Positions 1 through 64,000 of a DNA stretch of 64,000 nt are shown here, one piece after another (position 1 is the stretch's first letter; each line of letters starts with the position of its first letter). The stretch is from a virus (lineage: Duplodnaviria; Caudoviricetes). The position numbers were made by a program, and so were the translations under genes. The notes beneath the pieces were generated by a model. That model worked only from the letters and a program-made list of their open reading frames with translations. It was not told the origin of the DNA and did not search any database. The stretch is from IMG/VR virus record IMGVR_UViG_2513237329_000013, positions 1 through 64,000 of that record, one strand, 5' to 3'.

Positions 1-564
1 TCACTTTCTGCTGTGCATCAGCTCAGCGATTCCACTTGCATCATCCATTTCGATAATGCCAAGCAAATTCATTTCTGGCTGCACAACACTGTGCATATAA
101 CCGTCGCCATTCATGTTCTCATAGTCTGCGAAACACTCCCAGAATGTTTCTGACTCCATACGAGTCCACTCTTGACGCGGGTTATGCTCCTTGCTCGTGT
201 AATAACGATAATTTTGGAGCAGTCTGTCGCGTAGTTTATTACGCTCTCTGCGCTGAGCATTTTCCTCCATCTGCAATAAGCGGCAAGTATGTTCATCCTG
301 CGCCTTACGCAGCTCTTGGATTTCGCTTTCCAGCTTTTCTTGAATCCTAATGCTTTGTTGACGATATTCGGGGTACTTACGCACAGCTTCAAGCGCCTCT
401 TTCAGCTCTTTGTCCTTTTCTTTTTCAGCTTCGTATTTCTTAATAAGATAATCTCTGATCTTCTTATAAGTCATACCAAGGAAAACGGCTGCGAGAGCAA
501 CGGTAATCACATTGGAAACCGTAATGTTCCCGAAAGTCTTTAGAAACTCTTCGAGTCCAGTCAT
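1..564 (-). CDS. Lysis-module membrane protein (N-terminal TM helix plus coiled coil), holin-like
   Basis: Hydrophobic ITVALAAVFLG then charged coiled coil; GGAGG RBS; downstream of holin and endolysin. Confidence 0.6.
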   Translation of the reverse strand: MTGLEEFLKTFGNITVSNVITVALAAVFLGMTYKKIRDYLIKKYEAEKEKDKELKEALEAVRKYPEYRQQSIRIQEKLESEIQELRKAQDEHTCRLLQMEENAQRRERNKLRDRLLQNYRYYTSKEHNPRQEWTRMESETFWECFADYENMNGDGYMHSVVQPEMNLLGIIEMDDASGIAELMHSRK

Positions 565-592
565 AAAGTACCTCCAATCTGCTCAAACCTAA

Positions 593-907
593 TTAAGCTT
601 TTGGGGCATTTACGACCTTGCTCATATTGCACAGACTATCAATCAAATCGCTGATTGCATCCATGTCAATATCGTAGTCGATGGTATCAGCAGATGCCTT
701 TACCATTGCAAGCACCCACTCCTTACGCTCAGCACCAGTCTCAAATTTAGTCTCTGCGGTCTGCATAAGGTTCATTACCATATCCAGCACCTTAGACCAG
801 TTCTTTTCTCTGATCGCTTTCTGAACATATTTTACCAACTCAACTACAAGAGGAATTGCGGCAGCTAAACCGGCCAGAGCAGAAACAAGAATCTTTACCC
901 ATTCCAT
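593..907 (-). CDS. Phage holin (LL-H-like)
   Basis: 104 aa, one N-terminal TM, AE..F..GAERKEWV motif, lysis context. Confidence 0.7.
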   Translation of the reverse strand: MEWVKILVSALAGLAAAIPLVVELVKYVQKAIREKNWSKVLDMVMNLMQTAETKFETGAERKEWVLAMVKASADTIDYDIDMDAISDLIDSLCNMSKVVNAPKA

Positions 908-971
908 ATTGCGTATCCTCCTAACAAATAAAAAATAACAGTAGCCGGCAGACTACTGTTATCTTCTCAAA

Positions 972-1331
972 TTAAATAGCTGGACTTTCCCAGCTCGATC
1001 CGTCATCATTTACTGCGTCAGACATTGCCATTGCAAATTTGATGCCGTCTCCATTTCCACCAACATTTTCAGCTTCGCTTTTATGAACGATTTTACTTAG
1101 CACAATGCTACAAGCTGTACCAATCGGCGTAAATACCACCGTCCAGCACATCAGAGCGCCAGTATATCCGGTTCTAATGCTTTCGTTGGCAAGATAAAAG
1201 CCGCCAGCCAAGCCAGCAGCCAAAAACAAAAGTATGTAAATTGCAAGCCGATTGCTAAAGCCAAGCGAAACAAGATGATGGATGAAACCTTTCTTTTTCT
1301 TGCGACGCTTCACTTTACGCTTAACAGCCAT
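972..1331 (-). CDS. Two-TM membrane protein of lysis cassette
   Basis: Basic N-terminus, two hydrophobic helices; start overlaps endolysin stop. Confidence 0.6.
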   Translation of the reverse strand: MAVKRKVKRRKKKKGFIHHLVSLGFSNRLAIYILLFLAAGLAGGFYLANESIRTGYTGALMCWTVVFTPIGTACSIVLSKIVHKSEAENVGGNGDGIKFAMAMSDAVNDDGSSWESPAI

Positions 1332-2671
1332 TACGCTTTACCCATCAATTTTGCAAAACGATAGAATAGCGCTGCGGCCTGCTCTCTTGTAAGCTGATCC
1401 GCCCAAGCATAATTCGGCTCTCCATTTGCATTGTTTCCAGTGCCACCAATGAGACCGTTTGCGATTGCCCACTCACGAGCGTCCTTACTCCAAGTACCGC
1501 AATCGTTGTCCTGAAGCTCTGCACGATACTCTTTCATCAACTCTTTGAATCTATCCAAAGTCATATCTTCATCCTCCTGTTCTGCACTTTCACCAACAAG
1601 CGACCAATCTGGTCTACCGTACCCACAAATATATGTAGCGGTAAGATTATAGGATTTGGCTCTTACGCATCCACCATTAGGGATAACTCCAGAAGCGCTT
1701 GATGTATTTCCCTCAATCGTATAGACTTTGCCATTTCCAACAGCAATAACAAGTCCGGTGTGATAAGATGTTGCTCCGCCATCGTTAGTGAAGAAAATCT
1801 GATCGCCGGCCTGAGGATTGCTTTTATGGAACTGTCCCTTTTGCTTATAATACTGAACAGAATAGGTGCATCCAGCTCCAGCACCGCCATATGGCTGACA
1901 CAGCAGCTTCATAGCAAGATCTACGCCAAATGTCTTGATAAAACACCAGTCAACAAAAACATCGCACCAGGCATAGCCGTTCTTTTTGCCATTGTAAATA
2001 TTCCCGATGTTATCCAAATCACGGGCGTACTTTGTCCAGTTGTTACTACCGGCATTTGCAGTTTTACTATCAAGCTGGGCGTTCGTCGCCTTTTCCAAAT
2101 AGCCCTCTTCTGCCTTTGCCGTCGCAATAAGTCTTTCAATCGCAGTCAAACTACCAACTCCTTCCTTTGTCGTACTCTGTGCAAACTTGTCATAATAAGC
2201 TTGTCCATAGCTTGCACGTTTGTTTTGAACGGCTTCGCTTTGGTTAGCGGGTCGTTCATACTGTAATAGCACAGCGTTAGATGCTTCAAAAACGGACGTC
2301 GCAGACTGTAGCGTTTTCCACACAGTAGAATATCCGGAAAGCTCCTTGCAGAGAAATTCAAGCTGCATGTCCAAATCACCGATTGATTTTCCAACGCTTC
2401 GTGCGTAATTCAATAGGTTTTGCTTTCGACTCCAATATGTCCATTGGGCAAGTCCGTAACCAGCAGCATCCTTGACAAAGTTTGTATAGCTGCCATTATC
2501 AACGGCTTGCGTATAGCTCTGATCTGTAAAATTAAGCTTCTTCTCATATGAGTTTTGTAGATTGATAGGACTTAATCCAGACTCGGCGTATAGATTCCCC
2601 ATAAGCCCAGATACGCCAAAATCAGTAAAACCTTTTGACTTTAAGAATTTCCAGATTTTTTCTTCATTCAT
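1331..2671 (-). CDS. Endolysin: phage-tail-lysozyme domain + CHAP amidase + SLH-like C-terminus
   Basis: GLMGNLYAES..GYGLAQWT (lysozyme); WCDVFV..HTGLV..IEGNT (CHAP); WAIANGLIGG..TREQAAALFYR (SLH-like). Confidence 0.88.
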   Translation of the reverse strand: MNEEKIWKFLKSKGFTDFGVSGLMGNLYAESGLSPINLQNSYEKKLNFTDQSYTQAVDNGSYTNFVKDAAGYGLAQWTYWSRKQNLLNYARSVGKSIGDLDMQLEFLCKELSGYSTVWKTLQSATSVFEASNAVLLQYERPANQSEAVQNKRASYGQAYYDKFAQSTTKEGVGSLTAIERLIATAKAEEGYLEKATNAQLDSKTANAGSNNWTKYARDLDNIGNIYNGKKNGYAWCDVFVDWCFIKTFGVDLAMKLLCQPYGGAGAGCTYSVQYYKQKGQFHKSNPQAGDQIFFTNDGGATSYHTGLVIAVGNGKVYTIEGNTSSASGVIPNGGCVRAKSYNLTATYICGYGRPDWSLVGESAEQEDEDMTLDRFKELMKEYRAELQDNDCGTWSKDAREWAIANGLIGGTGNNANGEPNYAWADQLTREQAAALFYRFAKLMGKA

Positions 2672-2685
2672 TTATATCACCGCCC

Positions 2686-3111
2686 TTAAACCAGCGTATA
2701 ATGCGGCTTCTCTTCTCCGAAAAACCAATATCGAAAATAATCGTCAAGTACAATAGCCACGACAGACAATCCAACCCAAGCAAAGAAAAACGGCAAGCAA
2801 ATTTGCCCTATCAAATTAAACGGTAGATTTGAATAGTCCCACACATTTAATCCAAGCCAAACATTCACAATTAAGCCTGTAATAAATTCAAGAGCGGTTA
2901 CAAGTACACCGCCGATTAAAGCCTGCCATACAATACCAAGTTCCCACGGGAACAGTTCGTTGATTAAACCGATGGAAACAAAGCACATACCGCCAAGAAT
3001 AAACATGGAAATATGACTATGACCGCGCCAGAGCAATTCAATCAAAACATAGGCAGCACCGCCAATAACAAACAGTGCTGCCAGTTTGAAAAATGTCTTC
3101 AGATTACGCAT
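2686..3111 (-). CDS. Four-TM membrane protein (CmpB/putative ABC permease-like family)
   Basis: IELLWRG.SH..MF..GG and WDYS.LPFN..GQICL motifs. Confidence 0.7.
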   Translation of the reverse strand: MRNLKTFFKLAALFVIGGAAYVLIELLWRGHSHISMFILGGMCFVSIGLINELFPWELGIVWQALIGGVLVTALEFITGLIVNVWLGLNVWDYSNLPFNLIGQICLPFFFAWVGLSVVAIVLDDYFRYWFFGEEKPHYTLV

Positions 3112-3703
3112 TTGCCGCGCTGCTCAGACGAGCAATAATTGCTTGCATTTGTTCATTTGCAACAGCAAGCTTTTCATTCATTTCGGTATTATACGGATCT
3201 GGCAAAGTCATTCCATATACAATTGATGTGACAGCTTCAACGCTATCCAAAGATTGTACATAAGCTTTCAATTCGTTGTGATATGTTGTTTGTGTCGTAA
3301 TAAGTGTTTGCGCAGCAATGTAAATCGTTGCAATTTCCGACGCTGTATAGATACGGCAAACGCCGCCATCAGCCTGATACGGGAACTCAGTTCCGCCAAG
3401 CTCGACAACGCGGAACAGGTTTGCGATATTTGCCTGATCCTCCGTGCTTAGATTAAAATGCACTGTTTCGCCATCGAGAGTAAGATCAACGCCGTTCACG
3501 ATTGTTTCGTTACAAGCAATCGAAATCTCTTTCAGCTTTGCCGCACGGACAATTGGCAAAGTGTCTTCACCACCAATGATCTCAACAGCATCATCAAGTG
3601 TAATCCAGCCGTTTGCAACTGCTTTAAGCAAGCCGTTCGCACTAATGCATGGCGTAATGCCGGCCTGTCCATTCTGGTATAGCTCTCTAAGTTTCTCTTT
3701 CAT
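3104..3703 (-). CDS. DUF4376-like tail-fibre-associated protein
   Basis: KLKEISIAC..I..G, F.LS.EDQ.N and YQADG motifs; context. Confidence 0.6.
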   Translation of the reverse strand: MKEKLRELYQNGQAGITPCISANGLLKAVANGWITLDDAVEIIGGEDTLPIVRAAKLKEISIACNETIVNGVDLTLDGETVHFNLSTEDQANIANLFRVVELGGTEFPYQADGGVCRIYTASEIATIYIAAQTLITTQTTYHNELKAYVQSLDSVEAVTSIVYGMTLPDPYNTEMNEKLAVANEQMQAIIARLSSAANA

Positions 3704-3705
3704 TG

Positions 3706-3978
3706 TTATCCCTCCAAAATCGTTTGAATCATTTCATTGATTGCGGACTGTTGATGGGATACAGCAGTCCCGCCGTCAATCTCAGATACAACAACGGTTT
3801 CTGCACCTTCAATTTCGTCATGTCCAACGAGGTTATATGGAGTGCTATCAAATGCGATACCAATGGCATCACTTTTTGTTGCTGTTGCAAAACTGCCGCT
3901 ACTGCCAATTTTGATATAATTGACAGCCTCAGTAATTCCAACCTCTGCTCCATCGACTACCTTAATAATTCGATACAT
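3706..3978 (-). CDS. Hypothetical protein
   Basis: ORF with GGAGG RBS, tightly coupled to neighbours. Confidence 0.7.
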   Translation of the reverse strand: MYRIIKVVDGAEVGITEAVNYIKIGSSGSFATATKSDAIGIAFDSTPYNLVGHDEIEGAETVVVSEIDGGTAVSHQQSAINEMIQTILEG

Positions 3979-4380
3979 TTACTTGTCCTCCTTTGCTCCG
4001 ACTAAATTTGCAATATAAAGTAAAACATCAATATCAGCGTTGAAAAACTCATGATTCCAAAGCCAATAATCTTCATATTCTGGCCTTTTGTATTGACGGC
4101 ATTTTGGATCTGCCCAGACCTTATCCCATCGGATCTGATAATTACCATCACGCTTAGAAAGTGTTTTTTGAATGGTCTGAGTTAATTTGCCACGACGCAA
4201 ACCGCACTCGTCATCGTTTCTCGCAAAAAACTGATGAGCATTTTCACTTGTCGTATAACAAACAGGAAGACCGTTGTAATAAATAACACCGCAGATTTCT
4301 TCACAAATAGTTGTCGCTGGAATATTTACGCCACCGCAAATAGCAGTGTCCTTCAATCTTCTATGTACAATGTACTGCAT
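3979..4380 (-). CDS. Hypothetical protein directly downstream of the DGR RT
   Basis: 133 aa ORF overlapping the RT 3' end. Confidence 0.7.
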   Translation of the reverse strand: MQYIVHRRLKDTAICGGVNIPATTICEEICGVIYYNGLPVCYTTSENAHQFFARNDDECGLRRGKLTQTIQKTLSKRDGNYQIRWDKVWADPKCRQYKRPEYEDYWLWNHEFFNADIDVLLYIANLVGAKEDK

Positions 4381-5542
4381 CTTTTAATCTCTCCATTGCT
4401 CTGAAATTTTCTATGTTTTCTGCTGAAAAGCCATAGATAGCATAAAAGAGCCGTCGCAGCCTCAACACTCGTTGATGGTTTTGGTAGCTCTCTAAATACG
4501 CAAGCATTCCATTTACAGAAGTCCATAAATCCTCGTAGGACATTTCTCCGTTCTGGACTTTCTCGTAGAATGTTTTGATTTTGTGTCTGGTACGCTTGAA
4601 GCTTCCTCGATTACCAGTCACAATAACACGACCGCTTTCCGTCAAGATATATTTCGCCTTACAATAACGAAACGGTTTGGAGAGCGGAACAATTCTGGAT
4701 TTTTCTTTACTAATTGTCAGATCCAGTTCTGACGCTTTTTGAACAATGAGACGCATGATCTCCTTTGGGTCTTGATTCGGAGGAACTATGATATAGTAGT
4801 CATCCATATAATGACCAGCGCATTTAATAGAGAGCTGGCATTTAATGTAGTTATCGAGCGGAGATGGAAAAGCAATCATTTCAGCCTGACTTGGCTCAAC
4901 TCCAAGCGGCATACCTTTATCGCTGGTGCTTGATGCAACGATATCATCACCAAGCTTGCGTAAATCATAATCATGAATCAGCTTGTCATGACGAGCATAA
5001 ATAACGCGATGCGATGCACTCGGAAAGAATTGCTTGCAGTCTAAAAGGATTATGTTTCCATTTCTCCCATAGCGCTTAAAATGATAATGCAAGTCCTCAC
5101 GCAAAAGTCTTTTAGAGAAATGAAAACCTTTGCCTGGAAGACTTGCTCCGTTATTCCAAATCATATCTGGCAGATATAAAGGTAATAGGACTTTCTTTGT
5201 GTAAACCTTATGTATCTGCCTGTCTTGAATACGAGGTGCGTCAATTGGTCTTGTTTTGCCGCGCTCGGAGATAACAAAATGAACATATGGACATGGCTTC
5301 CACATTTTATCCAGCAGTAATTTTCTCCGCCGCGCCGTGCCAGAAAACAAGTGCATTTCAAATCTTTGTGCGCTATTCTTCCAGCGTACACCGTTGCAGC
5401 ATTGCTTTCCTGCTTTGTATAAGTCGCCATAGGAAAATACATCTGCCATTGTTCCTACAGCAAAGCTTCGTTCTTGTTTCTTGCGCCATCTCTCGGCTTT
5501 CCGTCTTTGGAATCTTGCCTCATGACGCTCTTTGCTTGTCAT
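4361..5542 (-). CDS. DGR reverse transcriptase
   Basis: ERGKTR.I, DRQIH, G..LG..SQ and YMDD motifs; next to TR and avd. Confidence 0.96.
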   Translation of the reverse strand: MTSKERHEARFQRRKAERWRKKQERSFAVGTMADVFSYGDLYKAGKQCCNGVRWKNSAQRFEMHLFSGTARRRKLLLDKMWKPCPYVHFVISERGKTRPIDAPRIQDRQIHKVYTKKVLLPLYLPDMIWNNGASLPGKGFHFSKRLLREDLHYHFKRYGRNGNIILLDCKQFFPSASHRVIYARHDKLIHDYDLRKLGDDIVASSTSDKGMPLGVEPSQAEMIAFPSPLDNYIKCQLSIKCAGHYMDDYYIIVPPNQDPKEIMRLIVQKASELDLTISKEKSRIVPLSKPFRYCKAKYILTESGRVIVTGNRGSFKRTRHKIKTFYEKVQNGEMSYEDLWTSVNGMLAYLESYQNHQRVLRLRRLFYAIYGFSAENIENFRAMERLKDAVHCT

Positions 5543-5775
5543 AAATAGTTATTCGCCTTTCGTACAGTTGTAATATAGAGTGCGCCTAAACTGCTTTGCC
5601 TTGACACATGAAATAGGATTAAGCACAATATCCTCCCACCATGCAAGAAGCGTCCGTGCAAAAGCATCAAAAGAGCGGTTTCGGGTTTTATCCACGGGAA
5701 ACATTTCTCCTTTCGCAAAGGTCTCCGTCATCCTCAAAAGGACTACCGTATTTGACCATACCTAAAAAGGGTTGC

Positions 5776-5900
5776 GAAATCGGGGGCGAGGCCATTGGAA
5801 TTCCTGGCGTTGTTGTTGTTCGCGTTGCCGTTCGTGTTCACATTGCAGAAGTTGTTGCTGTTGTTGTAGTACGGAGAACGCTCCCACCAATTCGCAGTGG
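5776..5900 (-). repeat. DGR template repeat (TR)
   Basis: AAC/AAT-rich 125 bp; aligns without gaps to 6540-6664 and, in part, to 46002-46106, with mismatches almost only at TR adenines. Confidence 0.97.
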
Positions 5901-5996
5901 ACAGCGGGAATCCCCAAAGCCGACAGGTTTTACAGAAATGCACCCAATTTTTATGATTTGGTAAGCAAAGCCCAATTTTCGTGGGTAGATATAATA

Positions 5997-6452
5997 TCAG
6001 CGGTCTTTGTCGCTCTTTAATGTATTTGTCAAAAGACTGTTTTCGGAATCAATCAGTTCACCAAGCGATTGCGCCATATTTTCAAGAATTTCTTTCGCTC
6101 TCGCTGGTTTAACTGGATTCCCGTTTGATGTTGTGAAACATCCCTCTGGATTCAGCATCATAATGTCGTAGCAATGAGACAACTCAACATCCAAAGCCAT
6201 CAACGCAGCTCTTGACTCTAAAAGGTGTTGCTTGCGCAATTCCTTTCTGGTGTGATCCGATGGAAAGATACTATTTGCCTTTTCTGCGTTCACAAGGACT
6301 TCTGACGCAAGATGTGATACATCGTTTGCCATCAATCTTGAAAATCTTGCAGAAAGTCGAGATAAGAAGTTAATCGTTTCCACATAAATCTTGTTTGCGG
6401 TATTTACAAACTCAGCTTTGCTTTCAGATCTATGTGCTTTTAATACCGACAT
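5997..6452 (-). CDS. avd: DGR accessory variability determinant (Avd-like four-helix protein)
   Basis: 151 aa helical ORF between target and TR; MSVLK..RSES..EF and ANSIFP...R motifs. Confidence 0.85.
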   Translation of the reverse strand: MSVLKAHRSESKAEFVNTANKIYVETINFLSRLSARFSRLMANDVSHLASEVLVNAEKANSIFPSDHTRKELRKQHLLESRAALMALDVELSHCYDIMMLNPEGCFTTSNGNPVKPARAKEILENMAQSLGELIDSENSLLTNTLKSDKDR

Positions 6453-6494
6453 AAATAGAACTCCTTTTTATATTTTGAAAAACAAAAGAAACCC

Positions 6495-6510
6495 GCCCTC
6501 TTTCGAGGGC
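6495..6510 (-). other. DGR target-recognition hairpin after VR1
   Basis: GCCCTC-GAAA-GAGGGC, 20 nt after the target stop codon. Confidence 0.85.
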
Positions 6511-6530
6511 AGGATTCTCTTGATACGGGA

Positions 6531-8561
6531 TTAGACGCGGAAAGCGGGGGCGAGGCCAAGGGAAAACCTGGCGCCGTCGTAGCCCGCGTCGCCGTTCGTG
6601 TCCACACCGCAGAAGTAGGTGCCGTTGTTGTAGAACGGAGAACGCTCCCACCAACGCGCAGTGGTAGAGGTGGAACTATCACGATACTTCACCTTAGAAT
6701 TACCATTCTTGAAGTATTGATACTGTGCCTGATAAGTCTGTTCTGTAGAATTCGCATAGCTTCTACTACCGAAAATCTCATACTCAGCCAATAGCGGCAA
6801 GTAGTCAACAGATGTGGTAACATTCGACGCTGTGTTTGAACCGCCGCCAACATTATCCGTATAGATCGTCATTGGCTGCATCACAGCACGAAGATCTGAC
6901 GGAAGAGCTGCCATTAGCGTATTCGCAACAGGATTTGTCGCAGTCGTAGATGTAGCATCGCCATCATTCGTATTCGTTGAGCCAAGCACATCGTAACGAA
7001 GATCGCAGCCTTTCCAGCCACCAGAGTTCGTATTTGAACTATGGTTCATGTTGAAATATTTCGTTCCGTCTGTGGAATAGCTGTTGTACTTACTGTCTGT
7101 CAAGCAAATATCAACACCATTAGTCAAAGCGGTCTTGAATGTACCAAAATCAATGCCAGTTGCACCATTATGATTAAATCCAAGGATAAAAACATAATAA
7201 GTTCCGCTGACTGACTTAGTACCAACTGTTCCACTCACAGAGACAGCCTTACGATCACCGACCGCCCAATAGCTTGCACCTGTTCCAGAGACACTGTGAA
7301 TAGCCGCCCAAGAGTTGTCATTCAGCGTAGCAAGAATGAACTCAGCTTTGACCGTGACAGTTTTGCTTGCGGGTGCGGTATAGTTCGTACCGGCAGTACA
7401 ACTAACTGTGATAGTAGCTTCTCCGTTTGTCTGATTGACATGAGAAACTGTAACCGTAGTCCCACTACGAGAAGCTGTCGCCACGCTTGTCTTATTAGAT
7501 GTAACACTCAAAGTACCATCATAATTTCCGCCGATTGTAAATGTATCAGTCAGCTTACTTAGGTTCAGCGTGATACTTGTCTTGCTTACAGTCAGCGTAC
7601 CAGTTGCCTTACCGATCTTCCACGAAACAGTCTTTGCCGTAATCGTACCGTCAGACCAGCAATAGTCATCTTTCGGCGTAAATGTAGCATTGTATGTACC
7701 GGCGTTTGTCCCAGATGTCGTTCCGCCAATCGTCATCTTGGATGTATCATAGTTACTCCAAGACGGGGACTGAGAGTTCTTATTGTATGTCAATGTACCA
7801 CTCTGGCTTGGAACAGTCGAAATCTTCAAACGATTTGGAACTCCGGTTATTCTATTACTTGTGTTTACATTAACTGCACCATCCGTAGAGATGGGGAAGA
7901 ATGAAATGTAATAGGTTGTTCCGTTAGTTAGGCCGGTAACAGTAAGTGCGGAATTCGCATACTGATTACGAGTGGTCACATTTAAGCTATAAGCCGCAGC
8001 GCTATCATCTGGAGAAGTTGCGTAGCTTCCAGCCTTAACGACAATCTTTGTGCTTGCCCATGTCGCAAGCGTCACGCCGTCCGAAACTACGGTCGCGGCT
8101 GGATCAGTCCACTTGATTGCAAGCTTTCCATTACCAGCGGCAACGGCGCTTGCACCAGAAATATTACCAACATTTACAGCAGCAGGAGTAACATTGAATT
8201 CGTCCTCCGCACTGTCCGTATATGTACCAGTGGTAGTGTATGGGAACAGCTTGTAGTAATACTTCACGCCGTTAGTCAATCCACTATCACAGAAATAGGC
8301 AGATTTATATTGATCTCGTGTCTTGCTGTCGAGAACGATTGTGCCATCTCTACGACTTGTCGGAGCAGAACCAGCCTTACGAACAAGGAGTGTTCCTCCC
8401 CATGCGGCAAGAGTAGAGCCGGCAACGACCATATCATCAGGATCAGTCCATTTTACATAGACCTTTCCAGCCGCCGCGAGCGTTGCAATTCCCGTAACAG
8501 CAGCAAGGGCAAGTCCGCCGCCAGATCCGCCGCCAGTTGGGAAATTAGAAATAATAGGCAT
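6531..8561 (-). CDS. DGR target 1: tail adhesin with two FnIII-like repeats, Ig-like domains and C-terminal CLec-like (DUF6273-like) domain
   Basis: Duplicated KWTDP..LA.W..KAGS..TR.QY..GLTNG..YY unit; Thr/Ser-rich; ends in VR (WWERSP...GLAPAFRV); last gene of fibre block. Confidence 0.9.
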   Translation of the reverse strand: MPIISNFPTGGGSGGGLALAAVTGIATLAAAGKVYVKWTDPDDMVVAGSTLAAWGGTLLVRKAGSAPTSRRDGTIVLDSKTRDQYKSAYFCDSGLTNGVKYYYKLFPYTTTGTYTDSAEDEFNVTPAAVNVGNISGASAVAAGNGKLAIKWTDPAATVVSDGVTLATWASTKIVVKAGSYATSPDDSAAAYSLNVTTRNQYANSALTVTGLTNGTTYYISFFPISTDGAVNVNTSNRITGVPNRLKISTVPSQSGTLTYNKNSQSPSWSNYDTSKMTIGGTTSGTNAGTYNATFTPKDDYCWSDGTITAKTVSWKIGKATGTLTVSKTSITLNLSKLTDTFTIGGNYDGTLSVTSNKTSVATASRSGTTVTVSHVNQTNGEATITVSCTAGTNYTAPASKTVTVKAEFILATLNDNSWAAIHSVSGTGASYWAVGDRKAVSVSGTVGTKSVSGTYYVFILGFNHNGATGIDFGTFKTALTNGVDICLTDSKYNSYSTDGTKYFNMNHSSNTNSGGWKGCDLRYDVLGSTNTNDGDATSTTATNPVANTLMAALPSDLRAVMQPMTIYTDNVGGGSNTASNVTTSVDYLPLLAEYEIFGSRSYANSTEQTYQAQYQYFKNGNSKVKYRDSSTSTTARWWERSPFYNNGTYFCGVDTNGDAGYDGARFSLGLAPAFRV
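6540..6664 (-). repeat. DGR variable region VR1
   Basis: 21 mismatches to TR over 125 bp by hand count, all at TR adenines. Confidence 0.97.
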
Positions 8562-8574
8562 ATTGATTCCTCCA

Positions 8575-8979
8575 TTAACCTAAGAGAATAATTACAACGG
8601 GAATATCTTGTTCTGGGAGTTCACCATCAGCTACGATTTGTAGCTTTCCGTTTTCCTGACCAGTGATGGAGAGCAACGCTTCTCGCGCAATTTCCCGTTG
8701 CTCGGCAGTCGCACTATGCGCCACCGAAATAGTTCCGTTTTGCGCAGCACCAAGCCCCTCAATAGAGAGTTCTTGTGTAAAAGGAGCATCTACGCCTACC
8801 CATGCGGAAGCCAGCAATGTTGCCGTAGCTGAAGTGCTTTTGTCTGCTTTCTCGCCAAGAGCGGTGTCAATTTTCACCATATTGGATTGCTCAGAACCAT
8901 TCATTTTCTGTCTCCATGTTTGGAACTTAGCAGACGCATCATCTTCCAAATAAAGCCCGTAGTTAGTTGTTTCGCTCAT
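8575..8979 (-). CDS. Tail fibre-associated protein
   Basis: T.NYGL N-terminus; C-terminal domain paralogous to 8998-9546. Confidence 0.6.
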   Translation of the reverse strand: MSETTNYGLYLEDDASAKFQTWRQKMNGSEQSNMVKIDTALGEKADKSTSATATLLASAWVGVDAPFTQELSIEGLGAAQNGTISVAHSATAEQREIAREALLSITGQENGKLQIVADGELPEQDIPVVIILLG

Positions 8980-8997
8980 CCGTCAACACCGCCTTTC

Positions 8998-9546
8998 TTA
9001 ACTCAGCAAAATAATGACGGTCGGAATATCGCAGGTGGGTACAGTGCCATCCGCAGCGATTGTGATAGTTCCATCGGCCTGAGCGCAGACATAAAGCTCT
9101 CCATTCTTTACTGCCTCCATCGCTTGTGCTGAAATGTCTTGTGTAATGCTGATAATTCCATTCTGATTTGCACCTAATCCATTGATCGAAATACTCTGTT
9201 TGCCGTTCACCCATCCATCTGCGGCCAGAGTTGCATAAACAGCGTCGCTTGCGCCGCTTCCAGATGTGAGGTCAACCCACGCATCATTCAAATAGCGCCA
9301 GAAGTGAGCCGTATCTTTTACAAAGTAAAATTTGTCCAATGGAGCAAGGATTGCTGTTCTTTCCGCGTCCGTCTCCAAATCAATAATGTCAGTAAGATGT
9401 TTACGAACATTGTCTTTGGTGTCATAGTAGACATCGGAAGTATCAGTGCAGATCAGATACCGTCCAGGTGTAATCGGAATCAAGGCAGTATTTTCAGCCT
9501 TGCTTTTTACCGTTTCAAAAACCCGAAAATTGTATCCCACTTGCAC
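8998..9546 (-). CDS. Tail fibre-associated protein (true start probably GTG at 9540)
   Basis: C-terminus similar to 8575-8979 (GLGA.QNG.IS..Q..G...ADG..P..DIP.VIILL). Confidence 0.6.
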   Translation of the reverse strand: MQVGYNFRVFETVKSKAENTALIPITPGRYLICTDTSDVYYDTKDNVRKHLTDIIDLETDAERTAILAPLDKFYFVKDTAHFWRYLNDAWVDLTSGSGASDAVYATLAADGWVNGKQSISINGLGANQNGIISITQDISAQAMEAVKNGELYVCAQADGTITIAADGTVPTCDIPTVIILLS

Positions 9547-9562
9547 ACCTCCTTAAATTGAT

Positions 9563-9593
9563 AAAGAAAGCGGACGGGCTTTTGCCCGTCCGC
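9563..9593 (-). terminator. Intrinsic terminator
   Basis: GCGGACGGGC-AAAA-GCCCGTCCGC then TTTCTTT. Confidence 0.75.
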
Positions 9594-9638
9594 CGTTTTC
9601 GGATATATCATTGATTGAAGCGAATGAAAAATCCTCGA

Positions 9639-10976
9639 TTAAAAAGTACCGACAGTGACAGCTTCCTCGACAGCCTTAACACGGGTATCCATGTTGCTGT
9701 TCAAGCCGTCTGCATAGCCCTTAGCGTCAGCAAGAGCCTTCTTGACAGAACCCTCGGTCTTCTCGTCGCCCTGCAAAGTAGTAAGCTTACCCTCTGCAGC
9801 AGTCATACGCTTGCCCATAGCGGTGTTCAGCTCATCCGCATAGTCCTTCGCGTTCTGCTCTGCGGCATCCCACTTTGCCTTATCGCCAACCTCGATCTTG
9901 TCAAGCTCTGCCTTGTTAGCGTGTTCGTGAGCCTTACCAGCAGCGGTGTCCCACTTCTCCTTGTCGCCGGTCTCAATCTTATCCAGCTCGTCCTTATTGG
10001 CATGAGTATGGATCTTATTGATTTCAGTTTGTAGCTCAGTGGTCAGCTTAGCCTTGGTGATAGTACCGTCAGTGATAGTAGCAGTTACCTTGTGAGTAGT
10101 CTCATCAATGTCGATAACGACCATATCGCCAGCAGCAGAACCAGAGGTGACATACTCAATCAGAGAATCAACAGGGATATAGATCTCGCTGTTCTCAGCA
10201 TTGGCAAGCACCAGCTTCAGATAAGTACCCTCAGCCTGACCTTTCGGATTGGTGACAACAGTACCGCTCTGAACAACCATATCCTTAGGAATATTGATTG
10301 CAGCACCGACATTTGCACCATTCTTAGTCAGATGGTAGGTTGCAGCAAAACCGTCAGCAGCAGACTCGTCCTTAACGACAGTATAGGTGTCTGCATCTGG
10401 GATAACGACCTTCAGACCTTCTTGACCTTCAGTCTCATCAAGCTCCAAAGCATTACCCGCAGCTGGAGATAGCTTTACCTTAACAGTAGGCTTAGTGGCA
10501 GTGCCGCCGACGTCAACACTGTTGTCGCCAGCACCAACAGAATCAACTTTACCGTTGATCTTGTTCTTTAGAGTCTCTTCAAGCTCAGCTTCGGATACAC
10601 TATCCTTGTGCGCCAGCTCGCCAAGTTCGCTACCAGTAATACCAGCAACATAATCCTTGACTGCCTTTGCAGTAGGCACTTCGCTGTCACTTGCTGAAGC
10701 ACCGATAGTTGTAGCAACGGTCTTTGTTACAATAGCGGTGAAAACAGACTTCCATGTAGTACCAGTCCACACATCACCAGCGCCAGAAACAGTGTCAATG
10801 TACAACACACCCTGGGCAGGAGCGGTAGGCTTAGTACCATCGTAGAAGCGCACAGCCTCAGTGTAAAGATCTGCGCCGAAGAACAGCTCACGGGTATCCG
10901 TGCAGAGATAGAAGCTGTTTACATTACGCTCCGCAGGCAAGTTAGCTTTCAAGCCCTTATAAATTAGATTTGCCAT
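9639..10976 (-). CDS. Tail fibre or minor structural protein
   Basis: N-terminus paralogous to 11365-12465; two HxHANK.ELDKIE.GDK.KWD repeats; coiled-coil C-terminus. Confidence 0.7.
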   Translation of the reverse strand: MANLIYKGLKANLPAERNVNSFYLCTDTRELFFGADLYTEAVRFYDGTKPTAPAQGVLYIDTVSGAGDVWTGTTWKSVFTAIVTKTVATTIGASASDSEVPTAKAVKDYVAGITGSELGELAHKDSVSEAELEETLKNKINGKVDSVGAGDNSVDVGGTATKPTVKVKLSPAAGNALELDETEGQEGLKVVIPDADTYTVVKDESAADGFAATYHLTKNGANVGAAINIPKDMVVQSGTVVTNPKGQAEGTYLKLVLANAENSEIYIPVDSLIEYVTSGSAAGDMVVIDIDETTHKVTATITDGTITKAKLTTELQTEINKIHTHANKDELDKIETGDKEKWDTAAGKAHEHANKAELDKIEVGDKAKWDAAEQNAKDYADELNTAMGKRMTAAEGKLTTLQGDEKTEGSVKKALADAKGYADGLNSNMDTRVKAVEEAVTVGTF

Positions 10977-11074
10977 AGTTTCTTCATCCTTTCTTGCCGT
11001 TGATACGGCTTATAAAATAGTGATAAATATAGATAAAGCGAGGGCTATTGCCCTCGCCAAATCAAGCAAATAGA

Positions 11075-11347
11075 TTAAAACTCTCCGACAAGATCCTCGG
11101 CAGAAATACCATCGACTTTCGTAAGAGTCTTATCCGGTTGGATACGATATCCAGCAGACACACCGTTCTCAACGACAAATAGTTCCATACCATAATGATA
11201 TACGCCATCAGAGCTGCCGACAGGAACAGCAATTGCAGCAGCGGCCTGCGCCGCTTCAAGGCTTTCAAAATATGTACGTCCGTCCAAAGGGAAAGCCGTC
11301 TGAGGAACGAATGCAACCGCGAAATTCAGTTTACCGAAATCAGCCAT
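11075..11347 (-). CDS. Small structural-region protein
   Basis: Strong RBS; FPLD.R.YF motif. Confidence 0.6.
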   Translation of the reverse strand: MADFGKLNFAVAFVPQTAFPLDGRTYFESLEAAQAAAAIAVPVGSSDGVYHYGMELFVVENGVSAGYRIQPDKTLTKVDGISAEDLVGEF

Positions 11348-11364
11348 TACAATTCCCTCCTTCC

Positions 11365-12465
11365 TCAGATCGTAACCTTATAGGTGTTTGAAGCGTCGTT
11401 GGCGTTCGCCATATCCATCACATACACCTTATAAGACTTGGCCGTGTAACCATTTGCGCCCTCAACATCGACGGTGTACTTGGTAAACGCGGACTTGATC
11501 TCAGCATTCATGCCATTCACATCCTGCACAGAGTTCACATCACGCAGCGTCGCTGGGTAAGCGAACACAACGCGGATTGCCCCGACAGGAATTGTGATAC
11601 TGAAACTGTTGCCGACAGCAAGCGCTCTGCCACTCTTTCCGGAGAGACCACGCACCAGTGCAGAATTCACCTCGCCGTCCTTTGCGGTCAGAGTGCCATA
11701 GAAGCTATTACGATAGCCGGAAATCTTGCTCTTTGTTGCAGACTTTGTACCGGCTTTGATCTGGCCTGCGGCGTAATTCTTGCCAAGTGCAGTCTGCGGC
11801 ATAGCGCCGTCCGCATAAGTCGCCTCTGCAGTGATAGAATAAGCCGTGTTGTCTCCGACCTGAATCTCGTCAAATGTGCCGCTGGCTGTTGTCTTCTCGC
11901 CGCCGTCCGTGTTAGTCACTTTCCATGCGGAAGCGACAATACCGGTAGCCTTCGGTTCAAATTCATAAGAGCCAGGATTCAGAACGGCAGAATAGTCCGG
12001 AGACACCTTTGTGCCGACCTCATAAGCCTTGATCTTAGCCGCAGTCAATGTAACACTCGGCTGAGTTACAGTTGGGTTCTGATCTTCTGCGAAAGCGTCA
12101 TTCAGAAGCTCTGTCAAAGTCTTATCCTTTGCTGGAACTGTGACCTTGCCTCCGACCGGCGTATACTTACCAAACTGATATGTAAACACCAGATCTTCTT
12201 TGAACACAATATCGTCTGTTGACGATCCACCGAATAGCTGTACCCATGCACTGCCCGTCCAAATCTCACCAACCTTGGTGTCCGTATTAACATACAGAAC
12301 GCCAATGGCAGGAGTTGCCGGTTTTTCACCAGTGTATGTACGAACTGCCTCGGTAAAGAGATCTGCACCAAAGTAAATCTCTCTTGTGTCCGTACAAAGA
12401 TAAAACGCATTTTCACGGACTTCTGGCAAATTTGCTTTCAAGCCCGTATACACAAAATGAGCCAT
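11365..12465 (-). CDS. Minor structural or fibre-like protein
   Basis: Beta-rich; N-terminus shared with 9639-10976. Confidence 0.65.
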   Translation of the reverse strand: MAHFVYTGLKANLPEVRENAFYLCTDTREIYFGADLFTEAVRTYTGEKPATPAIGVLYVNTDTKVGEIWTGSAWVQLFGGSSTDDIVFKEDLVFTYQFGKYTPVGGKVTVPAKDKTLTELLNDAFAEDQNPTVTQPSVTLTAAKIKAYEVGTKVSPDYSAVLNPGSYEFEPKATGIVASAWKVTNTDGGEKTTASGTFDEIQVGDNTAYSITAEATYADGAMPQTALGKNYAAGQIKAGTKSATKSKISGYRNSFYGTLTAKDGEVNSALVRGLSGKSGRALAVGNSFSITIPVGAIRVVFAYPATLRDVNSVQDVNGMNAEIKSAFTKYTVDVEGANGYTAKSYKVYVMDMANANDASNTYKVTI

Positions 12466-12539
12466 TATCTTGTTCTCCTTTCTTGTTATTTAGCTTACAG
12501 AATATTTACAAAAAGATAGCGCTACTCTTTCTGCACAAA

Positions 12540-12908
12540 TTAAAAACTGCCAATCATATCTGCAATGACCGCTGAAGATGTGGCAACACTGTCTTCAACA
12601 ATGTCATCCTTACTACCGTTAGACGGAACGCTATATGTCTTAATCAGACCTGCGCTGATCCATGTAAGCTTGACATTATCTCCGTCATTTTTAACATAGA
12701 AAAGATCGTCCTTTAATGTCTCACGCTCATCATCATCTGACGTGATCTTCCATGTTCCGTCGATATTGTAAACGCCAGTAGATAAGCTTGAAATAACAAT
12801 ACCAGAGCCGCTAATGTTTGTTACCGGCTTGTTGGAAAGCTGGTCGTAGTTAGAAACTCCGCCTGTTCCGCCGCCAGAACCTCCACTCCAAAAAGGAATA
12901 TCACTCAT
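12540..12908 (-). CDS. Hypothetical tail-region protein
   Basis: Gly-rich start and NYDQLSNKP motif common in fibre proteins. Confidence 0.6.
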   Translation of the reverse strand: MSDIPFWSGGSGGGTGGVSNYDQLSNKPVTNISGSGIVISSLSTGVYNIDGTWKITSDDDERETLKDDLFYVKNDGDNVKLTWISAGLIKTYSVPSNGSKDDIVEDSVATSSAVIADMIGSF

Positions 12909-12924
12909 AGCAACCTCCTGTTTG

Positions 12925-13218
12925 TTAATACATGTAATAGATGTTGACAGCTACAGCCTGTTTGAAAACAAGACTTGTAATGTCAATTTGCCCATACCCT
13001 AATTCAAAAACACCAGACACAATCGGGATATCGCATCCGTTGATGGATACCTCTGTGCCTGGATCGCATTGAATACCAATTTTCTTAATAATCATTCGTT
13101 CAGCGAATGCTAAAACACTATTCTGATGTAATTCAATTTCGTTTCTTCTGAATACATCGACCATGTTTGCGTTCGCTGTTGTAGTTCCATTAAAACTACC
13201 AAGCGTACCCTTAGACAT
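12925..13218 (-). CDS. Hypothetical protein
   Basis: ORF with RBS in tail operon. Confidence 0.65.
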   Translation of the reverse strand: MSKGTLGSFNGTTTANANMVDVFRRNEIELHQNSVLAFAERMIIKKIGIQCDPGTEVSINGCDIPIVSGVFELGYGQIDITSLVFKQAVAVNIYYMY

Positions 13219-13241
13219 ATATAAACACCTTCCTAATCGTT

Positions 13242-14162
13242 TTAAGCCAGCTCAACATAATCAAGCTCGTCAAGTGACACAGAATCTATGCTGCTAAGAG
13301 TAGACGAATCGAGATCAGACAACAAACGATATCGCTTTAAGCCGGCAACAACATTTGGTGTCAAATGTAGTTCCGAAAATTCCGCCTTAATAAAAGCTTC
13401 GAGAGATTCATTGACTGCGGCAATTAGTGACATAAATCCATCCGCAGAAAGATACTTTGTCGATTTCACACCGTTGTTTACAGCAGTCAAATAAAATGTC
13501 TGATTTGCATTGCCAAGCGTGTACCACATTTCAAAATCCATCGAGCAGAGCAGATTCATAACAGCCTCTCCTTGCACAGCAAGCAAGTAATACAAATCAA
13601 ACCGATCTGTGTTTAATTGCATCTCCGTGCCAGCACCAGCAAATGTTTCTTTATCTGTATCAGAACTTAACAAAAGCTCAACATTATTCTGCATTTTATC
13701 AAAAGCAGTCTTTAATGTGTCAGCGGTCGATGTGTGAAAGATTAAATCACTGCGCCCGCTTCCAATTGACTTTGCAAGATCATATTGCAATGCAGATGTT
13801 GTAAGTCTCGTTAGATTTTGAAAAACCTCGTATGTTTCTTCGCCCATCTCGAATGGGTTCGTTGCAAAAACAAGGTCAGATTGACCGGAAATCGGCTTAC
13901 CAGCAGCCAATTCAACATCCAAATCAATCTCAACCTTGCTCTGAAATGTATTAAATATACGCTCTAACAACTCGTCAATCTCAGTTCTAAGATCAGCGTC
14001 ACTCTCTCCGATGATAAATCTTTGTAGGCACAAATAATTAACCATCGCATCCAGATACATTTTGTTATACATGATTAGGCCGTCTCGATACGGAAGATTT
14101 TTGATAATAACATCAAACTCCGTCAGCCGCTTGCGAAGATAGATATTATATTCTTGTGCCAT
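13242..14162 (-). CDS. Hypothetical tail/baseplate protein
   Basis: 306 aa acidic ORF in tail operon. Confidence 0.65.
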   Translation of the reverse strand: MAQEYNIYLRKRLTEFDVIIKNLPYRDGLIMYNKMYLDAMVNYLCLQRFIIGESDADLRTEIDELLERIFNTFQSKVEIDLDVELAAGKPISGQSDLVFATNPFEMGEETYEVFQNLTRLTTSALQYDLAKSIGSGRSDLIFHTSTADTLKTAFDKMQNNVELLLSSDTDKETFAGAGTEMQLNTDRFDLYYLLAVQGEAVMNLLCSMDFEMWYTLGNANQTFYLTAVNNGVKSTKYLSADGFMSLIAAVNESLEAFIKAEFSELHLTPNVVAGLKRYRLLSDLDSSTLSSIDSVSLDELDYVELA

Positions 14163-14190
14163 AACTCACCGCCAAATTGTTTAGCTAATT

Positions 14191-14592
14191 TTATGTAGGA
14201 TTGCTCAATGTCAAAGTCAGGCTACCAGCCTTAATGGTAACGATAGTCGCAGTTTCAACATTACGAGCAGAAGACAGCCCGTCAAACATAAGCAGATTTC
14301 CGCCAGTCAAAGCGTCGTAAATAACGAAATGCGTCATTGTACCCCAGTTCGCAGTTGACTCATCAAACGAAACCGCAGCAGTATTCTTAATTACACCAGC
14401 AGTCGGTTCACTCAGCACGGTCAGCTTAACACGCTTATATCCTGCACTTGAAGCCGGCTCAGATACGCCAGATCCGTCTACGCCAGGTTCAGTCGCGCTT
14501 AAACCAATGTAATAATCACCTGGAAGCGCTGGATTCTCCTTTGTGTGAAATAGATTACCCATTACCTGATTCAAGAAATATGTAGTAGTCAT
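14191..14592 (-). CDS. Phage tail fibre/baseplate protein
   Basis: YIGL..T.P...E..GY.RV and WGT.THF.IYDALTGGNLL motifs. Confidence 0.75.
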   Translation of the reverse strand: MTTTYFLNQVMGNLFHTKENPALPGDYYIGLSATEPGVDGSGVSEPASSAGYKRVKLTVLSEPTAGVIKNTAAVSFDESTANWGTMTHFVIYDALTGGNLLMFDGLSSARNVETATIVTIKAGSLTLTLSNPT

Positions 14593-14604
14593 CGCAAATC
14601 CTCC

Positions 14605-14973
14605 TTATTTGATGATTGCCTTATCAATATTGTTTGTAATACCCAAAATGCCTTGGCTTGGAATCTCAGTTTCTCCGGACATATCCTGAATGGTAATCTG
14701 ATAGATATACTTCCCATATAGATTTACGGTTTCTTGTGGAAGAAGCGTAACCGTCAGAATATTTTCAACACCATCATCATTTGCAATAATAGACATGGGC
14801 TTTGATAGCACCGGAGTACCTGTACGATTTACTGAATACACCACTGAAAATGTAGCCGTAGCGCCAGAGGCGCTGAACGGCTTTCGTGTATCAGTGAATA
14901 GGCAAAATCGTAAATCGTGTGTTTCCCCGCCAACAAAAAGGATTTCAGGTAGGTCATAAACTTTTGATTGCAT
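14605..14973 (-). CDS. BppU-like baseplate upper protein
   Basis: Beta-sandwich pattern, TV.L.P.ET.NL.GKY.YQI; follows Dit. Confidence 0.55.
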   Translation of the reverse strand: MQSKVYDLPEILFVGGETHDLRFCLFTDTRKPFSASGATATFSVVYSVNRTGTPVLSKPMSIIANDDGVENILTVTLLPQETVNLYGKYIYQITIQDMSGETEIPSQGILGITNNIDKAIIK

Positions 14974-14974
14974 A

Positions 14975-15781
14975 TTAACCTCCAACATTTACGGGGAACT
15001 CACATTGGATTTCCAACATACAATTCCCAACCACTTCAAGCAAATTGTCGCCACAAACAAGCTTGAAGAATTCAAAATTGAAATACGGATATAGGTTCAA
15101 ATCCATATTGTTTGTAATTACACCGTTTTCATTATCAACTTCAATCTCCAGAAAGTAGTCTTGTGGAAGATCGCTCAATGCAAAAACTCTATCGTTATCA
15201 GAATGATTGATAATTTTGATAGTATTACTGCCATTCAGCGTAATCTTTATCTTTGGCTGATACCCACCACGATAGCTACCGAGATTGCGCAAAATAATGT
15301 TAGTGCTGCCGCTGCAGTTATAGCTATATGTCACCGGATACTGATAAGCAAATGGAGAATCGCATCGAACCGTGCATGAAAAGGCAATCGGTAAATTACC
15401 AATCTCGACCATCTGCAAATCTTCAATTAAGCACCGATATCGAACTTGCTCCATATCGGCCTGCTCAATCTCCAACCACTTATAACCATCGACGGGAGAC
15501 AACCATGCGCTGATTGCCTCCCGATCCCAGGCATCAAAAAAGCCGTTTGTTTTCACAAACGACTTATCAGCTCCAAATACCATTTTGAATGTCAATGGTT
15601 CATTTTGCGTGATACCATAAAACAGCGGCTTATATCGACCAGAAATACGATCTTCCGAAATTTCTGCCGGCGAAGGGAAACTACCATTGCCAGGAGAAAC
15701 GCCATTGACTTCGTAAAGCCTTAGCCCGTATTCTGTGCAAGGGATACCATCAAAAATAAAATAGTCGCCCCAAAAAGCCAT
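14975..15781 (-). CDS. Distal tail protein (Dit-like)
   Basis: F.FDG...E.GL start, CDSPFAY, FFKL..G.N.L end. Confidence 0.75.
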   Translation of the reverse strand: MAFWGDYFIFDGIPCTEYGLRLYEVNGVSPGNGSFPSPAEISEDRISGRYKPLFYGITQNEPLTFKMVFGADKSFVKTNGFFDAWDREAISAWLSPVDGYKWLEIEQADMEQVRYRCLIEDLQMVEIGNLPIAFSCTVRCDSPFAYQYPVTYSYNCSGSTNIILRNLGSYRGGYQPKIKITLNGSNTIKIINHSDNDRVFALSDLPQDYFLEIEVDNENGVITNNMDLNLYPYFNFEFFKLVCGDNLLEVVGNCMLEIQCEFPVNVGG

Positions 15782-15795
15782 AACTGCACCTCCGC

Positions 15796-15975
15796 TTACT
15801 TATCTTTTGGCTGTTCCTCTTTCTTCGTAATCTCACAACCAAGCAAAATGTCTCTCGTCTCTTCAAGAATGGCGATACTTCCACTCAGATTTGCAAGATT
15901 CGGCTTTCCACGGACAGAAACATTGTCAAGCGCATTCAGTACAGCAACTAAACGATTGATAACTTCATCCTTCAT
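15796..15975 (-). CDS. Small hypothetical protein (59 aa, below ORF-track cutoff)
   Basis: MKDEVINRLVAVLNALDNVSVRGKPNLANLSGSI... fills the gap exactly. Confidence 0.7.
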   Translation of the reverse strand: MKDEVINRLVAVLNALDNVSVRGKPNLANLSGSIAILEETRDILLGCEITKKEEQPKDK

Positions 15976-15978
15976 ATA

Positions 15979-18900
15979 TTAACCCTCTTTCAAAGATTGC
16001 AATTCATTTTCAAGCTTTGTGATACGACGATATAGTTTCTGGATCATATGTGTATTCAAAGAAATGAACTCGCCGTAACGAAGCTTGTAGTAATTGTCTG
16101 TAATTCCGTCTGCCTCATTGACCTCTTCAATAGGTGCAATAACCAGACCAGCGAAATCCATATTAGACAGACCAGCGTTGTGAAGAGCATCTTCAACATC
16201 CTGCGCAATAAATCCAGAATGAAGTCTTCCGCCATGACCATTGTTATACTTAAATGTCGCTGGTTTCAGTCCCATGAAAAACTCATCGTAACGATCAAAA
16301 TCGTAGTTGATGGTATTCTTCAATCGTCTATCAGAGCGCAATGTAATTTCTTCACTTGCGTAAATGCCGTTAGCAGTAATGAAGAAGTCCATTGCACCAA
16401 CCTCATCCAAGCCAGTCATTCGACATCCAGAGTTGGTGACGATAAAGTAAGGGGCATAGCCATTACCGTTGCTACCATACATCATTGCGCCATAGGTCAA
16501 TCGGCCACTACTACCAGATCCGTATCCTTTTGCAAAACCACCATAACCGCATGTAAGCTCGATAATATCAGCATCAATATTGCCAGCAAGAATATAGGAT
16601 GCGTTAATAGCGAGGTAATATCGACTGCCAGATCTGTACGAATAAATTCCATCGTAATAATAGTCATCCGAATTTTCGTACAGAGCCTTAGCAATGTTGC
16701 CACGAGTAACATTTGCATCACTGCCGTCTTCGCCGTCATATCCGTCACGACCGTCTTTACCTTGAATCTGCATTGCAGAAGTCCAAGTATTACCGCCGTC
16801 ATAAGAATACGAAGCATAGTAGTCATATGCAACGCTTAAACTTCTGTGCCAACCGCTTGAAGACGAGCTGGGATATGAAGAATACGGAGATGTAGGTGTT
16901 GCATAGCTTGATCTGCCATACAAAACGCGGACAGGACTGCTGCCAGTTCCCCAAGTAATATTTCCTTGAAGATTGATACTGCCTGTCATCGTGATATTAC
17001 CAGTTGTGCCGTCAATCTGAATATTGCCAAGATCAAGATAATTACTATCGAACTTGTTTTTATCAGATGTCAGCATTGAATTTCCGGACTTATCCAGAAA
17101 ATCAGATGCCTGTACAACGCCTTTGAAACTACCGCTTGCAGCAGAAAGCTCACCGCTGAACCTGCCATCGCAGCCCTCAAGCGTACCTTTAATATGAACA
17201 TTTCCGTTCGTATCGACCCAGAAAGATGCGTTCTTTTCATCAATGATATACTCATCACCGTCATACAACGGGTACTTACCAATTGCAATTCCGGAATACG
17301 GATTTAGAGTGATTTGTACCTGATTAGCATTGTAGATATCAAAAATAGCGTTATGAAGGGAAGCCCCGTTCCCATCAACACGAAACACAGAAGTCTTTCC
17401 GTCTTTCTTTTCACTTTCGATAATCATACTGTTGCTGGCAATCAACTTACCAATGAGGCTATCGGCAATTACGCCGCTAATAAGCGTACCATCCTCAGAC
17501 ACCATTTGACCGATAGCAAGATTTGCTGTCTGCCAATTATCTGTGGTGAACATAATCGAACCATTGTTCATCCAAATCTGGTACGGCTCATATTCTGTGG
17601 GAGATCCGTCAATTCGTTTCCGTAGACGCAAACCAGACTCACTCCACGAAATGTCCTGTCCACTCGATGACATGATATTGTTCTTTGCAATATCCAGTGC
17701 AGACTTCATAAATTTGCTTAGTGATGTTTCTGCACCGCTATTCACAAACTGATTGTATGTCCATTTGCTTCCATCGAGTGTTTTACCAGCGGTAGCCCCA
17801 GACTGCACAAGCTCTTCATAATTGAAACTATCATCAAACGCATTGCATTTACTTGAAAGCTCAATTTCAAAGTTCGACAAATCCTCAAATGGAATTTTCA
17901 CATTTAATAGATATGGCTTCAAAATGCGACCGTCTCGTTGTTTCCAATAGATTTTCCCACCAAGCTCAAGCTTATTTTTGAAGTATGAAAACTCCGACAA
18001 TGCAAGAAAATTAGCTATATCAAGTGAGAATGAATAGCACGGATAAGCATTCTTTTTAAGTAATTCCTTACCATATTCAAACAAATCCCACTCTACGGTT
18101 CTCTGTTCGTACTCTGTCGTACTTCTTGTAAAATACAAATTTGCAGTATTGATTTTGAACTGCAATGTACTTCCAGCGCTAATCGCACCATTGACCTCAA
18201 ACTCAGCTTTCACATTAGACGAAACACTAATTGCCGTACCTGAGATAGATACACAAGCGTTAGGGAACTCTGCGTCATTCAGTGTACCGTCATTAACACG
18301 CGCAGTAAACAAAATATTGTTGTCACTGTCAAAATCCAAAGACGCACGAATTAGATTCGCTCGAAGAACGAAACCATTAGTTGAACATTCCAAAACACCA
18401 CCAGATGCAGAATAAATGTCCTTACCGAAATCATTCTTGACTTTGATAACTTCTGATCTGCTGATATTAAAAATAGCACCAGAAACTTTTACACTCTCGC
18501 CAGAAGTATCATAAGTAGCCACTTTTGGAATTACAAATGAATCCTCTGAAACAGAGTCCTCTTTCAGATACCGATTGATAATCTTGTACTCATCTTCTGT
18601 AAAAAATGCAGATAGGGCAGTCTTGTTGTTGATTGCGACCATCTGCTCATTCAAACTTGAAACTTCCGCAGAAATAGCATCAATTTCAGACTGCTTCTGT
18701 GTAATCTCCGATTTTTTAGCGCTAATTTTTGCATTGACGCTATTTAGATCGCTTTGTGACTTCAATCCTTGTGCGATAGCCTGAATAGTAACCGCTTGAA
18801 TATTTTCAAGGCTTGTCAATTCTCCTTGCAAAGTAGTCATAGCGGCTTGCTCTGTGACAAACTGTGCAGTTTTCAGAGCTTCTTCGATTGTCAGATTGTA

Positions 18901-19752
18901 ATACTGCTGTTGGTAAGACTCAAATGTTTCTTCCCACAGATTATATTTGTTAATTACGCTCTGACTAAAATTATCAAGCGTCATGAAGTACCGTAAATTA
19001 ACGAGGCTACTTGTCCCCATTGGGTTGACGCTTCGGATGTCAACACCATCTGCGCCATATACACCAAGATTTGTCACAATGCTTTCTGTGTCTTCAGAAA
19101 CCTTTACATCTTTTACAAGATTCTCAACAGAAAAATACACTGGCGAAATGGGAGCATCGTTCATAACATCACGCACATGAATAAGTCTCTTATAAGTGTC
19201 AAAATAAAAGATGCAACCGTATGATTCCTGCAAATCGGACTTCATAAAGTTATAGATATTCTGATCACTACTATCGTCAAATGTGCGATACTTGTCAATT
19301 AAAGTTGAATCTACAGAACCAACTTTCCAAGACGGCATTAGCTCTGTAATCAATCCAAGAATCGTTCCTTTTGGTGCAATAGGATTCCACAGATTGTATG
19401 TTCCCTCAGTCAATGGCAACTTCTTGAAAGTAAACTCATACTCCAATGAATATGCCGTGCAGCTTTTTATCAACTCAACACCATCGTCTCTTACACTTGG
19501 ATCAATCAAGATAAATCGACCATAGTGTTTTAGGTCAATAATCCGCATACCAGTAACCTTATCGTAATTTGGCGTTTTAACACCGTCTACGATTCCTGGT
19601 AAATCAAATGTGAGCGTTGATACCTCGTTATAGCAAAGCTCCGCCACCACATTGAAAGCAAGTCTCAACACACCAATAGGCGTATCGTCAAGATTTTGGA
19701 GAATCAACATCGGTTGCTCGTTCACATTGATCTTTGCAAAATCAACGACCAT
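15979..19752 (-). CDS. Tail spike/hub protein with C-terminal intramolecular chaperone (peptidase S74-like)
   Basis: Follows tape measure; coiled coil; short GxD collagen-like run; SDRRLK..GFIAQDVE..LRYGEFI. Confidence 0.85.
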   Translation of the reverse strand: MVVDFAKINVNEQPMLILQNLDDTPIGVLRLAFNVVAELCYNEVSTLTFDLPGIVDGVKTPNYDKVTGMRIIDLKHYGRFILIDPSVRDDGVELIKSCTAYSLEYEFTFKKLPLTEGTYNLWNPIAPKGTILGLITELMPSWKVGSVDSTLIDKYRTFDDSSDQNIYNFMKSDLQESYGCIFYFDTYKRLIHVRDVMNDAPISPVYFSVENLVKDVKVSEDTESIVTNLGVYGADGVDIRSVNPMGTSSLVNLRYFMTLDNFSQSVINKYNLWEETFESYQQQYYNLTIEEALKTAQFVTEQAAMTTLQGELTSLENIQAVTIQAIAQGLKSQSDLNSVNAKISAKKSEITQKQSEIDAISAEVSSLNEQMVAINNKTALSAFFTEDEYKIINRYLKEDSVSEDSFVIPKVATYDTSGESVKVSGAIFNISRSEVIKVKNDFGKDIYSASGGVLECSTNGFVLRANLIRASLDFDSDNNILFTARVNDGTLNDAEFPNACVSISGTAISVSSNVKAEFEVNGAISAGSTLQFKINTANLYFTRSTTEYEQRTVEWDLFEYGKELLKKNAYPCYSFSLDIANFLALSEFSYFKNKLELGGKIYWKQRDGRILKPYLLNVKIPFEDLSNFEIELSSKCNAFDDSFNYEELVQSGATAGKTLDGSKWTYNQFVNSGAETSLSKFMKSALDIAKNNIMSSSGQDISWSESGLRLRKRIDGSPTEYEPYQIWMNNGSIMFTTDNWQTANLAIGQMVSEDGTLISGVIADSLIGKLIASNSMIIESEKKDGKTSVFRVDGNGASLHNAIFDIYNANQVQITLNPYSGIAIGKYPLYDGDEYIIDEKNASFWVDTNGNVHIKGTLEGCDGRFSGELSAASGSFKGVVQASDFLDKSGNSMLTSDKNKFDSNYLDLGNIQIDGTTGNITMTGSINLQGNITWGTGSSPVRVLYGRSSYATPTSPYSSYPSSSSSGWHRSLSVAYDYYASYSYDGGNTWTSAMQIQGKDGRDGYDGEDGSDANVTRGNIAKALYENSDDYYYDGIYSYRSGSRYYLAINASYILAGNIDADIIELTCGYGGFAKGYGSGSSGRLTYGAMMYGSNGNGYAPYFIVTNSGCRMTGLDEVGAMDFFITANGIYASEEITLRSDRRLKNTINYDFDRYDEFFMGLKPATFKYNNGHGGRLHSGFIAQDVEDALHNAGLSNMDFAGLVIAPIEEVNEADGITDNYYKLRYGEFISLNTHMIQKLYRRITKLENELQSLKEG

Positions 19753-19771
19753 ATCAATACCTCCCACAATT

Positions 19772-19802
19772 AAAAGAGACCGCCTAATATGGGCGGTCTC
19801 TT
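19772..19802 (-). terminator. Terminator after tape measure gene
   Basis: AAGAGACCGCC/GGCGGTCTCTT inverted repeat followed by T run. Confidence 0.65.
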
Positions 19803-19808
19803 AAATTC

Positions 19809-22800
19809 TCAACGCAGCATTGAATTTCCAAAGCTATTTTTCAAGCCCTTTCTTTTCGCAGCCGACATAAGTTTTCCGATAGTGTACTCGGAATAATACT
19901 CAGCAAAGCCCTTCATATTTTCTTCCGTCACATTCTGCATCTGGAAGTAGTTCTGAATAGTAACACGATCATCCGTAGACGAATTATCTGTATTGCTATT
20001 GTCGTTTGTAATCGACTTAACAACCTCAGAAACAGCGGGTGATGTAGAAGTAAGATTGCCAATCAATGAGTCCAAAACACCAGTGATACCATATTTCAAC
20101 GAATTGAAAATACGCATATACTGATCTTTCGTCATGACAAGCTCTCCATCCTTCAAAACAGAAAGGACTTCATCAGCGCCGGTAGCTCGACCGCCAACAT
20201 AACCCTCATCCAAACCAGTATGGAATAGGCGCGGGCCATTTGCAGAATCAAGATACCAAACGCCATTCACTTTAACAACCTTGCGCCCCAATAGAGCGGA
20301 AAGCTGTTCGGCAAGATCCTCGTTCTCCTTAACCAAACGGTTCTTTTCTTCCTGCGTCTTTGCAGTATGCCAACCCTTACTATTTGTCTGCATCTTACTC
20401 AAAATTCTGTCGATTTGCGTTTGCTTATCATCAGCATTTTTTCCAGCGTAGGAAATTTCAGAGTTAATACCGTTCAGCGCAGACACGACATCACCGTATT
20501 CCTGCGCTGCTGCCTTAGCAGTTCGCCAAGCGGAGGTGATAGAATCTTCGCCGTCGATCATATCTCCATATTGCTTATTCCACTCAATTAGGTCTGCGTA
20601 TAGCTGTTCCCAATTGCTGTTGATGCGGGAAATGGCTGCATTATACACCTTTTCTTCCGTATCAACTGTGGACTTCACATAGGAAATTTCATCGTTTTTC
20701 GTGTCTTCAAAAGTATCAGCTTCTTTGTCCAAAGCATCAACTTGTGAATTATACGCATAATCTGCTTGATAGTCAGCCAACTCCTGCTGAAGCTGAGCCA
20801 GCTCTTGTGCCAGCTTTTGCTTTTCAGCATTTGCAGATGCACTCGTATCACGATCCAACTGCGCAAGCTTCGCTTGCTTTTCAGCAATCTCAGCTACTTT
20901 TTCTGCAACAGTTCTTTGATAGTCCTCTTCATCCTTAGTTGCAGAAAGAGACTCTTTCTTCAAATCAATGATTTTACGGAAAGCGTCAATCTGTGCTTCC
21001 AGAGCATCTACTTGATCCTCAGCCTCTTGACGAACAAGCTCCATCGTCATCTCAATGATTTTCGTTAGAGCATCTTTCTGTTCGTTGTAGATTTCAACGC
21101 CCGTTTCGCGCATGAGGCTGTTATACTCTTTCAGAGTTAAAACACCTTCTTCAAATAGGCGATTGATCTCTTTCAGCTTTTGTTTCAGGTAATCAACCTT
21201 GGTGAAGTTGAAATCTCCCCACAAATCAAAATCATCGGCATAATCAATGAAGTCATCAAATGTATCAAGAACATTATCTGCAATTTTAGAGTTAATGTCT
21301 TGAATATCATTATAAGCGCCCCACCATGCGTCAATACAATCTTGAATTGCTTCGTCGTTTTCGTCCAGTCCGAGATCACGCAGACGTCGTTCTTCCTTAT
21401 GAGCTTCTTCTTGAATCTTCTTTTGTTCTTCAAGCTGCTTATAAAGGTTGTCCAACATCGCATCCTTGGTCTGATTGTTGTCCAGCATATCATACTGGTT
21501 TTCCAACAGACTGAGCATATTGTTATGATTATCTACCGCAGTCTGGTAAATATCATGTAACATATCCTCAATCGTATCCTGATAATCCCACCACTTTTTC
21601 TGTAGGTCTTGGATATAATCAGAGGTATCATCTAAACCAAGCGCACGATACTTTTCAGCTTGTGCGTGGACTGTTTCTTGCATCTTCCGATAGATGGCAA
21701 TAATTTGTTCCGGAGTCCCGTCATTCTTCTCCAGAAGGAAAATTGAATGCTCAAAATTTCCAATAATATCGGATAGCTGGTCTTCCAAATCGTCCAGCTT
21801 ATCTTTAAGCTGTTCTTCTAATGTCTTATCGTCAATTGTCGCTTCGACTGTAGCGTTGAATGTGATCGGCGTTCCGGTTGAACCGGTCTTGCCTGTCTCT
21901 ACATGCAATCCGCCTGTCTGGACTCGACCTTTCGCATAAGCTGGGATAACACCCTTGAGCTGCTTGCCAGACCCGTGTACGATACGCTTTGTTTCAGCCG
22001 CAGTGTAAACACGGTCGCCCTGCTTGAGATTAACAACCTCAGCGCCATTTGCACCAGCAAGATAAGCTTTATCGCCAGACTGGATAAGTTCAGCTCCCTC
22101 TTCACCAACCAGCGCATCGCCAGCCGGTGCAGCACCAGTGCCAGAAGCATATCCGAAAATACTTCCAAGAATGCCGCTCTTACGCTTTGTGTCAATCGTG
22201 ACCGTAGCGGTTTGACCGTCCAAATGCTGAACAGCAGTTTGGACGCGCTTTACTGCGGTCTCTGCGTCGCTTGCGGCAGTTTCGATGTTATTAAACTGAT
22301 CAACAACATTATCAGTTGTCTCATCGTCAACATCCTCGACAGCCTGCGCAACGCCATCAACATTAGAAGTTACTGTCGCAAAGTCCAAACCGTTCAGATA
22401 CTCCAGCGCATCTGTCGTATCTTTAATTTCACCTTGCGAATTTGTGAGGGAAATACCGTCTGCTTCACCAAGCTTTGTGATTAGGTTTTCCGCCTGTTCC
22501 TTAGTGAAGTTTAGCTCAGAAAGAAGTGGGGCAAGAGCTTCTGCATCAACATTGACCGTAATACCATCGCTGGCTGCTAAACCAAGATTAGTAAGACTGT
22601 TCGTTAAACCGTCAATGCTGCCCTCTGCATCCAACAATACAACGCCATCGAGGTCTTGTAAACCTGTCAGAATATCATAGATTTCCTTGTCAGTCTTACC
22701 AAGAGTGATAAGCTGATCGGTAAGTGCCGAAACATTGATTGCTTTCTTTCCAGCATTCTCCGCAGATAGACCAATTTCGTCGATAACATCTGCGACCTCG

Positions 22801-25800
22801 TTCATATCGTAGAAATCAATATCTCCCCACATGGAGAGGGCTTCCAGACATGCAAGAACCGCATCTGTCGTAATACCCATCTTTTCGGCAATCGCGTCCA
22901 GATTATCCGGATCAATATCGAAAACATAAGCACCATCAGAATCTTTACTGATATCCAGTAATTTTTCGCCCTGATCATTGACTAACTGACCAGCCTGAGA
23001 CATCTGATATAGCCGTTCAACAAAGCCAGCACCAGCACTGTCAGCGTCCTCAAACACAATCTTGTTTTTCTCCATCGCGGAGTAGATTTCGTCAAGGCCA
23101 TCGCTCCATCCCCATGTAGATAGCTGATCGCTACCAAATAGGAATTCAGCCGCAGCCCAGAAAGCATTTGAGTTGGTCGTGCCTGCTTCAAACTGTTTAT
23201 TCAGTTCCTCAAAGGCTTCTGCATAAGACTTAAAGTCGGTATCCTTTTCCTCGACAGACATGGCAGCATCGTACCGTGCTTTCGCCTCAGTTACGCTATC
23301 AAACTTATCTACCATGCCATCAAGAGCATCGTTGAGCTTCAACGCCTGCTCTGTAATAAGAGCAACACCATCGCCACCCTCAGCCATAACCTGTAAGATA
23401 TGTGCGAGGAATTGCGCATTCATACCGTCTTCATCAAGAACACTGGCAAGAATTCCGCTTTCCTCAGCCAACTCCTTTACATTTTCCGCTGTGATACCAT
23501 CAAGTGTTGTCGAAAGAGTCATCAACTCTTCCTTAGCGTCAGCAAAGTTTTCAGAATTCCAAAGGCTCTTAATCGTGGTCTTGAGCTGTTCAGAATGTCT
23601 CCTTGCTACTTCCTGTTCGCTATTATACTTTTCGATTGCTGCAGTAATATCATCCCAAGTCGTTGCGCCTTGGTTAATAACCGCATCATAAGCAATCTCA
23701 AATTCCTCATCGGATAAACCGCGTAGCTTTTCTTTGACTTCATCAGCCTCAGCAAGCCATGCGTCTAACTCATGGAAATGTGCAGATGTACCAGGCTCAT
23801 ACTGTTCGTAGTTTTTTTGAACTAACGCCTCAGCAATAGCCTGCATTTTCTCGTTGACTTGCTTAGCCTGATTTTCACGCTGATTTAACTCGTCAAGCAA
23901 ACCAGCATAGTAGTCATTCGTACCAAGCGTTTTATCAACAAGTTCCTCAGCAGAATATGTACCATTCTCGTCGAAACTCAAATCGTTCTGAACCTGCTGA
24001 ATCAAATCCTTGCGCATCTTTTCAAACTGGTCAAGGCTTTCTGGCTTCGCAAGCTTCTGAGCAGCAAGGAAAGCGTCTTCCGCAATCATCTGATTGTTTT
24101 TATCAATCTGATCAATCGCGTCGGACAACGCAGCATCATATTCGTTATAAGCATCCGCAAGAACTTCAAACACCGGATTTTCACTTCCGAATTTGTCTCG
24201 AACTGCGTTCATCGCATCCTGTAGATACTTATAATTCGCCGCTAAATCTTCAAATGTGACATCTTTTAAGCCACCATCTGAACTATATACGCTTGGAAGG
24301 AAAATTGTTCCGCCGCCCTTGCTACCACTATCGTCAATGCCAGTAAAACCAAGCTCTTTGAGATACGCCATAGCGTCTCCAGCTTCTTTACCAGTTGCAG
24401 AATAAAAACTATGACTATTGAAATATCCGTCAAGCTCTTTTACGGCATCTTCTTTGGCAACATTAGCAGCACGAACACCTTTTGAAATATCGGTTTGTAA
24501 TTGCGTTCTGGCTGCGTCGATAATATTGTCTCGCAAATCTGCATAGCTACCAGACAAATTATCAACGGCAACGCCCTGATCTTTCAAATAGGAAATTAGC
24601 TCATCCTGAATAGCAATAAGGTCTTCCTGCGATCCAGTGCCAGCTTCAACAGCGTTGCTCAACTCAATATAAGAAGACGCGAGATCATACAGTTTTTGTG
24701 CGTCTTCCGCAGCGGCAGTACCAGCCTCAACAGTAGCCTGACGAGCTTCTTTAGCCTTGTTAATTAGTTTTGAGATTCCAGAAACAATTGCCGAAATAGC
24801 AAGACCAATACCAAGACTAATCAGCATATTCAGAGCGGTCTTTAACACCTGTACGCCGACGGCGGCAGCTTTTGAAGCAACACCCATTGCTGTTGTGGAT
24901 GCAGATGCGTTTGTCATGGATGAACGATATGCGTCAGTAGAAATCGTAGCATCATCTGTCACATGGACAGCCGTTTTCAGCGAACTACTTCCACGGCCAA
25001 TTGTATCGTTCCATACAATCTGGCGTTGTGTCAGATCACTTGTTGATGTGCCAAGACCTTGAATCTTTGTCTTGTATTCATCAAGTAGACGAATATCATT
25101 TTCTAATTCAAGCTTTCCACTATTCCATGCAAATGAAATGCCAGTACCAGTGCCAAGCCAATTCTTCGATGTGGTTGTTTTTAATAACTGAAGCTTATCA
25201 AAGAATGGGGTAATACCAGCAAGAATCGTAGGAAATGCACCAAGCGTTTCAATAAGTTTTGTGAGCCAACCAAGCAATCCAGTTCCGGCATCATATGCAC
25301 CCTTAATCAAATCACTATTCAAAATAGTCTTTGCAAGAGCCTGATACTGAGCTTGGAATTTTTGCTGCTTCGCCTCAATGCTGTCCATCCACTTCTCATG
25401 CTCAGCGAGAGCAGAACCCTCCGCATTAACGGAGGCGTTCATGGCACTAACAGCATCGTCCATATTTTCGATAGCCGCCGCCAGAGCGTTGCCCTGACGC
25501 TTACCGGCCAGCAATTCAAGCAATGCAGCCTGGTCGATATCGCTCATCTTTTCCCAGACCTTGCTAATTCCAAGGATAATTTCATATGTACTCTTGAAAT
25601 TATCAGCATCGGCCATAATATCAAAACCACCAGATCCATCAACATTGGTCAAACCCTTGATTTGATCTTGAAGCTTTGCTGTGCTTTCCGCCATATATTC
25701 GGTTTCAAGACCGGCTTCTTCAAGCTCAGTCTTTGCACCACGAATACGCATGGCAACGGTTTTCCACATTGTACCGACCGCAGCAGGATCTTGTACGACA

Positions 25801-27623
25801 TTATTCGCAGCAACAATCAGAGCGATTGACTCGTCAATTGTATTGTTTGCCGCAGCCATGGCGGAAGCGGAACGCTGCAAAGCATCGCCAACACCGCCAG
25901 AAGAAATAGCAAATTCATTGCCGATTTTATTAAATTTATCAACAATGGTCATTGCATCGCTGGCTTCAATACCAAACGCTTTCATTGTAGAAATGATAGA
26001 GCTGGTAGCCTCGTTTACATCGCTGATTTCATCACCAACGACGCTATAAATTGTAGCAACTTCTGCAAGATCAGAAGCATCAGCCATCGAATAACCAAGA
26101 CGAGCAAAATTAGCAGTTGCAGTTACATAGTCAGAATATGATGTACCAATATCAACTGCCTTTTGTGCAGCATCAGAAAGAAAACGGTCATACGACTCAT
26201 CAGTTTCGTCCGTAACCTTTTTCAGCTCGGTCATCGCTGTGTCCAAATCGACAACAGCGTCATAAAGACCAGTAACACCACGCATGATACCAGCGATAAC
26301 ACCGCCGAGTACCATCCAAGACCCCATCTTTGCAATATTGTTTTTCAGCTCTCCGAATAGAGACTGACTGTGTTTATCTGCGCTAATAAGTTCCTGCTCG
26401 AAAAGTCGAATTTTCGCATTTAGGTTTGTCAGTTCCTTTGAAGAACTAACCATCTGTGACTCATCAAAAAGCTGTTGCCATTTTGACATTAAGCTTGGAT
26501 CGGAAACAAATGCACTATATGTCTGCTTTAGATTCTGAATTCTAAGCTGCGCTGTTTGAATGTTGGAATTTAGCTTTTCTGCATCCAATAACTTCCCAGA
26601 GGCAGTATTATCAAGCTTTATCTGCTTAAACTGCTGTTCGAGTAGCGCAAGCTTATGACGATATGCGTCAAGATCGTTTGGATTTAGTGCATTGTCTAAA
26701 GCAGTCTTAGCCTCTTCTACGCTTGCCTTAAAATCACCGCCGAAAATACCGGCGTTTTGCCATTTCTTGATCTGTGTTTCAAGACTTGCCTGCAACTCAG
26801 CTTTTTGATTTGCAAAAGTATTTGCTTTCAAATCCGTTGCAGCATACGCAGAAGTTTGTAGTTCCTTTGCATAGCGCTGAAGATCAGCAACCATAGAGTC
26901 AATCTCTCTCTTATGCTCAGAAGAAAGAGTGGTGTTTGATTGCTTAATCTCTTCAATACGAGCCTTTACAGCATTCAACTTTTCTTGATACTGATTAAAC
27001 TGCTCCATATCACCAAGCAACGGCTTTGATGTGTTTGTCAATGTCTTGCTTGTAATATCAGCAATTTTCGTATTGATTCTGTTTAGATAGTTAAGCGTCT
27101 GCTCCAAATTAGAACCGGCGTTTTTATCTGTCAAAATAGAGTTACTTTGAACAAACCCTTTTATTGATTGAGCGCCATCTTTGATTTTTGCGAGATTAAA
27201 GTTAAACTTTTCTACAACGCCATCAGCCTTAGTAACGCTGGCAGTGAAACTTTGGATGTTTCCCTTAGAATCCTTAAAGACATTCGTAATGTCCGTCTTG
27301 CCAAGCTTACTGAATTCGGCCTGCGCCCGACTAACGATATCTTTGACTGACGTAAAGTAACGCTGACCGTTAGCCTTTAATTGCGTTGCATCAAAAACCT
27401 GCAACGGCTTATATGTGCCAGTATGGTTTGCACCACCGACCTGCTTGGCGATTGTTTGTAGCTGACTCTGCACCGTTTTAACGGAGTCTTCATCAAAACC
27501 AACCTTCAGCTTTACAGTGTGCGATTCACTCAAAGACTTAGCAATACTTGCAAGCTTAGAATCAAGTGAAGACTGGCTGTTCTCGTCAATCACGGCTTTT
27601 AATAGAATTTGCAGATCATCCAC
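19809..27623 (-). CDS. Tail tape measure protein (about 2600 aa)
   Basis: Long Ala-rich helical ORF with LDTAMTELKKVTD and FARLGYS motifs; GTG start after GAGGTG. Confidence 0.95.
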   Translation of the reverse strand: MDDLQILLKAVIDENSQSSLDSKLASIAKSLSESHTVKLKVGFDEDSVKTVQSQLQTIAKQVGGANHTGTYKPLQVFDATQLKANGQRYFTSVKDIVSRAQAEFSKLGKTDITNVFKDSKGNIQSFTASVTKADGVVEKFNFNLAKIKDGAQSIKGFVQSNSILTDKNAGSNLEQTLNYLNRINTKIADITSKTLTNTSKPLLGDMEQFNQYQEKLNAVKARIEEIKQSNTTLSSEHKREIDSMVADLQRYAKELQTSAYAATDLKANTFANQKAELQASLETQIKKWQNAGIFGGDFKASVEEAKTALDNALNPNDLDAYRHKLALLEQQFKQIKLDNTASGKLLDAEKLNSNIQTAQLRIQNLKQTYSAFVSDPSLMSKWQQLFDESQMVSSSKELTNLNAKIRLFEQELISADKHSQSLFGELKNNIAKMGSWMVLGGVIAGIMRGVTGLYDAVVDLDTAMTELKKVTDETDESYDRFLSDAAQKAVDIGTSYSDYVTATANFARLGYSMADASDLAEVATIYSVVGDEISDVNEATSSIISTMKAFGIEASDAMTIVDKFNKIGNEFAISSGGVGDALQRSASAMAAANNTIDESIALIVAANNVVQDPAAVGTMWKTVAMRIRGAKTELEEAGLETEYMAESTAKLQDQIKGLTNVDGSGGFDIMADADNFKSTYEIILGISKVWEKMSDIDQAALLELLAGKRQGNALAAAIENMDDAVSAMNASVNAEGSALAEHEKWMDSIEAKQQKFQAQYQALAKTILNSDLIKGAYDAGTGLLGWLTKLIETLGAFPTILAGITPFFDKLQLLKTTTSKNWLGTGTGISFAWNSGKLELENDIRLLDEYKTKIQGLGTSTSDLTQRQIVWNDTIGRGSSSLKTAVHVTDDATISTDAYRSSMTNASASTTAMGVASKAAAVGVQVLKTALNMLISLGIGLAISAIVSGISKLINKAKEARQATVEAGTAAAEDAQKLYDLASSYIELSNAVEAGTGSQEDLIAIQDELISYLKDQGVAVDNLSGSYADLRDNIIDAARTQLQTDISKGVRAANVAKEDAVKELDGYFNSHSFYSATGKEAGDAMAYLKELGFTGIDDSGSKGGGTIFLPSVYSSDGGLKDVTFEDLAANYKYLQDAMNAVRDKFGSENPVFEVLADAYNEYDAALSDAIDQIDKNNQMIAEDAFLAAQKLAKPESLDQFEKMRKDLIQQVQNDLSFDENGTYSAEELVDKTLGTNDYYAGLLDELNQRENQAKQVNEKMQAIAEALVQKNYEQYEPGTSAHFHELDAWLAEADEVKEKLRGLSDEEFEIAYDAVINQGATTWDDITAAIEKYNSEQEVARRHSEQLKTTIKSLWNSENFADAKEELMTLSTTLDGITAENVKELAEESGILASVLDEDGMNAQFLAHILQVMAEGGDGVALITEQALKLNDALDGMVDKFDSVTEAKARYDAAMSVEEKDTDFKSYAEAFEELNKQFEAGTTNSNAFWAAAEFLFGSDQLSTWGWSDGLDEIYSAMEKNKIVFEDADSAGAGFVERLYQMSQAGQLVNDQGEKLLDISKDSDGAYVFDIDPDNLDAIAEKMGITTDAVLACLEALSMWGDIDFYDMNEVADVIDEIGLSAENAGKKAINVSALTDQLITLGKTDKEIYDILTGLQDLDGVVLLDAEGSIDGLTNSLTNLGLAASDGITVNVDAEALAPLLSELNFTKEQAENLITKLGEADGISLTNSQGEIKDTTDALEYLNGLDFATVTSNVDGVAQAVEDVDDETTDNVVDQFNNIETAASDAETAVKRVQTAVQHLDGQTATVTIDTKRKSGILGSIFGYASGTGAAPAGDALVGEEGAELIQSGDKAYLAGANGAEVVNLKQGDRVYTAAETKRIVHGSGKQLKGVIPAYAKGRVQTGGLHVETGKTGSTGTPITFNATVEATIDDKTLEEQLKDKLDDLEDQLSDIIGNFEHSIFLLEKNDGTPEQIIAIYRKMQETVHAQAEKYRALGLDDTSDYIQDLQKKWWDYQDTIEDMLHDIYQTAVDNHNNMLSLLENQYDMLDNNQTKDAMLDNLYKQLEEQKKIQEEAHKEERRLRDLGLDENDEAIQDCIDAWWGAYNDIQDINSKIADNVLDTFDDFIDYADDFDLWGDFNFTKVDYLKQKLKEINRLFEEGVLTLKEYNSLMRETGVEIYNEQKDALTKIIEMTMELVRQEAEDQVDALEAQIDAFRKIIDLKKESLSATKDEEDYQRTVAEKVAEIAEKQAKLAQLDRDTSASANAEKQKLAQELAQLQQELADYQADYAYNSQVDALDKEADTFEDTKNDEISYVKSTVDTEEKVYNAAISRINSNWEQLYADLIEWNKQYGDMIDGEDSITSAWRTAKAAAQEYGDVVSALNGINSEISYAGKNADDKQTQIDRILSKMQTNSKGWHTAKTQEEKNRLVKENEDLAEQLSALLGRKVVKVNGVWYLDSANGPRLFHTGLDEGYVGGRATGADEVLSVLKDGELVMTKDQYMRIFNSLKYGITGVLDSLIGNLTSTSPAVSEVVKSITNDNSNTDNSSTDDRVTIQNYFQMQNVTEENMKGFAEYYSEYTIGKLMSAAKRKGLKNSFGNSMLR

Positions 27624-27688
27624 GCACAATCACCTCACTTATAAGTTGTTTAACTAATTTCTTATACAAAGAAAAGAAAGACACCAGA

Positions 27689-28174
27689 TTATCGAATCGT
27701 GATGCCTTTCTTCATAAGTCCTCGTTTTAATGCCTGCGTACATTTGCCAGAAGCTTGTAATCTCTCAATCGTAGTTTCTGTAAATGGGCGGGCTTTCGGT
27801 CTACTCCAATAGTCATAACCAGGATCACCAGATCCACCACGACCATGTTCAATCAAATACGGGAGATTCTTACTTACCGTAGCTCTGTCTCCGTTTCGAC
27901 CGTTCAGATATGGGTTTGGGTCAGTAATATTGATAACAGACAAAATACCGTTTTTTGCAGCATCGCCTTTAATCACAATATTATACGGATCTCCGATACC
28001 GCCAAAATCATATCTGCGCTGGTAATATCCAGATGTATCCATGCTATAAACGATGTCTTTAATTGCCTCAACCTCTTCATCACGAATGACAGGGAATACA
28101 TCGTTGGTTAAAGACTCATCGACAGCTTTTTTCAAATATGCCATCAGATCAGCCGTATTTTTGAACTGCGGCAT
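27689..28174 (-). CDS. Putative tail completion protein (HK97 gp10-like)
   Basis: Y.IEHG...RPF motif; position before tape measure. Confidence 0.55.
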   Translation of the reverse strand: MPQFKNTADLMAYLKKAVDESLTNDVFPVIRDEEVEAIKDIVYSMDTSGYYQRRYDFGGIGDPYNIVIKGDAAKNGILSVINITDPNPYLNGRNGDRATVSKNLPYLIEHGRGGSGDPGYDYWSRPKARPFTETTIERLQASGKCTQALKRGLMKKGITIR

Positions 28175-28190
28175 ATCGTTCCTCCAAAAT

Positions 28191-28217
28191 AAGAAAAGCG
28201 CCGGCATACGCCGGCGC
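28191..28217 (-). terminator. Terminator of moron-like gene
   Basis: GCGCCGGC-GTAT-GCCGGCGC-TTTTCTT. Confidence 0.75.
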
Positions 28218-28245
28218 AATACTCATAAATCAATTATTCGTCATT

Positions 28246-28809
28246 TTATTTTGAATCGCTTATCTTGTTTTGATTCTCTTCACATGTCTTAGATGTATTG
28301 TTAGCGTCAAACATTAGGAACATCACAAAACTAAATAGCCCGACTACGACAAAGAGCAAAATAAGCATAGCACAAGTCATAATGGTCATAATTGTTGTAT
28401 AGTTTTCTAATAATAAAACAATTAAAAACCCAATGTAGCATACAACCGTTACATATACTGCAATTTTTCGGAAACGCTTAAACTCACCACGAATCGGGCT
28501 TGTCTCTGGCAAACGCTTTACCCACCACCTGACAAAATACAAAGCGACAATCAACACAGCAAAGCTTGCAACTGCCAATATCGGCGTAGCTATGAAACAA
28601 GCAGATGCGGCGACAATAGGAAGTGCTATCAAAACCAAAACAAGCCAATTGATATTACTATCAACAAGCTTTGCGGTAAGAAGCATTGCTGGTAATGCGA
28701 CGAATGCAGAAAGTGGGAGGCATAGCAACCCAACAATAACGACAAGAGCTGCGCCATCGCCAGTCGATGCACTCAGCATAAACGGTCTCGGTCTTCTTCT
28801 CATAGGCAC
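28246..28809 (-). CDS. Multi-pass membrane protein, moron-like
   Basis: About 5 hydrophobic helices; own promoter and terminator. Confidence 0.75.
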   Translation of the reverse strand: MPMRRRPRPFMLSASTGDGAALVVIVGLLCLPLSAFVALPAMLLTAKLVDSNINWLVLVLIALPIVAASACFIATPILAVASFAVLIVALYFVRWWVKRLPETSPIRGEFKRFRKIAVYVTVVCYIGFLIVLLLENYTTIMTIMTCAMLILLFVVVGLFSFVMFLMFDANNTSKTCEENQNKISDSK

Positions 28810-28836
28810 ACCTCCTAATCACATAGTTATGCTTGT

Positions 28837-28865
28837 ATTATAGGAAAATCGCCTGCTAAAGTCAA
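28837..28865 (-). promoter_or_regulatory. SigmaA-type promoter
   Basis: TTGACT-17-TATAAT upstream of AGGAGG RBS. Confidence 0.75.
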
Positions 28866-28890
28866 CCGATACACATAGCTTTAATTGCTA

Positions 28891-29505
28891 TCAGTTGTTT
28901 TCTTTTGCGTTCTCCACGAAAGCTTTCGCAAGCTCTTCAGTAGAAATCTGTGTATCAGAAAGCCTACTCATGCTCGAAATGAAACCAGCCATTTGCTCAC
29001 CGCTGATATCGCCAAACACACTGTCCATCTGCTCTGCAAAACGAGAAATCTCACCAACCAATGTGTTGACACGCTGTTCCTGCACAGATAACATCTTCTG
29101 CGTCTCAAAATTAACTCTATCACGAACACCAGTTAAGAGCATCTGATATTGCGCATTGTCAATGCACCCGATAATATCGCCAATAATACCATTTGCACCC
29201 AACACCAGCTCATACGCCTTACTTTCATCGTTCGGCATCGTAAAATTCGCATAGTAAATGAGAATGTTCTTTCCAATGATATAACTCTGTGCGAGCGGAA
29301 CAATCATACCATCATTCGGCATAATAGCTTCTTTTACAACATCCTCAACAAAACGCATAGACTCTTCCAATGTAAGACGGAATTTTACCTCATATGTAAT
29401 AGTCTCATCACCAATAGAAAATGTACGCTGCATAATATCCGGAGTTGTCTCCTTACAAAAACGCTCAAGCGCGTTAATTGAAACACGATTAGTCTTCTTT
29501 GCCAT
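28891..29505 (-). CDS. Hypothetical protein (possible tail assembly chaperone)
   Basis: 204 aa ORF between major tail and tape measure genes. Confidence 0.6.
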   Translation of the reverse strand: MAKKTNRVSINALERFCKETTPDIMQRTFSIGDETITYEVKFRLTLEESMRFVEDVVKEAIMPNDGMIVPLAQSYIIGKNILIYYANFTMPNDESKAYELVLGANGIIGDIIGCIDNAQYQMLLTGVRDRVNFETQKMLSVQEQRVNTLVGEISRFAEQMDSVFGDISGEQMAGFISSMSRLSDTQISTEELAKAFVENAKENN

Positions 29506-29525
29506 TTATAGCATCCTCTCTAAGA

Positions 29526-30086
29526 TTATTTTTCATGTTTCTCAATTTTGATTTGGTCATCTTGATTTGACCGAATGTCATAGTTGTTAATTACAAAATG
29601 CCCAATCATAATTGCATCGGCCAGATTATCATTGTCCGTATCAATCCCGTACATTTCTTTCGCCGCTTGAATAGAGAGAATTTTTGACTCTTTCTTTCCA
29701 GACGCTTCCAAGGCTTTAATTTTATCTTTGATTTCCTTACTGCTCCGTCCTCTTGCTTTACAGTAGTTTTGCCACTGAGTTGGAGCAATGAAATCGTACA
29801 AGTATTCATTCTTCTCAAAGAGATTTATGAGGACTCCTTGAAGCTGCGCAAGCTTTTTGAAAGACTGTACATTTACACGAAGCTGAATATCTTCGATAAA
29901 CACAGCCGAAATATTATAGGTCTTGATAATCGTATCGACCAAACTCTCAATAGCAAGAATCGCTCTTGCGTATGTATAATCCTTATTTCCAAAAGAAAAA
30001 GTCCCATATGTTTCGAGCTTTTTCGTTTCATAGTCAAAAACAGCCCAAGCACCATTTCTGGCCTGGTCTATGGATAAAATTTTCAT
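29526..30086 (-). CDS. RuvC-like Holliday junction resolvase
   Basis: ILSIDQ, VFIED, LAQLQG, P.QW and DNLADAI acidic motifs. Confidence 0.85.
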   Translation of the reverse strand: MKILSIDQARNGAWAVFDYETKKLETYGTFSFGNKDYTYARAILAIESLVDTIIKTYNISAVFIEDIQLRVNVQSFKKLAQLQGVLINLFEKNEYLYDFIAPTQWQNYCKARGRSSKEIKDKIKALEASGKKESKILSIQAAKEMYGIDTDNDNLADAIMIGHFVINNYDIRSNQDDQIKIEKHEK

Positions 30087-30122
30087 ATCATCACCCTTCG
30101 CAAAGCAAAAGAAAGGGAGAGG

Positions 30123-30380
30123 TTATTCCTCTCCACTTTCAATATCCTGCGTAGGATCATCTACCTCATGTTTTGGTGATCGTACTGCGGAGAGACGCAC
30201 ACGCCCATTCTTGATTTCATAATAAATTTCCTCGCCAATACACTTGGAAATATCACAGTATTTCGGAATGCAGATTTGTACTTCTCGCGTTGTTTCTCCG
30301 TCTTCAACGAGCGCTACAACCACATCCAGATCACCAGCACAAGGCAACACATCGCATACAAAAATCTTGTTCTTACTCAT
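30123..30380 (-). CDS. Hypothetical protein
   Basis: MSKNKIF start after AAGGTG RBS. Confidence 0.6.
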   Translation of the reverse strand: MSKNKIFVCDVLPCAGDLDVVVALVEDGETTREVQICIPKYCDISKCIGEEIYYEIKNGRVRLSAVRSPKHEVDDPTQDIESGEE

Positions 30381-30444
30381 ATTTTCACCTTGCCTGTTGA
30401 TAGAAGAACGGGAGGGCGATTGCCCTCCCGAAGTGATTAACACC

Positions 30445-31239
30445 TTAATACTTCACCATCTGAATCATCGCGCCAGTATCGGTGTCGCGCATGACTTCGC
30501 ACTCAAATGTAGTGGTAGAAGGATCGCCCTCGGCAGCAAAACCAAGCTCCAAATTAGAAGTGAATTTCAGATTTGGAATAGTAACCTGGAAAGCCTCATC
30601 CTTACCGGTCTTCTGATTACGAAGTACGGTATCACCAACCAGCTTGTAAGTACCGCTGAAGTGTTCAGCGTCAATTACATAGGTCTCAGCAGTAGCTTCA
30701 CTATCGTAGTCGTAGTAAACCACGACACGCTGATCCTTAGCTGCTTCAATGGTAAGAGTCTTGTTCTCCTTATCGAGAGTTGCACCGGTCATATCGAACA
30801 GGGCATCTTCTTCACAATCGGAATCGAACGGATAAACCAAGATCTTGCTTACATCGGTATTCGGAGCAAACGCCAGAGCGATCTTACCTGTAGCATCAGC
30901 CTTCAAAGGATACATCTTACCCTTATTCTCGCCGTTTTCGTACTCGGTTGTCTGTCTCATGCGAATGGTCTGAACGCCGACCTTACGAGCGATGCCGGAC
31001 ACAAGCTCCATAGACTTCGGAGAAATCAAAGCATCCTCAATAGTCAAAGTTGCTTCCTTATTGATCTCCCATGTGATCAGCTTCGGATTGCCCTTACCGC
31101 CTCGTGCGTAAACCTTTTCTGAGGTTACGCTAATGCTGGAAGTCTTTAGACTATCAAACTGAATAACCGGCTTATCTGTCTCCATGTCATAAAGAACAAC
31201 GTCCATGACTTCCTTCGCGCCAAATTTTGCGTTAGACAT
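30445..31239 (-). CDS. Major tail tube protein
   Basis: FG.KEV.DV, ARGGKGNPKLI.W and EGDPS motifs; strongly biased codons. Confidence 0.8.
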   Translation of the reverse strand: MSNAKFGAKEVMDVVLYDMETDKPVIQFDSLKTSSISVTSEKVYARGGKGNPKLITWEINKEATLTIEDALISPKSMELVSGIARKVGVQTIRMRQTTEYENGENKGKMYPLKADATGKIALAFAPNTDVSKILVYPFDSDCEEDALFDMTGATLDKENKTLTIEAAKDQRVVVYYDYDSEATAETYVIDAEHFSGTYKLVGDTVLRNQKTGKDEAFQVTIPNLKFTSNLELGFAAEGDPSTTTFECEVMRDTDTGAMIQMVKY

Positions 31240-31291
31240 GTATGTACCTCCTTAAAAAAATAAACAGCCTGGAATAATCCAGACTGCCGTA

Positions 31292-32020
31292 TTACTCAGG
31301 ATCGTGTTTAATTTTTGTGATCCAGTGAGTCAAATTAACATTTTCTTTCTTAGCACCATGTAGTAGTGCCTGAACATTGACTTCATAATCGTCCATAATT
31401 TTTAGACGATTGAATTGATCGTTGAACTGGTAGATGTCATATTTCATTACATCCGCCATCGTCAAGCCAAATCCACTCGCTAAAATACTGACCAAATCAG
31501 CAAGTGTAATCGCAGACTCTTCATCGACCTCTTTCAAGCGCTTTCGCTTTAACCGTTCCTCTTTTCTGCGCTGTAATACGCGACGAGCAGCTTCGTTATC
31601 TGGATTTTCTTCCTCTTCTTCAATGTCTTGCAAGCCATTACGAAGTCTAATAACAGCTTGTACCTCATCAAAGTTTTCTTGTGTGATGTTGAATGCGCCG
31701 CAAGTAAAACATAGATTACGGGAAGAAAATTTCATTCTGCTATGCGTGATAATAGAGAGCCAAAACAAAATCGTGTCCATAAGCCCGTGGTCTCGCATTG
31801 CGTTTGCAACCAGATATTTGAAAACGCCAATATCAGAAATATCGTTTCCGGTCATTGCGCTGATATCGCTTTCGTTCAAACAGAGCAAACGAACCTCTGC
31901 GTTAAATCTCATATACCCAATCTTAGCGATTTCGCTGATTGGAATAGGGTAGATAGGTACTCCGCCAACAAAAATCGGGTCATCCGAACAGAGTTGCAAA
32001 TTCAAGTCTCTTTTATCCAC
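31292..32020 (-). CDS. Hypothetical head-tail region protein
   Basis: 242 aa ORF in morphogenesis operon. Confidence 0.65.
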   Translation of the reverse strand: MDKRDLNLQLCSDDPIFVGGVPIYPIPISEIAKIGYMRFNAEVRLLCLNESDISAMTGNDISDIGVFKYLVANAMRDHGLMDTILFWLSIITHSRMKFSSRNLCFTCGAFNITQENFDEVQAVIRLRNGLQDIEEEEENPDNEAARRVLQRRKEERLKRKRLKEVDEESAITLADLVSILASGFGLTMADVMKYDIYQFNDQFNRLKIMDDYEVNVQALLHGAKKENVNLTHWITKIKHDPE

Positions 32021-32026
32021 TTTGTA

Positions 32027-32491
32027 TCACTCCCGATTAAAGTCAACGGTGCGATAGGTAAGAGAACGCCCATGAAAATCGTCAGCAGGTGTAAAACGAT
32101 CCCATCCCATAAGCTCAACTCTGCCAAGACCGAATTCTCGACTGCCATTCATAAGCTTGTCTACTTCGCAAGACAGAAGATCCGTAACAAGCCCTTTCGG
32201 TGTACGCATTGCTCTTTCATGAGAAATAATCCAGAAGTAAATACGGAAATCAGAAAAAGCACGGTCGATAATACGCGGAGCAGCAACATCAAAACACAGA
32301 TATGTACCTACCTCTGTGGTCTTATCCACAATGTAGTCATATGGAAAAATGTATTTATAAGCCATGTCGGAAGCCTTCATATTTGGCTGATCCTCAGGCC
32401 GAATCAAATCAATGATTGCGTCGCACTTACAAATCCTCTCCATAACGACATCTCTATATCTCGGTATCTCAGATAAATACATCAATACCAC
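32027..32491 (-). CDS. Putative tail terminator or neck protein
   Basis: Size and position; IFPY motif. Confidence 0.55.
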   Translation of the reverse strand: MVLMYLSEIPRYRDVVMERICKCDAIIDLIRPEDQPNMKASDMAYKYIFPYDYIVDKTTEVGTYLCFDVAAPRIIDRAFSDFRIYFWIISHERAMRTPKGLVTDLLSCEVDKLMNGSREFGLGRVELMGWDRFTPADDFHGRSLTYRTVDFNRE

Positions 32492-33525
32492 CGTCCTATC
32501 GTTAGAATAATCGACGCACTTACACCATACTCATCATTGCTCGCTTCAAGAGTAATTTCCTGACCAATATAATCTCGATTATTTAGCGCACGAACAATAA
32601 TGTATCCGTCTCCAACTTCTTTAATCTCACCGTATTCATTACCGTCTGTCAGACTGGCATTGACCTCGAAAGAATCAATGGGAACACCATCCTTGAAACA
32701 GTGCAGATCGACACGAATATCCTCACCAAATGTAACCTTGTTACCGGACGAATCCGTAGTTAATGTGATAGAATATCCTTCTTTGGGATCTTCTGGCTTA
32801 GAATAAATCGACTTGCCATAATAATCGGCAATCATCAGTTCTTTGTTGTCAGTCTCTTTGTCGTACTGACTTTCAATAATCGTCCACTGCAGCAGTCCAT
32901 CATCAGCACCGCACGAATAACCTCCGGAGTCCACCTGTGCAAGACGATATGCGGTAGGCTCTTCTCGGTTTTTATCAATCAAGAACCGAAAACCACTATC
33001 GAGCATAATTGTCTCAGAATTATATGGGATATAAACAAGATGCTGCGAAGTACCAATAGTCATATGTGTTTTGGCAGTTTCACCAGAACCATACTGCGTA
33101 CTATTGATATCGTAGACAGGATACTCAACCGCTTTGCCTGTAAGTGGCGAAATAAAGTAGATAGAGTATTTGCACTGCCACGCAATCGCCTTTTCATACA
33201 TTTTGTTGTTATCGGGGAGGGAATAAACCATCCAATACTGACCACGAGCCTTAATATACTGACCTGCTCGAAGCGTCCCAATACGACAAATAAATTGACG
33301 CATAACACTATTGTTATAGGTATCGCTTGTCACACCCTGAATGATTGCTCGTGTCTTCACCGGCTCAACGCTGAGACTCTTTTCAAAAATCTCAATATCA
33401 TCAGCAAGCTCAGACTCTAAAATTTCCTCAAACCCATCTGCGGCATAATTCGCAAACTCATCGCCCTCAAAACCACTGTTATAAGTAGGCTGCTTCATCA
33501 AATACCACTCAATAGGCATATACAA
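32482..33525 (-). CDS. Putative head closure/neck protein
   Basis: 347 aa ORF after connector gene. Confidence 0.55.
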   Translation of the reverse strand: MYMPIEWYLMKQPTYNSGFEGDEFANYAADGFEEILESELADDIEIFEKSLSVEPVKTRAIIQGVTSDTYNNSVMRQFICRIGTLRAGQYIKARGQYWMVYSLPDNNKMYEKAIAWQCKYSIYFISPLTGKAVEYPVYDINSTQYGSGETAKTHMTIGTSQHLVYIPYNSETIMLDSGFRFLIDKNREEPTAYRLAQVDSGGYSCGADDGLLQWTIIESQYDKETDNKELMIADYYGKSIYSKPEDPKEGYSITLTTDSSGNKVTFGEDIRVDLHCFKDGVPIDSFEVNASLTDGNEYGEIKEVGDGYIIVRALNNRDYIGQEITLEASNDEYGVSASIILTIGRWY

Positions 33526-33533
33526 GCACCTCC

Positions 33534-33935
33534 TTAATCAAAACAGTGTTGTTTTAGCTTATGTAGTCGTTCTTTTACGCGCCCAATCTCAAATTCAAGT
33601 TCTTGCTTCGTTACTCTTTTCGTTCCGTCAGCACCAGTGATCTGGACATCCTTTGTATAAATTCCATTCAGCGCCATTACACGACTAAGCTCTCTTTGTA
33701 AATAGCTGACATACATCATGAGAGCAAGAACACGCACTGTTTGCCGATCCAATACAGAAGAGAAGCAATGATTCTCTTCGTCGTATTCAAGATCACAACT
33801 CAAATCGAGTTCATAATCTGCGACCGCAGATTTTAACCATTCCTGCTCTAACGCTGTCGGAATAATATACTTAGTTAAAGGCATGGAATGAAAGCTGGTC
33901 TCAATCTCTTCAAAAGTAGTTTTCTCCATACCCAA
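33534..33935 (-). CDS. Putative head-tail connector
   Basis: Small helical protein two genes after capsid. Confidence 0.55.
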   Translation of the reverse strand: MGMEKTTFEEIETSFHSMPLTKYIIPTALEQEWLKSAVADYELDLSCDLEYDEENHCFSSVLDRQTVRVLALMMYVSYLQRELSRVMALNGIYTKDVQITGADGTKRVTKQELEFEIGRVKERLHKLKQHCFD

Positions 33936-33945
33936 ACCTCCTTAA

Positions 33946-34419
33946 TTAAAGAGTGACTGACTCAGCAAGCTTGTTGATTGCATCCATCTTCCAGGCAGCG
34001 ACATCATCTCCGCCATTTTCCTTTGCAATCTGCGCAATCATTTTCTTTTCAGCATCATTAGTGACAAGAGCCTCAAGACGAGCGTTAAACTCATCTTTCT
34101 TTCTGATTGCAAGCAGCTCTCGCACAGAATCAGCATTCAAAACAAGAACATCGTCTGTGGTATCGGCATAGCCAAACAACGCCTTGCGCTGCGCATCATC
34201 TTGAATAAACAGACGAGCATGATCGCCAGGACGAGATGGATCGTTGCCAACAAACATTCTGTTCCCAGACTGAATCTGCATCTGTACCTCTGCAACATCC
34301 AGCATGGCAAATCCAGTTACCTTTGCTGGAATCCGAATATCTCCCACTCCATTTAGGCGGCGGAAGTATAGAGGCCAGCTACACAAATTATCAATTAAAA
34401 CCTTATCGGTTAGTTCCAT
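33946..34419 (-). CDS. Hypothetical protein after major capsid
   Basis: 157 aa ORF with RBS. Confidence 0.65.
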   Translation of the reverse strand: MELTDKVLIDNLCSWPLYFRRLNGVGDIRIPAKVTGFAMLDVAEVQMQIQSGNRMFVGNDPSRPGDHARLFIQDDAQRKALFGYADTTDDVLVLNADSVRELLAIRKKDEFNARLEALVTNDAEKKMIAQIAKENGGDDVAAWKMDAINKLAESVTL

Positions 34420-34494
34420 TTACTTTCGCTCCTTGTTATGAAATAGGAGGGAGGAATATCCCCCCCTCCTTTATATTATCTAACTAATTCCTAA

Positions 34495-35607
34495 TTAAAG
34501 AGAAGGAACCTCAAAGTTAGTGTCGGACAGAAGACCAATCTGATCCTCCATGCCCTCAGCAACACCAGCGCCGATCTCCATATCAAAACGAGTCAAGTGC
34601 TGACGGGTTACAATATCATCACCAGTCATAGTGGTCATGCCGCCACGACGGAAAATCTGCAACGGAGCAACCTTGCCCTGAGGAATGAAGAACAGCAAGC
34701 CCTGTGGCATATACAGCTCGTAAGAAGTCTTGTCGGCATTCATACGAGTGAAGTCCAGAGCGTTGGGCAGCTCAACAATGTGAGAACCATTGTAGAAGCT
34801 CAGCAGGCCGGTCTTGCGGATTTCCTCGGCAACAGCGTCAGCACCAAACGGAATGGTGTTCGCACCGAAAGTCTTATAACCAGCAAAATCGTTGAACTGA
34901 GATACAACAGAATAATCGCCGCAAATGTTCACACGACCATAGCGACGCATCTTCTTCAGCATTTCATCAACAGCAGTCTGCGTAACACCGCTGTTCTCAG
35001 CAAAGTGCTTCACGCCCTTGGCGTTCTTCAGTGCATCGTACAGCTTTGCAATGACATAGTAAACTGCCTTGTTCTGCATGTCGATCTGCACCTGAGAAAT
35101 GCCCTCGGCAATAGTGCCATCAAAGTTGCCGCTCTGTAGCTCACGATAATCTACAGCATAACCAGAAGAAATGGTCTGAGTGCCGATAGGATACTCGCGG
35201 AAGCTGTGAGTAGCAAAAGGCACATCACCGCTTGAAGCCTGGAAACGAGAATCAATGCTCTCGTACTTATAGGTCTTCATCATAGGAACAGTGTCATAAG
35301 GAACGCTCTTGTATGTACCCATGAAATTGAAGATCTTAATAGCCTCGATCAACTTAGGCTCAATAGCAAAACGCTGAATGGCATTCAGCTCAGAAACAGC
35401 CTGATGATCGCCGTCGATAGCACGACCAGCAAGATCCTTGATATGCTCAACTGACTTATCAACGACCTTGCCATCAAAAGAAGACAGGCTCTTGCCCTGC
35501 ACCAACGCAGAGAAAACCTCAACCACCGGAGATGTAGACTTTACCTTAGAAGCGCCAACTTCATCTTTAACATTGTTGACGGTGTTCAGTTCAAAAATGT
35601 TATCCAT
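34495..35607 (-). CDS. Major capsid protein
   Basis: 370 aa, strongly biased codons, follows protease/scaffold and decoration genes; hairpin downstream. Confidence 0.8.
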   Translation of the reverse strand: MDNIFELNTVNNVKDEVGASKVKSTSPVVEVFSALVQGKSLSSFDGKVVDKSVEHIKDLAGRAIDGDHQAVSELNAIQRFAIEPKLIEAIKIFNFMGTYKSVPYDTVPMMKTYKYESIDSRFQASSGDVPFATHSFREYPIGTQTISSGYAVDYRELQSGNFDGTIAEGISQVQIDMQNKAVYYVIAKLYDALKNAKGVKHFAENSGVTQTAVDEMLKKMRRYGRVNICGDYSVVSQFNDFAGYKTFGANTIPFGADAVAEEIRKTGLLSFYNGSHIVELPNALDFTRMNADKTSYELYMPQGLLFFIPQGKVAPLQIFRRGGMTTMTGDDIVTRQHLTRFDMEIGAGVAEGMEDQIGLLSDTNFEVPSL

Positions 35608-35631
35608 TTGTTTTTCCTCCTATACCTATTC

Positions 35632-36093
35632 TTACTGCGCAACAATCTCAGCAAGAATACCATCGTCCATATATGGAGTCTTGCAAATTACCTTGAAGCA
35701 AACAGCATAACCATCTGCACTTGCAGCCTTAACAATCTTACCATCAGTGCCAAACACCAACAGATCCTCAGCCGCCAAGCCAGTAGTGCCACCATTGATT
35801 TCAAAAGCAGCAAACTCAATTTCGAGACCATTTACGGTTCTCAGATCATCGGCACGAACATACTCGCCCTCGTTTACAACATAAGTCTCAGGGCTGTTGT
35901 GCAGCTCAGGCTTATCATTGATATTGGTAACGATGTATACGACCTTCTTTGCATCGTCCTCGGATGCAGGAAGAGTTGCTGTCTTTGCAACACGATCCAA
36001 AATAACGCCCATGCCGACCTTCATATCAGAAGCAGCCTTGCAATAAGGCACATTCTGTACATTCTTAAATGCACCAATAGTCTTGTACTTCAT
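35632..36093 (-). CDS. Head decoration/cement protein
   Basis: Beta-rich 153 aa gene between scaffold and capsid. Confidence 0.6.
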   Translation of the reverse strand: MKYKTIGAFKNVQNVPYCKAASDMKVGMGVILDRVAKTATLPASEDDAKKVVYIVTNINDKPELHNSPETYVVNEGEYVRADDLRTVNGLEIEFAAFEINGGTTGLAAEDLLVFGTDGKIVKAASADGYAVCFKVICKTPYMDDGILAEIVAQ

Positions 36094-36110
36094 TTCTATT
36101 ATCCTCCTTA

Positions 36111-37265
36111 TTAACCAAAGATATCTACGTCGCCTTTATCCTCAGGAGAAGAAACCCCTCCAAAGATATCCGGTGCGCCATTGTTCAATTCAGCGTTGTG
36201 AATTTCCTTGTTTTTGCGAACCATCTCAACGCAAATCTTGCTGGTAATACTGTTGATCTCAACAGTTGTAGGATCAGCCTTAAACGCATCAATTTCAGCC
36301 TGCGCAAGAGCCTGTTCCTCAGCGCTAAACTCTGACAGAGCAGAATTTAGCTCAGCGATTTTCTTCTCTTTCTCCAAAGTAGCATTTGTCTCTTTCAAAG
36401 AATTCAGTTCAGAAGTCTGTGCTTCCATAGCCTCATCCTTTGCGGCCAAATCCGCCTGTGCCGTCGCAAGCTTCTCATTCAGCTCAGCGATTTCCGCATC
36501 CTTTGCGGCCAACTGACCGTTCAACTCGGAAATCTGCCCCTCATACTGCTCGCCTTTATTATTAAGCTCAGTAATTGTCTGAGTAACAGAAGTCTTCACA
36601 AGCTCGACGAATTGTCCCATTACCTTTTCGTCCATAGGTGTTTCCTCCTTGCTGTTTTCCAATTTATTATTTAACTCAACAACGATTGCGGTATCATCTG
36701 CCGGTCTGATACCAAGAATGGCATATCCACTATAATCATAAATCTGAGGAATTCTGCCATGCTCTTTCCAACCGCCATCGTAAATAATACGATTATCATT
36801 TTCTGGGCGACCAACGATTTCAACCGATCCCTTTACGCTGCCATTCTTTAGCTTTTCAGCCAACCACGCAACGAACTTTGGATACCGCATTTCGTCAATA
36901 TATCCCTCACCGACAAGCACCTTTTTTGTTTCGCCGTCGATTTCAATATCTGTGATATAGCCTTTCTCGCAATGGCCTACCACAGTTGCATCCTCCATAT
37001 ATGGCATATTGTCCTTAATATCGGTCAAGCCATGCCCATACGGAAGACGTCGCTCTTCGCTTAGGAATTCAACACAGATGGACATATTCGTAACAGACTC
37101 GATGTTCTGTGCTGTGTATTCCTCATCCCAAGAAATTCCGTTCTCCTGCCATACATCATGAGATGGGAAAATCTCGTGTAATACAATTTTGATCTTTCTA
37201 CGACCAGTAATTTGCCGTTCATTAGAAAGCTCAAAAATACGACCCATAAAACGGTCTCCGTTCAT
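36111..37265 (-). CDS. Prohead protease/scaffold protein
   Basis: Start MNGDRF after GGAGGTG; globular N-terminus with GSVEI, acidic coiled-coil C-terminus. Confidence 0.7.
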   Translation of the reverse strand: MNGDRFMGRIFELSNERQITGRRKIKIVLHEIFPSHDVWQENGISWDEEYTAQNIESVTNMSICVEFLSEERRLPYGHGLTDIKDNMPYMEDATVVGHCEKGYITDIEIDGETKKVLVGEGYIDEMRYPKFVAWLAEKLKNGSVKGSVEIVGRPENDNRIIYDGGWKEHGRIPQIYDYSGYAILGIRPADDTAIVVELNNKLENSKEETPMDEKVMGQFVELVKTSVTQTITELNNKGEQYEGQISELNGQLAAKDAEIAELNEKLATAQADLAAKDEAMEAQTSELNSLKETNATLEKEKKIAELNSALSEFSAEEQALAQAEIDAFKADPTTVEINSITSKICVEMVRKNKEIHNAELNNGAPDIFGGVSSPEDKGDVDIFG

Positions 37266-37281
37266 TTTCCTCACCTCCGAA

Positions 37282-38901
37282 TTACGCCGATAGTTTTGGC
37301 GTATTATTTCCGCCGTTTGTCTTTTGCTGAACAGAAGATGGATTGTCACTATCCGTAGATGGTCTTCCGCCGTCATCACTCGACATCGTATAGGAAGTCT
37401 TATGCACCGGATATCTATTCTCAAAGTCTTCTTCCAGCTCGTGATCCATAAGAGCAATGTAATTATCGGGATTAAAGCCTGTCGCCGCAATCCAGGCATA
37501 TAGACTACCCTTACCGCGAGCATATAGCGACTCCATATATCCAACCATGTTGTTCTTATTCACCATAGTAATTGGAAGAATGTATAGCTCAACACGGCAA
37601 CTCGCATCACTGATGATGTTCTGATTGATACACTTATTCAGCTCATCAACAATGTCCTCAATCCATGAATACACATTGGCTGAAACAAGCTCCAAATTCA
37701 AATTTGCCGTAGAATAGTTACCTGTACTGCTTCCATCCAACGCACTTGCACTAATGCCAAGATCCTTGTTTACAGAATCAATAATGGAATTCTCGTTCTT
37801 CTCGTCCAGCAGAGAAACATCGAGAGAGATACTGTCCAACTTTGTGCCGGCCGCAAGAGAGAAGAAAGATGTGCCGCTCGAATTTCTGCTCTTGCTGGCA
37901 AGCGCATTCTTCACAAGATCGTGCTGCTGTTTCTGTTGCTTCTCACTTAGAGCAGATGTTCCTTTTTCCTTTCCCTCCGGAAAAGTCTCGTACACAATCT
38001 GATTGTTGACTGAATCCAGAACATTTCTTTTGGTGTCTACAAAATACTGCGCATAACTCACATCATCCAGAGCAGCAATCGCAAATGGGATGCCGAACGG
38101 ATCTGTAATTTCGCTCTTGATTTTGGTTACAATCGTTTTGTTGTTATTGAGACGCAACCACGGAGCATCAATCGTCTGGTTCTCATATGCGAGATATCCC
38201 TCTTGAATTTCTTTCGGGAATCCAGCAAGCTTTCTTTTCCTGACATCTTCACTTAGATTAGAAAAATACCGCAGATCAAAAGCTACCTGATAGCTATTGT
38301 TTCTGCGGCCAATAATTCTCACATAATCAATTGGAAGCGGAATAACCATTGCATTCATACCAATCGCGTTGATCTCTGTGATATTTTGAATTTCATAATC
38401 CGTTAAAGCAGTACGATAATCTGGCGTAGCATAATTTGTCTCAAAATAAGCTACATACATACCATCGTTTGCATTCTTAAAAATGGCATCACGGATTACT
38501 TGCTTGTATCGAATGGTGTGAAGAGTTGCCTCCATCTTTTGTTTGTTCATACGATAATTACGCGGTCTTTTACCGTCAGCTCGTTTTGATCTACTGACAA
38601 TAACGCCATCAAGCGTGTGCATCGTCCGCATATAGTCAATTCCGCTTGCAACAACGCCATTAGAATAATAAGCCCAATGCGCTAAATTTCTGATGGATTC
38701 AATATTCGCCATTGGATTTCTAATAAATGTTCTGATTTCCTGAATCGTATATGGCATACGACCAGAACTTTGTAGCATCCGAATATACGCAGTTTCTAAA
38801 TTCGTGTTGAACTCATATGTAGGATCTTGCGGCGCTGAATTTTCCTCGTATACTTCGTTGGTTTTCCAGAAAAACGGAAAGCGTCTTTTATTATTTGGCA
38901 A
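37282..38901 (-). CDS. Portal protein
   Basis: About 540 aa directly after terminase; GGRP near C-terminus; TTG start after AAGGAGGTG. Confidence 0.8.
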   Translation of the reverse strand: MPNNKRRFPFFWKTNEVYEENSAPQDPTYEFNTNLETAYIRMLQSSGRMPYTIQEIRTFIRNPMANIESIRNLAHWAYYSNGVVASGIDYMRTMHTLDGVIVSRSKRADGKRPRNYRMNKQKMEATLHTIRYKQVIRDAIFKNANDGMYVAYFETNYATPDYRTALTDYEIQNITEINAIGMNAMVIPLPIDYVRIIGRRNNSYQVAFDLRYFSNLSEDVRKRKLAGFPKEIQEGYLAYENQTIDAPWLRLNNNKTIVTKIKSEITDPFGIPFAIAALDDVSYAQYFVDTKRNVLDSVNNQIVYETFPEGKEKGTSALSEKQQKQQHDLVKNALASKSRNSSGTSFFSLAAGTKLDSISLDVSLLDEKNENSIIDSVNKDLGISASALDGSSTGNYSTANLNLELVSANVYSWIEDIVDELNKCINQNIISDASCRVELYILPITMVNKNNMVGYMESLYARGKGSLYAWIAATGFNPDNYIALMDHELEEDFENRYPVHKTSYTMSSDDGGRPSTDSDNPSSVQQKTNGGNNTPKLSA

Positions 38902-38915
38902 TCTTCTCACCTCCT

Positions 38916-40718
38916 TCAATTAAATAGTGGTACATACTCATACTCCGAACTATCCGACAACATATCGTGTTCAAGCATCTGAGCAAAATAATTACCGTAA
39001 GAGACCGAAGTATAGCGGTCTTTACGGTTGTTGTTGTTTACAATCTTAATAAGCCCTGTCTGTTCTCCACGCTCATATTCCAGATCAATCATCTCATTGA
39101 TAAGGGCAACCGTTTCAAGATATGGTCGCTCAAAGAAGAGCTGCGTGTCCACATCGGCAGTAGCATACTCAGGAATAAAGTTTGCAATTTCATCAACCGC
39201 CTCAGTATTACTAATTAACAGATCAATCATTCCGGAATTCAAAGCGTTTCTCATTGACTCAGCAATGTTGCTATTCGTTTCAAGCTGTGCTTTGATAATG
39301 TAAACATTTTCTTCTGCTCCAGCGATCTGAATACGATTAGCAACTTTCTCATCATTCATACATTTCCAAGGCTTATACTCCATATTGCGCTCTTCGTCAT
39401 ATAGAACCTTAGCAAGCATATCGTATACGGAAATACCTGCATTACGACCGTCCAAAACACAGTAATCCGCATTGAAATCAGTGTATAACTGCTTAATACG
39501 AATGGCCTGCTTGGTTGTTTCGCCGCCATGAACAGCCTCCATATAACTGACTTGCCGTCTATATCCACGCTTTACTTCGATATGTTCACCCTGAGTATCC
39601 ATAACTTTATACTCTTGGCTCTCCGGAAGTAAACGAATGCAAGAATAAATAGAGTTATCGGTGGCGTTACCGCCCTCCATAGCGATATCGCAAGACAAAA
39701 TACGAATTTCACCAACTTGCTTTGGAATATCATACTTGTTCTTCTGCTTCAAAAGCGCTTCGTCATTTCTTCTTGGATAGAAAGCTCTCTTCAATCTACG
39801 GTTACGATTAAGCTGTTCATAATTGAAGAAAGATTTTGCATTTTCCGCAATCATCTGGTTTTCATACTCAATCGCCCAGGAAATCGGATCGAGCTTCTTC
39901 CGTTCTTTGATCAAGAAGTTTCTCGTTTTGATATTGTGCTTCAGCGCAATGCTATAATCCATTGCAATTACGCACGAAGAACCATCTGTAAACATATCCT
40001 TAGTAAGAGTCTGGATGAGCTTCCACATCCAGTGGCTTTGATACCACGCAGAAGAAATATAAACTTCTTTTGGTTCTTCGACCATAGAAGAATACTCTGG
40101 AAGCTTCAGATAATCAGCCTGACGGATATATAGGAACGGCGAAAGAACACTATCAATGATATTCTTGACAATCATACGGAATTCTTCGTAGATCATTACG
40201 GTCGCACGATAACCACGAGCATTTTCATTTGCAGCAACAACAACAATGGAACTGCCATTCTTGAAAATCACTTCGATTTCATTTTGGTTATCTTTGAAAC
40301 TATCAATCTCAGCAGCCAATAACGGCGATTTTGGTATAAGCTCCTTTTTGATCTTCTCAGACACAATAAGACGAGCTTGCTTCTTGGTTGCAGACGCAAC
40401 AACAATTTTCGCCCCAGGTCGCAGAATAGCCTCTTTACATGCAAAGATAGCAATTAGAAATGATTTTGCCGCAGATCGCGCAGCGACAATACAAAAGCTC
40501 GGAACGAACTCCATCAAATACAAGATAATATGCTGATATAGATGAAGAACAATTCCAAAATAATGCTCTACAAATCTTGATGGGTTGCGACGATAGAATG
40601 TGATCCATTCCATAAGTCGCATAACATTCTCTGGCTTATGCAAATAATGCGTTGACGGAAAATGCTCATGTAGAGCAGCTTGCCGCTCATCCATTCTCTT
40701 GATATTATCCATACTCAA
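38916..40718 (-). CDS. Terminase large subunit
   Basis: AARSAAKS Walker A variant, ARGYRA..IYEE Walker B, LSCDIA and KDRY nuclease motifs. Confidence 0.92.
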   Translation of the reverse strand: MSMDNIKRMDERQAALHEHFPSTHYLHKPENVMRLMEWITFYRRNPSRFVEHYFGIVLHLYQHIILYLMEFVPSFCIVAARSAAKSFLIAIFACKEAILRPGAKIVVASATKKQARLIVSEKIKKELIPKSPLLAAEIDSFKDNQNEIEVIFKNGSSIVVVAANENARGYRATVMIYEEFRMIVKNIIDSVLSPFLYIRQADYLKLPEYSSMVEEPKEVYISSAWYQSHWMWKLIQTLTKDMFTDGSSCVIAMDYSIALKHNIKTRNFLIKERKKLDPISWAIEYENQMIAENAKSFFNYEQLNRNRRLKRAFYPRRNDEALLKQKNKYDIPKQVGEIRILSCDIAMEGGNATDNSIYSCIRLLPESQEYKVMDTQGEHIEVKRGYRRQVSYMEAVHGGETTKQAIRIKQLYTDFNADYCVLDGRNAGISVYDMLAKVLYDEERNMEYKPWKCMNDEKVANRIQIAGAEENVYIIKAQLETNSNIAESMRNALNSGMIDLLISNTEAVDEIANFIPEYATADVDTQLFFERPYLETVALINEMIDLEYERGEQTGLIKIVNNNNRKDRYTSVSYGNYFAQMLEHDMLSDSSEYEYVPLFN

Positions 40719-41677
40719 TCCTCCTTGGAGAGATTGAATTCTTTATCAAGCTCCTTTGAACCAGTAAGTAAGTTCTTTAATGGGCGGAAAATAAAACGAC
40801 TTGCATATCCACCAATACCGTCCGCATCTCTGTAAAGATCCTTGTCTTTGTAGTATTCAGCCGGCGTATATTTCTCAATATCGCTGATCCAAACACCGAG
40901 AGGATCTAACTTCACAGAGTCTTCTTTCTTCTGCTTGCGATCCTCCAACTCGGTAGTTGCAGCATTGATATACTCTTTATAAGTTTTAGCCAACGCACCA
41001 ATACCAGCATCGCCATTCTGAACGGACTTCTGAAGCTGCAATTTCAAATAACAGATACTCTTGTATAGCTCGTCTTGACGCTTATCCTCAGGTTCGCCAT
41101 ACTTGCTCACCCAATCATCGTATTCAAACTTCAAAACCTCATAGTCTTGCTCGCTAAAACCAAGACCAAATAGGCGAATGGTTTCAATAGGCACTTCAAT
41201 TTTAGGATTATCTTTTACTTGCTGCACAGAAGTTGCATTTTCAACCTTATTGGATCTTCGCAGCAAAATAGTATCTGCATATGACGCACCTTTCGTCTGC
41301 GCAAGATTCAGTTTTGAAAAATAAGCGCTGACACGGCTTTTGTTTGGCGGACTCTTTTTTGCATTTGTCCAAGCCGTTTCATCGAAACATGTGTTGATGG
41401 TAGCGCACAAAAAGTCCATCGCCTTATCCTGATCACCGTTAAAGACATCATCTGTGTAGTAATCAAATGACTTTTCTAAGCAGCGCTTACAGATAGGCAA
41501 ATAACCATTATTTCTTGCATAGTACGGAGATGGAGACACATTGAAATTATCTTTTTGCCTCATAAATCCCTTGCCACAAGAAGTACAATGAAACGGATAA
41601 CCGTCATCGTTCAAATATGCTTTCTCAGCAGATGCAGACTTTTTAGTACGGGTATTTCTTTTTACTTCTCCTACCAT
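40715..41677 (-). CDS. Zn-finger protein upstream of terminase (putative small subunit)
   Basis: CTSC...CKRC; overlaps terminase start. Confidence 0.6.
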   Translation of the reverse strand: MVGEVKRNTRTKKSASAEKAYLNDDGYPFHCTSCGKGFMRQKDNFNVSPSPYYARNNGYLPICKRCLEKSFDYYTDDVFNGDQDKAMDFLCATINTCFDETAWTNAKKSPPNKSRVSAYFSKLNLAQTKGASYADTILLRRSNKVENATSVQQVKDNPKIEVPIETIRLFGLGFSEQDYEVLKFEYDDWVSKYGEPEDKRQDELYKSICYLKLQLQKSVQNGDAGIGALAKTYKEYINAATTELEDRKQKKEDSVKLDPLGVWISDIEKYTPAEYYKDKDLYRDADGIGGYASRFIFRPLKNLLTGSKELDKEFNLSKED

Positions 41678-41700
41678 GTCTCAACCTCCTTTCCATAAAA

Positions 41701-41730
41701 CAAAAAACTCAGAGCAAAGCACTCTGAGTT
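41701..41730 (-). terminator. Terminator ending the tRNA cluster
   Basis: AACTCAGAG/CTCTGAGTT stem then TTTTGTTTT just after tRNA-Lys. Confidence 0.75.
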
Positions 41731-41734
41731 CATT

Positions 41735-41810
41735 TGGTGCGCCAGAAGGGATTTGAACCCTTGACTTGTCGCTTAAAAGGCGACTACTCTACCCACTGAG
41801 TTACTGACGC
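41735..41810 (-). tRNA. tRNA-Lys(TTT)
   Basis: Cloverleaf; GTCGC-CTTTTAA-GCGAC; CCA encoded. Confidence 0.93.
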
Positions 41811-41970
41811 TTATTCAGTTCCGGTTTGCACGGTTTCCCCACTTATTTTAACTCAGTTGGTAACTCCCATTAGAGTAGCAGTGCTTTCGGTCTGCCAGTC
41901 CGTCCGCTTTTCACGGAGGGCATACGTTCCCAATAGAAGCTCATAAAGAGCAAATTGCCATTTCTGGCTT

Positions 41971-42046
41971 TGGTGGGACAAGAAGGGATCGAACCTTCGA
42001 CGCGCAGGGCTTCAACCTGCCGCTCTTCCATCTGAGCTATCGTCCC
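41971..42046 (-). tRNA. tRNA-Phe(GAA)
   Basis: Cloverleaf; GCAGG-TTGAAGC-CCTGC; CCA. Confidence 0.92.
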
Positions 42047-42127
42047 ATATAGAACCATTATGTATAACAAACCTTTCTATCGGAAATGCTCTTTCGTGTA
42101 AACTGATAGAAAAGGAGGCTATGCGTC

Positions 42128-42415
42128 ATGGTTGAATTTTCTCAAAGATTAAAACAACTGCGCAAAGAAAAACATTTAACTCAGGCGCAGGTTGCAGAAA
42201 GAATAGGAGTAACAGCCTCAATGGTGTCCTCATACGAAACGGACATCCGACTCCCATCCTACGAAGTTCTTGTGAAAATCGCTACGCTATTCGGCGTGAC
42301 AGTAGACTATATGCTCTGCCGTGAAGATAAAAGATTTATCGACATATCCAGTCTGTCCGATGATGAAGCTGCGGTTGTGTGTGATATGATAAACATACTC
42401 CTAAAAAAGAAGTGA
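42128..42415 (+). CDS. XRE-family HTH transcriptional regulator
   Basis: RLKQLRKEKHLTQAQVAERIGVTASMVSSYE..R.P; AGGAGG RBS; hairpin terminator at 42421-42443. Confidence 0.92.
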   Translation: MVEFSQRLKQLRKEKHLTQAQVAERIGVTASMVSSYETDIRLPSYEVLVKIATLFGVTVDYMLCREDKRFIDISSLSDDEAAVVCDMINILLKKK

Positions 42416-42451
42416 CTACCAGCCGTCCATTCGGGCGGCTTTTGTCATGTG

Positions 42452-42544
42452 TGGCGACGGAGGTAGGATTTGAACCCACGGACGGCTCATCACCGCCTCT
42501 TGTTTTCAAGACAAGCGCCATAAACCAGACTCGACCACTCCGCC
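42452..42544 (-). tRNA. tRNA-Ser(TGA)
   Basis: Long variable arm; CTTGT-CTTGAAA-ACAAG; CCA. Confidence 0.92.
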
Positions 42545-42664
42545 ATATAACTGGCTTTCATATGTATTTCAACGGGAATAGCCATACCCATCCATCCTAA
42601 GCCGCCCATATGCAGGCCAGAATCATATGATCTCGCACCTCATAAAGCGTGGTGCGACACGCTT

Positions 42665-42751
42665 TGGTGAGGGAGGTTGGATTTGAACCAACTCAGCCCG
42701 AAGGCAACGGATTTACAGTCCGCCCCAGCTCTCCAACTCTGGCGCTCCCCC
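42665..42751 (-). tRNA. tRNA-Tyr(GTA)
   Basis: Long variable arm; loop CTGTAAA; CCA. Confidence 0.92.
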
Positions 42752-42786
42752 ATATAAGGCCGCATTAGCGACCATAAAAAACCACT

Positions 42787-42861
42787 TGGTACTGGCGGTG
42801 GGGATTGAACCCACGACCTTATGATTAAGAGTCATCTGCTCTTCCTCTGAGCTACGCCAGT
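42787..42861 (-). tRNA. tRNA-Lys(CTT)
   Basis: Loop CTCTTAA; CCA. Confidence 0.9.
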
Positions 42862-42958
42862 ATAAAACAAGACACTTGTAAGGAAAAAGAAAGGGGTAGT
42901 GATACAATGGAGGTTGTAATAGGATGTTTCATTAAACAAATCGCTGCAAGTGTCTTTT

Positions 42959-43033
42959 TGGCATGAGGTAAAGGAGTCGAACCCTTATTTACGGTTTTGG
43001 AGACCGCAGTGCTACCATTTACACCAACCTCAT
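42959..43033 (-). tRNA. tRNA-Trp(CCA)
   Basis: Loop CTCCAAA; CCA. Confidence 0.9.
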
Positions 43034-43038
43034 ATATG

Positions 43039-43115
43039 TGGCGACGTATACGGGACTTGAACCCGTGACCTCCGGCGTGACAGGCCGGTGTTCTACTCTT
43101 CTGAACTAATACGCC
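43039..43115 (-). tRNA. tRNA-Asp(GTC)
   Basis: CCGGC-CTGTCAC-GCCGG; CCA. Confidence 0.93.
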
Positions 43116-43117
43116 AT

Positions 43118-43360
43118 TTATTTATCCCAATCTACAAGAGGGTATAAGTCATATGGACTATCGGCAGTTGCGATCTTCTCAAAACCACCATCAACAATGC
43201 ACCATAATGTGTGCTTGTGTTTTTCTGGATTCTGAGAAATGCAATATTCCTTTCCAGATCTGGTCTTGCATAAAACGCCAGTTCCACAATCTGATGCTGG
43301 AATTTTCTTTACAACCTTTCGTTCTTTATCAACTGATAATAAACTTGCTTTTCGCGGCAT
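43118..43360 (-). CDS. Hypothetical protein within tRNA cluster
   Basis: GAGGTG RBS; fills the gap between tRNA-Glu and tRNA-Asp. Confidence 0.7.
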   Translation of the reverse strand: MPRKASLLSVDKERKVVKKIPASDCGTGVLCKTRSGKEYCISQNPEKHKHTLWCIVDGGFEKIATADSPYDLYPLVDWDK

Positions 43361-43380
43361 AGTTTACACCTCTTTCGTGC

Positions 43381-43457
43381 TGGTGATGCGTAAGGGATTT
43401 GAACCCTTAAATTCCGCCGTGAAAGGGCGGTGACTCTACCAATTCGTCCAACGCACC
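43381..43457 (-). tRNA. tRNA-Glu(TTC)
   Basis: CCGCC-CTTTCAC-GGCGG; CCA. Confidence 0.92.
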
Positions 43458-43470
43458 ATAATATAAACTG

Positions 43471-43716
43471 TCATACTCTGACATATCCAGGTTTCATTCT
43501 ACCAGTACAGACATCATGAACCTTACCTATATGATATTTCGCACCGCTTTTATCAACGGCGACACAAAACACGGCTTTCCGATCATTTGGAAACTTCACA
43601 GAATATGACCCATCCGTTTCAAGATATATCGGAATTGGAAAATAATCAGATATTGCACGAGCTTTCTGACGAGCCTCTTTTAATGAAGCGAGTCCCTTCA
43701 TTTTCTTTCTCTTCAT
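43471..43716 (-). CDS. Small basic hypothetical protein within tRNA cluster
   Basis: AAGGA RBS; fills the gap between tRNA-Gln and tRNA-Glu. Confidence 0.65.
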   Translation of the reverse strand: MKRKKMKGLASLKEARQKARAISDYFPIPIYLETDGSYSVKFPNDRKAVFCVAVDKSGAKYHIGKVHDVCTGRMKPGYVRV

Positions 43717-43732
43717 AGATTCTCATTCCTTA

Positions 43733-43807
43733 TGGCTGGGGTAGTTGGACTCGAACCAACGATACGGGAGTCAAAGTCCCGTGCCTTAACCACTTGGCTA
43801 TACCCCA
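43733..43807 (-). tRNA. tRNA-Gln(TTG)
   Basis: CGGGA-CTTTGAC-TCCCG; CCA. Confidence 0.93.
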
Positions 43808-43816
43808 ATATTGATT

Positions 43817-43893
43817 TGGTACGCCAGACAGGACTTGAACCCATGACCTAAAGATTAGAAATCTTTTGCTCTATCCGATTGAGCTACTGGCGC
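43817..43893 (-). tRNA. tRNA-Arg(TCT)
   Basis: AAAGA-TTTCTAA-TCTTT; CCA. Confidence 0.92.
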
Positions 43894-43896
43894 ATA

Positions 43897-43983
43897 TGGT
43901 GCTGGCGGTGGGACTTGAACCCACACGGTATCTCTACCAACGGATTTTGAGTCCGTCGCGTCTGCCGATTCCACCACGCCAGC
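43897..43983 (-). tRNA. tRNA-Leu(CAA)
   Basis: Long variable arm; loop CTCAAAA; CCA. Confidence 0.93.
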
Positions 43984-44064
43984 ATATTTTAATTGCAGAG
44001 CGCCTTGTTTGGCTGATCAGTTAAAAGTTGATTCCATAAATAAGGTTGCTGTATGCGCTCTTCG

Positions 44065-44147
44065 TGGTACGGGTAACAGGAATCGAACCTGCACGGTTGC
44101 CCACCAGATCCTAAATCTGGCGCGTCTGCCAGTTCCGCCATACCCGC
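44065..44147 (-). tRNA. tRNA-Leu(TAG)
   Basis: CCAGA-TTTAGGA-TCTGG; CCA. Confidence 0.92.
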
Positions 44148-44364
44148 ATATTTCCCATCGCAATTATATAGCCGTCGCCATACAACAAGAGATGCGACCA
44201 TCTCATACGACAGGTTATATTCCACTTGGTTCTACATTCACTGACGGGCTGTGGACTACCGTGAGATTACCAACTCTCAAAAGGTTCGACGATTATTGAA
44301 TGCCTGCGATCATAGCATTTCTCCAAACCAATTTGTCAAGTAGAGATGTCACAAATGTTCGGAG

Positions 44365-44441
44365 TGGAGTGGATAGCGGGATTTGAACCCGCACAGTCTG
44401 CTTGGAAGGCAGAAATGCTTGCCGTTAAACATCATACCCAC
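44365..44441 (-). tRNA. tRNA-Gly(TCC)
   Basis: TCTGC-CTTCCAA-GCAGA; U73; CCA. Confidence 0.9.
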
Positions 44442-44492
44442 ACAAAGAAGACAATCATTTTTTAGAGTCTTAGTTGTCTTAATAATGACTCG

Positions 44493-44569
44493 TGGTGTCC
44501 CGTGACGGAATCGAACCGCCGACCTCCTGCTTGTAAGGCAGATGCTCTAACCTGCTGAGCTAACCGGAC
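44493..44569 (-). tRNA. tRNA-Val(TAC)
   Basis: Loop CTTACAA; one G-G mismatch in acceptor stem; CCA. Confidence 0.88.
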
Positions 44570-44729
44570 AAATAGGCCAATTCAAGGCATTGGCCTTGCC
44601 TCCAACTCTATGCTGTTGGGTCGCAGCAAGGTTTTACTCTAAAATCTTGCAAAAAGTCATCACTGCCAGACATGACGGTTTCATTCCCACTACGGTTTAT
44701 AGAGTAACCACCTCTTATGTGGACGGGCA

Positions 44730-44804
44730 TGGGGGCGGAGGTTGGATTTGAACCAACGACCACCAGCTTATGAGGCTGGTAAGCTACCACTGCTACACTC
44801 CGCT
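44730..44804 (-). tRNA. tRNA-Met(CAT), initiator-like
   Basis: A1:C72 mismatch, fMet-like D arm, loop CTCATAA; CCA. Confidence 0.82.
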
Positions 44805-44869
44805 AAGTAAAATTGGCGCTGTCATCCATTCAGACAGTCATTAAGTCGCAGTACGTTGTGACACCAATA

Positions 44870-44944
44870 TGGCTGGAACGATAGGACTCGAACCTACAAC
44901 CCTCCGATTAACAGTCGGATGCTCTACCATTGAGCTACGAACCA
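44870..44944 (-). tRNA. tRNA-Asn(GTT)
   Basis: TCCGA-CTGTTAA-TCGGA; two U-U mismatches in acceptor stem; CCA. Confidence 0.87.
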
Positions 44945-45113
44945 ATATTCTCACCGAGACGCAACATCATTTACACCCAATAGATAAAATCAAACTCATC
45001 TTTTATGTATAGAAATTTGAAGTTGCTGTAAGCGTCTCTAACAACTGCAAGGCACTTATGTACTTTCTATTATCCGCAAGAAAATCCTCCAAAGTTGCTG
45101 CGTGTGCCTTTTA

Positions 45114-45189
45114 TGGTCTGAGTAGCTGGTCTCGAACCAGCGACCTCGTGATCCCAAATCACGCGCTCTACCTACTGAGCTATACCCAG
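45114..45189 (-). tRNA. tRNA-Pro(TGG)
   Basis: CGTGA-TTTGGGA-TCACG; CCA. Confidence 0.92.
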
Positions 45190-45199
45190 ATTTGCTTTT

Positions 45200-45251
45200 G
45201 AGAGAATCAGTAAAAGCAGCATCGCCACGAGCAGGCTTCTCTCCTGATGCC
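45200..45251 (-). ncRNA. Minimal HDV-like (theta-type) self-cleaving ribozyme
   Basis: P1 GGCAUC/GAUGCU with G1.U wobble, P2 GAGAGAA/UUCUCUC, P3 GCC/GGC with loop UGCUCGU, P1.1 GC/GC, no P4, J4/2 CUGA. Confidence 0.8.
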
Positions 45252-45252
45252 G

Positions 45253-45667
45253 TGGAGCAGAGGGGAATCGAACCCCTGTCCGAAATTCCTACATGAACAA
45301 AACATTCTTACGCAATAGATAACAATTTGCATTTTGTCCTAAGACGAGCTGCGTGGTGCTATCAACCAGCTCAGAGCCGCACCAGTTTTGCGACCTCCAC
45401 CACCTTATTTCTTTTCACAGTGATAAGGAAAACTGCAATGTCAGTCTGATTCTTTATTACCGCAGATGCTTACCCAGACTAAAAGTGCATCGTTTAAGCA
45501 TTCATCAACTGCAATTAAGCAGCAATACCCTCCATAACAGCATACAGAGCGGGATGAATCATAACCACAATAGAATCGTTGTCATTTCATTTTTGTTTGA
45601 GCCTTAGGCGGTCTCCATACCTGCGTATTTCGTCCTATCAAAACCCCGTCGAACCCATTACTGCCCC
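45253..45667 (-). ncRNA. ssrA: tmRNA
   Basis: 5' GGGGCAG..GGUUCGACGGGG; 3' GGGGUUCGAUUCCCCU-CUGCUCC-A with G3.U70; internal tag frame ending GCU GCU UAA. Confidence 0.93.
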
Positions 45668-45680
45668 ATATTTAATTTTA

Positions 45681-45756
45681 TGGTCGGAGTAGAAAGAGTC
45701 GAACTTTCGACCTCACGATTATCAGTCGTGCGCTCTACCTACTGAGCTATACTCCG
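45681..45756 (-). tRNA. tRNA-Ile(GAT)
   Basis: CACGA-CTGATAA-TCGTG; CCA. Confidence 0.92.
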
Positions 45757-45871
45757 AAATAGACCATGCGTCCGTAGAACCTCGTCTGCAGCAGATAGGT
45801 TTTTAGCTGGAATAGCAGTCAAGTAATGAACTGAACCGCACAAACGCCAACATAACCAACATGGCACGATT

Positions 45872-45947
45872 TGGTGGAAACAATGAGAATCGAACTCACG
45901 ACCTCCTGCTTGCAAGGCAGGCGCTCTCCCAACTGAGCTATGTCCCC
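45872..45947 (-). tRNA. tRNA-Ala(TGC)
   Basis: G3.U70; loop CTTGCAA; CCA. Confidence 0.93.
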
Positions 45948-45953
45948 ATGTAA

Positions 45954-45973
45954 CCGTCCTCTTTCGAGGACGG
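45954..45973 (-). other. DGR target-recognition hairpin after VR2
   Basis: CCGTCCTC-GAAA-GAGGACGG; 6-bp core 20 nt after the stop codon, same as VR1. Confidence 0.85.
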
Positions 45974-45991
45974 ATTTTATTTGATTTGAGA

Positions 45992-46798
45992 TTAGGAGCT
46001 AAAAGCGGGGGCGAGGCCAAAAGAACCCCTGGCGTCGCCGGTGCCCGCGTTGCCGTTCGCGGACACACCGCAGAAGGTGCCGCTGGCGTCGTAGCACGGA
46101 GAACGCAACAGGTTACAACGACGATTTCCGTCATCATCTTCCTTATAGTAAGGAACATCCTCTTGCTTATAATATTCGTACCAATGCCCCTCGCCAGGCA
46201 TCGAATAGAAACAACGACCATACAGCTCTTTCTCGCTCTTGAGCCAAATCTTACAAACGCTCTTGATAATTTCCTTACTGCAATCGCCAGCGCTTGTAAG
46301 TTTAACAACCGGCTTAATAATTGCCTGCAACTCATCAGAGCAAAGAGAGAAGAACTCCGTATCCAGCCTACGTCTTACAACAGAAGCTTCATATCCGCCG
46401 CAATTCGTACTTTCGTCGTTCCACGACCAGTCCTCGTTGTAAACTCTGACCATATCCCAAGAGAGAGGTGCTTTTCCAGTCCCATCAGCAAGATCATCAT
46501 GGTTAAATCCGATAATCTGCCACACAGCAACAAATCCGTTCTTCATGTGGTCTTTCTTTTGTGCGCCAAGCGCAAATACTTCACGCGCCTTACCAGACAA
46601 TCCGATCTGATCAATTTCACCCCAAGAAAGATGGTTCAAATCCTTCAAAGGCATTGCAAGCGGCGCTTTACAAACAGTGTCAACAATATGTTCACTCGCC
46701 AAGCTATCATCGAAACTGAGAGTCACAGCATCGCCATCACAGACGATATTCATTGCCGAAAATTTGCTAAGATCCTTTGTTGCAATTTTGAACTGCAT
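45992..46798 (-). CDS. DGR target 2: stand-alone CLec-like (DUF6273-like) protein
   Basis: Shares LN..SW..I, I.GFNH, N.GG....R and L.A...P motifs with the target 1 C-terminal domain; ends in VR2. Confidence 0.9.
   Translation of the reverse strand: MQFKIATKDLSKFSAMNIVCDGDAVTLSFDDSLASEHIVDTVCKAPLAMPLKDLNHLSWGEIDQIGLSGKAREVFALGAQKKDHMKNGFVAVWQIIGFNHDDLADGTGKAPLSWDMVRVYNEDWSWNDESTNCGGYEASVVRRRLDTEFFSLCSDELQAIIKPVVKLTSAGDCSKEIIKSVCKIWLKSEKELYGRCFYSMPGEGHWYEYYKQEDVPYYKEDDDGNRRCNLLRSPCYDASGTFCGVSANGNAGTGDARGSFGLAPAFSS
46002..46106 (-). repeat. DGR variable region VR2 (remote)
   Basis: Gap-free match to TR 5777-5881; 23 mismatches at TR adenines and one silent C>T by hand count. Confidence 0.95.
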
Positions 46799-46842
46799 GA
46801 AACACACCCCTATAAAAATTATTTTGCTAATTCCTTAGAAAG

Positions 46843-47471
46843 AAAATTCAATACTTGAATCATACCTATCATTGAGCCTTCGCTCTACCTCCATTACCTT
46901 CTCACAATGTTCAGCCACCAGGGAGATAAGTCTGAGCTTCAAGGAGCGACCTTTAACTTCTTACCCCAGCCTTACACAGCGAACTGTATTAGGCCAATTC
47001 CTGCGCGGGATTGTTTACCCGCAAATTTCACCGTTCGTTCAGAAAATTTGATAGTTTCATACAATTTCTTTTTCATCATATCGTATTAAAGATCAAACAC
47101 CAAAACTGTCCTACGGCTACTTTAACCGACGACTTTCGTTATAGTCGAGTTTCTTCGACATCAAGACAGGAGCGCATTGTTGGCATTTCCTCTGGTTGTA
47201 CTGGTTGCCACGCCAGTATCCTTGAGGATTATTCTCCACAGGAGCGTCTATTGCTGCGCCCGAAAGTTCCGTGCTTTTTGTAGCGATAACTCTTGGCAAC
47301 ACACATTTTCGTTGGCAGTTTCCGCCTCCCAGCAATACATCACTGCATCACTGCCGTCTGGACAATAAAAGGTATCCCTCGTAAATCCAGCGGGAACTAT
47401 TGTGCGTCTCGGAGTGCTGACACACTTTATTCACCGAGTTAATCATAAGCATGATTCAAATATTGAATTTT
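46843..47471 (-). ncRNA. Large ornate ncRNA, ROOL-like (about 630 nt)
   Basis: No credible ORF; about 30-bp terminal helix joins the two ends; many internal hairpins including a UUCG-capped one; size and tRNA-cluster context fit ROOL as I recall it. Confidence 0.68.
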
Positions 47472-47480
47472 CAAAGATCA

Positions 47481-47556
47481 TGGAGCTGGCGACAGGACTT
47501 GAACCCGCAACCTGATGATTACAAATCACCTGCGCTACCAATTGTGCCACGCCAGC
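47481..47556 (-). tRNA. tRNA-Thr(TGT)
   Basis: Loop TTTGTAA; CCA. Confidence 0.92.
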
Positions 47557-47589
47557 ATATTGTTTAACTATGTCCTCTTGACATTATTG

Positions 47590-47618
47590 AGTATAACATA
47601 TAAGCACACGGTTGTCAA
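47590..47618 (-). promoter_or_regulatory. Near-consensus sigmaA promoter for the RNA cluster
   Basis: TTGACA-17-TATACT with extended TG, 33 nt upstream of tRNA-Thr. Confidence 0.8.
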
Positions 47619-47648
47619 TAGGAATTAGCAAAATAATTTTAGATTTTT

Positions 47649-47724
47649 TGGTGGCTGAGGCTGGACTTGAACCAGCGTCTCCGCTTTATGGGAGCGGCAA
47701 GAAAACCAGCTTCTCCACTCAGCC
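47649..47724 (-). tRNA. tRNA with CAT anticodon (Met or Ile2), atypical
   Basis: Cloverleaf; CCGCT-CCCATAA-AGCGG with C at position 33; CCA. Confidence 0.78.
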
Positions 47725-47756
47725 AAATAGGGAGGGGCAAAAGCCCCATCCCATAG

Positions 47757-48041
47757 TCATTCTCGAATACTTCTTAAAAGTTCTGCTCCGGACTTAAACA
47801 CGACATTCTGGAACTCCGGAACAACGATGCTCTCTTTCGTCACTGGATGAAGAGCTGGATGCGACTTATACTTTTTCACATCAAATGTTCCAAACCCATA
47901 AATCGAAACTCGATCTCCGTTTCTAAGAGCATTCGCAATTTCATCAAAGATATCGTCAACGATATCCTTGACCATATACTTCTTATACGCCTTATTCTTC
48001 TGAGCAAGCGTATTTACCAAATCTGCTTTATTGATATTCAT
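47757..48041 (-). CDS. HU/IHF-family DNA-binding protein
   Basis: NKADLV..LA, V.IYGFGTF, HPVTKESI.VP, VFKSG. Confidence 0.92.
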   Translation of the reverse strand: MNINKADLVNTLAQKNKAYKKYMVKDIVDDIFDEIANALRNGDRVSIYGFGTFDVKKYKSHPALHPVTKESIVVPEFQNVVFKSGAELLRSIRE

Positions 48042-49276
48042 GCTGATGTATCGCTCCTTTGCGGGCGATAACGAGTCGTATCAAAGTCAATATCGTAAAA
48101 TGCTTTGACACCATTATAATCACAGACGCAAACCAACTGTTGCTGCGCTCCATAAATGCGCTTTCCAACACAGTAGTCATCCATACCGAGAAAGCTGCCA
48201 GCCATAATCGTTTTCACGCCTTGAACACTATCGGTCTTATTGTGATGCAAATGACCTGAAAGAATGGCGTACACAGGTTCTTTTGCCATTGTCTGAAGCG
48301 ATTGAACTTTTCCAGCAGATCCATCATAATCGCCATGTACACCAAGATAAGTCTTGCCGCGAATATCAAGCAAATACATCGTATCGTCGATCTTTCTGTA
48401 ATGATCAAACGACACATTCTCAAAAGATTGTAGACGAGCTTTCAAATACCACTCAACTAAATCGTCAAGACGCTCATGAATCGAGGCAACATCTTTCTCT
48501 TCAAGCCGAGAATGATTCCCAGCAACAGAAGAAAAGTAAACATTCTTAAAGTACCGGCTTAATGTAGACAAAAACTCCGCAAGAAGTTCAGACACTCCAA
48601 CGACCTGTTGAATAACATTTTCTCTGTTCGACACGGCAATAGACTTATGAATATTTCCGCTAATCAAGTCTCCATTTGCCCATACATAACAACTTTCCGA
48701 TCCATGCAAGGCGGAGATTTCAAGGATGCGATCCAGATATTCATTAAGAAGTTGCACACAAACATCGGAATTATAGTAGTTCCAATAGTTGTCCACACAC
48801 GCTCCAAAATGCAAATCGTTTAAGCTTACAAGCAAATCGCTCCCGCTCGACTCCATTACACATGGAACATAGTCAAGCCGAGGAATTACACCAGAAGTAA
48901 TTGCCCTCTCAAAAATATCAGAGTTTTCATCCTTGCGAGCCAGGTCACGCACAACTTTATTAAGAGCATTTCTCTGGTCGAAAAACCGCTGGCGTTCTTT
49001 CTTGAATTCAAGCATCTTCTGCTCAATCTCGTCAAGATATGCACTTCCGAGATCTTGCGTAGCTTTCTGCTTGAAGTATTTCATCACATGATAGCCAGAA
49101 TACGGCGTTACATTCGCCGCTTTACGAAGGCTGTCGTAATGAACATCAAGACCAAGCAGGTCAACGATATCCGACCACTCTAAGTCAGAAGGGTTCTGCT
49201 CAACCTTTATTTCAATCAGTCGTAGGCCATACTCATAACTATCTTCGTTTTCAAGCTGTTTATATTTTGGATTCAA
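48038..49276 (-). CDS. Calcineurin-like metallophosphoesterase with N-terminal helical domain
   Basis: DLHFG, GDLI, GNH, HGD and GHLH motifs. Confidence 0.88.
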   Translation of the reverse strand: MNPKYKQLENEDSYEYGLRLIEIKVEQNPSDLEWSDIVDLLGLDVHYDSLRKAANVTPYSGYHVMKYFKQKATQDLGSAYLDEIEQKMLEFKKERQRFFDQRNALNKVVRDLARKDENSDIFERAITSGVIPRLDYVPCVMESSGSDLLVSLNDLHFGACVDNYWNYYNSDVCVQLLNEYLDRILEISALHGSESCYVWANGDLISGNIHKSIAVSNRENVIQQVVGVSELLAEFLSTLSRYFKNVYFSSVAGNHSRLEEKDVASIHERLDDLVEWYLKARLQSFENVSFDHYRKIDDTMYLLDIRGKTYLGVHGDYDGSAGKVQSLQTMAKEPVYAILSGHLHHNKTDSVQGVKTIMAGSFLGMDDYCVGKRIYGAQQQLVCVCDYNGVKAFYDIDFDTTRYRPQRSDTSA

Positions 49277-49476
49277 TATTCATTCCTCCCATCATTGGGC
49301 GGCAACTGAATACTGCGGCGAATTGTCAGAGTAACGCCAACAACGCCGTCCCAGCGTTTTAACAGCTCTAAAAGGCTGTATGTTCTTACGGAATCAGTAT
49401 CATATTCTGTGATTGTCATATCACTGGTGTCAATTATGGCATTTTCAAAGCTTTCGCTTTTAACCACCATTGACAT
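49273..49476 (-). CDS. YonK-like small protein
   Basis: ITEY......YSL.ELLK.WDG; same gene order as SPbeta yonK-yonJ. Confidence 0.65.
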   Translation of the reverse strand: MSMVVKSESFENAIIDTSDMTITEYDTDSVRTYSLLELLKRWDGVVGVTLTIRRSIQLPPNDGRNEY

Positions 49477-49711
49477 TATGCTTTCCTCGCTGCTGAATGA
49501 TTCGTTTGCGACGAATCTCACGCTCTCGATCAATCCGTGCAACAATTTCGGCGGCGAGATGGTTCGTACTCGCAATCGCCCTCATGTTTCCTTCACTCTC
49601 TGTTGCGTAGTAATGATGCCGCTTTGAATCCTGCATCATTGTTCGCGTCACCTTGTACTCAGGATACAATTCTCTGAGAATACGAGATTCTTCCTTAGTT
49701 ACTGGAATCAT
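49460..49711 (-). CDS. Hypothetical protein
   Basis: 83 aa; RBS; overlaps next gene. Confidence 0.7.
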   Translation of the reverse strand: MIPVTKEESRILRELYPEYKVTRTMMQDSKRHHYYATESEGNMRAIASTNHLAAEIVARIDREREIRRKRIIQQRGKHNVNGG

Positions 49712-49841
49712 ATAAAGTCTTCATTCCTTTTCAAAAAAGATGTCTGGGCTGCGGGTATCGCACCGCAGCCATAGACAGGAGAATCCCGAATAGTTTAGTA
49801 AATACGGTTTTCTTCCCTTAAAGGTCTTTTTCTTTTTGGTT

Positions 49842-49940
49842 GCAAACATTCCGTTGAACAACGGGTGTTTCGTCATATTTACCAAGCGTTATTTGACAAA
49901 TTGGATAGGCAAACATTCCGTTGAACAACGGGTGTTTCGT
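49842..49940. repeat. 32-bp direct repeat containing palindrome CCGTTG-AA-CAACGG
   Basis: GCAAACATTCCGTTGAACAACGGGTGTTTCGT at 49842-49873 and 49909-49940. Confidence 0.9.
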
Positions 49941-50003
49941 AATATCAGACTTCAAAATAAAACATGGGGACATTTTGTGCTATTTAGCTAATTCCTAACA
50001 ACA

Positions 50004-52778
50004 TCATGCGACGCTACGCTGACGTCGTTTCTTCTCACGCTCATAATTGCGAATATGGATAGCCTGACAGTCATCGCAGCGCTTCTTATTTTTCACGATA
50101 CCGTCTACCTCAAACTCTTTTCCACAATCAATACACCGCAGTTTCTTTTTGCCGAGTGGGTGATATCCAGAGCAGCTCGTACATACCTTTTGCTGCGGTG
50201 AAAGAGGAACAAAACGCTCTCCACATTTCTTGCACTGAATAGAACCATCTGGGATATTTCGCTTGAGGTTTTCCAGAACGATATCACCAAAGCACATCCA
50301 GAAAACATTTTTCCTACGGCTATTCTTACTATGAAATAGATATTTCACAAGAATGTCGCAAACATCTAAGCGCTCAAGACAAATCTCGTCGAATTGCTTC
50401 AAGATATTGTCCCGAATATATGCAAAGTTCGAGTCATCATCATAAAAGCTGATCGAATAGCGATACTGCTTTTCCACATCATTGTACAGGTCAGTCACAG
50501 ACGATAGTAACTCAACCTGTTTCATCGGGTTACTAAGCATATACTGATATCTGAAGACACCAATATTCTTCGCGGCAAAAGACATCCGCTTATTAGGAAC
50601 GATGTGTTCAAGCTGATTCACAACACTATTGTTCATTCGCTGAACCTGAAATTTTGTTTTCTTTTTAGCGTGGATAAAAAAATGCGGCGCTTTCATACTC
50701 GTAATTCTTGCAAGACGAGCATTGATTTCATCTGGTCGAGTTGGCTTATACAGCGTCTTGGCATAGTCGATACAGAAGTTATTCTCCATACATAAGATTT
50801 TAATTGCTTCTATGTCAACATCCTCACCGTTCCAAATCTTCGTAATATCATTGCTAATAACACCGATATTGCCACCAGTCCATGCGGCGCGAAGCCCTTT
50901 GAAAATTTCCTCTGGTGTAATCGTAACAGCGCCAGCCTTTGCCATCTCGTAGTATAAAGGAACGATTCCTTCCATATTGCGCTCAGCAATAGACACAAGT
51001 AAGGAATCAGCGCATACGAGACTTTTATCTCCGTCGCAATCAAATTGTAGGATCTTTGAAATTAGATCATGACAGCTCGTATAGATAGCATTTTGAGAAA
51101 ACCACTTTTTCGTTGCACTGGTTACAACATTTTTACGAACAGCATGTTCACGATATAAGTGGGGTGAACGCAGACAGTCCAATTTACTCACTGTGCGATA
51201 AAGATAGCAAGACACCTCTCCATCTGCAAGCAAGCCAACAGGACTGCGATTTCCAAGAAACAGCCATTCGCAGAAAGCATAGAGATCTGGAATCAAGAAC
51301 ATATACTTTGCGCTCAAATCAATCTTTGCTGCTCTTGCCTCAGTAACAAGATTCTTCTTGATTTGCCGTAGCATCTCTTTTGTGTATGGGTCGGAGAGCA
51401 ATTCCGGATAGATACTAAGACACTCCTGAAAAGCATTCTTATTGCGATACTGTGTAGAAGCCCCGAACACATCCAGCATAGTATTCTTATCCGATGCAAT
51501 TTTAGCAATTTTGTCAATCGTCTTTCCAGCAAGCTGCTCAAGTTCATCTGTACTCAAATCTGTGAGTGTTTGAAGCATTTGATAGTTAAGCTTTGCATCA
51601 GGAATGAAGTCCTCTTCCTCATTACACTTACCGACAGTGCATCCATTTGCTAAAAACAAATCAATGTACTCTTGCCAATTCGCGTAATACTTGTACATCT
51701 TAAATTGACTTTTTGTAAAAATGACCTGGATACCCTCTGCGATTACATCATGTTCAAAACCATAGATGTCTGTTACCAAACCATGATTTACGGACGGATC
51801 GCGTTCGTTTGATTCTAAGATAAACTTATCAAACGGGAATACAGCAAGAAGCCCTTTTACCCACGGAAGACGAACCATAGTGTTTTTTGCATTACAAGAG
51901 GGAAGAACCATTCCGCAGCCATCCGTATGTGTAATTGGAATCTCCATATCTCTGCGCTCAACACTGTATGTTTTGTGATCAATAAAATCAACAGTTCCAC
52001 CAACCATCGTTTCCATATCATCTACAACGATAGTCTTTCTAATATCGAAATCTTCCCACAAATCAGTTGCGCTATTGCACAGTGCAAGATACGCCAGATA
52101 CTTATTGATATTGATTCCACCAAGCTCGTTGATTTTTTGAACGCTCAGTCCACACATAATGGTTTTTTGATACTTCTCCCAAACTCTTTCCTTAATGAAA
52201 ACAGTTTTCTTTGTTCTGATCTGTCCAGCAGATGCCGTAAAACAAATGTAGCGTTCTCCGTTAAAGGTATACCCATTTAGGATAAGATCTTCAATCACAT
52301 CGAAATAATATGTGCGAATAACCATGAAATCGTCATACAGCTTTCCTGTTTCCATGCCAAGTGTTCTTGTAAGCATCGACTCAAAAACAGAAATCACATT
52401 CTTATCAACCACATATTCAGTCCGTAACTCACGTTGCGAGCGATGTGCTTGAAGAAGTGATACAAGTTCAGACTTCTTAATCTTAATCATCTGGTTCGTA
52501 CCGCGAATTTCTTTCGCAATCTGTTTTACACGGGAACTATCCATCGCAACAGAAATCGGATCTGACTTTCCCATGCCATACAATTTACGAAACTGAGATT
52601 CAGCCTTCTCTTGTGTTATTTCTCCAGCACACAGCCGCTCAATAATTTCTCGCTCTGATTTTAATTTCGATTTTGAAGAGCAGTGCTTATTGATCTCAAC
52701 CTCAAGTGCCTTTTCTTCGTCGGTGTAAAACGCACTCGTGTCAAAACTATAAATATGGATTTGCCGATCAAGACTAAT
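50004..52778 (-). CDS. YonO-like single-subunit RNA polymerase with C-terminal Zn ribbons; probable ATT start
   Basis: TASAGQIR.KK, TDGCG, RLPWVKG, RSPH and catalytic DCDGD; frame stays open 65 codons upstream of the listed TTG. Confidence 0.88.
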   Translation of the reverse strand: MSLDRQIHIYSFDTSAFYTDEEKALEVEINKHCSSKSKLKSEREIIERLCAGEITQEKAESQFRKLYGMGKSDPISVAMDSSRVKQIAKEIRGTNQMIKIKKSELVSLLQAHRSQRELRTEYVVDKNVISVFESMLTRTLGMETGKLYDDFMVIRTYYFDVIEDLILNGYTFNGERYICFTASAGQIRTKKTVFIKERVWEKYQKTIMCGLSVQKINELGGININKYLAYLALCNSATDLWEDFDIRKTIVVDDMETMVGGTVDFIDHKTYSVERRDMEIPITHTDGCGMVLPSCNAKNTMVRLPWVKGLLAVFPFDKFILESNERDPSVNHGLVTDIYGFEHDVIAEGIQVIFTKSQFKMYKYYANWQEYIDLFLANGCTVGKCNEEEDFIPDAKLNYQMLQTLTDLSTDELEQLAGKTIDKIAKIASDKNTMLDVFGASTQYRNKNAFQECLSIYPELLSDPYTKEMLRQIKKNLVTEARAAKIDLSAKYMFLIPDLYAFCEWLFLGNRSPVGLLADGEVSCYLYRTVSKLDCLRSPHLYREHAVRKNVVTSATKKWFSQNAIYTSCHDLISKILQFDCDGDKSLVCADSLLVSIAERNMEGIVPLYYEMAKAGAVTITPEEIFKGLRAAWTGGNIGVISNDITKIWNGEDVDIEAIKILCMENNFCIDYAKTLYKPTRPDEINARLARITSMKAPHFFIHAKKKTKFQVQRMNNSVVNQLEHIVPNKRMSFAAKNIGVFRYQYMLSNPMKQVELLSSVTDLYNDVEKQYRYSISFYDDDSNFAYIRDNILKQFDEICLERLDVCDILVKYLFHSKNSRRKNVFWMCFGDIVLENLKRNIPDGSIQCKKCGERFVPLSPQQKVCTSCSGYHPLGKKKLRCIDCGKEFEVDGIVKNKKRCDDCQAIHIRNYEREKKRRQRSVA

Positions 52779-52931
52779 GGCTAATCACTCCTTGCCGTTA
52801 TTTATTCTGTATCTCTTATCTTTTAACAAACCATTTTCAACATACCGTTGAACAACGGGTTATTTAGAAGCAGTCTGAATGAGGTTCATTCAGATGACCT
52901 CTTCGGAAAGCCATTTTTCAACCAAAACGAG

Positions 52932-53297
52932 CTACTCCGCCAAATCCACTGAACTATCAATCTTTTGCAAATCACCAGTCCAGAAAAGCCAGCCATCTGG
53001 ATCTTCTTTCAAGATAACAACCGAGTTTAGCTTTTGAATAGAAGCAGATCTATCATACTGCACGGTAAAGACATCTCCAGCATGAGTTTCTACAAAATCA
53101 CGATAGCGCTCGGACAGACGCAAATAATCTGGATGTTTCATGATCTGTTCAACATTCAATCGAACCAAATCACCCTCATGTAAATCCTGCGGTGCAGAAC
53201 CACGATTTCGCATAGAAATATACATCTCAGCCAAACTGTGAGAAATGCCTTTCTTCTTCGCCAGGCTCCTAAACTTCCTTGTTTGCGATCTGTTCAT
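52932..53297 (-). CDS. Hypothetical protein
   Basis: MNRSQ start after GAGG RBS. Confidence 0.65.
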   Translation of the reverse strand: MNRSQTRKFRSLAKKKGISHSLAEMYISMRNRGSAPQDLHEGDLVRLNVEQIMKHPDYLRLSERYRDFVETHAGDVFTVQYDRSASIQKLNSVVILKEDPDGWLFWTGDLQKIDSSVDLAE

Positions 53298-53298
53298 A

Positions 53299-53847
53299 TC
53301 AACCTCTTGCCGCAATATAGCTATCAAGCAAATCAAGAATCTCTTCTACAAGAGATACCCAATTCGGATCAATCTTAATTTCATCCTTGTGATTTCGGTA
53401 ATACTCCGGAGCAGAATCACCATTAACATACCCCATAGCTTGCCAATCACAAATCATTTCCAGATAAGCACAGATTTTCGTGTCAACATCGTAATAGGAC
53501 ATAAAGTCTCCATTACAATCAATCCAATACTGCCAATGATGATCGTTAGTACGATAATGGCGCTCCCATGCCAGTTCAAAAGCCGCGTCATCAACCACTT
53601 CGCCCGCAACAGGATAAAAATGTTGACGATACGGTAAGAATTCTTCCTCAGACATCTTGCTGTCATCGTGATTGCGGATACGCCATTCCATCTCATCAAG
53701 AATTTTAGGACGCTGGAATAAATCAATTCCCTTTAAGGCATCACGCAATTCCAGCCATGCTTTTCTAATGTTCTCCTTGTGCTGAGCAATGTAATTCATA
53801 TACTCAGTTGTCTTTTCTAATAACTCTGTCTTATTAAACTCGCTCAT
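53299..53847 (-). CDS. HD-like metal-binding protein (DUF5662-like)
   Basis: H...HD.SK...E, H...N.HH and EM.CDW motifs. Confidence 0.75.
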   Translation of the reverse strand: MSEFNKTELLEKTTEYMNYIAQHKENIRKAWLELRDALKGIDLFQRPKILDEMEWRIRNHDDSKMSEEEFLPYRQHFYPVAGEVVDDAAFELAWERHYRTNDHHWQYWIDCNGDFMSYYDVDTKICAYLEMICDWQAMGYVNGDSAPEYYRNHKDEIKIDPNWVSLVEEILDLLDSYIAARG

Positions 53848-53855
53848 ATTTCCTC

Positions 53856-55022
53856 CTATGACCTGTACATCTTTCTGATTCTAACGATATTCTTTCCAAG
53901 CAATTCGGCGGCACGAGTGACTTCTTCAACCGTCGTATTCCATCCGAACGAAACTCTAATTGTAGACTTCGCCTGCGTATAATTCCGCCCAATGGCGCTT
54001 AGAACATGACTTGGTTCTAAACTGCCGGCAGAGCAAGCAGAAGCAGCAGAAATACATACACCGTCCGAATTCATCAGATGAAGAATAGCCTCAGATTCAA
54101 CATCATTTATTGTAATACTCAAAATACTGCTTAGCTGATATGATTTCTCATAATGCTCATTGACCTTGATTCCTTCGTCGCATACAGAATATAGCTTTTT
54201 CAAAAATGCTTTCCGTAGCACCAATGCGTCACGAGAAAATTCGGTTGGTATTGAAAACTTTGCTGCAGTACCAAGCGCAACAATACCAGCTACATTCTCC
54301 GTGCCGGCTCTCACGCCAAATTCTTGTCCGCCGCCGTATATAATCGGCTCAATATGCTTTTTAAGCCCGCCGCGCACATACAAAGCTCCAACACCAATCG
54401 GCGCACCGAACTTATGCCCACTGATAGACAGCATATCAATTCCGTAAGCATTTACATTGACATCAATATGCCCAACCGCTTGCACTGCATCTGTATGGAA
54501 TACCGCACCATAGCAATTACAAAGATCTGCAATGCTTTTTATGTCCTGAATAACACCGATTTCGTTATTTACCCACATGACAGACACAAGACCTACATTG
54601 TCTTCTTTGAGATATTTTTCAAGTTCAAATAAATCAACCTGACCATATGTATCAACGGAAAGCGGTTTCACGACTATTCCAAGGCGAGTCAGTAAGTTAC
54701 ACTGGTTCAAAATGGCGTGATGCTCAATTTGGCTAACAAGCATTACATTATGATTCGTTGCATTTAGAGCAGATGCCATTCCTGTGAGAGCCAAATTATC
54801 TGACTCAGATCCACCAGAAGTAAAAATGATTTCTTCTGGGCTATCCGCACCGATTAGCTTAGACACATCAAAACGAGCCTGATAAATGGCTTGGTGTGCT
54901 TGTCGGCCAGCGGAATGAAGAGAACTTGGATTGCCACATTTTCCAGAACTATACCAATAATTCAAAGCTTCATATACAGGCGGTCGAATGCTTGTTGTCG
55001 CTGCATGATCTAAATAAATCAT
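53856..55022 (-). CDS. iscS: Cysteine desulfurase (IscS/NifS group I)
   Basis: IYLDHAATT, GNPSSLH, TSGGSESDN, HTDAVQ, SGHK (PLP Lys), RAGTEN, SACSAG (catalytic Cys). Confidence 0.92.
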   Translation of the reverse strand: MIYLDHAATTSIRPPVYEALNYWYSSGKCGNPSSLHSAGRQAHQAIYQARFDVSKLIGADSPEEIIFTSGGSESDNLALTGMASALNATNHNVMLVSQIEHHAILNQCNLLTRLGIVVKPLSVDTYGQVDLFELEKYLKEDNVGLVSVMWVNNEIGVIQDIKSIADLCNCYGAVFHTDAVQAVGHIDVNVNAYGIDMLSISGHKFGAPIGVGALYVRGGLKKHIEPIIYGGGQEFGVRAGTENVAGIVALGTAAKFSIPTEFSRDALVLRKAFLKKLYSVCDEGIKVNEHYEKSYQLSSILSITINDVESEAILHLMNSDGVCISAASACSAGSLEPSHVLSAIGRNYTQAKSTIRVSFGWNTTVEEVTRAAELLGKNIVRIRKMYRS

Positions 55023-55102
55023 CGTTTTCTCCTTTATGGGTGGACGGGCAAAGCCCGTCCGCGCCACGCTATCACAAAAATTACACACTAACATTTAGAT
55101 TG

Positions 55103-55279
55103 TTAGTATAGGTCGCCTACACACTCCGAAAAATATGTCTCTTGGTTTTCTTGCAAGATGCTTTCGTAATACGGAATATCTTCCGATTGCTCAATAGGAG
55201 TAAAATCTTCACATCTTTTATCACATAAACACTTGTCAACCCAATAACATCCATGACAAGTCAAAGCATTGTCGTTCAT
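55103..55279 (-). CDS. Small Cys-rich protein (58 aa, below track cutoff)
   Basis: MNDNALTCHGCYWVDKCLCDKRCEDF... Confidence 0.6.
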   Translation of the reverse strand: MNDNALTCHGCYWVDKCLCDKRCEDFTPIEQSEDIPYYESILQENQETYFSECVGDLY

Positions 55280-55607
55280 ATTTCATTGTTCCTTTCATCT
55301 GTCACATGCGCATCATCTCCTAACATCTCCAATCTTTTTAACCTGCCCCTTTCAAGACGCGCTTTGGAGGCGGCAATCTGCTCCTCCGTCAAAACTACCT
55401 TCTTTTTGGTTTTACCTTGAACCATTCCGCTGGAATATGAGCAATCAAACTTCCGTCCGGATTCACATGCCGAATCTCTACTTCATCTGGGTATTGCTCT
55501 TTAAGCTTCCATATTTGATTGATCCATCTTGTTTCGCTACTAAAGAATGTTGCAATCTTTTCTCCTGCAACATGATCAATAGCTGTCTCTCTAATATCAC
55601 CCGTCAT
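55276..55607 (-). pseudogene. Hypothetical protein with apparent 1-nt frameshift
   Basis: One extra A in the run at 55403-55407 extends the ORF (KKVVLTEEQIAASKARL...) to a stop overlapping the next ATG. Confidence 0.55.
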
Positions 55608-55806
55608 GTGCTTCACCTATATATTCCAATAGAAATTTCTTGATTTTTCTTTGACACTGAACTTCTGGCTTATCAGAGAAGCCCTGAATTGCACAGCACC
55701 TTCCGCCACAAACAACATCGCACAATGTAAAAATCGGAATCGCAGCCAAAAGACAGGAAACATCGTCTATATCAACTAAATTCTTATTTTTGCTCTCCAT
55801 TGTCAT
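55597..55806 (-). CDS. Small Cys-rich hypothetical protein
   Basis: Coupled ORF with RBS. Confidence 0.6.
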   Translation of the reverse strand: MTMESKNKNLVDIDDVSCLLAAIPIFTLCDVVCGGRCCAIQGFSDKPEVQCQRKIKKFLLEYIGEAHDG

Positions 55807-56356
55807 CCTCTACATAAACACATCGGTCAAAATCAAAAACCCAAACAAAAGGATTTTGCTCCCATCCGATCTTGGATCGTTTCTTCTCCGATACCCCACT
55901 GTTCCACTTAGAAGCAAAGGCAAGCTCAGGCGATAAAACACCTGGCAACCAAATACCTTCTCGTTCGATATCATTAAGTGAGATATCCTGTAATCGTTCT
56001 ACACGAACATCTATGATTCTTATAAAATGCCTTGCAGCATCATTTTGCATTTGAACAGATGGTTTCCAATTGAACAAGAGATAGCCTTGCGGTGGATCTC
56101 TATCCAAACGATACACATACTTGTCACCAATCATTGCCCATGTTTCTTTTAGAGCAAGAATATCTCCATTTTCGTATGGCGGCTTAATGACCTTGCGCTC
56201 TTCTTCTGCATCTTGCGCATCCAATAAAAATCCCGCTTCGGTCATTTCTCCACCTGAGATATCTTGCTTATTCATGGCAATGCGAAAACAATGCTTTTCA
56301 TTTTCAACGATTTGTCTTAGCGCATCGCCATTAAGCCTTATGTACTTCACGCTCAT
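55784..56356 (-). CDS. ASCH/PUA-like phage protein
   Basis: PY..GDIL.LKETW, WKPS.QM, VRVERLQDIS, W..NP.VWV. Confidence 0.7.
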   Translation of the reverse strand: MSVKYIRLNGDALRQIVENEKHCFRIAMNKQDISGGEMTEAGFLLDAQDAEEERKVIKPPYENGDILALKETWAMIGDKYVYRLDRDPPQGYLLFNWKPSVQMQNDAARHFIRIIDVRVERLQDISLNDIEREGIWLPGVLSPELAFASKWNSGVSEKKRSKIGWEQNPFVWVFDFDRCVYVEDDNGEQK

Positions 56357-56376
56357 ATTCGCACTCTGATTCCTCC

Positions 56377-56973
56377 TTATACATGAGTCCATATCTGACC
56401 ACTTACTATTTTAGAAATTAAATTCGCAGACACTCCATATTGATTTGCTAATTCCTTTCTGTTACACCTTACACCAGAACCTCTTGGTATATAGTTCATA
56501 CGGATTTCTCGCACATCATCCTCAGTCAGTTTCGACATACCATTACAGCTTCCGGTATAAGCGCCAAGGTGTGACAGATATCCGAGTTGTGCCGGTACAT
56601 CATAGTCGATCAGTTCAAGGTCAACGGCATGAAAATAATTTTCCTGCCTTGTACACCATTCGAGGTTATCTACCCAATTATGCTGCTTGCAGCCGTCAAT
56701 ATGATTGACGATTTCATACCCAATAGGATTCGGAATAAAAGTCTCAGCAACACACCGATGTATTCTCACATTAAGCCGACGTCCAAACACAGAAATGCAA
56801 ACTTGCTGATATCCGCCAGCACCATAACCGCAAGAGTAGATCTTGCCAGTAATGGCATTTCGTATTCTGCCGAAAGTAGACACTTCAAACCGCCATGAGT
56901 AATCGACACCCTGATATACAGCACCTTGCCATACTTCGCTATCGAAATCACGAAACACCAAATCACTTCCCAA
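56377..56973 (-). CDS. NUMOD4-HNH endonuclease with C-terminal HTH
   Basis: VS..GRIR, HR.VA.TFIPNP, VNHIDG.K..N..DNLEW. Confidence 0.88.
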   Translation of the reverse strand: MGSDLVFRDFDSEVWQGAVYQGVDYSWRFEVSTFGRIRNAITGKIYSCGYGAGGYQQVCISVFGRRLNVRIHRCVAETFIPNPIGYEIVNHIDGCKQHNWVDNLEWCTRQENYFHAVDLELIDYDVPAQLGYLSHLGAYTGSCNGMSKLTEDDVREIRMNYIPRGSGVRCNRKELANQYGVSANLISKIVSGQIWTHV

Positions 56974-56975
56974 TA

Positions 56976-57218
56976 TTATTGTGCCAGAACCTTATCCGCT
57001 ACGGAATCGTAATATCGCATCCAAAGATGTTGAATGAGAGCTTTTCTATGCGGCTGCTCCAAACGATCAAGCACATCAAGAAGCCCTTTAATCGCTGTGT
57101 CATTCTTCTCAACGATGTTCAAAACACGCCACACTTCGATTCCAAACTCATTTCCGTAATTCTTTTGCAGCTCAGCCGGCAAAATCTGTTTAGCAACTCG
57201 TTCACTGATATTACCCAT
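56976..57218 (-). CDS. Hypothetical protein
   Basis: Coupled small ORF. Confidence 0.6.
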   Translation of the reverse strand: MGNISERVAKQILPAELQKNYGNEFGIEVWRVLNIVEKNDTAIKGLLDVLDRLEQPHRKALIQHLWMRYYDSVADKVLAQ

Positions 57219-57480
57219 TGGCTTCACCAGACTCCTTTGGAGTAAAACCATTACAGTTGCGTAGCCATATAGGATCGAAGTTGACAGGCCACATAAACCA
57301 GCCGCTCATAACGCCATGCTTCTCAGCACGAATATCCAGCTTTGCGGCCTGAAGAAAATTTGTCGGCTCAAACATGGAAAATAAATTCGTATCGTTCCCA
57401 GGATAGCAACAACAACTATGTGCATCGCCTGGAACATCACCCCTATATTTGCACTTATAACACATTCCTAACTCATACAC
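57211..57480 (-). CDS. Cys-rich hypothetical protein
   Basis: CYKC..H..C and GWF.WP.NFDP.W..C motifs. Confidence 0.65.
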   Translation of the reverse strand: MYELGMCYKCKYRGDVPGDAHSCCCYPGNDTNLFSMFEPTNFLQAAKLDIRAEKHGVMSGWFMWPVNFDPIWLRNCNGFTPKESGEANG

Positions 57481-57758
57481 GATTTTTCACCTCGCAAAGA
57501 AGACCGACTAAGCCGTTCAACAGACTTACGCAATCTTAGGTTTTCTTTTTCAAGCTCGTGAAGCTGGACATCATAACTAACAACAGATCCAGCAAGCTCT
57601 AAATTTTGTTCTTTCAGGTCTTCAACGCCGGTTCGCAGCGAAGCAACAAAGACACACGCACTGTAATCCTCGATCCACCACGCACACTGTTCTCCGATGC
57701 ACTTTGATCCAACACCGCCCCTGATAGAAGCAAGAGGACAATACTTCTCATTCTCCAT
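57468..57758 (-). CDS. Hypothetical protein (Cys motif plus coiled coil)
   Basis: CPL..C....CAWW. Confidence 0.6.
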   Translation of the reverse strand: MENEKYCPLASIRGGVGSKCIGEQCAWWIEDYSACVFVASLRTGVEDLKEQNLELAGSVVSYDVQLHELEKENLRLRKSVERLSRSSLRGEKSCMS

Positions 57759-57760
57759 GC

Positions 57761-58216
57761 TTAATAAACCTCCCACTTATAGTCAAAAGAACGCCGATAT
57801 CCGCCTTTGCCAGCACCACCGATTTTTCCTCTACGAACCAGACGATTTGAATAATTGCGGTAATACTTTTTGGCTTTTGAATTCTTTGGATAGACGATAT
57901 ACGCACCCTTGCGATGCCAGATATCTCGCACATAGCATCCTTCAATAGCCCGCATCAAATCATTGCGCTTTTTCACGCGCATCTTTCTTCGATACGCCTT
58001 GCCAGTCTTACGCCTTCCAATTCGTTCAAAATCATCTTTCTGGCAAAAGGCATCATCACAATAACCACCAACAAAGAAAGGATAATCAATCTTATCACAT
58101 CCGCAATGGTCATATTGAAAAGCGCCGGCTTCATCAGCATTGCGATATCTTCTTTCTACATCCTCCGAAATAGGGCATTCATCACAGCAGAAATAAGCAG
58201 ATCCAACATCAATCAT
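57761..58216 (-). CDS. Hypothetical protein (Cys-rich N-terminus, basic C-terminus)
   Basis: ORF with GAGGTG RBS. Confidence 0.65.
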   Translation of the reverse strand: MIDVGSAYFCCDECPISEDVERRYRNADEAGAFQYDHCGCDKIDYPFFVGGYCDDAFCQKDDFERIGRRKTGKAYRRKMRVKKRNDLMRAIEGCYVRDIWHRKGAYIVYPKNSKAKKYYRNYSNRLVRRGKIGGAGKGGYRRSFDYKWEVY

Positions 58217-58657
58217 TCAGCTCACCTCAGTATCGTAGTTGTTTTTAAGGACTTTCTTTACCATAGCCCATCCATCGTCAGTTAGCTTCTTCTCATAACC
58301 ATAGCGTGTCAGCGCCCGCTCGTAAAAACGAAAACGCCGATGATCTTCACCATAAACAACGATTTTTGTCTCAAATGTCTCTGACAGAAAGACTTCATTC
58401 TCAAATTCGAGAAGTTTATCCCTGCACCAGATCAGAGCCTCAGCGCCGCAGCGTCCAGTGTACTTCAAAGAAATATTGTTATCCTTGGTCTGATTGAAAT
58501 AGCCATTTAATGCTTTCTTCTTATCTGCTACAGCGAATACGACCTGATACTCAACGGATCTCGACCGATAGAAGCGATAGAACGCGATCATGCAATACTG
58601 CCCGTTTGAGAGCCTATGTCGCTCGTAGTAGCACTCGTTTTTACTGTTCCATATCAT
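58217..58657 (-). CDS. Hypothetical protein
   Basis: Coupled ORF; probable start MIWNSK. Confidence 0.6.
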   Translation of the reverse strand: MIWNSKNECYYERHRLSNGQYCMIAFYRFYRSRSVEYQVVFAVADKKKALNGYFNQTKDNNISLKYTGRCGAEALIWCRDKLLEFENEVFLSETFETKIVVYGEDHRRFRFYERALTRYGYEKKLTDDGWAMVKKVLKNNYDTEVS

Positions 58658-58817
58658 CAGCGTGATTCTGCGGATGACAGCGCGGAAATGGGCAGTTATC
58701 ACAATCATTGCCATCGCAACACTCGCCGTCATTTCTAAGTGCGCGAACAATCACATAGCAAATAGCGAAAATAGCAAAAATCAGACCAATAAGAGTCAGT
58801 ACATCATCAATTTTCAT
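58641..58817 (-). CDS. Small TM plus Cys-rich protein (58 aa, below cutoff)
   Basis: MKIDDVLTLIGLIFAIFAICYVIV...CCDGNDCDNCP. Confidence 0.6.
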   Translation of the reverse strand: MKIDDVLTLIGLIFAIFAICYVIVRALRNDGECCDGNDCDNCPFPRCHPQNHADDMEQ

Positions 58818-58822
58818 ATGGT

Positions 58823-60061
58823 TTAACTAATTCCTTTACTCGTTTTTTCAATCCACTCCGTAAGCAAATCCCTCATGCGCTTACTTGGCAGATATAAGCT
58901 GATTTCTTCACCGTTTCTAATTGCAGAACGCCAGATCCACTGAATCATAGTTGACAACGCATAATGGTCGTTATCAAAAATTACACCCTTACTCGCGTAA
59001 TAGTGAACGATATCGCCATTCGCAAAAAGATTGATTGGGTAGGCCAGCGCCCGACAATGGCTAAATTGGTTGGTTGCCTTTGCATTAAAGACTACAGATG
59101 AGTTCCAATAGCCCTTTCCTCTGATTCTCCCCCAATACTCCTTGTAAGTACCGCACATTCGCTCTTGTGCTGGAATATCACCGCTTCGCTTTTGAAAGTA
59201 GTTCATCAAATTGCGGCGAACCTGATTCACACCATCTGTTTTTGACTTGTACCAGTTCATAGAAAGCGCGTGTTTCATATCGCCAACACTATTGATTCGC
59301 TGACCGTCATCAATATGAATCATGTCTTTCAGCCGATACACATAATCCGGAACATACTCTGGTTTGTCGGAAAAGATATACCCTCCGCCCTCTGTACGGC
59401 GAATACCGATATTCACATATGGGATATTGTTGATCTGCATAAACAGATCCATTTCAGAGTTTTTGAACAGATAAGTAAGCACGAACACATCATCAACAGC
59501 TTCCAACAGCTCTTTGGAGAATAGCCAGTACCACACGCACCCATTCTGCTTGGATTTGTTATAAACCAGCGGTCTTGATGCCATAAGGCGAAACATGTGA
59601 GAAAATACGCCGCCGTCATACGGCTTATCGGTTCTACGGTATTCGTCCGGAGCAGCCTCATAAACATATCCGGCATCAATAGCGAGCTGGATATCGGAAT
59701 AGGCGATCTGTTTATCCGCCTGTAGCACGGTCACTTCCTCGTCGATGATAATACAGTATCCATTTTCCTTTAGGAGCTGGATCGTCTCTGGCGTATAGTA
59801 CATAAGGCACTGATGTGTCGATGTAATATTGCGCCCCTGCCGAATCAGCCCTAATGTGTGCATAGCCTTAGAAAATAGGAATTCCGGAATCCTGTCACTC
59901 GGCTCAACGAAATCTGCCTGAGGACAGTTATTCTTAATTCTTTCCGCTTCTGGGAGGTACGGCGTGATATAGAGAAACTTCTTTTCCGGATGTGCGTTAA
60001 TATAGCCAATCGTCGCGCTGGTCTTGCCACTGCCCATAATAGCATCACACACTTTGACCAT
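58823..60061 (-). CDS. P-loop, SF2 helicase-like protein
   Basis: DAIMGSGKT Walker A, IIIDEE Walker B, QWIWRSAIR motif VI-like. Confidence 0.75.
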   Translation of the reverse strand: MVKVCDAIMGSGKTSATIGYINAHPEKKFLYITPYLPEAERIKNNCPQADFVEPSDRIPEFLFSKAMHTLGLIRQGRNITSTHQCLMYYTPETIQLLKENGYCIIIDEEVTVLQADKQIAYSDIQLAIDAGYVYEAAPDEYRRTDKPYDGGVFSHMFRLMASRPLVYNKSKQNGCVWYWLFSKELLEAVDDVFVLTYLFKNSEMDLFMQINNIPYVNIGIRRTEGGGYIFSDKPEYVPDYVYRLKDMIHIDDGQRINSVGDMKHALSMNWYKSKTDGVNQVRRNLMNYFQKRSGDIPAQERMCGTYKEYWGRIRGKGYWNSSVVFNAKATNQFSHCRALAYPINLFANGDIVHYYASKGVIFDNDHYALSTMIQWIWRSAIRNGEEISLYLPSKRMRDLLTEWIEKTSKGIS

Positions 60062-60392
60062 CTTCGTCTACCTCGTCATCAAAGCCTTCTTCAAAATAGT
60101 CGCAGTATGTTTCATCCGGAACGCAATACGAATACGGTTCCCAGAAACTCACACGATCTACGGAGATATAATCGACCGAAGCATCGTCACCATAGCGGAC
60201 TTTCAAACAAACCGGAATGCCCAAGCGGTTTCTGATAATGGACTCTACAACACCGGCCTGCTGCGAAGAAGCAGCTTCAACATAACAGCCCTTATGAACA
60301 TTGTCGATCAGATTCCGATAAGAGTATGTGGACATTTCATGGCTTTCCAGCTTCATAATATCCTCGTATGCGGGTTGTGTTTTACGCCTCAT
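60045..60392 (-). CDS. Hypothetical protein
   Basis: GGAGG RBS; acidic tail; overlaps next gene. Confidence 0.65.
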   Translation of the reverse strand: MRRKTQPAYEDIMKLESHEMSTYSYRNLIDNVHKGCYVEAASSQQAGVVESIIRNRLGIPVCLKVRYGDDASVDYISVDRVSFWEPYSYCVPDETYCDYFEEGFDDEVDEDGQSV

Positions 60393-60551
60393 TTTCAGCC
60401 TCCAAAGTCACTCGATTTTCCGTGTTTTCGACCGAGTTGGTCGAAAATTAAGAAATTTAGATGCCAAACATACCGTTGTTCAACGCATTTCTTGTATCCG
60501 TACCCCTTAATACCAGACAAATCTTTTTTGTTTGTAGCAATGGAATAATCA

Positions 60552-61298
60552 TCACCCTACGAAATCATGATCTGAGACTACATTGATGCACATGTTTTTG
60601 TAGAGAGCTTTGTCTTCCTCATCGGTAATACCGAGGTAGCGCAAGGTCACTTCTGGAGAACTATGTCCAAATGCTCTTTGCAACATGGTAATGTCCAAAT
60701 TTGCCTTTTCACTATTGTACTTGTACTGATGCCATCCCCATGTTTTACGGCAGGTGTGAGTACCGATATTCTGTTTCAGTCCGCAAGCTGCCGCTGCTTC
60801 TTTCAAAACCTTACGGAAAGTACCAACCTGAATAGCACCGCCCTCTCTTGATGGAAAGAGATATTCTCCAGAGTGTAGATACGCACCTTTGATTGGAAAT
60901 GCCCACTCAAGAGCATCCTTACAAGCAGTATTCAGGAAAACAGTTCTATGTTTCTTTGTTTTGCTCTGGTAGATGTCGATTCCGTCTGAGGTGTTTTCCT
61001 CATCCTCAATCAGCCTTACAGAACCATCAGGGGAGAATACCTGGTTCATCTTCAAATCCAAAAGCTCATTTGCTCTTAATCCGAGATTGATGCCTAAGGT
61101 GAATGCAAGCACATACTTATTATTCTTATGCTCATACAGCCAGTTTGCCATAGCAATAATGTCCTTATGAGTTTTGATGGGATATACAGTTTGGCGTTCA
61201 CCAGTTTTGCAGTTATTGGGTTTCTTCTTGCTAAGCAGCTTTTCAATCTCCGGATGTAAGGTTATTTGTAGGATCGCACCTTCGGTAGACTGCCCCAT
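60552..61298 (-). CDS. Tyrosine recombinase (short, catalytic-domain type)
   Basis: GLRANEL, KTKK, HTCRK, FGHS and RYLG catalytic set. Confidence 0.92.
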   Translation of the reverse strand: MGQSTEGAILQITLHPEIEKLLSKKKPNNCKTGERQTVYPIKTHKDIIAMANWLYEHKNNKYVLAFTLGINLGLRANELLDLKMNQVFSPDGSVRLIEDEENTSDGIDIYQSKTKKHRTVFLNTACKDALEWAFPIKGAYLHSGEYLFPSREGGAIQVGTFRKVLKEAAAACGLKQNIGTHTCRKTWGWHQYKYNSEKANLDITMLQRAFGHSSPEVTLRYLGITDEEDKALYKNMCINVVSDHDFVG

Positions 61299-61380
61299 AT
61301 TCACCACTCCTTGCATATTGTTTAGCTAATTCTTTAGTGGAAGAAAAAGCGTTGTTCAACGAACAATCCTTACATAAGAT

Positions 61381-61408
61381 ATTATACCACAAATCGGTCT
61401 AAAGTCAA
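61381..61408 (-). promoter_or_regulatory. SigmaA-type promoter of the recombinase operon
   Basis: TTGACT-16-TATAAT with extended TG. Confidence 0.7.
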
Positions 61409-61810
61409 TAAAAATCGGATAGAAAATATTGTTTGGCTAATTCCACTGATTTGCAAATTCGATAGAAGTGCGTTGATTAAGGCGTATTCCGTAGCATAAA
61501 AATATGAAAATGTATTTTTGCATGTTGCCAAGAAGACGAAGAATAAGCGTTGATTAAGGCATTCTTCCGAAGAGAAGTCTGTAGCAGAGGATATTTATAT
61601 TTGTAAGGAAATATATCGTTGATGAACGGTGTGTTTGTGAGATGATGGTTCGGTGAAAAAGATAGAGGCGTGGAGAAGAGGGTACAAAGCCAAATTTTTG
61701 GCGTTGGTGAGGTCGTGAAAATATGAACCGTCCCCGCCTTCCGTATGGTCAAAACTGGCGTTGATCTCCGTTGATTCCGCATACTCCACAAAAGCGGAAC
61801 CGAAAAAGGC

Positions 61811-62237
61811 GGCGTTTCTGCTGCTGTCCGTGTCTGTCGGTGCTGGGCTGGCTCTGGTGGTTGATCTGCTGGGCGTTCGGTGAGACGGGGAGAAAAGCGG
61901 CGTTTTACTGTCGTTTTCTCTTCGTTCCCTCTCTTCTCATGGTCTACAGTGCCGCGCTTCTGGCTCTCTGGCTCTGGCTCGATCTCTGCGGCTCTGGTGG
62001 GGCTTAGTGTCTGCTGGGCGGTCTTGTCTCCGCTGCTGCCGTCGTGCTGGCTCTGGCTTTTCTGGCGTTTCGCTTCTGGGCTTGATCTCTGGGGCGGCTC
62101 TGCCGCTGGTGCTGTCTCCGTGTCCTTTCTGTCCGTGTGTCGCTTCTGGGGCTGGCGCTTCGTCCGCTCCGGTGCTGTCTGAGCGTGTCCAGGCGTTCCC
62201 GTGTCCAGTGCTGCGGCTCTGGTGGGGCTGGGCTGGG
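61811..62237. other. Adenine-depleted low-complexity non-coding tract
   Basis: About 18 A in 427 nt on the plus strand by hand count; repeated CTGG and GCTCTGG. Confidence 0.75.
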
Positions 62238-62385
62238 AGACGATGCAGGCCAAAAGGATATAGCAGAATGCACAATTCTGAAATGGTGTATTTGTATGAT
62301 ATGCTAATGGCATATTGCACAAAAAGATGCTGTTTTTGACTTGCTATTTTTACATTCTGTCAAGATATTATTTAGCTATTCCCTA

Positions 62386-62414
62386 TTGCAAATTCCGCTT
62401 TTGTGTGGTATAAT
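62386..62414 (+). promoter_or_regulatory. SigmaA-type promoter of the divergent plus-strand block
   Basis: TTGCAA-17-TATAAT with extended TG. Confidence 0.75.
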
Positions 62415-62510
62415 CCTTTATGTAAGGTAAAGGAAACGAGATCGACGGCGGCGGGTGCGCCGCTGCTGGACGGTCTAAGGAAGTAGTTAAATAATACGGA
62501 GGTTATAATC

Positions 62511-62858
62511 ATGAATAAACTGTCGGCTCTCGTCCCTCTGAAAAGCAAAATCACTGTCTATGTTCCCGCTACGGTATCCGTAGATCAGGAGATCGACAAT
62601 GCTGCATACGTTGAGCGCGTCGCGCGTACTCTCTCCGCCTGTTTCGGCGGTGCTACGGCTTCGCCGGTGCGCGGTTATTGGGTTTCCGACTCTGGGGAGC
62701 TGGTAAAAGAGGCCACAACAATGGTTTTCGCGTACTGCTCCACGGCTGACGCTGAAAAGTATATTGATGATGTTGTTTCCCTCTGCTACGAGCTGAAGCG
62801 CGAAATGGGTCAAGAAGCGATTGCCCTTGAATATAACGGCGAGATGTATTTCATCTGA
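62511..62858 (+). CDS. Hypothetical protein (ferredoxin/PII-like fold guess)
   Basis: GGAGG RBS; FGGAT...G.W....G.LV.E and QEAI motifs. Confidence 0.75.
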   Translation: MNKLSALVPLKSKITVYVPATVSVDQEIDNAAYVERVARTLSACFGGATASPVRGYWVSDSGELVKEATTMVFAYCSTADAEKYIDDVVSLCYELKREMGQEAIALEYNGEMYFI

Positions 62859-62923
62859 TTGAGTAAAACAGCGGCGGCGGGGTCATTCCCGCCGCGCCGG
62901 TAAAATGAAAGCGGGGTTTTGAA

Positions 62924-63211
62924 ATGAAAGCAACGAGAAAGCAAATCAAGGCGGCAAACGAGATCGCGGCGCGGTTTAGCGGATGGCACGAGCCGCACGA
63001 GATCGCGGCGATGTATGACGAGCTGGAGAAGATCGGCGTTTCTACTGGCTGCATCACAAACCGGCAGGACTTCCCGAATCTTGGATGCTGGCAAGGCCAT
63101 TGCGAGTGGTACATAAACGGCGAGGAAGTGGAAAACAGCGTTTTTGTGTACTCCGTCTATGAAGGAAATCCGAATATCACGCGCAACGATTACAACATTT
63201 ACTTTTCTTGA
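62924..63211 (+). CDS. Hypothetical protein
   Basis: 95 aa ORF in plus-strand block. Confidence 0.7.
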   Translation: MKATRKQIKAANEIAARFSGWHEPHEIAAMYDELEKIGVSTGCITNRQDFPNLGCWQGHCEWYINGEEVENSVFVYSVYEGNPNITRNDYNIYFS

Positions 63212-63213
63212 AA

Positions 63214-63274
63214 TCCCGCCTGATGATGGTTAGATGGTAACTAACCGAAACGGCCACGGCTGGCCGTCGTGGGA
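63214..63274 (+). ncRNA. Type I hammerhead ribozyme
   Basis: Stem I UCCCGC/GUGGGA, CUGAUGA, stem II GGUUAG/CUAACC, GAAA, stem III CGGCCA/UGGCCG, GUC cleavage triplet at 63266-63268. Confidence 0.88.
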
Positions 63275-63326
63275 AACCGAAATTAAAACGCGCTGCGGCG
63301 CTGGTCAATGAAATGAGGTAAACGAA

Positions 63327-64000
63327 ATGAAAAAGTACAATGTCAAGTCGATCATGTCACGCGCCTGGGCTATCTATCACGAAACCGACAAAGGCGATGG
63401 CCTGCGCCCTGTGTTCTCTCTCTGTCTGGCTATGGCGTGGGAAGACGCAAAGAACACGCCGGAAAACATCCTGCATCAGTGGGCGGCGATGGATACCAAA
63501 GCGCAGATCAACATGCTGACGGCTAACATCAAGAAGGCGGCAAAGAACGAAATCGGATACAGCACAGAAGATCACTATGCAGAGTTTAACGAGACTGTCG
63601 CATGGTTCTTGAATCATCACGGGATCGACGGCCTTGTAAATGAGGCTTGGGTAAAGCTGGCGGAACGGCTGGATGCTGACTATCTGGACAAGCTCAACGC
63701 AAAACGCGCCGCGTCTGGCAAGGTCAATATTTCTCTGGTGGCTCTGGTGTATCGCAGTGCGAAAGATGCAATCCGCGCCGTATATCGTGACGATATCAAA
63801 CACGGACGCGCCCGCGTTCACGAGATCACCGACAAGAACGGCGAGAGCCGCGACTATCTGGACACGATGGCAAGCACCGGCAAGGATGAGACGGCAAGCA
63901 CTGCAACGCTGCGCGTAGCGCTGGAACAGTTTGTAAACAGCCGCGATGAAATCGACCGCATGATTATTGAATGCAAGCGCGACAATTACACGGAACGCGA
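63327..64000 (+). CDS. Sigma70/ECF-like factor, truncated by window end (not in ORF track)
   Basis: Open frame MKKYNVKSIMSRAW...; region 2-like DGLVNEAWVKL; region 4-like DRMII....YTER; GAGG RBS. Confidence 0.65.
   Translation, partial: MKKYNVKSIMSRAWAIYHETDKGDGLRPVFSLCLAMAWEDAKNTPENILHQWAAMDTKAQINMLTANIKKAAKNEIGYSTEDHYAEFNETVAWFLNHHGIDGLVNEAWVKLAERLDADYLDKLNAKRAASGKVNISLVALVYRSAKDAIRAVYRDDIKHGRARVHEITDKNGESRDYLDTMASTGKDETASTATLRVALEQFVNSRDEIDRMIIECKRDNYTER

What the first reader, a model, noticed from the sequence alone, without database searches (positions are those of the whole stretch)
42869..45110. Four unexplained 'stem-CAGCRA' small RNA units placed right behind tRNA 3' ends
Seen on the minus strand: 42956-42869 (AAGACACTTGCAGCGA...CAAGTGTCTT), 44061-43997 (AGAGCGCATACAGCAA...GCGCTCT), 45038-44956 (GAGACGCTTACAGCAA...GCGTCTC) and 45110-45049 (AAGGCACACGCAGCAA...GTGCCTT). 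Each has a closing stem of at least 7 bp whose sequence varies but still pairs, a conserved WYRCAGCRA next to it, and a variable AU-rich interior. Three start 2-3 nt after the CCA of Trp, Leu(TAG) and Pro, and the fourth is tandem to the third. One interior carries a Lys-like anticodon loop (ATCAA-CTTTTAA-CTGAT). Inference: a family of acceptor-stem-like small RNAs such as tRNA decoys, Y-RNA-like ligands or protein sponges.
Basis: partly seen in the sequence, partly recalled or inferred. Interest (0 to 1): 0.75.

Follow-up and report, generated by a model that had tools for sequence, protein, structure and literature searches.

The report
Phage Y-like RNAs with ACAGCAA handle
The four small units between the phage's tRNA genes belong to a widespread, uncatalogued family of phage RNAs that share one short "handle" (a 7-bp closing stem plus ACAGCAA) and whose genes almost always accompany a protein shaped like the RNA-binding autoantigen Ro60, so they are most likely a new kind of Y RNA.

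Summary
Each has a 7-10 bp closing stem, then 3 nt and CAGCRA. Three start 2-3 nt after an encoded CCA, and the fourth lies 10 nt after the third.

They are one family. A covariance model built mostly from other phages hits only these four in the 64-kb window. Related phages keep them at the same places with covarying stems.

The conserved part is a "handle": a 7-bp helix, NN, ACAGCAA, and a G after the 3' arm. The same 127-kb phage has at least eight more handles. They lie just upstream of a DUF2828/DUF7788-vWA gene at about 83.5 kb, outside the window. That protein's model matches Ro60 (Z 19.7).

- 77 of 80 diverse DUF2828 loci carry handles, 282 on the gene strand against 18 opposite.
- 46 of 48 viral records found through the RNA pattern encode DUF2828.
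- Cultured Listeria, Enterococcus, Staphylococcus, Bacillus, E. coli and mycobacterial phages show the same pairing.

No Rfam family matches the units, and I found no paper that defines the motif. The interiors vary. Unit 2 carries a covarying tRNA-Lys-like anticodon arm.

Best reading: Y-RNA-like partners of a divergent Ro60. Binding and function are inferred, not shown. This scan has noted the same system before in at least 107 other genomes.

The parts
42869..42956 (-). Unit 1 (88 nt). Handle AAGACAC-TTG-CAGCGA ... GTGTCTT followed by g. The interior has a pyrimidine tract containing CCUCC.
   Evidence: R1 20.8 bits, E 5.5e-3, not in training. Orthologues sit after tRNA-Trp in related phages and carry ACCUCCCUUUCU-like tracts (class 2).
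43997..44061 (-). Unit 2 (65 nt). Handle AGAGCGC-ATA-CAGCAA ... GCGCTCT followed by g. The cargo is a tRNA-Lys-like anticodon arm.
   Evidence: 47.1 bits, E 2.6e-10. There are 18 distinct orthologues, 14 of them between tRNA-Leu(tag) and tRNA-Leu(caa), with covarying closing stems: AGAGCGC, AGAGCAC, GGAGCAC, GGAACGC, GGGGCAC, AGGGCAC (class 0).
44016..44032 (-). Anticodon-arm mimic inside unit 2: ATCAA-CTTTTAA-CTGAT. It has 4 bp plus one A.C mismatch and the 7-nt loop CUUUUAA.
   Evidence: Orthologues have perfect 5-bp stems (ATCAA/TTGAT, and ATAGA/TCTAT in L058) and loops CUUUUAA, CUGUUAA or UUUGUAA. Such hairpins occur in 147 of 470 units against about 9 in shuffles.
44956..45038 (-). Unit 3 (83 nt). 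Handle GAGACGC-TTA-CAGCAA ... GCGTCTC followed by g. The interior hairpin is AGATGA-GTTTGATT-TTATCT.
   Evidence: 36.8 bits, E 1.9e-7, not in training. Orthologues have the loop UUUGGGU or UUUGGAU, which is tRNA-Pro(UGG)-like (class 1).
45049..45110 (-). Unit 4 (62 nt). Handle AAGGCAC-ACG-CAGCAA ... GTGCCTT followed by g. The interior hairpin is UUUCU-UGCGGAUAAU-AGAAA.
   Evidence: 35.1 bits, E 5.6e-7. Orthologues follow tRNA-Pro in related phages (classes 3, 6, 7, 9).
42787..45189 (-). The stretch of the tRNA operon that holds the units. Order along the minus strand: Pro, U4, U3, Asn, Met, Val, Gly, Leu(tag), U2, Leu(caa), Arg, Gln, Glu, Asp, Trp, U1, Lys(ctt). In this window the next tRNA begins 7-13 nt after three of the four units.
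   Evidence: Among 84 unique units of related phages, 40 start 2-7 nt after a tRNA 3' end, and most end 6-16 nt before the next tRNA.

Best explanation
The four units are small non-coding RNAs of a modular family.

Each has a conserved handle: a 7-bp helix formed by the two ends, then NN-ACAGCAA after the 5' strand, and an unpaired G after the 3' strand. Each also has a variable cargo. In unit 2 the cargo is a tRNA-Lys-like anticodon arm. In unit 3 it is a hairpin whose orthologues look like a tRNA-Pro arm. In unit 1 it is a pyrimidine tract like the 3' end of 16S rRNA. In unit 4 it is another hairpin.

They are most likely transcribed with the tRNA operon. Cutting at the neighbouring tRNAs would then release them.

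The handle is most likely the docking site for the phage's Ro60-like ring protein. This DUF2828/DUF7788-vWA protein is encoded at about 83.5 kb of the same genome, next to at least eight more handle RNAs. The units would then be the Y-RNA equivalents of this divergent Ro60 branch. As with Y RNAs, the handle would hold the protein and the cargo would engage a second partner, as tether, gate or decoy. The partner is probably an enzyme that acts on tRNA or rRNA during the conflict between phage and host.

Shown here: the family, its covariation, its genomic coupling to the protein gene, and the predicted Ro60 fold. Inferred: excision, binding and function.
For: (1) The units are a family.
- R1 hits only the four units in the window.
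- In 78 TerL-related loci there are 181 hits on the array strand and 2 on the other strand.
- Classes keep their place between the same tRNAs while their stems covary.

(2) The same genome holds a second cluster. There are open units at 81854-81909, 82128-82184, 83377-83440 and 83453-83488. Three tRNA-like genes have their anticodon loop replaced by a capped copy of the handle. All lie directly upstream of a DUF2828+DUF7788+VWA gene.

(3) The protein has a Ro60 fold.
- The AF2 model has pLDDT 93.
- The best 13 Foldseek matches are all Ro60/TROVE structures.
- VIA gives Z 19.7 over 419 residues to 1YVR, against 12.5 or less for matches to the vWA domain alone.
- The MIDAS residues are invariant.
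- It matches phrog_850 'RNA-binding protein'. GenBank annotators call homologues 'Ro-like RNA binding protein'.

(4) Coupling from protein to RNA. In 80 DUF2828 loci at 42-98% protein identity there are 282 handles on the gene strand and 18 opposite. 77 of 80 loci have at least one. 68 of 80 have one within 1 kb upstream or 0.5 kb downstream.

(5) Coupling from RNA to protein. 46 of 48 viral records found only through the RNA pattern encode DUF2828, including 25 of 26 records that are at least 90% complete. The base rate is 710 of 50,697 GenBank phage records.

(6) Cultured phages from five bacterial host genera in Bacillota, Pseudomonadota and Actinomycetota show it. A TROVE-type phage Ro locus in Bacillus phage G has a YrlA-like RNA but no handle.

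(7) Larger units in EFDG1 and JoeDirt hold a T arm, a closed acceptor hairpin and a D arm. They match Rfam YrlA at E 2e-8 to 2e-5.

(8) Published context.
- Bas63 gp130 resembles Ro60 and counters the Ppl defence (PMC11482910).
- In Listeria phage CKA15, very abundant unannotated RNAs lie within 2 kb upstream of the Rsr-like gene (PMC12282133).
- The Ro60 of Thermus phage phiLo binds phage-encoded Y-like RNAs (PMC12135203).
Against: - No binding, expression or processing data exist for this phage.
- The four units lie about 37 kb from the protein gene. They therefore fail the 'within 4 kb' criterion used for YrlA.
- The handle does not resemble the known Ro60-binding motifs GGUCCGA and GNCGAA. 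The YrlA model does not align to it.
- The protein is not recognised by the Pfam TROVE model. 'Ro60-like' therefore rests on a predicted fold.
- Interior folding of two units is no better than that of shuffles.
- The helix statistics are circular, because the rows were chosen by a scan that required pairing.
- Co-location could reflect a shared RNA-metabolism module rather than direct binding.
Confidence: 0.7

Rival explanations
1. The handle is a processing or stabilising signal. A 7-bp helix plus an unpaired 3' G imitates a tRNA acceptor stem with its discriminator base. RNase P, RNase Z or exonucleases would then cut or stop there. This would mature the neighbouring tRNAs or release free-standing small RNAs. 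DUF2828 would be only a frequent neighbour within RNA-metabolism modules.
For: - 40 of 84 unique units start 2-7 nt after a tRNA 3' end, and most end 6-16 nt before the next tRNA.
- The helix length is fixed at 7 bp and G follows it in 88% of units.
Against: - Units occur in tandem with no tRNA beside them in SEP9 and JoeDirt.
- A capped version of the handle sits inside tRNA bodies, where it cannot be an end signal.
- The invariant single-stranded ACAGCAA has no counterpart in tRNA.
- Coupling to DUF2828 holds across phage families whose other neighbouring genes differ.
- This reading is also compatible with the main explanation, because a Y-like RNA must be processed too.
Confidence: 0.12
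2. The units are free-standing decoys. The anticodon-arm and 16S-tail look-alikes would soak up host anticodon nucleases, tRNA-modifying enzymes or ribosome-targeting toxins on their own. The handle would serve only to close and protect the RNA.
For: - 147 of 470 units have a 5-bp stem and a 7-nt loop identical to real anticodon loops: CUUUUAA 27, CUGUUAA 11, UUUGGGU 10, CUUGAAA 10. Shuffles give about 9.
- tRNA-Lys(UUU) is a known nuclease target. Phage tRNAs are known to counter tRNA-cleaving defences. Both statements come from my own knowledge and were not checked in papers here.
Against: - About two thirds of the units have no such hairpin.
- This does not explain why a 7-nt single-stranded word and the 3' G are invariant from mycobacteriophages to coliphages.
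- It does not explain why the units track one protein gene.
- A decoy role for the cargo can coexist with protein binding at the handle.
Confidence: 0.1
3. The feature works at the DNA level, or it is a chance or transcriptional feature. Examples are inverted repeats for recombination or homing, terminators, or remnants of decayed tRNA genes.
For: - The units are inverted repeats in a region rich in homing endonuclease genes in some phages.
- 7-bp arms are short.
Against: - There is a strict strand bias with the flanking genes: 181 against 2 and 282 against 18.
- The stems covary, including through G-U pairs, and all 7 pairs show changes on both sides.
- No run of T follows the stems.
- There is no tRNA-model score on the units.
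- The family extends across distant phage families that share no other DNA similarity.
Confidence: 0.03

Closest known systems
Ro60 (Rsr) with Y RNAs: bacterial and phage YrlA, YrlB and Yrn1 (Rfam RF02553; Chen et al. 2014, PMC4201824), and Thermus phage phiLo Ro60 with Yrl1 and Yrl2 (PMC12135203)
   Same: - The protein is a ring of helical repeats plus a vWA domain with a MIDAS site.
- Several small RNAs are encoded beside it on the same strand.
- The ends of each RNA pair in a stem, with a conserved word on the 5' side.
- The RNAs are modular, and some carry a tRNA-like module.
- The genes lie among tRNA and RNA-repair genes.
   Different: - The protein is DUF2828/DUF7788, at 11-18% identity to solved Ro60 structures, and the Pfam TROVE model does not find it.
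- The conserved word is NN-ACAGCAA plus a 3' G, not GGUCCGA, GNCGAA or CGAA.
- Most members, including all four units here, are short (55-90 nt) and lack T and D arms.
- Copy number is high, about 12 handles in this genome.
- Some copies are grafted into tRNA bodies.
- No binding data exist.
Class I RNAs of dictyostelid social amoebae (Rfam RF01414; PMC7919456; search pattern in PMC5054030)
   Same: The signature is the same.
- Length is 42-65 nt, with a median of about 60.
- A short stem joins the 5' and 3' ends. Its structure is conserved but its sequence is not.
- A conserved word lies right after the 5' strand.
- The D. discoideum pattern is GTTGRC-CTT-ACAGCAA ... GTCAAC-TG, which contains the identical ACAGCAA.
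- The conserved ends AAG and CUGU compare with the phage consensus (A)AAGACAC ... GUGUCUU-G-U.
- The interior is variable, and there are many copies per genome.
   Different: - These are eukaryotic nuclear genes with their own promoter element (DUSE).
- The known binder is an RRM protein, Rnp1A.
- The authors found the class in no other organism.
- The Rfam model finds none of the phage units.
- Whether dictyostelids have a DUF2828 protein was not tested here.
- Convergence cannot be excluded.
Phage-encoded tRNAs that counter tRNA-cleaving defences (from my own knowledge; not checked in papers here)
   Same: Both are encoded in phage tRNA arrays. Both display anticodon loops of tRNAs that are frequent nuclease targets, such as Lys and Asn.
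   Different: The units are not tRNAs. They have no D or T arm, no CCA and no tRNA-model score, so they cannot be charged or decode.

Membership tests
Y RNA / YrlA (Ro60-associated RNAs) | Encoded within about 4 kb of the Ro60 gene, on the same strand (criterion of PMC4201824) | tested here: inconclusive
   Met for the family: 68 of 80 DUF2828 loci have a handle within 1 kb upstream or 0.5 kb downstream, and 282 handles lie on the gene strand against 18 opposite. Not met for the four units themselves. They lie about 37 kb from the gene, which sits on the other strand of the record, although the same genome has at least eight handles next to it.
Y RNA / YrlA (Ro60-associated RNAs) | Conserved Ro60-binding word in the 5' strand of the terminal stem (GGUCCGA in animals, GNCGAAN0-1G in bacteria) | tested here: not met
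   The conserved word is NN-ACAGCAA after a 7-bp helix. When YrlA aligns to EFDG1 units, it does so through the tRNA-like domain only.
Y RNA / YrlA (Ro60-associated RNAs) | tRNA-like domain (T arm, closed acceptor hairpin, D arm), scored by Rfam RF02553 | tested here: not met
   No YrlA match overlaps the four units, even at E up to 5. Larger family members in EFDG1 and JoeDirt score 34-45 bits, below the gathering score of 69.
Y RNA / YrlA (Ro60-associated RNAs) | Physically bound by the Ro60 protein | not testable with these tools
   This needs RIP/CLIP or gel-shift assays.
Ro60 / TROVE proteins (the partner, outside the window) | Ring of HEAT-like repeats followed by a vWA domain with a MIDAS site | tested here: met
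   The AF2 model has pLDDT 93.3. The top 13 Foldseek matches are all Ro60. VIA gives Z 19.7, 419 residues aligned and rmsd 4.0 to 1YVR. D302, S304, S306, T375 and D407 are invariant.
Ro60 / TROVE proteins (the partner, outside the window) | Recognised by the Pfam TROVE model PF05731 | tested here: not met
   The protein matches PF11443 (DUF2828) and PF25043 (DUF7788) instead. TROVE finds nothing in four phages that carry DUF2828.
Dictyostelid Class I RNA (RF01414) | Short stem joining the ends, a conserved 11-nt word (CCUUACAGCAA in D. discoideum) next to the 5' strand, and conserved ends AAG and CUGU | tested here: inconclusive
   The architecture is shared, 7 of the 11 nt (ACAGCAA) are shared, and the AAG start and G-U end match the phage consensus (PMC5054030, PMC7919456). 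I had no dictyostelid sequence to score with R1.
Dictyostelid Class I RNA (RF01414) | Scores with the Rfam covariance model | tested here: not met
   The best matches in the whole phage genome reach 12.1 bits (E 2.2) and lie elsewhere. None falls on a unit.
tRNA | Cloverleaf recognised by ARAGORN or Rfam RF00005 | tested here: not met
   There is no call on any unit.

The most novel reading that the evidence does not exclude
The phage handle RNAs and the dictyostelid Class I RNAs may be one ancient RNA class. Its common partner would be the DUF2828 branch of Ro60-like proteins, a Pfam family that papers mention for plants. I did not test whether dictyostelids have it. If so, a second and unrecognised Ro/Y-RNA-type particle spans phages, bacteria and eukaryotes. 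Its cargo would be exchangeable modules: anticodon arms, whole tRNA bodies and 16S-tail look-alikes. In phages it would serve against RNA-targeting host defences.
Probability: 0.3. Interest if true: 0.92.

Novelty: new variant of a known kind. Interest (0 to 1): 0.78.

Why it matters
Ro60 and Y RNAs are a classic but still poorly understood particle, known from autoimmunity, RNA quality control and bacterial RNA repair.

This work points to a second, much larger phage branch with a simple and searchable RNA signature. The branch is present in workhorse phages: relatives of Felix O1 and Bas63, Listeria phages of the P100/A511 type, Staphylococcus and Enterococcus phages, and mycobacteriophages.

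The reading would explain several loose ends:
- the unannotated gaps and 'tiny ORFs' in phage tRNA regions;
- the very abundant unexplained RNAs seen in Listeria phage CKA15 (PMC12282133);
- the guess that Bas63 gp130 works with Y RNAs against the Ppl defence (PMC11482910), which would become directly testable.

The exchangeable cargo suggests a general way for phages to display RNA look-alikes on a protein platform. The shared signature with amoebal Class I RNAs gives a concrete hypothesis about RNAs whose function has been open since 2004.

Tried and rejected
- **Rfam.** At gathering thresholds on the whole window, and leniently on 42780-45200, nothing falls on the units.
- **Rfam Class I RNA model on the whole genome.** No unit is hit.
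- **Retron-like reading** (a1/a2 repeats plus an AGC branching G; the RT-2 RNA lies at 5535-5760). I dropped it. No reverse transcriptase accompanies the units, and they track DUF2828 instead.
- **Small-intron reading** of the three interrupted tRNA-like genes at 82.8-83.3 kb. ARAGORN's intron calls are arbitrary and mutually inconsistent. The insert is a capped copy of the handle. Whether it is ever removed stays open.
- **Plain motif count.** RCAGCRA alone is common, with 61 matches against 44 expected. Only the combination with the helix is informative.
- **Direct DNA similarity of the array to GenBank phages.** Only tRNA matches appear.
- **PDB sequence search with the protein.** No hit.
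- **Paper search for DUF2828.** Only incidental mentions in plant and tardigrade papers.
- **Sources not held.** The supplement of Chen et al. 2014 and the 2020 Annual Review are not held. I therefore could not check which 22 phages had YrlA calls.
- **ESM Atlas.** It returned only the protein's own family.
- **Helix covariation counts on A2**. These are circular because the rows were selected for pairing. I rely on strand bias and on orthologue classes instead.
Full report
**Setting**

The window is the first 64 kb of a 127,251-bp IMG/VR virus record. On its minus strand lies a tRNA operon at 41735-47724 with 21 tRNAs. The operon also holds a tmRNA (45250-45667) and a ROOL RNA (46855-47462). 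A large terminase gene lies just downstream at 38916-40718. Homologues of the partner protein are named from Lachnospiraceae MAGs, so the host is probably a gut Firmicute.

**The observation**

The tRNA coordinates confirm the spacing. Units 1, 2 and 4 begin 2, 3 and 3 nt after the encoded CCA of tRNA-Trp, tRNA-Leu(tag) and tRNA-Pro. Unit 3 begins 10 nt after unit 4.

A mechanical scan for a perfect 7-bp stem, 3 nt and CAGCRA returns these four, all on the minus strand. It returns one other place in 64 kb. Shuffles give about two hits summed over five spacings and both strands.

The closing stem survives in every minimum-free-energy fold. The interiors are weakly structured, with z-scores from -0.6 to -3.2.

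**A conserved family**

I fetched 78 viral loci through the neighbouring terminase, at 37-100% protein identity. The same geometry occurs there 181 times on the array strand and twice on the other strand.

The 84 distinct units fall into classes that keep their place between the same tRNAs while their sequences drift.
- The class of unit 2 mostly sits between tRNA-Leu(tag) and tRNA-Leu(caa). Its closing stem appears as AGAGCGC, AGAGCAC, GGAGCAC, GGAACGC, GGGGCAC or AGGGCAC, each with a matching 3' arm.
- Its internal hairpin keeps a 7-nt loop: CUUUUAA, CUGUUAA or UUUGUAA.
- In L058 the hairpin stem changes on both sides, from AUCAA/UUGAU to AUAGA/UCUAU.

Across the 84 units the conserved part is:
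- a 7-bp helix whose 5' strand in this clade is RRRR-C-R-C;
- two variable bases;
- ACAGCAA;
- a U-rich start of the interior;
- a G after the 3' arm, in 79 of 84.

A covariance model was built from 60 diverse units, 58 of them from other phages. It hits only the four units in the window. Two of these were not in its training set.

**The second cluster and the partner gene**

The same scan on the whole genome found further units on the plus strand at 81854-81909, 82128-82184 and 83377-83440. A short one lies at 83453-83488.

Between them lie three sequences that the Rfam tRNA model matches, but with 44-55-nt inserts in the anticodon loop. Each insert has the form GYGNNNN-loop-NNNNCRC-NNN-CAGC(A/T)A. 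This is the same helix and word, with the far end of the helix capped by a small loop.

In other phages, 31 of 35 such capped handles sit in a tRNA scaffold.

Directly downstream is a 514-aa gene with Pfam DUF2828, DUF7788 and VWA_2. It matches phrog_850, 'RNA-binding protein', at E 6e-140.

**The protein has a Ro60 fold**

The family is large. It has 7057 clusters at 50% identity. With a 72-sequence alignment, AlphaFold2 gives pLDDT 93.3 and pTM 0.92.

Foldseek against the PDB returns Ro60 structures as the 13 best matches. These include frog and human Ro60, Deinococcus Rsr and Thermus phage phiLo Ro60. All have probability 1.0 and align over about 480-580 columns.

VIA-align gives Z 19.7 to 1YVR over 419 residues. 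Matches to the vWA domain alone stay at 12.5 or below. The MIDAS residues are invariant.

Sequence methods do not see the relationship. There is no PDB sequence hit. The Pfam TROVE model finds nothing in four phages that carry DUF2828.

**Coupling, tested in both directions**

*Protein to RNA.* I collected 80 viral loci around DUF2828 homologues at 42-98% identity.
- The strict scan gives 184 handles on the gene strand and 1 on the other.
- A relaxed scan (any 7-bp helix, then NN-RCAGCRR) gives 282 against 18.
- 77 of 80 loci have at least one handle.
- 68 of 80 have one within 1 kb upstream or 0.5 kb downstream of the gene.
- The C-R-C end of the helix turns out to be specific to one clade. 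ACAGCAA and the 3' G are general.

*RNA to protein.* I searched IMG/VR with an exact pattern for one stem variant, AAGACAC-NN-ACAGCAA-N25-55-GTGTCTTG. It has 22 fixed bases.

Of 48 of those records that could be searched whole, 46 encode a DUF2828 homologue. So do 25 of the 26 that are at least 90% complete. The base rate among GenBank phage records is 710 of 50,697.

**Cultured phages**

Handles lie beside the DUF2828 gene on its strand in six cultured phages.

| Phage | Handle units by the scan |
|---|---|
| Listeria phage WIL-1 | three, just upstream of the gene |
| Enterococcus phage EFDG1 | three |
| E. coli phage HY02 (Felixounavirus) | four |
| Mycobacteriophage JoeDirt | three |
| Bacillus phage Nate | five |
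| Staphylococcus phage SEP9 | three in tandem after the stop codon |

Model R1 finds 15 of these, all on the gene strand. Several were not in its training set.

Two EFDG1 units and one JoeDirt unit enclose a T arm, a closed acceptor hairpin and a D arm. They match Rfam YrlA at 34-45 bits, with E from 2e-8 to 2e-5. This is below the gathering score, and the match runs only through the tRNA-like part.

As a contrast I looked at Bacillus phage G. Its Ro gene is a weak TROVE match and not DUF2828. It has a YrlA-like RNA nearby but no handle. This is a single control.

**Cargo**

Among 470 distinct open units, 147 hold a 5-bp stem with a 7-nt loop of the form YU-NNN-R-N. Mononucleotide shuffles give about 9.

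The loops are those of real tRNAs. Read as anticodon loops, they are:
- CUUUUAA (Lys), 27;
- CUGUUAA (Asn), 11;
- UUUGGGU (Pro), 10;
- CUUGAAA (Ser), 10;
- CUGCAAA (Cys), 7.

Sixteen of the 147 are T loops. Fifty-seven units carry a T-loop-like word and so are tRNA-like.

The four units of this window compare as follows.
- Unit 2 carries the Lys-like arm, with one A.C mismatch in this genome.
- Orthologues of unit 3 carry a Pro-like loop. The copy here has an 8-nt variant.
- The class of unit 1 carries ACCUCCCUUUCU-like tracts, which resemble the 3' end of 16S rRNA. That resemblance comes from my own knowledge. The pattern CCTCC[CT]TT occurs in 10 units and in none of the reverse complements.
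- Unit 4 has a conserved hairpin that is not anticodon-like.

**What is published**

Y-like RNAs next to TROVE-type Ro60 are known in bacteria and in 22 phages. The criterion was 'same strand, within 4 kb', with the motif GNCGAAN0-1G (PMC4201824). Thermus phage phiLo Ro60 binds two phage-encoded Y-like RNAs that carry a CGAA motif. With host PNPase it forms a RYPER-like complex (PMC12135203).

For the DUF2828 branch I found only conjectures.
- The PhageMaP preprint reports that Bas63 gp130 resembles Ro60 and counters the Ppl defence. It guesses that nearby 'tRNA genes' may be Y RNAs (PMC11482910).
- A multi-omics study of Listeria phage CKA15 reports three very highly transcribed unannotated regions within 2 kb upstream of an Rsr-like gene. 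It raises Y RNAs as one possibility (PMC12282133).

None of the papers I read, and no Rfam family, defines the ACAGCAA handle.

**A lead from earlier notes of this scan**

The scan's earlier notes describe the same system in at least 107 other genomes. They also describe it in an overlapping window of this genome. I reached the second cluster and the protein before I read them. I re-tested their claims here.

One note pointed to the Class I RNAs of dictyostelids, and I checked the papers.
- The search pattern used for D. discoideum is GTTGRCCTTACAGCAA, a gap of 0-120 nt, then GTCAACTG (PMC5054030).
- The class is 42-65 nt long, with a 6-bp stem joining the ends and an 11-nt word next to the 5' strand.
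- It has conserved ends AAG and CUGU, a variable interior and many copies.
- The authors report it in no other organism (PMC7919456).

The phage consensus is (A)AAGACAC-NN-ACAGCAA ... GUGUCUU-G-U, with a median length of 64 nt. This is the same signature. However, the Rfam Class I model does not detect any unit. I could not test dictyostelid genomes for DUF2828. Homology therefore remains a hypothesis.

**Mechanism**

*Shown:* a conserved RNA family with a fixed handle and exchangeable cargo; tight two-way genomic coupling to one protein family; and a confidently predicted Ro60 fold for that protein.

*Inferred:*
- the units are cut out of the tRNA transcript, since tRNAs flank them at 2-3 nt and 7-13 nt;
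- the handle docks on the Ro60-like ring;
- the cargo engages a second factor, as Y RNAs do when they tether Ro60 to PNPase.

A role in conflicts over tRNA and RNA integrity fits the neighbours. These include RtcB in the Listeria phage and tRNA arrays in several others. It also fits the Bas63 result. It is not shown.

**Rivals**

The main rivals are a pure processing signal, free-standing decoys and a DNA-level element. The tandem units without tRNAs, the capped copies inside tRNA bodies, the invariant single-stranded word and the strand bias all argue against them.

**Verdict**

I file the family as a new variant of a known kind, the Ro60/Y-RNA particle. It fails the sequence-level membership tests for YrlA and for TROVE.

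Noticed in passing
window 50004-52583 (-): An 859-aa ORF matches Pfam RdRP (PF05183, E 4e-15). This is the cellular-type two-barrel RNA polymerase family, so the phage may have its own YonO-like or crAss-like RNA polymerase. The YonO/crAss comparison comes from my own knowledge.
   Followed up: no
window 45992-46807 (-), 46855-47462 (-), 5535-5760 (-): A DUF6273 protein gene lies between tRNA-Ala and a full-length ROOL RNA (394 bits). An RT-2 RNA lies about 40 kb away. Another first-stage note reads the DUF6273 gene as a remote target of a diversity-generating retroelement. I did not check that.
   Followed up: no
window 44148-44364, 44570-44729, 42047-42451 (-): Long spacers inside the tRNA operon (217, 160 and 405 nt) have no tRNA, no handle and no Rfam match (the 405-nt one). 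Two small ORFs inside the array (43118-43360 and 43471-43716) have no Pfam match.
   Followed up: partly
G000 82800-83314 (outside the window; L080 4801-5314): Three tRNA-like genes have their anticodon loop replaced by a capped handle plus linker. In other phages the remainder of an anticodon loop (for example CUUGUAA) sometimes follows the insert. It is open whether these are processed into tRNAs or act as handle-tagged tRNA bodies.
   Followed up: partly
L274 1471-2022 (Listeria phage WIL-1): A ROOL-like RNA (87 bits, E 3e-16, below the gathering score of 99) lies about 1 kb upstream of the handle units. The region is annotated as a row of 20-40-aa 'hypothetical proteins', which are probably misannotated RNA genes. 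ROOL, tRNAs, handle RNAs and the Ro60-like gene travel together here, as they do in the window's phage.
   Followed up: no
viral records G002, G010, G011, G016, G018, G020 and others; L018 about 7813: Many DUF2828 genes in other gut-phage records contain one or two in-frame TAA codons. ARAGORN calls a tRNA with anticodon UUA ('tRNA-Stop(tta)') right after a class-2 unit in L018, where relatives have tRNA-Ile(tat). This may point to TAA read-through or recoding in some of these phages.
   Followed up: no
window 48038-49276 (-); L278 5027-6268: A metallophosphatase gene lies beside the tRNA/ROOL region here. Its Metallophos_2 match is weak (25.5 bits, below the cut-off of 27). One also lies two genes downstream of the DUF2828 gene in Bacillus phage Nate. 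It may be a recurring member of the module.
   Followed up: no

Follow-up and report, generated by a model that had tools for sequence, protein, structure and literature searches.

The window analysed here comprises the first 64 kb of a 127,251-bp virus record that IMG/VR classes as a provirus, 96% complete. Its minus strand carries an array of 21 tRNA genes, from 47724 to 41735, of which a tmRNA gene is an internal member and in which a ROOL RNA is also found (Table 1). A promoter-like site could drive the array, as judged from its consensus match only, in a region where the number of such sites equals that expected by chance. The phage is SPbeta-like, with a YonO-type RNA polymerase that is 47-51% identical to the enzymes of SPbeta, phi3T and Clostridium phage D-1873; genes for YonK and an HU protein adjoin the tRNA array, and signs of recoding are absent from the phage. 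Contigs of animal gut metagenome DNA hold the stretch nearly unchanged. In a blastn search of 50,697 phage records tRNA-Pro alone was matched, and no cultured relative with this tmRNA or with the element that follows it was found.

The tmRNA matches Rfam model RF00023 over 45250-45667 (-) with 86.5 bits against a gathering score of 47, covering model positions 1-374, and ARAGORN, relaxed settings included, did not call it. The Rfam alignment and the sequence reveal tRNA-Ala-like features, namely a G3.U70 acceptor pair, a discriminator A and a T arm, and the internal tag frame terminates in ...MEGIAA-stop in the frame-0 translation. We ruled out that this gene is the host ssrA at a prophage end, since it lies 45 kb inside the record and within the same-strand array of 21 tRNAs. 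Phage-encoded tmRNAs have been reported in mycobacteriophages and huge phages; the present gene resembles these in its location in a phage tRNA array and in a tag frame ending in alanines, and it differs in that it has no encoded CCA and no phage SmpB, and in that we propose a cis-acting ribozyme for its 3' end.

The acceptor arm of the tmRNA ends in ...CUCC-A-C, with the discriminator A at 45253 and C74 at 45252, and is followed by a G at 45251. CCA is not encoded: the sequence reads A-C and then G-G, and the terminal CCA of the Rfam model is aligned with C-G-G. The tmRNA is the sole tRNA-like gene of the array without CCA, N-CCA being encoded in the DNA of 21/21 tRNAs. An earlier reading, made from the sequence only, had noticed that all 21 tRNAs encode CCA and that the tmRNA ends in CUGCUCC-A-C and runs straight into a folded element, and both observations hold.

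Table 1. Features of the tmRNA locus and of the RNA-repair cluster of the same phage. Coordinates are those of the window, except for the last three rows, which lie outside it and for which the common span of the three genes is given.
Feature	Position	Strand	Remarks
Promoter-like site	47590-47618	-	11/12 consensus positions with TG
ROOL RNA	46855-47462		Inside array; Rfam
tRNA-Ile	45681-45756	-	13 nt upstream of tmRNA 5' end
Phage tmRNA through C74	45252-45667	-	Rfam RF00023 and frame-0 translation
Predicted minimal (P4-less) HDV-like/theta-type ribozyme, 52 nt	45200-45251	-	Descriptor parse, 0 mismatches
P1 5' strand	45246-45251	-	Pairs with 45218-45223; 6 bp, closing G1.U
G1 of P1	45251	-	Pairs with U 45218; predicted first base of 3' cleavage product
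J1/2, 2 nt	45244-45245	-	Precedes P2 5' strand
P2 5' strand, 7 nt	45237-45243	-	Pairs with 45200-45206
P3, 3 bp	45236-45234 with 45226-45224	-	Encloses L3
L3, 7 nt	45227-45233	-	UGCUCGU; bases 45232-45231 belong to P1.1
P1 3' strand, then P1.1 3' strand	45218-45223, then 45216-45217	-	Descriptor parse
P1.1, 2 bp	45232-45231 with 45217-45216	-	G-C plus C-G
L4, 5 nt, no P4	45211-45215	-	6-8 nt in most other minimal members
J4/2	45207-45210	-	CUGA; candidate catalytic cytosine 45210
P2 3' strand	45200-45206	-	Descriptor parse
10-nt spacer	45190-45199	-	Between ribozyme and tRNA-Pro
tRNA-Pro, CCA encoded	45114-45189	-	ARAGORN and Rfam
Terminator-like hairpin	41705-41731	-	12-bp stem and T run; directly after last tRNA of array
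RNA ligase, 479 aa	genome 93460-96759		phrog_968, 218.7 bits; weak DRB0094 and T4 Rnl2 similarity
Pol-beta nucleotidyltransferase, 274 aa	genome 93460-96759		phrog_388
Kinase-HD protein, 338 aa	genome 93460-96759		Polynucleotide-kinase and HD phosphohydrolase domains

A predicted ribozyme at the tmRNA 3' end

The element that follows C74 was parsed with a theta/HDV-like descriptor, which asks for a P1 of 6-7 bp starting with G, a J1/2 of 0-4 nt, a P2 of 5-8 bp, a P3 of 3 bp that encloses a 7-nt L3 with the pattern U-S-S-N-C-G-N, two Watson-Crick pairs as P1.1, an L4 of 3-40 nt and a J4/2 of 3-5 nt starting with C. The parse yields a nested double pseudoknot in canonical order, in which P3 joins P2 and P1 directly and all 18 helix pairs are intact (P1 6, P2 7, P3 3, P1.1 2). 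The window's copy also holds every invariant column of an alignment of 15 ribozymes, that is, the middle P3 pair and the U, C, C, G and U of L3, and G1 and the C-first J4/2 are likewise present; this MAFFT alignment misaligned the helices and was used for the invariant core columns alone.

The fold put forward in the sequence-only reading (52 nt, G1.U, a 7-bp P2, the P3/L3 unit, no P4 and a candidate catalytic C in CUGA) is exactly that of the parse. The range given there, 45200-45260, does contain the ribozyme but extends 9 nt into the 3' end of the tmRNA; the ribozyme spans only 45200-45251 on the minus strand. The GC/GC pairing assigned to P1.1 instead of the usual CC/GG is correct too, but its rarity was overstated, as the L023 and L057 lineages share it. 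We predict the scissile bond between 45252 and 45251, i.e., after C74 and at +1 from the tmRNA discriminator. The sequence-only reading had predicted the same cut and its link to the tmRNA 3' end, and both are upheld by the recurrence of the arrangement in unrelated phage lineages. A 7-bp P1 register starting from C 45252, which would set the cut exactly at the discriminator, was rejected because G1 and P1.1 would be lost.

On both strands of the 127,251-bp genome the descriptor has a single match, at 45251-45200 (-), and 200 dinucleotide-preserving shuffles of the genome contain none. One stray match, in GC-rich sequence, was obtained from 2.06 Mb of other loci, mostly unrelated or cellular DNA, and loosened versions of the descriptor brought in just two extra genome sites, both implausible and both within coding DNA. 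Rfam left the ribozyme unmatched over 45100-45350 at E values up to 10. The nested minimum free energy of the ribozyme is not better than that of shuffles (z = 0.09), and the fold predicted in this way is a different hairpin, a comparison that is uninformative here because the element is a pseudoknot. The competing nested fold amounts to -13.5 kcal/mol, and P1 and P3 are transcribed ahead of its 3' partner.

With HDV-like ribozymes at large (HDV, CPEB3, the drz families and the minimal drz-Mtgn), the window's copy shares the nested double pseudoknot, the G1.U at the cut and the C-first J4/2, whereas it totals only 52 nt and has no P4. Its L3 is also close to that of genomic HDV, with just two positions differing. 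The proposed job differs as well, in that the ribozyme would form the 3' end of the upstream RNA, whereas HDV and retrotransposon processing concerns the 5' end of the downstream RNA. The norm of HDV-like ribozymes is a 6- or 7-bp P1, a short J1/2 and a P2 of roughly 7 bp (PMC4908430).

Theta ribozymes were described by Kienbeck et al. 2024 (PMC10879173) as minimal HDV-like ribozymes that abut tRNA 3' ends in gut Caudoviricetes, and four of them were found to cleave in vitro in a Mg2+-dependent manner, with a C-to-U change killing the activity. The commonest published theta has the same order of elements and equal lengths of J1/2, P2, P3, L3, P1.1 and J4/2, and it too lacks P4; the window's copy departs from it in a P1 of 6 instead of 7 bp and an L4 of 5 instead of 6 nt, with helix stabilities of -6.5 vs -7.1 kcal/mol for P1 and -7.8 vs -6.0 kcal/mol for P2. 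The likeness to published thetas extends to a predicted cut where the acceptor of a tRNA-like structure ends, to a fitting Bacillota host and gut habitat, and to the presence of an RNA ligase of the type enriched in theta-bearing phages. The differences are that the partner is a tmRNA, that one P1.1 pair is flipped, that J4/2 reads CUGA and not CUAA, that the predicted cut comes after C74, and that the phage has no recoding signs and encodes CCA in all its tRNAs.

In the published survey a theta counts as tRNA-associated when its cleavage site falls within +/-5 nt of a tRNA 3' end, and 42% of the occurrences had no neighbouring tRNA, the neighbours having been detected by tRNAscan-SE only (PMC10879173). 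The window's site lies +1 from the discriminator of the tRNA-like domain of the tmRNA, which is in the spirit of this definition, even though its partner is a tmRNA and not a tRNA. Since tRNAscan-SE cannot see tmRNA, such partners were undetectable in that survey, and some of its tRNA-less thetas may belong to tmRNAs or to other tRNA-like RNAs. No mention of tmRNA is made in the theta paper or in its preprint, and the searchable literature holds no paper linking tmRNA to HDV-like or self-cleaving ribozymes in phages, in agreement with the sequence-only reading, which knew of no tmRNA-linked case. The element of the window would be a theta-type ribozyme serving a tmRNA, a new partner for ribozymes published so far for phage tRNAs only, and would extend ribozyme-made 3' ends from phage tRNAs to the RNA that rescues ribosomes. 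The window also offers a clean test case, with 21 CCA-encoding tRNAs and a lone CCA-less RNA that is followed by the ribozyme; in the published set, CCA is encoded by only 4.5% of the theta-linked tRNAs (PMC10879173).

Recurrence of the junction and covariation of its helices

An exact-core search of IMG/VR returned 11 near-identical contigs, all from the same phage clade. They are not counted as further cases of the junction, which was sought with a looser pattern that combined the T-loop and acceptor end of a tmRNA with the 7-nt L3 motif 15-25 nt downstream, the matches being then tested with the descriptor. Among viral contigs, 23 of the 64 pattern matches can be folded into complete ribozymes that start at the tmRNA end, in contrast to none of the 121 matches in bacterial and archaeal genome contigs. 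Metagenome contigs gave four such folds in 120 matches, one of the four being dubious. This motif search downstream of phage tmRNAs, which the sequence-only reading had suggested, recovered the junction with 12 further ribozymes of distinct sequence, a number that excludes the clade of the window and the dubious match. Rfam supports an above-threshold tmRNA whose end coincides with the ribozyme start in L020, L023/L029/L031, L024/L036, L028, L032, L040, L042 and L057, and in five of these Rfam-supported lineages ARAGORN calls the tmRNA as well. The predicted cut directly follows the discriminator A in 12/12 other lineages, the window's clade alone keeping the extra base C74. Judged from these predicted ribozymes, the tmRNA-theta junction is widespread among phages.

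Covariation was assessed in a model-based alignment of nine thetas from outside the window's clade, eight of them behind tmRNAs and one behind a tRNA. Set against the full pseudoknotted structure, 96% of the cells of this alignment are paired and both sides have changed at 15 of the 20 pairs, a level matched by none of 500 shuffles, and slid controls were 27-46% paired. P1 shows compensatory change at 6 of its 7 pairs, even though it was not modelled as pairs while the alignment was built. Among 16 descriptor-parsed ribozymes every helix position displays 2-4 pair types, P1.1 has undergone a compensatory flip (CC/GG in 11, GC/GC in five that represent three lineages, the window included), G1 is present in all 16 with a closing pair that is G.U in 11 and G-C in 5, and J4/2 starts with C in 16/16. 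As evidence for pairing this table of 16 is circular, because the descriptor demands pairing, and the independent control is the contrast between 23/64 in viral and 0/121 in cellular contigs.

Within the clade, 2 of the 52 ribozyme sites vary among the 11 related contigs, compared with about 6% of sites in spacers. The first variable site, 45244, is in J1/2, where the change carried by L010 adds a P2 pair; the second, 45206 (L005), is the P2 position adjoining P3, a position that other members frequently leave unpaired. No selection is demonstrable in the clade because the 11 contigs are too alike.

Proposed maturation of the tmRNA and competing explanations

Taking together the fold, its position and its recurrence, we think it probable that 45251-45200 (-) is a self-cleaving minimal HDV-like (theta) ribozyme that makes the 3' end of the phage tmRNA. 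The tmRNA would be transcribed as an internal member of the array, in the order tRNA-Ile, tmRNA, ribozyme, tRNA-Pro, and the emerging ribozyme would fold into its nested double pseudoknot. With cytosine 45210 and Mg2+ providing catalysis, the 2'-OH of C74 (45252) would then attack the phosphate that follows it. In the established chemistry of HDV-like cleavage, the upstream RNA is left with a 2',3'-cyclic phosphate and the ribozyme with a 5'-OH. The freed tmRNA would end with the discriminator A and a C bearing the cyclic phosphate, and the ribozyme, with its 5'-OH, would stay on the leader of tRNA-Pro until RNase P cuts there, which would free it as a 62-nt fragment. Because an HDV-like cut leaves A-C>p, the tmRNA would need healing before C-A addition and AlaRS charging: once the cyclic phosphate is gone, a CCA-adding enzyme would supply C-A, and alanine charging and SmpB binding would follow.

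Hosts have their own route for CCA-less tRNA precursors, in which RNase Z cuts at the discriminator and CCA is then added. The proposed pathway resembles it in that the resulting 3' end lies at the discriminator or beside it and requires template-independent addition, and departs from it in that the cut is predicted to be RNA-catalysed, that a cyclic phosphate and not a 3'-OH results, and that one C is already present. Bacillota hosts possess both RNase Z and a CCA-adding enzyme, which could suffice alone. The ribozyme could accordingly be a relic, with a decayed or very slow fold, while host RNase Z or exonucleases make the tmRNA end before CCA is added. We consider this improbable, although several traits of the window's copy lend it some support. 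Its 6-bp P1 is the sole case among the members compared, albeit within the active range of the class (PMC4908430), the third base of J4/2 is a G where most members have an A, and an extra C precedes the cut site. Nine other thetas served to build two covariance models (R2, with P2 and P3; R3, with P1 and P3), neither of which retrieved the window's copy: R2 matched the P3/L3 core only, locally and with 3.8 bits, and R3 had no match there at E values up to 10, in models that cannot represent pseudoknots and that were seeded with few, AT-rich sequences. The window's ribozyme is a primary-sequence outlier by these models and may fall outside the published theta descriptor, and because R2 and R3 miss it, the case for placing it in the class is made by its structure, position and core bases and not by a profile score. 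Constraint within the clade is not measurable either. Decay is nevertheless difficult to reconcile with the integrity of all 18 helix pairs and all invariant core bases, with helix stabilities comparable to those of the commonest published theta, and with the two substitutions in relatives, which avoid the core. Furthermore, CCA is missing precisely where the ribozyme follows, in a phage in which every tRNA encodes it, and this coincidence points to use.

A second alternative accepts that the ribozyme is active and holds that its main job is not to produce a working tmRNA: it could uncouple the downstream tRNAs from the RNAs upstream, or it could leave a blocked-end tmRNA that stays inactive, or that serves to decoy host SmpB or AlaRS, for as long as the repair enzymes of the phage have not acted. 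By known HDV chemistry, the cut end would be unchargeable without two further steps, and the phage has no SmpB or PolyA_pol-type CCA enzyme of its own yet carries a kinase-HD/nucleotidyltransferase/ligase cluster. The theta paper itself leaves regulation as a question (PMC10879173). We nonetheless judge such a role very unlikely, given that the tmRNA retains G3.U70 and a tag frame ending in -IAA, which suggests use in tagging, that the predicted cut of 12 other lineages falls exactly at the discriminator, which is the natural substrate for CCA addition, and that no observation favours a decoy. Finally, a fortuitous resemblance, or a spacer with a weak terminator-like hairpin (45228-45216), is hardly credible, for although a terminator scan finds a 5-pair hairpin and a short T run inside the element and the nested free energy is unremarkable, terminator-like sites in the region number 8 vs 6.1 expected by chance, shuffled genomes yield no descriptor match, and the match is no more than one base away from a tmRNA end, a placement shared by a dozen further phage lineages.

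Public contigs speak neither for nor against the cleavage that we propose. A contig from an RNA library covers 44851-45929 unbroken across the predicted cleavage site and may derive from DNA or from uncut precursor; low-depth contigs bridge the predicted cut site or begin near it, and contigs cannot show RNA ends. Short high-depth contigs that end at 45252 beside adapter sequence were dismissed as tmRNAs of other organisms, since 3 of 34 bases differ and the upstream sequence is divergent.

RNA-repair genes and the possible healing of the predicted end

Outside the window, genes for an RNA ligase, a Pol-beta nucleotidyltransferase and a kinase-HD protein are adjacent at genome 93460-96759 (Table 1), with the nucleotidyltransferase gene at 95016-95840 and the kinase-HD gene at 95743-96759. 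The phage thus has side by side a ligase, a nucleotidyltransferase and a kinase-HD protein, reminiscent of RNA repair cassettes such as T4 Pnkp with RNA ligase, bacterial Pnkp and RlaP. In the 338-aa protein, the kinase domain matches structures of the Clostridium thermocellum Pnkp kinase (E = 3e-11), and its HD domain could reasonably be the opener of the cyclic phosphate, which makes this protein a candidate for the healing step; its link to the tmRNA is conjecture.

The 274-aa nucleotidyltransferase gave an AF2 model with a pLDDT of 91.8 that is closest to Pol-beta folds of the kanamycin nucleotidyltransferase type. RlaP is found beside RNA ligases and extends RNA 3'-OH ends by one or two nucleotides (bioRxiv 10.64898/2025.12.29.696909), and the gene of the 274-aa protein has an RlaP-like placement in that it adjoins the RNA ligase gene. 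PF10127 (RlaP) has no match in the phage genome at E values up to 1, and it matches 1 of 18 homologues of the protein; in the nearest Atlas clusters, RlaP occurs in 25% of members. The assignment of this nucleotidyltransferase to RlaP is weak on these grounds, and an RlaP-type action on the tmRNA is conjecture.

Family searches of the phage genome returned no PolyA_pol, SmpB or RtcB, nor either of two 2H phosphoesterase families. As the phage has no SmpB gene, SmpB must be the host's, and the CCA-adding enzyme is presumably also the host's, because the phage is without a PolyA_pol-type enzyme. A 412-aa metallophosphoesterase encoded beside the array (48038-49276) was considered as the healer and ruled out, as it is an Mre11/SbcD-type exonuclease (phrog_284, 178 bits).

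We regard as unlikely the stronger proposal that maturation of the phage tmRNA depends on the phage's own repair enzymes, with the ribozyme leaving A-C and a cyclic phosphate by design, the kinase-HD protein opening and clearing that phosphate, and the adjacent, RlaP-like Pol-beta nucleotidyltransferase or the host CCA enzyme adding C-A. If it were true, the phage tmRNA would begin to rescue ribosomes only after the phage repair proteins have been made, and the RNA 'repair' cassette would act as the biosynthetic route to an RNA that a ribozyme has processed. The candidate phage enzymes make the conversion of a cyclic phosphate into a chargeable CCA end in bacteria approachable at the bench.

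DRB0094-type ligases and tRNA nucleotidyltransferases are enriched in theta-bearing phages (PMC10879173). Among five other large records with a tmRNA-theta junction, two, which represent one phage type, have a CCA-adding-type enzyme; of the remaining three, one has an RNA ligase and a kinase, one has a kinase and one has none. The enzyme content of these records, which are five in number and come with no background control, fits the published enrichment.

Lone C74 in other phages with a tmRNA-theta pair

In L023 (1-9775), an IMG/VR contig outside the clade of the window in which a tmRNA is paired with a theta ribozyme, none of the 23 tRNAs encodes CCA, and the discriminator is immediately followed by C in all 23 cases, with A/T-rich sequence next. 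Most tRNAs of L032 and L028, two further contigs with such a pair, likewise lack an encoded CCA and carry a C after the discriminator. From the gene sequences of all three contigs, we suggest that a lone encoded C74 may be a rule in these phages. This lone C74 matches the predicted A-C end of the window tmRNA.

GOLLD RNAs lie no more than 1 to 2 kb from the tmRNA-theta pair in three other phage lineages, and L040, another contig with the pair, contains a group I intron match. L028 has its tmRNA-theta pair at 4162-4543 and, at 2644-2789 in the same phage record, a tRNA-Pro directly followed by a second predicted theta ribozyme, different from the tmRNA-linked one.

Detection of the tmRNA and variation in the array

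The window tmRNA (45250-45667, minus strand) has an Rfam score of 86.5 bits and was not called by ARAGORN, even at a lowered threshold, implying that phage tmRNA surveys using ARAGORN alone undercount such genes. The most variable spacer of the clade is the 169-nt stretch from tRNA-Pro to tRNA-Asn (window 44945-45113, minus strand), which varies at 16 of its sites. The tRNA-Asn itself differs at 19 of 75 sites within the clade, as if it had been swapped in some contigs.

Other RNAs and genes of the phage

A full-length ROOL RNA lies within the tRNA array, flanked by tRNA-Thr and a 271-aa DUF6273 ORF (45992-46807), and is also present in the related contig L010 (403 bits). The RT-2 motif scores well above its gathering score of 40. 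The array is adjoined by an SPbeta-type gene set, whose YonO-like RNA polymerase is 47-51% identical to its counterparts in SPbeta, phi3T, and Clostridium phage D-1873. Outside the window, the record carries an RNA-repair-like gene cluster (loci L303 and L304), followed by a PAPS-reductase-like gene; its nucleotidyltransferase belongs to a family with more than 3,000 uncharacterised proteins.

Features of the window, of its 127,251-bp record (G000:C1), and of other contigs with a tmRNA-theta pair
Feature	Location	Strand	Size or score
RT-2 RNA motif	window 5535-5760	-	130.9 bits
ROOL RNA	window 46855-47462	-	394 bits
SPbeta-type gene set	window 47757-52583	-	
HU-like protein	window 47757-48041	-	
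Mre11/SbcD-like exonuclease	window 48038-49276	-	
YonK	window 49273-49575	-	
YonO-like RdRP-fold RNA polymerase	window 50004-52583	-	
RNA-repair-like cluster	G000:C1 93460-96759		
RNA ligase	in this cluster		479 aa
Pol-beta nucleotidyltransferase	in this cluster		274 aa
Polynucleotide kinase + HD protein	in this cluster		338 aa
GOLLD RNA	L023 7898-8381		
GOLLD RNA	L024 269-682		
GOLLD RNA	L057 7568-7981		
Group I intron match	L040 12282-12663

Follow-up and report, generated by a model that had tools for sequence, protein, structure and literature searches.

The single DGR of an SPbeta-like prophage probably diversifies a second, remote gene of lectin fold within an island of RNA genes

We report that the single DGR of a 127-kb SPbeta-like prophage (127,251 bp) of a gut Clostridia bacterium appears to rewrite two genes, a large one adjacent to its cassette and a small stand-alone one of lectin fold located 40 kb away. 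Judging from sequence comparisons, we believe, with a probability of roughly 0.85, that the variable segment of the latter, VR2, is a genuine non-adjacent target of this DGR, competent now and rewritten repeatedly earlier. The window considered here is the stretch of 64,000 nucleotides at positions 1 to 64,000 of the virus record IMGVR_UViG_2513237329_000013, and its relevant features, all of those belonging to the DGR as well as ROOL, the tRNAs and the VR2 gene being on the minus strand, are collected in Table 1. In the whole 127,251-bp genome the only copies of the repeat are the template repeat (TR), VR1 and VR2, with VR1 lying 0.66 kb and VR2 40.1 kb from the TR. The reverse transcriptase (RT), the TR and the accessory gene are all intact; the RT carries the DGR-clade hallmark [ILV]GxxxSQ as LGVEPSQ at residue 213 and the YxDD motif as YMDD at 245, and the accessory ORF, whose phrog_30516 match is to a family of unknown function, may be Avd-like to judge from its position. 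The TR could encode about 1e19 different proteins, with a stop codon out of reach.

Table 1. Features of the window and what each assignment is based on or characterised by.
Feature	Position	Strand	Basis or remark
DGR reverse transcriptase, 393 aa	4361..5542	-	Pfam RVT_1, phrog_1423, motifs
Template repeat (TR)	5777..5881	-	34 adenines in 105 nt; 19 variable AAY-type codons
Accessory gene, 151 aa, between VR1 and TR	5997..6452	-	phrog_30516 match, without Pfam match
VR1 hairpin, CCTGCCCTC-GAAA-GAGGGCGGG	6492..6513	-	T-run follows
Cassette-adjacent (VR1) target gene, 676 aa	6531..8561	-	Pfam, BLASTP, low-confidence AF2
VR1	6541..6645	-	19 A-specific changes and 0 non-A relative to TR
Rest of RNA island, 18 tRNAs and tmRNA	41735..45756	-	tmRNA at 45667..45250
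tRNA-Ala(UGC)	45872..45947	-	begins 6 nt past the VR2 hairpin
VR2 target-recognition hairpin, CCGTCCTC-GAAA-GAGGACGG	45954..45973	-	full stem; starts 28 nt past the VR end
VR2 target gene, 268 aa, stand-alone DUF6273 / C-type-lectin-like	45992..46798	-	ORF, Pfam, AF2
VR2	46002..46106	-	last ~35 residues of the target protein; 23 A-specific changes and 1 silent C>T relative to TR
GC-rich IMH-like motif GGCCTCGCCCCCG at VR2 3' end	46006..46018	-	compared across VRs and TRs
ROOL RNA	46855..47462	-	Rfam RF03087, 394.1 bits against a gathering threshold of 99.1, model positions 1-574
tRNA-Thr	47481..47556	-	follows the promoter-like site and precedes ROOL
Sigma-70-like promoter match, TTGACA-17-TATACT with TG	47590..47618	-	11/12, consensus match only

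Aligned without gaps on the minus strand (VR2 46106..46002 against TR 5881..5777), the two repeats differ by 24 mismatches, 23 of them on the 34 TR adenines (15 A>G, 5 A>C and 3 A>T; binomial P = 9e-11), while the sole non-A mismatch is a silent TCC>TCT; among the 71 non-A positions VR2 departs from the TR at this one alone. These counts are the same as those given by an earlier, sequence-only reading of this DNA, which had aligned VR2 with the TR without gaps and listed 23 changes specific to adenines besides a silent C>T. The same reading held that VR2 was diversified separately from VR1, and the codons bear this out: 12 are altered in both VRs, and an identical new codon is found in just 3 of the 12, one being a fixed GAT>GCT at the 3' end.

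The 3' ends of the two VRs also share the elements by which a DGR target would be recognised. Both finish in GGCCTCGCCCCCGCTTT, where the TR reads ...GATTT, and in two lineages the base after the IMH-like motif is C in all VRs (GGCCTCGCCCCCG-C-TTT) and A in all TRs (-A-TTT). After each VR there follow a TAA stop, 20 nt and then a hairpin, with the core GCCCTC-GAAA-GAGGGC at VR1 and GTCCTC-GAAA-GAGGAC at VR2, so that the compensatory pair and the equal spacing from the stop claimed earlier are both present. The VR2 hairpin has an 8-bp stem and a GAAA loop with no U-tract after it, and a hairpin with a 4-nt loop, GAAA in most, is present past the stop in every family member examined, with compensatory changes in the stem. 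Hairpins of the VR2 family conform in stem, loop and distance to the rule described for DGR targets, namely a GC-rich stem of 7-10 bp closed by a 4-nt GRNA loop and located 4-34 bp past the VR (PMC3240598).

An invariant VR2 across populations had been named earlier as a refutation; it proved instead to be hypervariable, with the variation restricted to A positions, in related phages and in metagenomes. Across seven close relatives variation falls on 37 of the 105 positions of the VR, nearly all of them TR adenines, compared to 73 of 692 in the scaffold; a lineage of 58% identity, represented by 14 contigs, has about 44 variable sites in the VR and 18 among the 690 outside it. The VR2 of relative G005 has no non-A mismatch to its own TR, including the lineage-specific non-A substitutions of that TR, and the VR2 of G009, which represents a separate lineage, likewise carries the lineage-specific non-A substitutions of its own TR; a repeat copied from the TR of its own genome bears just this mark. 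Two protein clusters at 90% identity, of 3,550 and 4,169 sequences, are hypervariable at the AAY-derived codons; the sampled members were all distinct (14/14 in each cluster), and a single AAY position took as many as 10 different residues. Our comparison of the isolate with metagenomes is one of contigs only, in which minor variants stay hidden, and here one gut-metagenome contig shows about 18 differences within 46013-46087 as opposed to 12 over ~360 nt of scaffold (46226-46586).

Let us consider, then, whether VR2 might be a relic, diversified formerly and now a non-working target in this prophage. Uncoupling does occur in the family: in G002 and G003 the cassette has been replaced by a divergent one, and their VR2 differs from the resident TR by 8 and 5 non-A mismatches, respectively; coupling between TR and VR2 can therefore be lost. 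The one non-A mismatch in our prophage and the identity of VR2 in two assemblies of the source isolate point in the same direction, although the latter is not evidence against activity, since both assemblies probably represent the source strain and are not independent. On the other side, the IMH-like end and the hairpin are present, the non-A positions match the TR with that one exception, the cassette is intact, and in the close relative G001, whose TR is identical to that of our prophage, VR2 differs from ours and shows 20 A-changes and not one at a non-A position, so that we regard a relic as very unlikely. A resemblance by chance, or a duplication of VR1 made recently and without the DGR, would have in its favour the 105-nt sequence in common and nothing more, and is ruled out by the adenine bias, by a scaffold around VR2 that is just 25% identical to the VR1 protein, by the differences between doubly changed codons and by the co-variation of VR2 with the TR across lineages. 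With A-specific mismatches, recognition elements and variation in relatives in agreement, VR2 as a remote second target of one TR, the central claim of the sequence-only reading, is upheld as the far better account.

The mechanism we propose for VR2 follows the established DGR model. The RT and the accessory protein would make cDNA of the TR RNA with random bases opposite template adenines, and this cDNA would overwrite any DNA segment furnished with a GC-rich IMH-like end and a GC-rich GAAA-loop hairpin. The prophage would offer two such segments, VR1 and VR2, near to and far from the TR, which would be rewritten independently, so that the final ~35 residues could take up to about 1e19 forms.

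The VR2 gene starts at ATG 46798, with a GTG in frame at 46807, and its product is predicted to begin with a short beta-hairpin, joined by a linker to a single C-type-lectin-like domain of the DUF6273 family. Pfam PF19789 (DUF6273) matches residues 123-267 (E 3.3e-9; 37.3 bits against a gathering cut-off of 23.5) and is present in 119 of the 119 listed homologues with Pfam data. The AF2 model (pLDDT 89 overall) has one globular domain at 50-268, there above 93, preceded by a 30-residue beta-hairpin and a disordered linker, and places the VR at the C-terminus of the C-type-lectin-like fold. Its closest solved fold is the N-terminal domain of 9qa6 (Z 16.9, rmsd 2.1 A over 173 residues, 18% identity), and it also matches TvpA (Z 7.3), many C-type lectin domains (Z 5-6) and TaqVP (Z 4.6); among its structural neighbours in BFVD are proteins bearing the names tail-collar fibre and receptor-binding protein, and an ESM Atlas search gave sub-threshold leads alone (0.77-0.78). 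As the sequence-only reading had stated, the lectin-like protein is without stalk, signal peptide or TM segment (AF2; maximum 19-residue Kyte-Doolittle window 0.9), and the AF2 model likewise contains no Ig-like domain and no Mtd-like beta-prism or beta-sandwich anchor. By tblastn against the whole genome, the N-terminal 50 aa match no other ORF, and the same search with these 50 aa and the N-terminal 400 aa of the VR1 protein yielded no anchor module common to the two targets; close fused forms were not found either, the longer relatives being distant DUF6273 surface proteins of at most 38% identity. Outside the VR the protein is under strong purifying selection, as indicated by a scaffold dN/dS of 0.04-0.09. 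The VR1 protein is modelled with beta-sandwich repeats at 23-406 in its N-terminal 400 aa (AF2, low confidence) and has a C-terminal DUF6273 domain paralogous to residues 51-268 of the VR2 protein (BLASTP 25% identity, E 1e-14), but its model is poor (pLDDT 57, lectin part about 30) because of a shallow alignment, and we therefore leave the fold of its C-terminus unclaimed.

The VR2 gene lies, as had been claimed, among RNA genes, with ROOL upstream and tRNA-Ala, 18 more tRNAs and a tmRNA downstream. From the 3' end of ROOL to the ATG there are 56 nt, and this spacing is conserved at 52-57 nt in lineages L001, L012, L033 and L054. The sigmaA promoter proposed earlier stood in part: there is a single good sigma-70-like site, upstream of tRNA-Thr and ROOL, but none directly before the VR2 gene, as no promoter with conserved spacing was found between ROOL and the ATG, and a TTGAAT/TTGATT motif in that interval was rejected as a gene-specific promoter because its spacing to -10-like hexamers varies. 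Since the spacing to ROOL is tight and a terminator is absent, we infer that tRNA-Thr, ROOL and the VR2 gene most likely share one transcript, begun at the promoter-like site 47618..47590. As the VR2 hairpin is not followed by a U-tract, transcription would continue into the tRNA array, and an RNase P cut at tRNA-Ala would leave a VR2 mRNA with the hairpin as its 3' end. Metatranscriptome contigs, one spanning the 5' part of the VR2 gene (46614-46809, depth 11) and one over ROOL (46888-47427, depth 46, adapters at both ends), give a weak hint of transcription, DNA carry-over being possible. The ROOL sequence had no blastn match among GenBank phages, and phage phAss-1 was set aside, its match resting on tRNA genes only and its paper naming no DGR, ROOL or tmRNA.

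Concerning where the VR2 product acts, our consideration is more tentative. We picture it as a soluble accessory ligand-binding protein acting outside the cell, perhaps docked on the virion via the N-terminal beta-hairpin, perhaps free after lysis, and give this picture somewhat less than even odds. We favour an extracellular over a cytoplasmic site, leaving the latter a clear minority share, because published DUF6273/C-lectin relatives sit in virion or cell-surface proteins, such as the tentaclins, proposed phage receptor binders (PMC10743442), the secreted ThomasA IgA peptidase (PMC12402451) and the fold relative 4eps, a Bacteroides fimbrial protein, and because the whole VR2 domain is paralogous to the VR1 protein C-terminus. 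This paralogy and the names of the BFVD neighbours would suit an ordinary virion component, an accessory receptor-binding subunit docked on tail or capsid through its beta-hairpin and encoded merely outside the tail module; the gene is co-oriented with the terminase/portal/tail block 4.3 kb downstream, with the tRNA array between, and an Mtd-like role has been proposed for stand-alone DUF6273 targets (PMC10743442). However, the orthologues are always stand-alone and, in every locus examined, are found at a distance from the RT and in no tail module, with tail genes adjoining the family in none of the six genomic contexts; the model lacks an Mtd-like anchor, nothing else in the genome resembles the N-terminus and close fused forms are absent. 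An ordinary virion component seems to us rather unlikely.

In the other lineages examined, the gene is located among replication, recombination, tRNA-repair or lysogeny-control genes, its neighbours including a Pnkp/RNA-ligase tRNA-repair-like gene and repressor genes. Such surroundings might instead speak for an intracellular binder, which the sequence-only reading had thought probable, a cytoplasmic hypervariable lectin-fold protein targeting host-defence, translation or competing-phage proteins or the ROOL particle, as might the missing signal peptide and TM segment, the host-type promoter match upstream, the tight conserved spacing to ROOL, the weak metatranscriptome signal and the DGR-diversified C-lectin domains described for putative bacterial conflict systems (PMC10907252). 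Yet the adjacency to ROOL is confined to some lineages, being absent in L027/L028/L039, L031, L035, L036 and L038, and all DUF6273/C-lectin relatives with a published or solved context act, or are proposed to act, extracellularly. Virion proteins of phages generally have no signal peptide, and its absence is equally expected of them. We consider an intracellular binder improbable, and doubt still more the fuller version in which a cytoplasmic non-virion protein made with ROOL, the tRNAs and the tmRNA under a host-type promoter would serve as a binder repertoire against host-defence or competing-phage proteins or as a partner of the ROOL nanocage; if the cytoplasmic reading were true, the position of the family among replication, tRNA-repair and lysogeny genes would reflect that role.

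Irrespective of the site of action, a target of this kind deserves attention. Large DGR surveys miss targets away from the RT, as they themselves state, because metagenome contigs are short (PMC8144416), and such a target can rank among the most variable gene families of gut metagenomes, each 90% cluster comprising thousands of variants. The VR2 family appears to have been held in place over a long time, the ~40-kb layout being retained in orthologues at 58% identity. With one TR and two recognition sites the locus provides a clean natural test of trans-targeting, for which natural recombinants having the remote site without a matching TR also exist. Should the VR2 protein prove to be non-virion, phage DGR biology would reach past receptor binding. 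No protein partner is known for ROOL RNA (PMC12286853), and since several lineages keep the VR2 gene at a constant 52-57 nt behind ROOL, its product is a cheap candidate for one.

Among known systems, the prophage DGRs of Wu et al. 2018 (PMC5758913) have the same arrangement of one RT and TR with an adjacent target and a second one <50 kb away, with A-only differences; here, in contrast, the second target is within an island of RNA genes (ROOL, tRNAs, tmRNA) and belongs to a large orthologous family, none of whose examined loci had the gene next to the RT. Faecalibacterium phage FP_Toutatis (bioRxiv 10.1101/2024.10.15.618418), also a phage of gut Clostridia, has two DUF6273 targets for one TR. 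Its remote target, 17,480 nt upstream of the TR, belongs to the core genome, has its VR at the C-terminus and is of unknown function; the phage differs from ours in type, genome size and distance (40.1 kb here), no RNA island is reported for it, and the likeness of the two remote targets is one of description. The single-domain C-lectin-like DUF6273 proteins nd4_tgt2 and nd12_tgt2 of small gut myoviruses (234-294 aa, C-terminal VR; Baykov et al. 2023, PMC10743442) are likewise second targets of two-target DGRs whose other target has Ig-like domains, but their genes are inside the DGR cassette of 33-47-kb phages, whereas the VR2 gene is 40 kb away in a 127-kb SPbeta-like prophage. Unlike the tentaclins, which combine C-lec and Ig-like domains, the VR2 protein has no Ig-like domain, and the VR1 protein would have its beta-sandwich repeats N-terminal to the lectin domain, the reverse order (low-confidence AF2). 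Bordetella phage BPP-1 (Guo et al. 2011, PMC3240598) shares the adenine mutagenesis, the GC-rich IMH and the GC-rich GAAA-loop hairpin/cruciform, and its Mtd carries the VR at the C-terminus of a C-lectin fold, as does the VR2 protein; Mtd, however, is the sole target and its gene is part of the cassette, and the N-terminal beta-prism and beta-sandwich domains by which a trimer of this type is fixed to the tail fibre are both missing from the VR2 protein. The Thomasclavelia ramosa IgA peptidase, whose N-terminal DUF6273 domain is the closest solved fold (PDB 9qa6; PMC12402451), is by contrast a secreted, probably sortase-anchored bacterial protease for which no DGR is reported. One adjacent and one non-adjacent target per phage DGR, as well as stand-alone DUF6273 targets, have thus been published already; the setting within an RNA island is unusual.

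The repeat in the remote 268-aa gene, VR2, aligns without gaps to the template repeat, TR, with 24 mismatches, 23 of them on the 34 adenines of TR (15 A>G, 5 A>C and 3 A>T; binomial P = 9e-11) and the remaining one a silent TCC>TCT, which reproduces the 23 adenine-specific changes and single silent C>T reported by the sequence-only reading. The same TCC>TCT change (window 46022-46027, minus-strand codon TCT) occurs at the same position in VR2 of a related locus, L002, and may reflect repeated error by the RT or a state inherited from a common ancestor. Three copies of the repeat only, TR, VR1 and VR2, are present in the whole record. VR1 and VR2 are read in the same frame, and because the new codon is the same in just 3 of the 12 codons altered in both, the earlier proposal that the two were diversified separately holds. 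Both VRs end at the 3' side in GGCCTCGCCCCCGCTTT, where TR reads ...GATTT; as the GC-rich motif is followed by C in all VRs and by A in all TRs, this reflects the difference between IMH (the motif at the VR 3' end) and its TR counterpart, IMH*, rather than a product of mutagenesis.

The DGR of this prophage is complete, with a 151-aa ORF that is putatively, from position alone, the accessory protein Avd. The 19 variable AAY-type codons of TR compute to ~1e19 possible proteins, with a stop codon unreachable. As the sequence-only reading had described, TAA is followed after 20 nt, at both VR1 and VR2, by a GAAA-loop hairpin, the two stems differing by a compensatory pair; the VR2 hairpin, unlike that of VR1, is without a U-tract. 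The hairpin conforms to the rule for phage DGR targets, namely a 7-10 bp GC-rich stem with a GRNA loop located 4-34 bp past the VR (PMC3240598), and replacing GAAA by CTTT in the loop lowered homing of BPP-1 to near background (PMC3240598).

Table. Features in 5' to 3' order on the minus strand, with window coordinates
Feature	Position	Strand	Remarks
YonO-like RNA polymerase	50004-52583	-	859 aa
Exonuclease, HU, tRNA-Met		-	
Promoter-like site	47618..47590	-	
tRNA-Thr		-	
ROOL	46855-47462	-	Rfam match (RF03087)
VR2 gene	45992..46798	-	268 aa
VR2	46106..46002	-	
VR2 hairpin	45973..45954	-	full stem
tRNA-Ala, 18 more tRNAs and tmRNA		-	
Terminase, portal, tape-measure-sized ORF, minor tail/fibre protein		-	tape-measure-sized ORF of 2,606 aa
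VR1 target gene		-	676 aa
VR1	6645..6541	-	19 A-changes relative to TR, 0 elsewhere
Accessory gene		-	151-aa helical ORF in the Avd position, without a Pfam match
TR	5881..5777	-	
RT	5542..4361	-	LGVEPSQ and YMDD motifs; matches RVT_1 and RT PHROG
Endolysin		-	

Comparison of related phages across 46002-46106 upholds the earlier assignment of VR2 as a second, remote DGR target. Among seven IMG/VR contigs (protein 90-93% identical), 37 of the 105 VR2 sites vary, nearly all at TR adenines, against 73 of 692 in the remainder of the gene. In one related genome (G001), the TR of which is identical to that of the window, VR2 differs at 20 adenines and VR1 at 15, neither at any other base. The TR of another, G005, has three lineage-specific non-adenine differences, all carried by its VR2 (13 A-changes, 0 non-A), and likewise VR2 of G009, from a second lineage, shares the non-A changes of its own TR. 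This second lineage (protein 58% identical) has a different IMH and keeps the layout, with VR2 ~41 kb from TR; over 14 contigs, 18 of 690 sites vary outside the VR against ~44 sites inside it. Clustering at 90% identity places 3,550 and 4,169 distinct sequences around two family members; the sampled sequences are all distinct, and as many as 10 residues occur at a position derived from AAY, against no variation at fixed ones. A gut-metagenome contig has ~18 differences from the window in 46013-46087, whereas the ~360 nt of scaffold that come next (46226-46586) contain 12. The scaffold dN/dS of 0.04-0.09 indicates that selection on the protein is strongly purifying. On this strong comparative support from sequences, we regard it as confirmed that VR2 is truly rewritten, from its own resident TR.

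The pairing of TR and VR2 is not necessarily permanent. Two related genomes, G002 (L002/L042) and G003 (L003/L043), have a divergent DGR cassette (TR, VR1 and IMH GGCGTCGCCCC, with a different TR 5' end), while their VR2 retains the sequence and IMH of the other type and mismatches the resident TR at 8 and 5 non-A positions, respectively. These are natural recombinants with a swapped-in cassette, in which the remote target looks orphaned; recombination can thus orphan such a target.

The 127,251-bp virus record, of which the window forms the first half, is classed as a provirus and is 96% complete. A large serine recombinase at its end (genome position 126178-126561), the presence of the element in isolate assemblies of ~5.3-5.5 Mb and the YonO-like ORF, which matches PF05183 (RdRP family) as does YonO, the single-subunit RNA polymerase of SPbeta, identify it as an SPbeta-like prophage. 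The arrangement of ROOL, a 52-57 nt gap, ATG, hairpin, tRNA-Ala, tRNA-Ile and tmRNA is kept in the lineages with 58-64% identity as well as in Clostridiales bacterium CCNA10. For ROOL, function and protein partner are both unreported (PMC12286853). In a gut metatranscriptome, a 584-nt contig with adapters at both ends and a depth of 46 covers ROOL at window 46888-47427, a hint that the RNA is a discrete and abundant species, a little shorter than its Rfam match.

AlphaFold2 modelling of the VR2 protein (41-sequence alignment, pLDDT 89) gives an N-terminal 30-residue helix and beta-hairpin (pLDDT ~68), a disordered linker at 32-47 and a single globular domain at residues 50-268 (pLDDT >93). Among solved structures, the nearest in fold is the N-terminal DUF6273 domain of the IgA peptidase from Thomasclavelia ramosa (Z 16.9), followed by a fimbrial protein of Bacteroides, the C-terminal domain of Legionella Lcl, the DGR protein TvpA (Z 7.3), many C-type lectin domains (Z 5-6) and TaqVP. 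Residues 51-268 align at 25% identity with residues 410-674 of the VR1 protein; the paralogy spans the whole domain, not the VR only. No hydrophobic segment was found in the VR2 protein (maximum 19-residue Kyte-Doolittle mean 0.9). The VR1 protein, for which a named homologue exists also in Hominicoprocola fusiformis, is Gly-rich at its very N-terminus (8561..8440); between this stretch and the beta-sandwich repeats lies an Ala-rich segment of moderate hydrophobicity (maximum 19-residue hydropathy 1.6), a candidate membrane anchor or signal-like segment. The VR2 family search returned 280 matches (44-95% identity), nearly all of 230-290 aa, with no close fused form among them; hosts on related records are Clostridia (CCNA10, Oscillospiraceae, Flintibacter muris, Lachnospiraceae). 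In Clostridiaceae bacterium strain 9, one orthologue (L057 4953-5803) appears to be divided between two ORFs, of 210 and 119 aa, that overlap, and may be a frameshifted copy; a second copy in this genome, L058, is 45% identical.

Because an extracellular site of action is established or proposed for the DUF6273 and C-lectin relatives that have been published or solved, we favour, at a probability of roughly 45%, an accessory protein that would bind its ligand outside the cell, whether attached to the virion or released. The intracellular binder proposed by the sequence-only reading appears to us less likely, although action in the cytoplasm would agree with the consistently non-structural gene context of the family. 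In other lineages, the orthologue lies immediately 5' of tmRNA, without ROOL, in L027 and L028; before a 730-aa tRNA-repair-like gene (AAA_33 kinase, metallophosphatase and T4 RNA-ligase-1 domains) in L031 and L037; between recombination genes and a primase-helicase in L036, and probably in L055 and L057; and next to repressor or integrase genes in L035 and L038. At none of these loci were RT or tail genes found within 4 kb. In the ROOL-less lineage, the target gene is preceded at ~3.4 kb by a RAGATH-16 RNA (L027 2561-2631, L028 164-234). In a 45-48% identical lineage (L031, L032 and L037, with L058 and L061 by position) the target is immediately 5' of the 730-aa fusion protein, and one tRNA lies ~1.7 kb upstream.

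Sequence and comparison show that a single TR and RT serve two recognition sites, that VR1 and VR2 have each been overwritten independently, repeatedly and A-mutagenically, and that the variable residues are displayed on a conserved lectin scaffold. The VR2 gene is likely to share a transcript with tRNA-Thr and ROOL that would start at the promoter-like site upstream of them; transcription would run on past the VR2 hairpin, and RNase P cleavage at tRNA-Ala might form the mRNA 3' end.

Many phage-associated DGRs are reported to pair an adjacent target with a non-adjacent one within 50 kb (Wu et al., PMC5758913), and stand-alone DUF6273 second targets are on record (Baykov et al., PMC10743442). 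In Toutatisvirus, a core-genome DUF6273 target lies 17.5 kb from TR (Egorov and Atkinson, bioRxiv 10.1101/2024.10.15.618418), whereas the TR-VR2 distance here is 40.1 kb. The remote two-target layout and the stand-alone DUF6273 target are therefore already known; what is unusual in the present case is the conserved RNA-island setting of the VR2 gene.

Follow-up and report, generated by a model that had tools for sequence, protein, structure and literature searches.

A predicted full-length ROOL RNA in the tRNA array of a gut Clostridia prophage

Results

Prophage setting and host

The window analyzed here, a 64,000-nucleotide stretch of viral DNA, is the first half of a 127,251-bp provirus in IMG/VR (record IMGVR_UViG_2513237329_000013), and the genes in it lie almost entirely on the minus strand. 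The provirus encodes a large terminase, a portal protein, a 2,606-aa tape measure, a tail protein, an exonuclease, a YonO/RdRP-like polymerase and a reverse transcriptase. Its 21 tRNA genes and a tmRNA gene form a same-strand array, and inside this array sits a region that matches the ROOL family of large structured RNAs (Table 1). The closest cellular relatives are found in Clostridiales bacterium CCNA10, where the terminase is 91% identical and the ROOL 78% identical over its full length, followed by relatives in Oscillibacter and Butyricicoccus MAGs. Because the terminase and the ROOL point to the same organisms, we take the host to be a gut Clostridia lineage.

Several other minus-strand genes of the window deserve mention. 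The tmRNA (45250-45667), which lies inside the tRNA array, matches its Rfam model over the full length with 86.5 bits and received no call from ARAGORN. At 50004-52583, 2.5 kb upstream of the RNA array, is a gene for an 859-aa protein that matches the Pfam RdRP family (PF05183, E 4e-15) and phrog_8308 (E 4e-255) and is probably a YonO-like single-subunit RNA polymerase. A class-V aminotransferase or cysteine-desulfurase-like protein encoded near the tRNA array (53856-55094; PF00266, E 4e-79) may supply sulfur for tRNA thiolation. The tape-measure-type protein, encoded at 19809-27629 and bearing a PhageMin_Tail domain, is unusually long, and its 2,606 aa imply a very long tail.

Table 1. Features of the ROOL locus, in the order in which the minus strand is read.
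Feature	Coordinates	Strand	Basis or remark
Sigma-70-type promoter, TTGACA-17-TGnTATACT, 11 of 12 plus extended -10	47590..47618	-	just upstream of tRNA-Thr
tRNA-Thr(UGU), encoded CCA	47481..47556	-	ends 8 nt before P1
ROOL RNA gene including extended basal stem P1	46842..47472	-	RF03087 match, terminal inverted repeat, fold z
P1, 5' strand, 16 model pairs and 16 further outward pairs	47441..47472	-	inverted repeat, covariation
Hairpin CUCGG/CCGAG	47438-47434 / 47412-47408	-	
Apical stem (P7, Kretsch numbering), CUCC-UGU-GGAG, minimal (4 bp, 3-nt loop)	47234..47244	-	RF03087 alignment
Loop L8, UGGCA, one side of inter-subunit kissing loop (bridge B4)	47206..47210	-	equivalent to env-120 307-309
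Hairpin UACUGG/CCAGUA	stem P8	-	
J6/8, UGCCA, partner of L8 (bridge B4), 5 complementary bases	47181..47185	-	covaries with L8
Pseudoknot, 5' side, UGUC, pairs with GACA	47165..47168	-	compensatory changes in 3/4 pairs
Hairpin GUCGA/UCGAC	47159-47144	-	
Pseudoknot, 3' side, GACA, at linker start	47107..47110	-	pairs with UGUC
Variable A/U-rich internal linker, 76 nt	47036..47111	-	insertion and loop columns of model
UCUGA, 3' flank of linker, pairs with UCAGA in J17/18	47039..47043	-	standard pairs
Hairpin GCGGG/CCCGC	47022-47005	-	
Hairpin UACAG-UUCG-CUGUG	46988-46975	-	
P18/L18 hairpin, AAGG-UCGCU-CCUU	46941..46953	-	L18 loop UCGCU equals Rfam consensus
UCAGA in J17/18, within invariant CUCAGACUUAUCUCC core	46931..46935	-	pairs with UCUGA
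P1, 3' strand	46842..46873	-	inverted repeat, covariation
268-aa gene, DUF6273 C-terminal domain (PF19789), remote DGR target	45992..46798	-	starts 43 nt after ROOL
tRNA-Ala, next gene of same-strand RNA array	45872..45947	-	tRNA call

Identity of the RNA

ROOL is Rfam family RF03087 (Weinberg et al. 2017, PMC5737381). An Infernal scan of the window against all of Rfam placed a match to this family at 46855-47462 on the minus strand with 394.1 bits (E 7e-91), where the gathering score is 99.1 bits; the match spans positions 1-574 of the 574-position model without truncation and was reproduced in a second search. The RNA measures 608 nt by the model match, or 631 nt once the extended basal stem is counted, which falls within the length range that we used for the family (about 550-660 nt, mean 581 nt), and it is present as a single copy in the 127-kb genome. 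Folding of the whole 631-nt element gives -210 kcal/mol, with a z of -5.4 relative to dinucleotide shuffles. At the gathering threshold, GOLLD and all other large-RNA families are without a match, both in the window and in the 63 kb of genome beyond it. A sequence-only reading made before this analysis had preferred ROOL to GOLLD or a new class, and this preference is borne out by the full-length RF03087 match and the missing GOLLD match. That reading had also placed the RNA at 46843-47471; the position stands, whereas the ends lie slightly farther out (46842-47472) and the RNA is read from the minus strand. Judged by its sequence, this region almost certainly encodes the full-length ROOL RNA of a 127-kb prophage of a gut Clostridia bacterium, and the copy is a typical, textbook member of an already known family in its usual setting.

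Basal stem and internal helices

A repeat search recovered a terminal inverted repeat with two 32-nt arms, 88% complementary and 567 nt apart, at the ends of the element, where complementarity over about 30 bp had been noticed before; the end sequences quoted then sit exactly where they had been placed. By a rough estimate of our own, not computed by any tool, such an inverted repeat has a chance of about 1e-5 to 1e-4 per 64 kb. In the RNA the two arms form the basal stem P1. All 16 of the 16 P1 pairs in the Rfam model show compensatory changes in the 42-sequence alignment described below, and 16 more canonical pairs continue outward of the model stem; sister lineages keep these with compensatory changes, and similar outward extensions occur in many distant lineages. 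Because the P1 pairs covary across lineages, we regard the terminal stem as a conserved RNA helix, which the extra outward pairs lengthen to a basal duplex of about 32 bp.

The five internal hairpins named in the sequence-only reading are all present, each as a helix that belongs either to the Rfam-aligned structure or to a local insertion. When the Rfam consensus structure is projected onto the window ROOL, 128 of its 153 model pairs are canonical and 25 are non-canonical, some of the latter owing to a one-base register offset in the Rfam annotation, as at GCGGG/CCCGC.

The length of the apical stem varies within the ROOL family and relates to hexameric versus octameric assembly: an ultrashort apical stem accompanies the hexameric L. 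salivarius ROOL, and the E. faecalis and env-120 ROOLs are octamers (PMC12990946). Since the stem is minimal in the window ROOL, bridge B3 of env-120 is probably absent from it, and the choice between 6 and 8 copies is not predictable. A blastn search against plasmids returned only core matches of 46-62 nt, from Paraclostridium and Enterococcus, which are too short for a comparison with the apical stems of the ROOLs solved from L. salivarius and E. faecalis, and thus yield no stoichiometry prediction.

Covariation across 42 ROOLs

A pattern built from two invariant ROOL stretches retrieved 77 loci in IMG/VR, and all 50 of the 50 IMG/VR records then searched contain a ROOL above the cut-off. 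With flanks fetched and duplicates removed, 42 distinct ROOLs from viral contigs were aligned (alignment A1). Their identity to the window ROOL is 72-99.8% where they are alignable over most of their length; the more distant lineages can be aligned with it only in the conserved 3' core, and the GGGGUAAGAAG...CUCAGACUUAUCUCC core of the 3' domain is invariant or nearly so in this alignment. A blastn search of the window ROOL against the INPHARED phage collection found nothing.

Under the projected structure, 75.2% of paired cells in the 42 ROOLs hold a pair, compared with 57.5% in shuffles. The covariation score is 0.494 versus 0.188 in shuffled alignments, a value that none of 500 shuffles reached, and it falls to 0.10-0.18 when partners are slid by 1-3 columns. 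Changes on both sides are seen in 124 of the 153 pairs. Covariation analysis of these 42 sequences hence supports the ROOL fold together with two tertiary contacts.

Tertiary and inter-subunit contacts

Kretsch et al. list the env-120 positions of covarying long-range pairs (Supplementary Table 3, PMC12286853), and from these positions we mapped the corresponding contacts, locating them relative to the flanking helices. Across the 42 sequences, the 14 long-range pairs are 89% paired, versus 25-38% when slid. Bridge B4 joins neighboring subunits in the ROOL cage (PMC12286853), and its two sides, L8 and J6/8, vary together as UGGCA/UGCCA, UGAGA/UCUCA, UGAU/AUCA and UGGA/UCCA in different lineages; in the window ROOL this kissing loop is kept, as complementarity. 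The UGUC/GACA pairing is an intramolecular pseudoknot equivalent to env-120 349-352 with 406-409. The UCUGA/UCAGA pairing, equivalent to env-120 458-461 with 578-581, consists of five pairs that are all standard in 41 of the 41 sequences with letters there, and it is invariant, hence without covariation. L18, whose loop has the consensus sequence here, is a symmetric kissing loop between half-shells that forms bridge B6 (PMC12286853).

The internal linker folds no better than shuffles (z = -0.35), is unalignable between lineages and, in the window ROOL, has no tRNA inside. By analogy with the solved structures, it is the match of the disordered loop inside the cage. As far as the primary sequence can tell, all assembly-relevant features that we examined in the window ROOL are intact.

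Promoters and flanking tRNAs

The window promoter has counterparts elsewhere. With one representative taken from each of 23 lineages, a strong promoter (at least 10 of 12 plus TG) was present within 200 nt upstream on the ROOL strand in 13. The same criterion picked out 2 lineages when applied downstream and none when applied to the opposite strand, and shuffled sequences gave 0.1 on average. The tRNAs that flank ROOLs are all co-oriented with them, in 51 of 51 loci, many of them lie directly beside it, at 0-25 nt, and in several lineages they touch or slightly overlap one end of the ROOL model or both (-10 to +25 nt); several ROOL loci have no tRNA within 2.5 kb. At the window locus no intrinsic terminator was found on the minus strand between ROOL and the next gene. 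Co-transcription of ROOLs with tRNAs was suggested by Weinberg et al. (PMC5737381), and our counts of co-orientation, abutting tRNAs and promoters support it; they also suggest that tRNA-processing enzymes define the ends of ROOL in many phages.

Several lineages have a tRNA or a tRNA-like gene that begins 0-2 nt beyond the end of the ROOL model match (L115:2197-2267 and L118:3086-3156, and also in G035, G044 and G006), such that RNase P cleavage there would create the exact ROOL 3' end.

The downstream DGR target gene

The window contains a diversity-generating retroelement (DGR) on the minus strand, comprising a reverse transcriptase (4361-5542), an RT-2 RNA (5535-5760, 130.9 bits), which appears to be the accessory RNA of the DGR here, and a template repeat (5777-5881). 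An adjacent variable repeat (6493-6645) marks the 3' end of ORF 6531-8561; 40 kb away, beside ROOL, is a second one. The latter, at 46002-46106, occupies the 3' end of the DUF6273 ORF, and 23 of its 24 mismatches to the template repeat fall at template adenines, on the coding strand.

The DUF6273 gene is limited to its own lineage (90-93% identical) and the next one (58-59%) and occurs in no other lineage. In relatives without this ORF, ROOL is followed by a tRNA-Ala after 117 nt (G017) or 36 nt (G028). The gene is probably an insertion into an older tRNA-ROOL-tRNA array and unrelated to ROOL function.

Embedded tRNAs and paired ROOL genes

Two other ROOLs hold a full-length tRNA in the linker (L115:1955-2026 inside ROOL 1600-2195, and L116:2668-2740 inside ROOL 2501-3094), which makes 2 of the 86 usable loci. 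Both belong to complete 38-41-kb phages with direct terminal repeats. The embedded tRNAs score 53 and 51 bits with Rfam; ARAGORN identifies one as tRNA-Phe GAA and gives the other an odd anticodon loop of 8 nt. In a third relative, L118, all that the ROOL linker shows of a tRNA is a T-arm remnant. We found no published report of a tRNA inside a ROOL linker; the embedded tRNAs that we found reported are those of GOLLD only.

One 75-kb phage contig (L120) carries two clearly different ROOLs on the same strand, about 5 kb apart (2501-3147 and 7583-8177; 275 and 304 bits), with differing L8 and J6/8 sequences. They raise the question of whether the two RNAs would build separate or mixed cages.

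Discussion

ROOL structures have been solved for the env-120 octamer (PDB 9MDS, PMC12286853), the E. faecalis octamer and the L. salivarius hexamer (PMC12990946). The window copy shares with known ROOLs the full-length model match, the multi-junction fold, the pseudoknots, the complementarity of L8 and J6/8, the consensus L18 loop, the variable unstructured linker and the prophage location beside tRNAs. It differs from them in its P1 of about 32 bp, in an apical stem of 4 bp with a triloop, in a downstream neighbor that is a DGR target gene, not a tRNA, and in its gut Clostridia host. GOLLD (Weinberg et al. 2009; env-38 14-mer, PDB 9MEE) is likewise a large phage or prophage RNA of tRNA arrays that forms an RNA-only cage with a disordered interior linker. 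The GOLLD linker sometimes carries a tRNA, as do the two ROOLs described here, but the two families are unrelated in sequence and fold, GOLLD is larger and has another stoichiometry, and its model has no match in the window. The phi29 prohead RNA (pRNA) also is a phage-encoded RNA that oligomerizes through intermolecular loop-loop base pairs, although it has no relationship to ROOL in sequence or fold. Far smaller than ROOL, pRNA acts in DNA packaging, as a ring on the portal.

Two readings would deny that the RNA is a ROOL at all, and we give each of them next to no credence. The RNA could be a GOLLD, or a member of some new, unclassified family of large ornate RNAs, and be ROOL-like only in size and context; GOLLD and ROOL do share their occurrence in tRNA arrays and prophages (PMC5737381), and nothing beyond. 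This idea is refuted by the Rfam scans of the window and of the rest of the genome, in which the ROOL match is full length at four times the gathering score and GOLLD has no match, and the ROOL-specific invariant motifs and tertiary pairings are present as well. Alternatively, the 32-nt terminal inverted repeats might mark a MITE-like mobile element, or the region might code for small proteins, given that short ORFs of 59-90 aa overlap it. We reject both versions because the element is a single copy in the 127-kb genome, because the arms of the inverted repeat covary between lineages as the strands of an RNA helix do, and because, compared by overall length, the longest stretch without a stop ranges from 47 aa in some lineages to 137 aa in others, unlike one conserved frame.

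The reading to which we commit is that the window ROOL would be strongly expressed, mature out of a transcript of the tRNA operon and build cages. ROOLs self-assemble without protein into hollow hexameric or octameric cages, as published for three to four other ROOLs (PMC12286853; PMC12990946; PMC12515178), and such cages persist at nanomolar concentrations. Assembly also goes on when the interior linker is deleted. RNAs fused to the ROOL 3' end, a tRNA precursor included, are displayed radially outward and leave the cage undisturbed (PMC12515178). For the window ROOL, host RNA polymerase would start at the near-consensus promoter (47618-47590), with a predicted transcript order of tRNA-Thr, ROOL, the DGR target gene, and then tRNA-Ala and onward. 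Enzymes that process tRNA ends would release the RNA, and an RNase III cut of the basal stem of about 32 bp is a further possible release route. The freed RNA would self-assemble, protein-free, into a hollow cage of eight or possibly six copies, and the unstructured 76-nt linker would lie inside.

As to what such a cage does, we found no function assigned to ROOL in the literature as of late 2026, and the L. salivarius ROOL is highly abundant and reported to be non-essential (cited in PMC12286853). Our guess, offered tentatively, is that the abundant cage, acting as compartment or sponge, takes in some component of translation or RNA turnover while the phage grows, and works alongside the phage set of tRNAs and tmRNA. 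We rank this above its main rival, in which ROOL serves the tRNA operon: multimerization would gather polycistronic tRNA precursors, fused at the outward 5' and 3' ends, into a hub for processing or storage, and in some phages the cage would shelter a tRNA within it from being processed or cleaved. The co-oriented tRNAs that abut ROOL on both sides at -10 to +25 nt in several lineages, the full-length tRNA in the linker of two phages, the engineered 3' fusions with their radial display (PMC12515178), and the "inhibited storage" proposed for GOLLD (PMC12990946) all speak for this rival; however, embedded tRNAs are rare (2 of 86 loci), the window linker has none, and several ROOLs lack a tRNA within 2.5 kb, and we consider it unlikely. 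Somewhat more doubtful still is the broader proposal that ROOL is a tRNA-centered phage device, driven by a strong host-type promoter of its own and physically joined to tRNAs at the outward ends and, in some phages, in the linker, the cage of which would store, shield or present phage tRNAs or decoy host enzymes that cut or process tRNA during infection. It is highly improbable that, in its own lineage, the window ROOL works with the DGR-diversified DUF6273 protein, for instance by scaffolding it or by acting in cis for the remote DGR target. The gene is a true DGR target and follows ROOL by 43 nt on the same strand with no terminator between, yet it is present only in the two nearest lineages, and G017 and G028 have a tRNA-Ala in its place. 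Because of this confinement to two lineages, we reject a functional link between the DUF6273 gene and ROOL.

In itself the window ROOL matters little, as about 1,600 members of its family are already catalogued and several structures have been solved. Its value is that of a well-delimited natural example in which the promoter, a flanking tRNA, an extended basal stem and a minimal apical stem are mapped. The additions made here are modest: the constant co-orientation of tRNAs, the recurrent upstream promoter, the P1 of about 32 bp and the linker tRNA in two small phages. Some of these by-products, namely the co-oriented tRNAs, the recurrent promoter and the occasional linker tRNA, could guide experiments on ROOL function, and the linker tRNA of the two 38-41-kb phages offers a natural handle for testing a tRNA-centered role of these cages.
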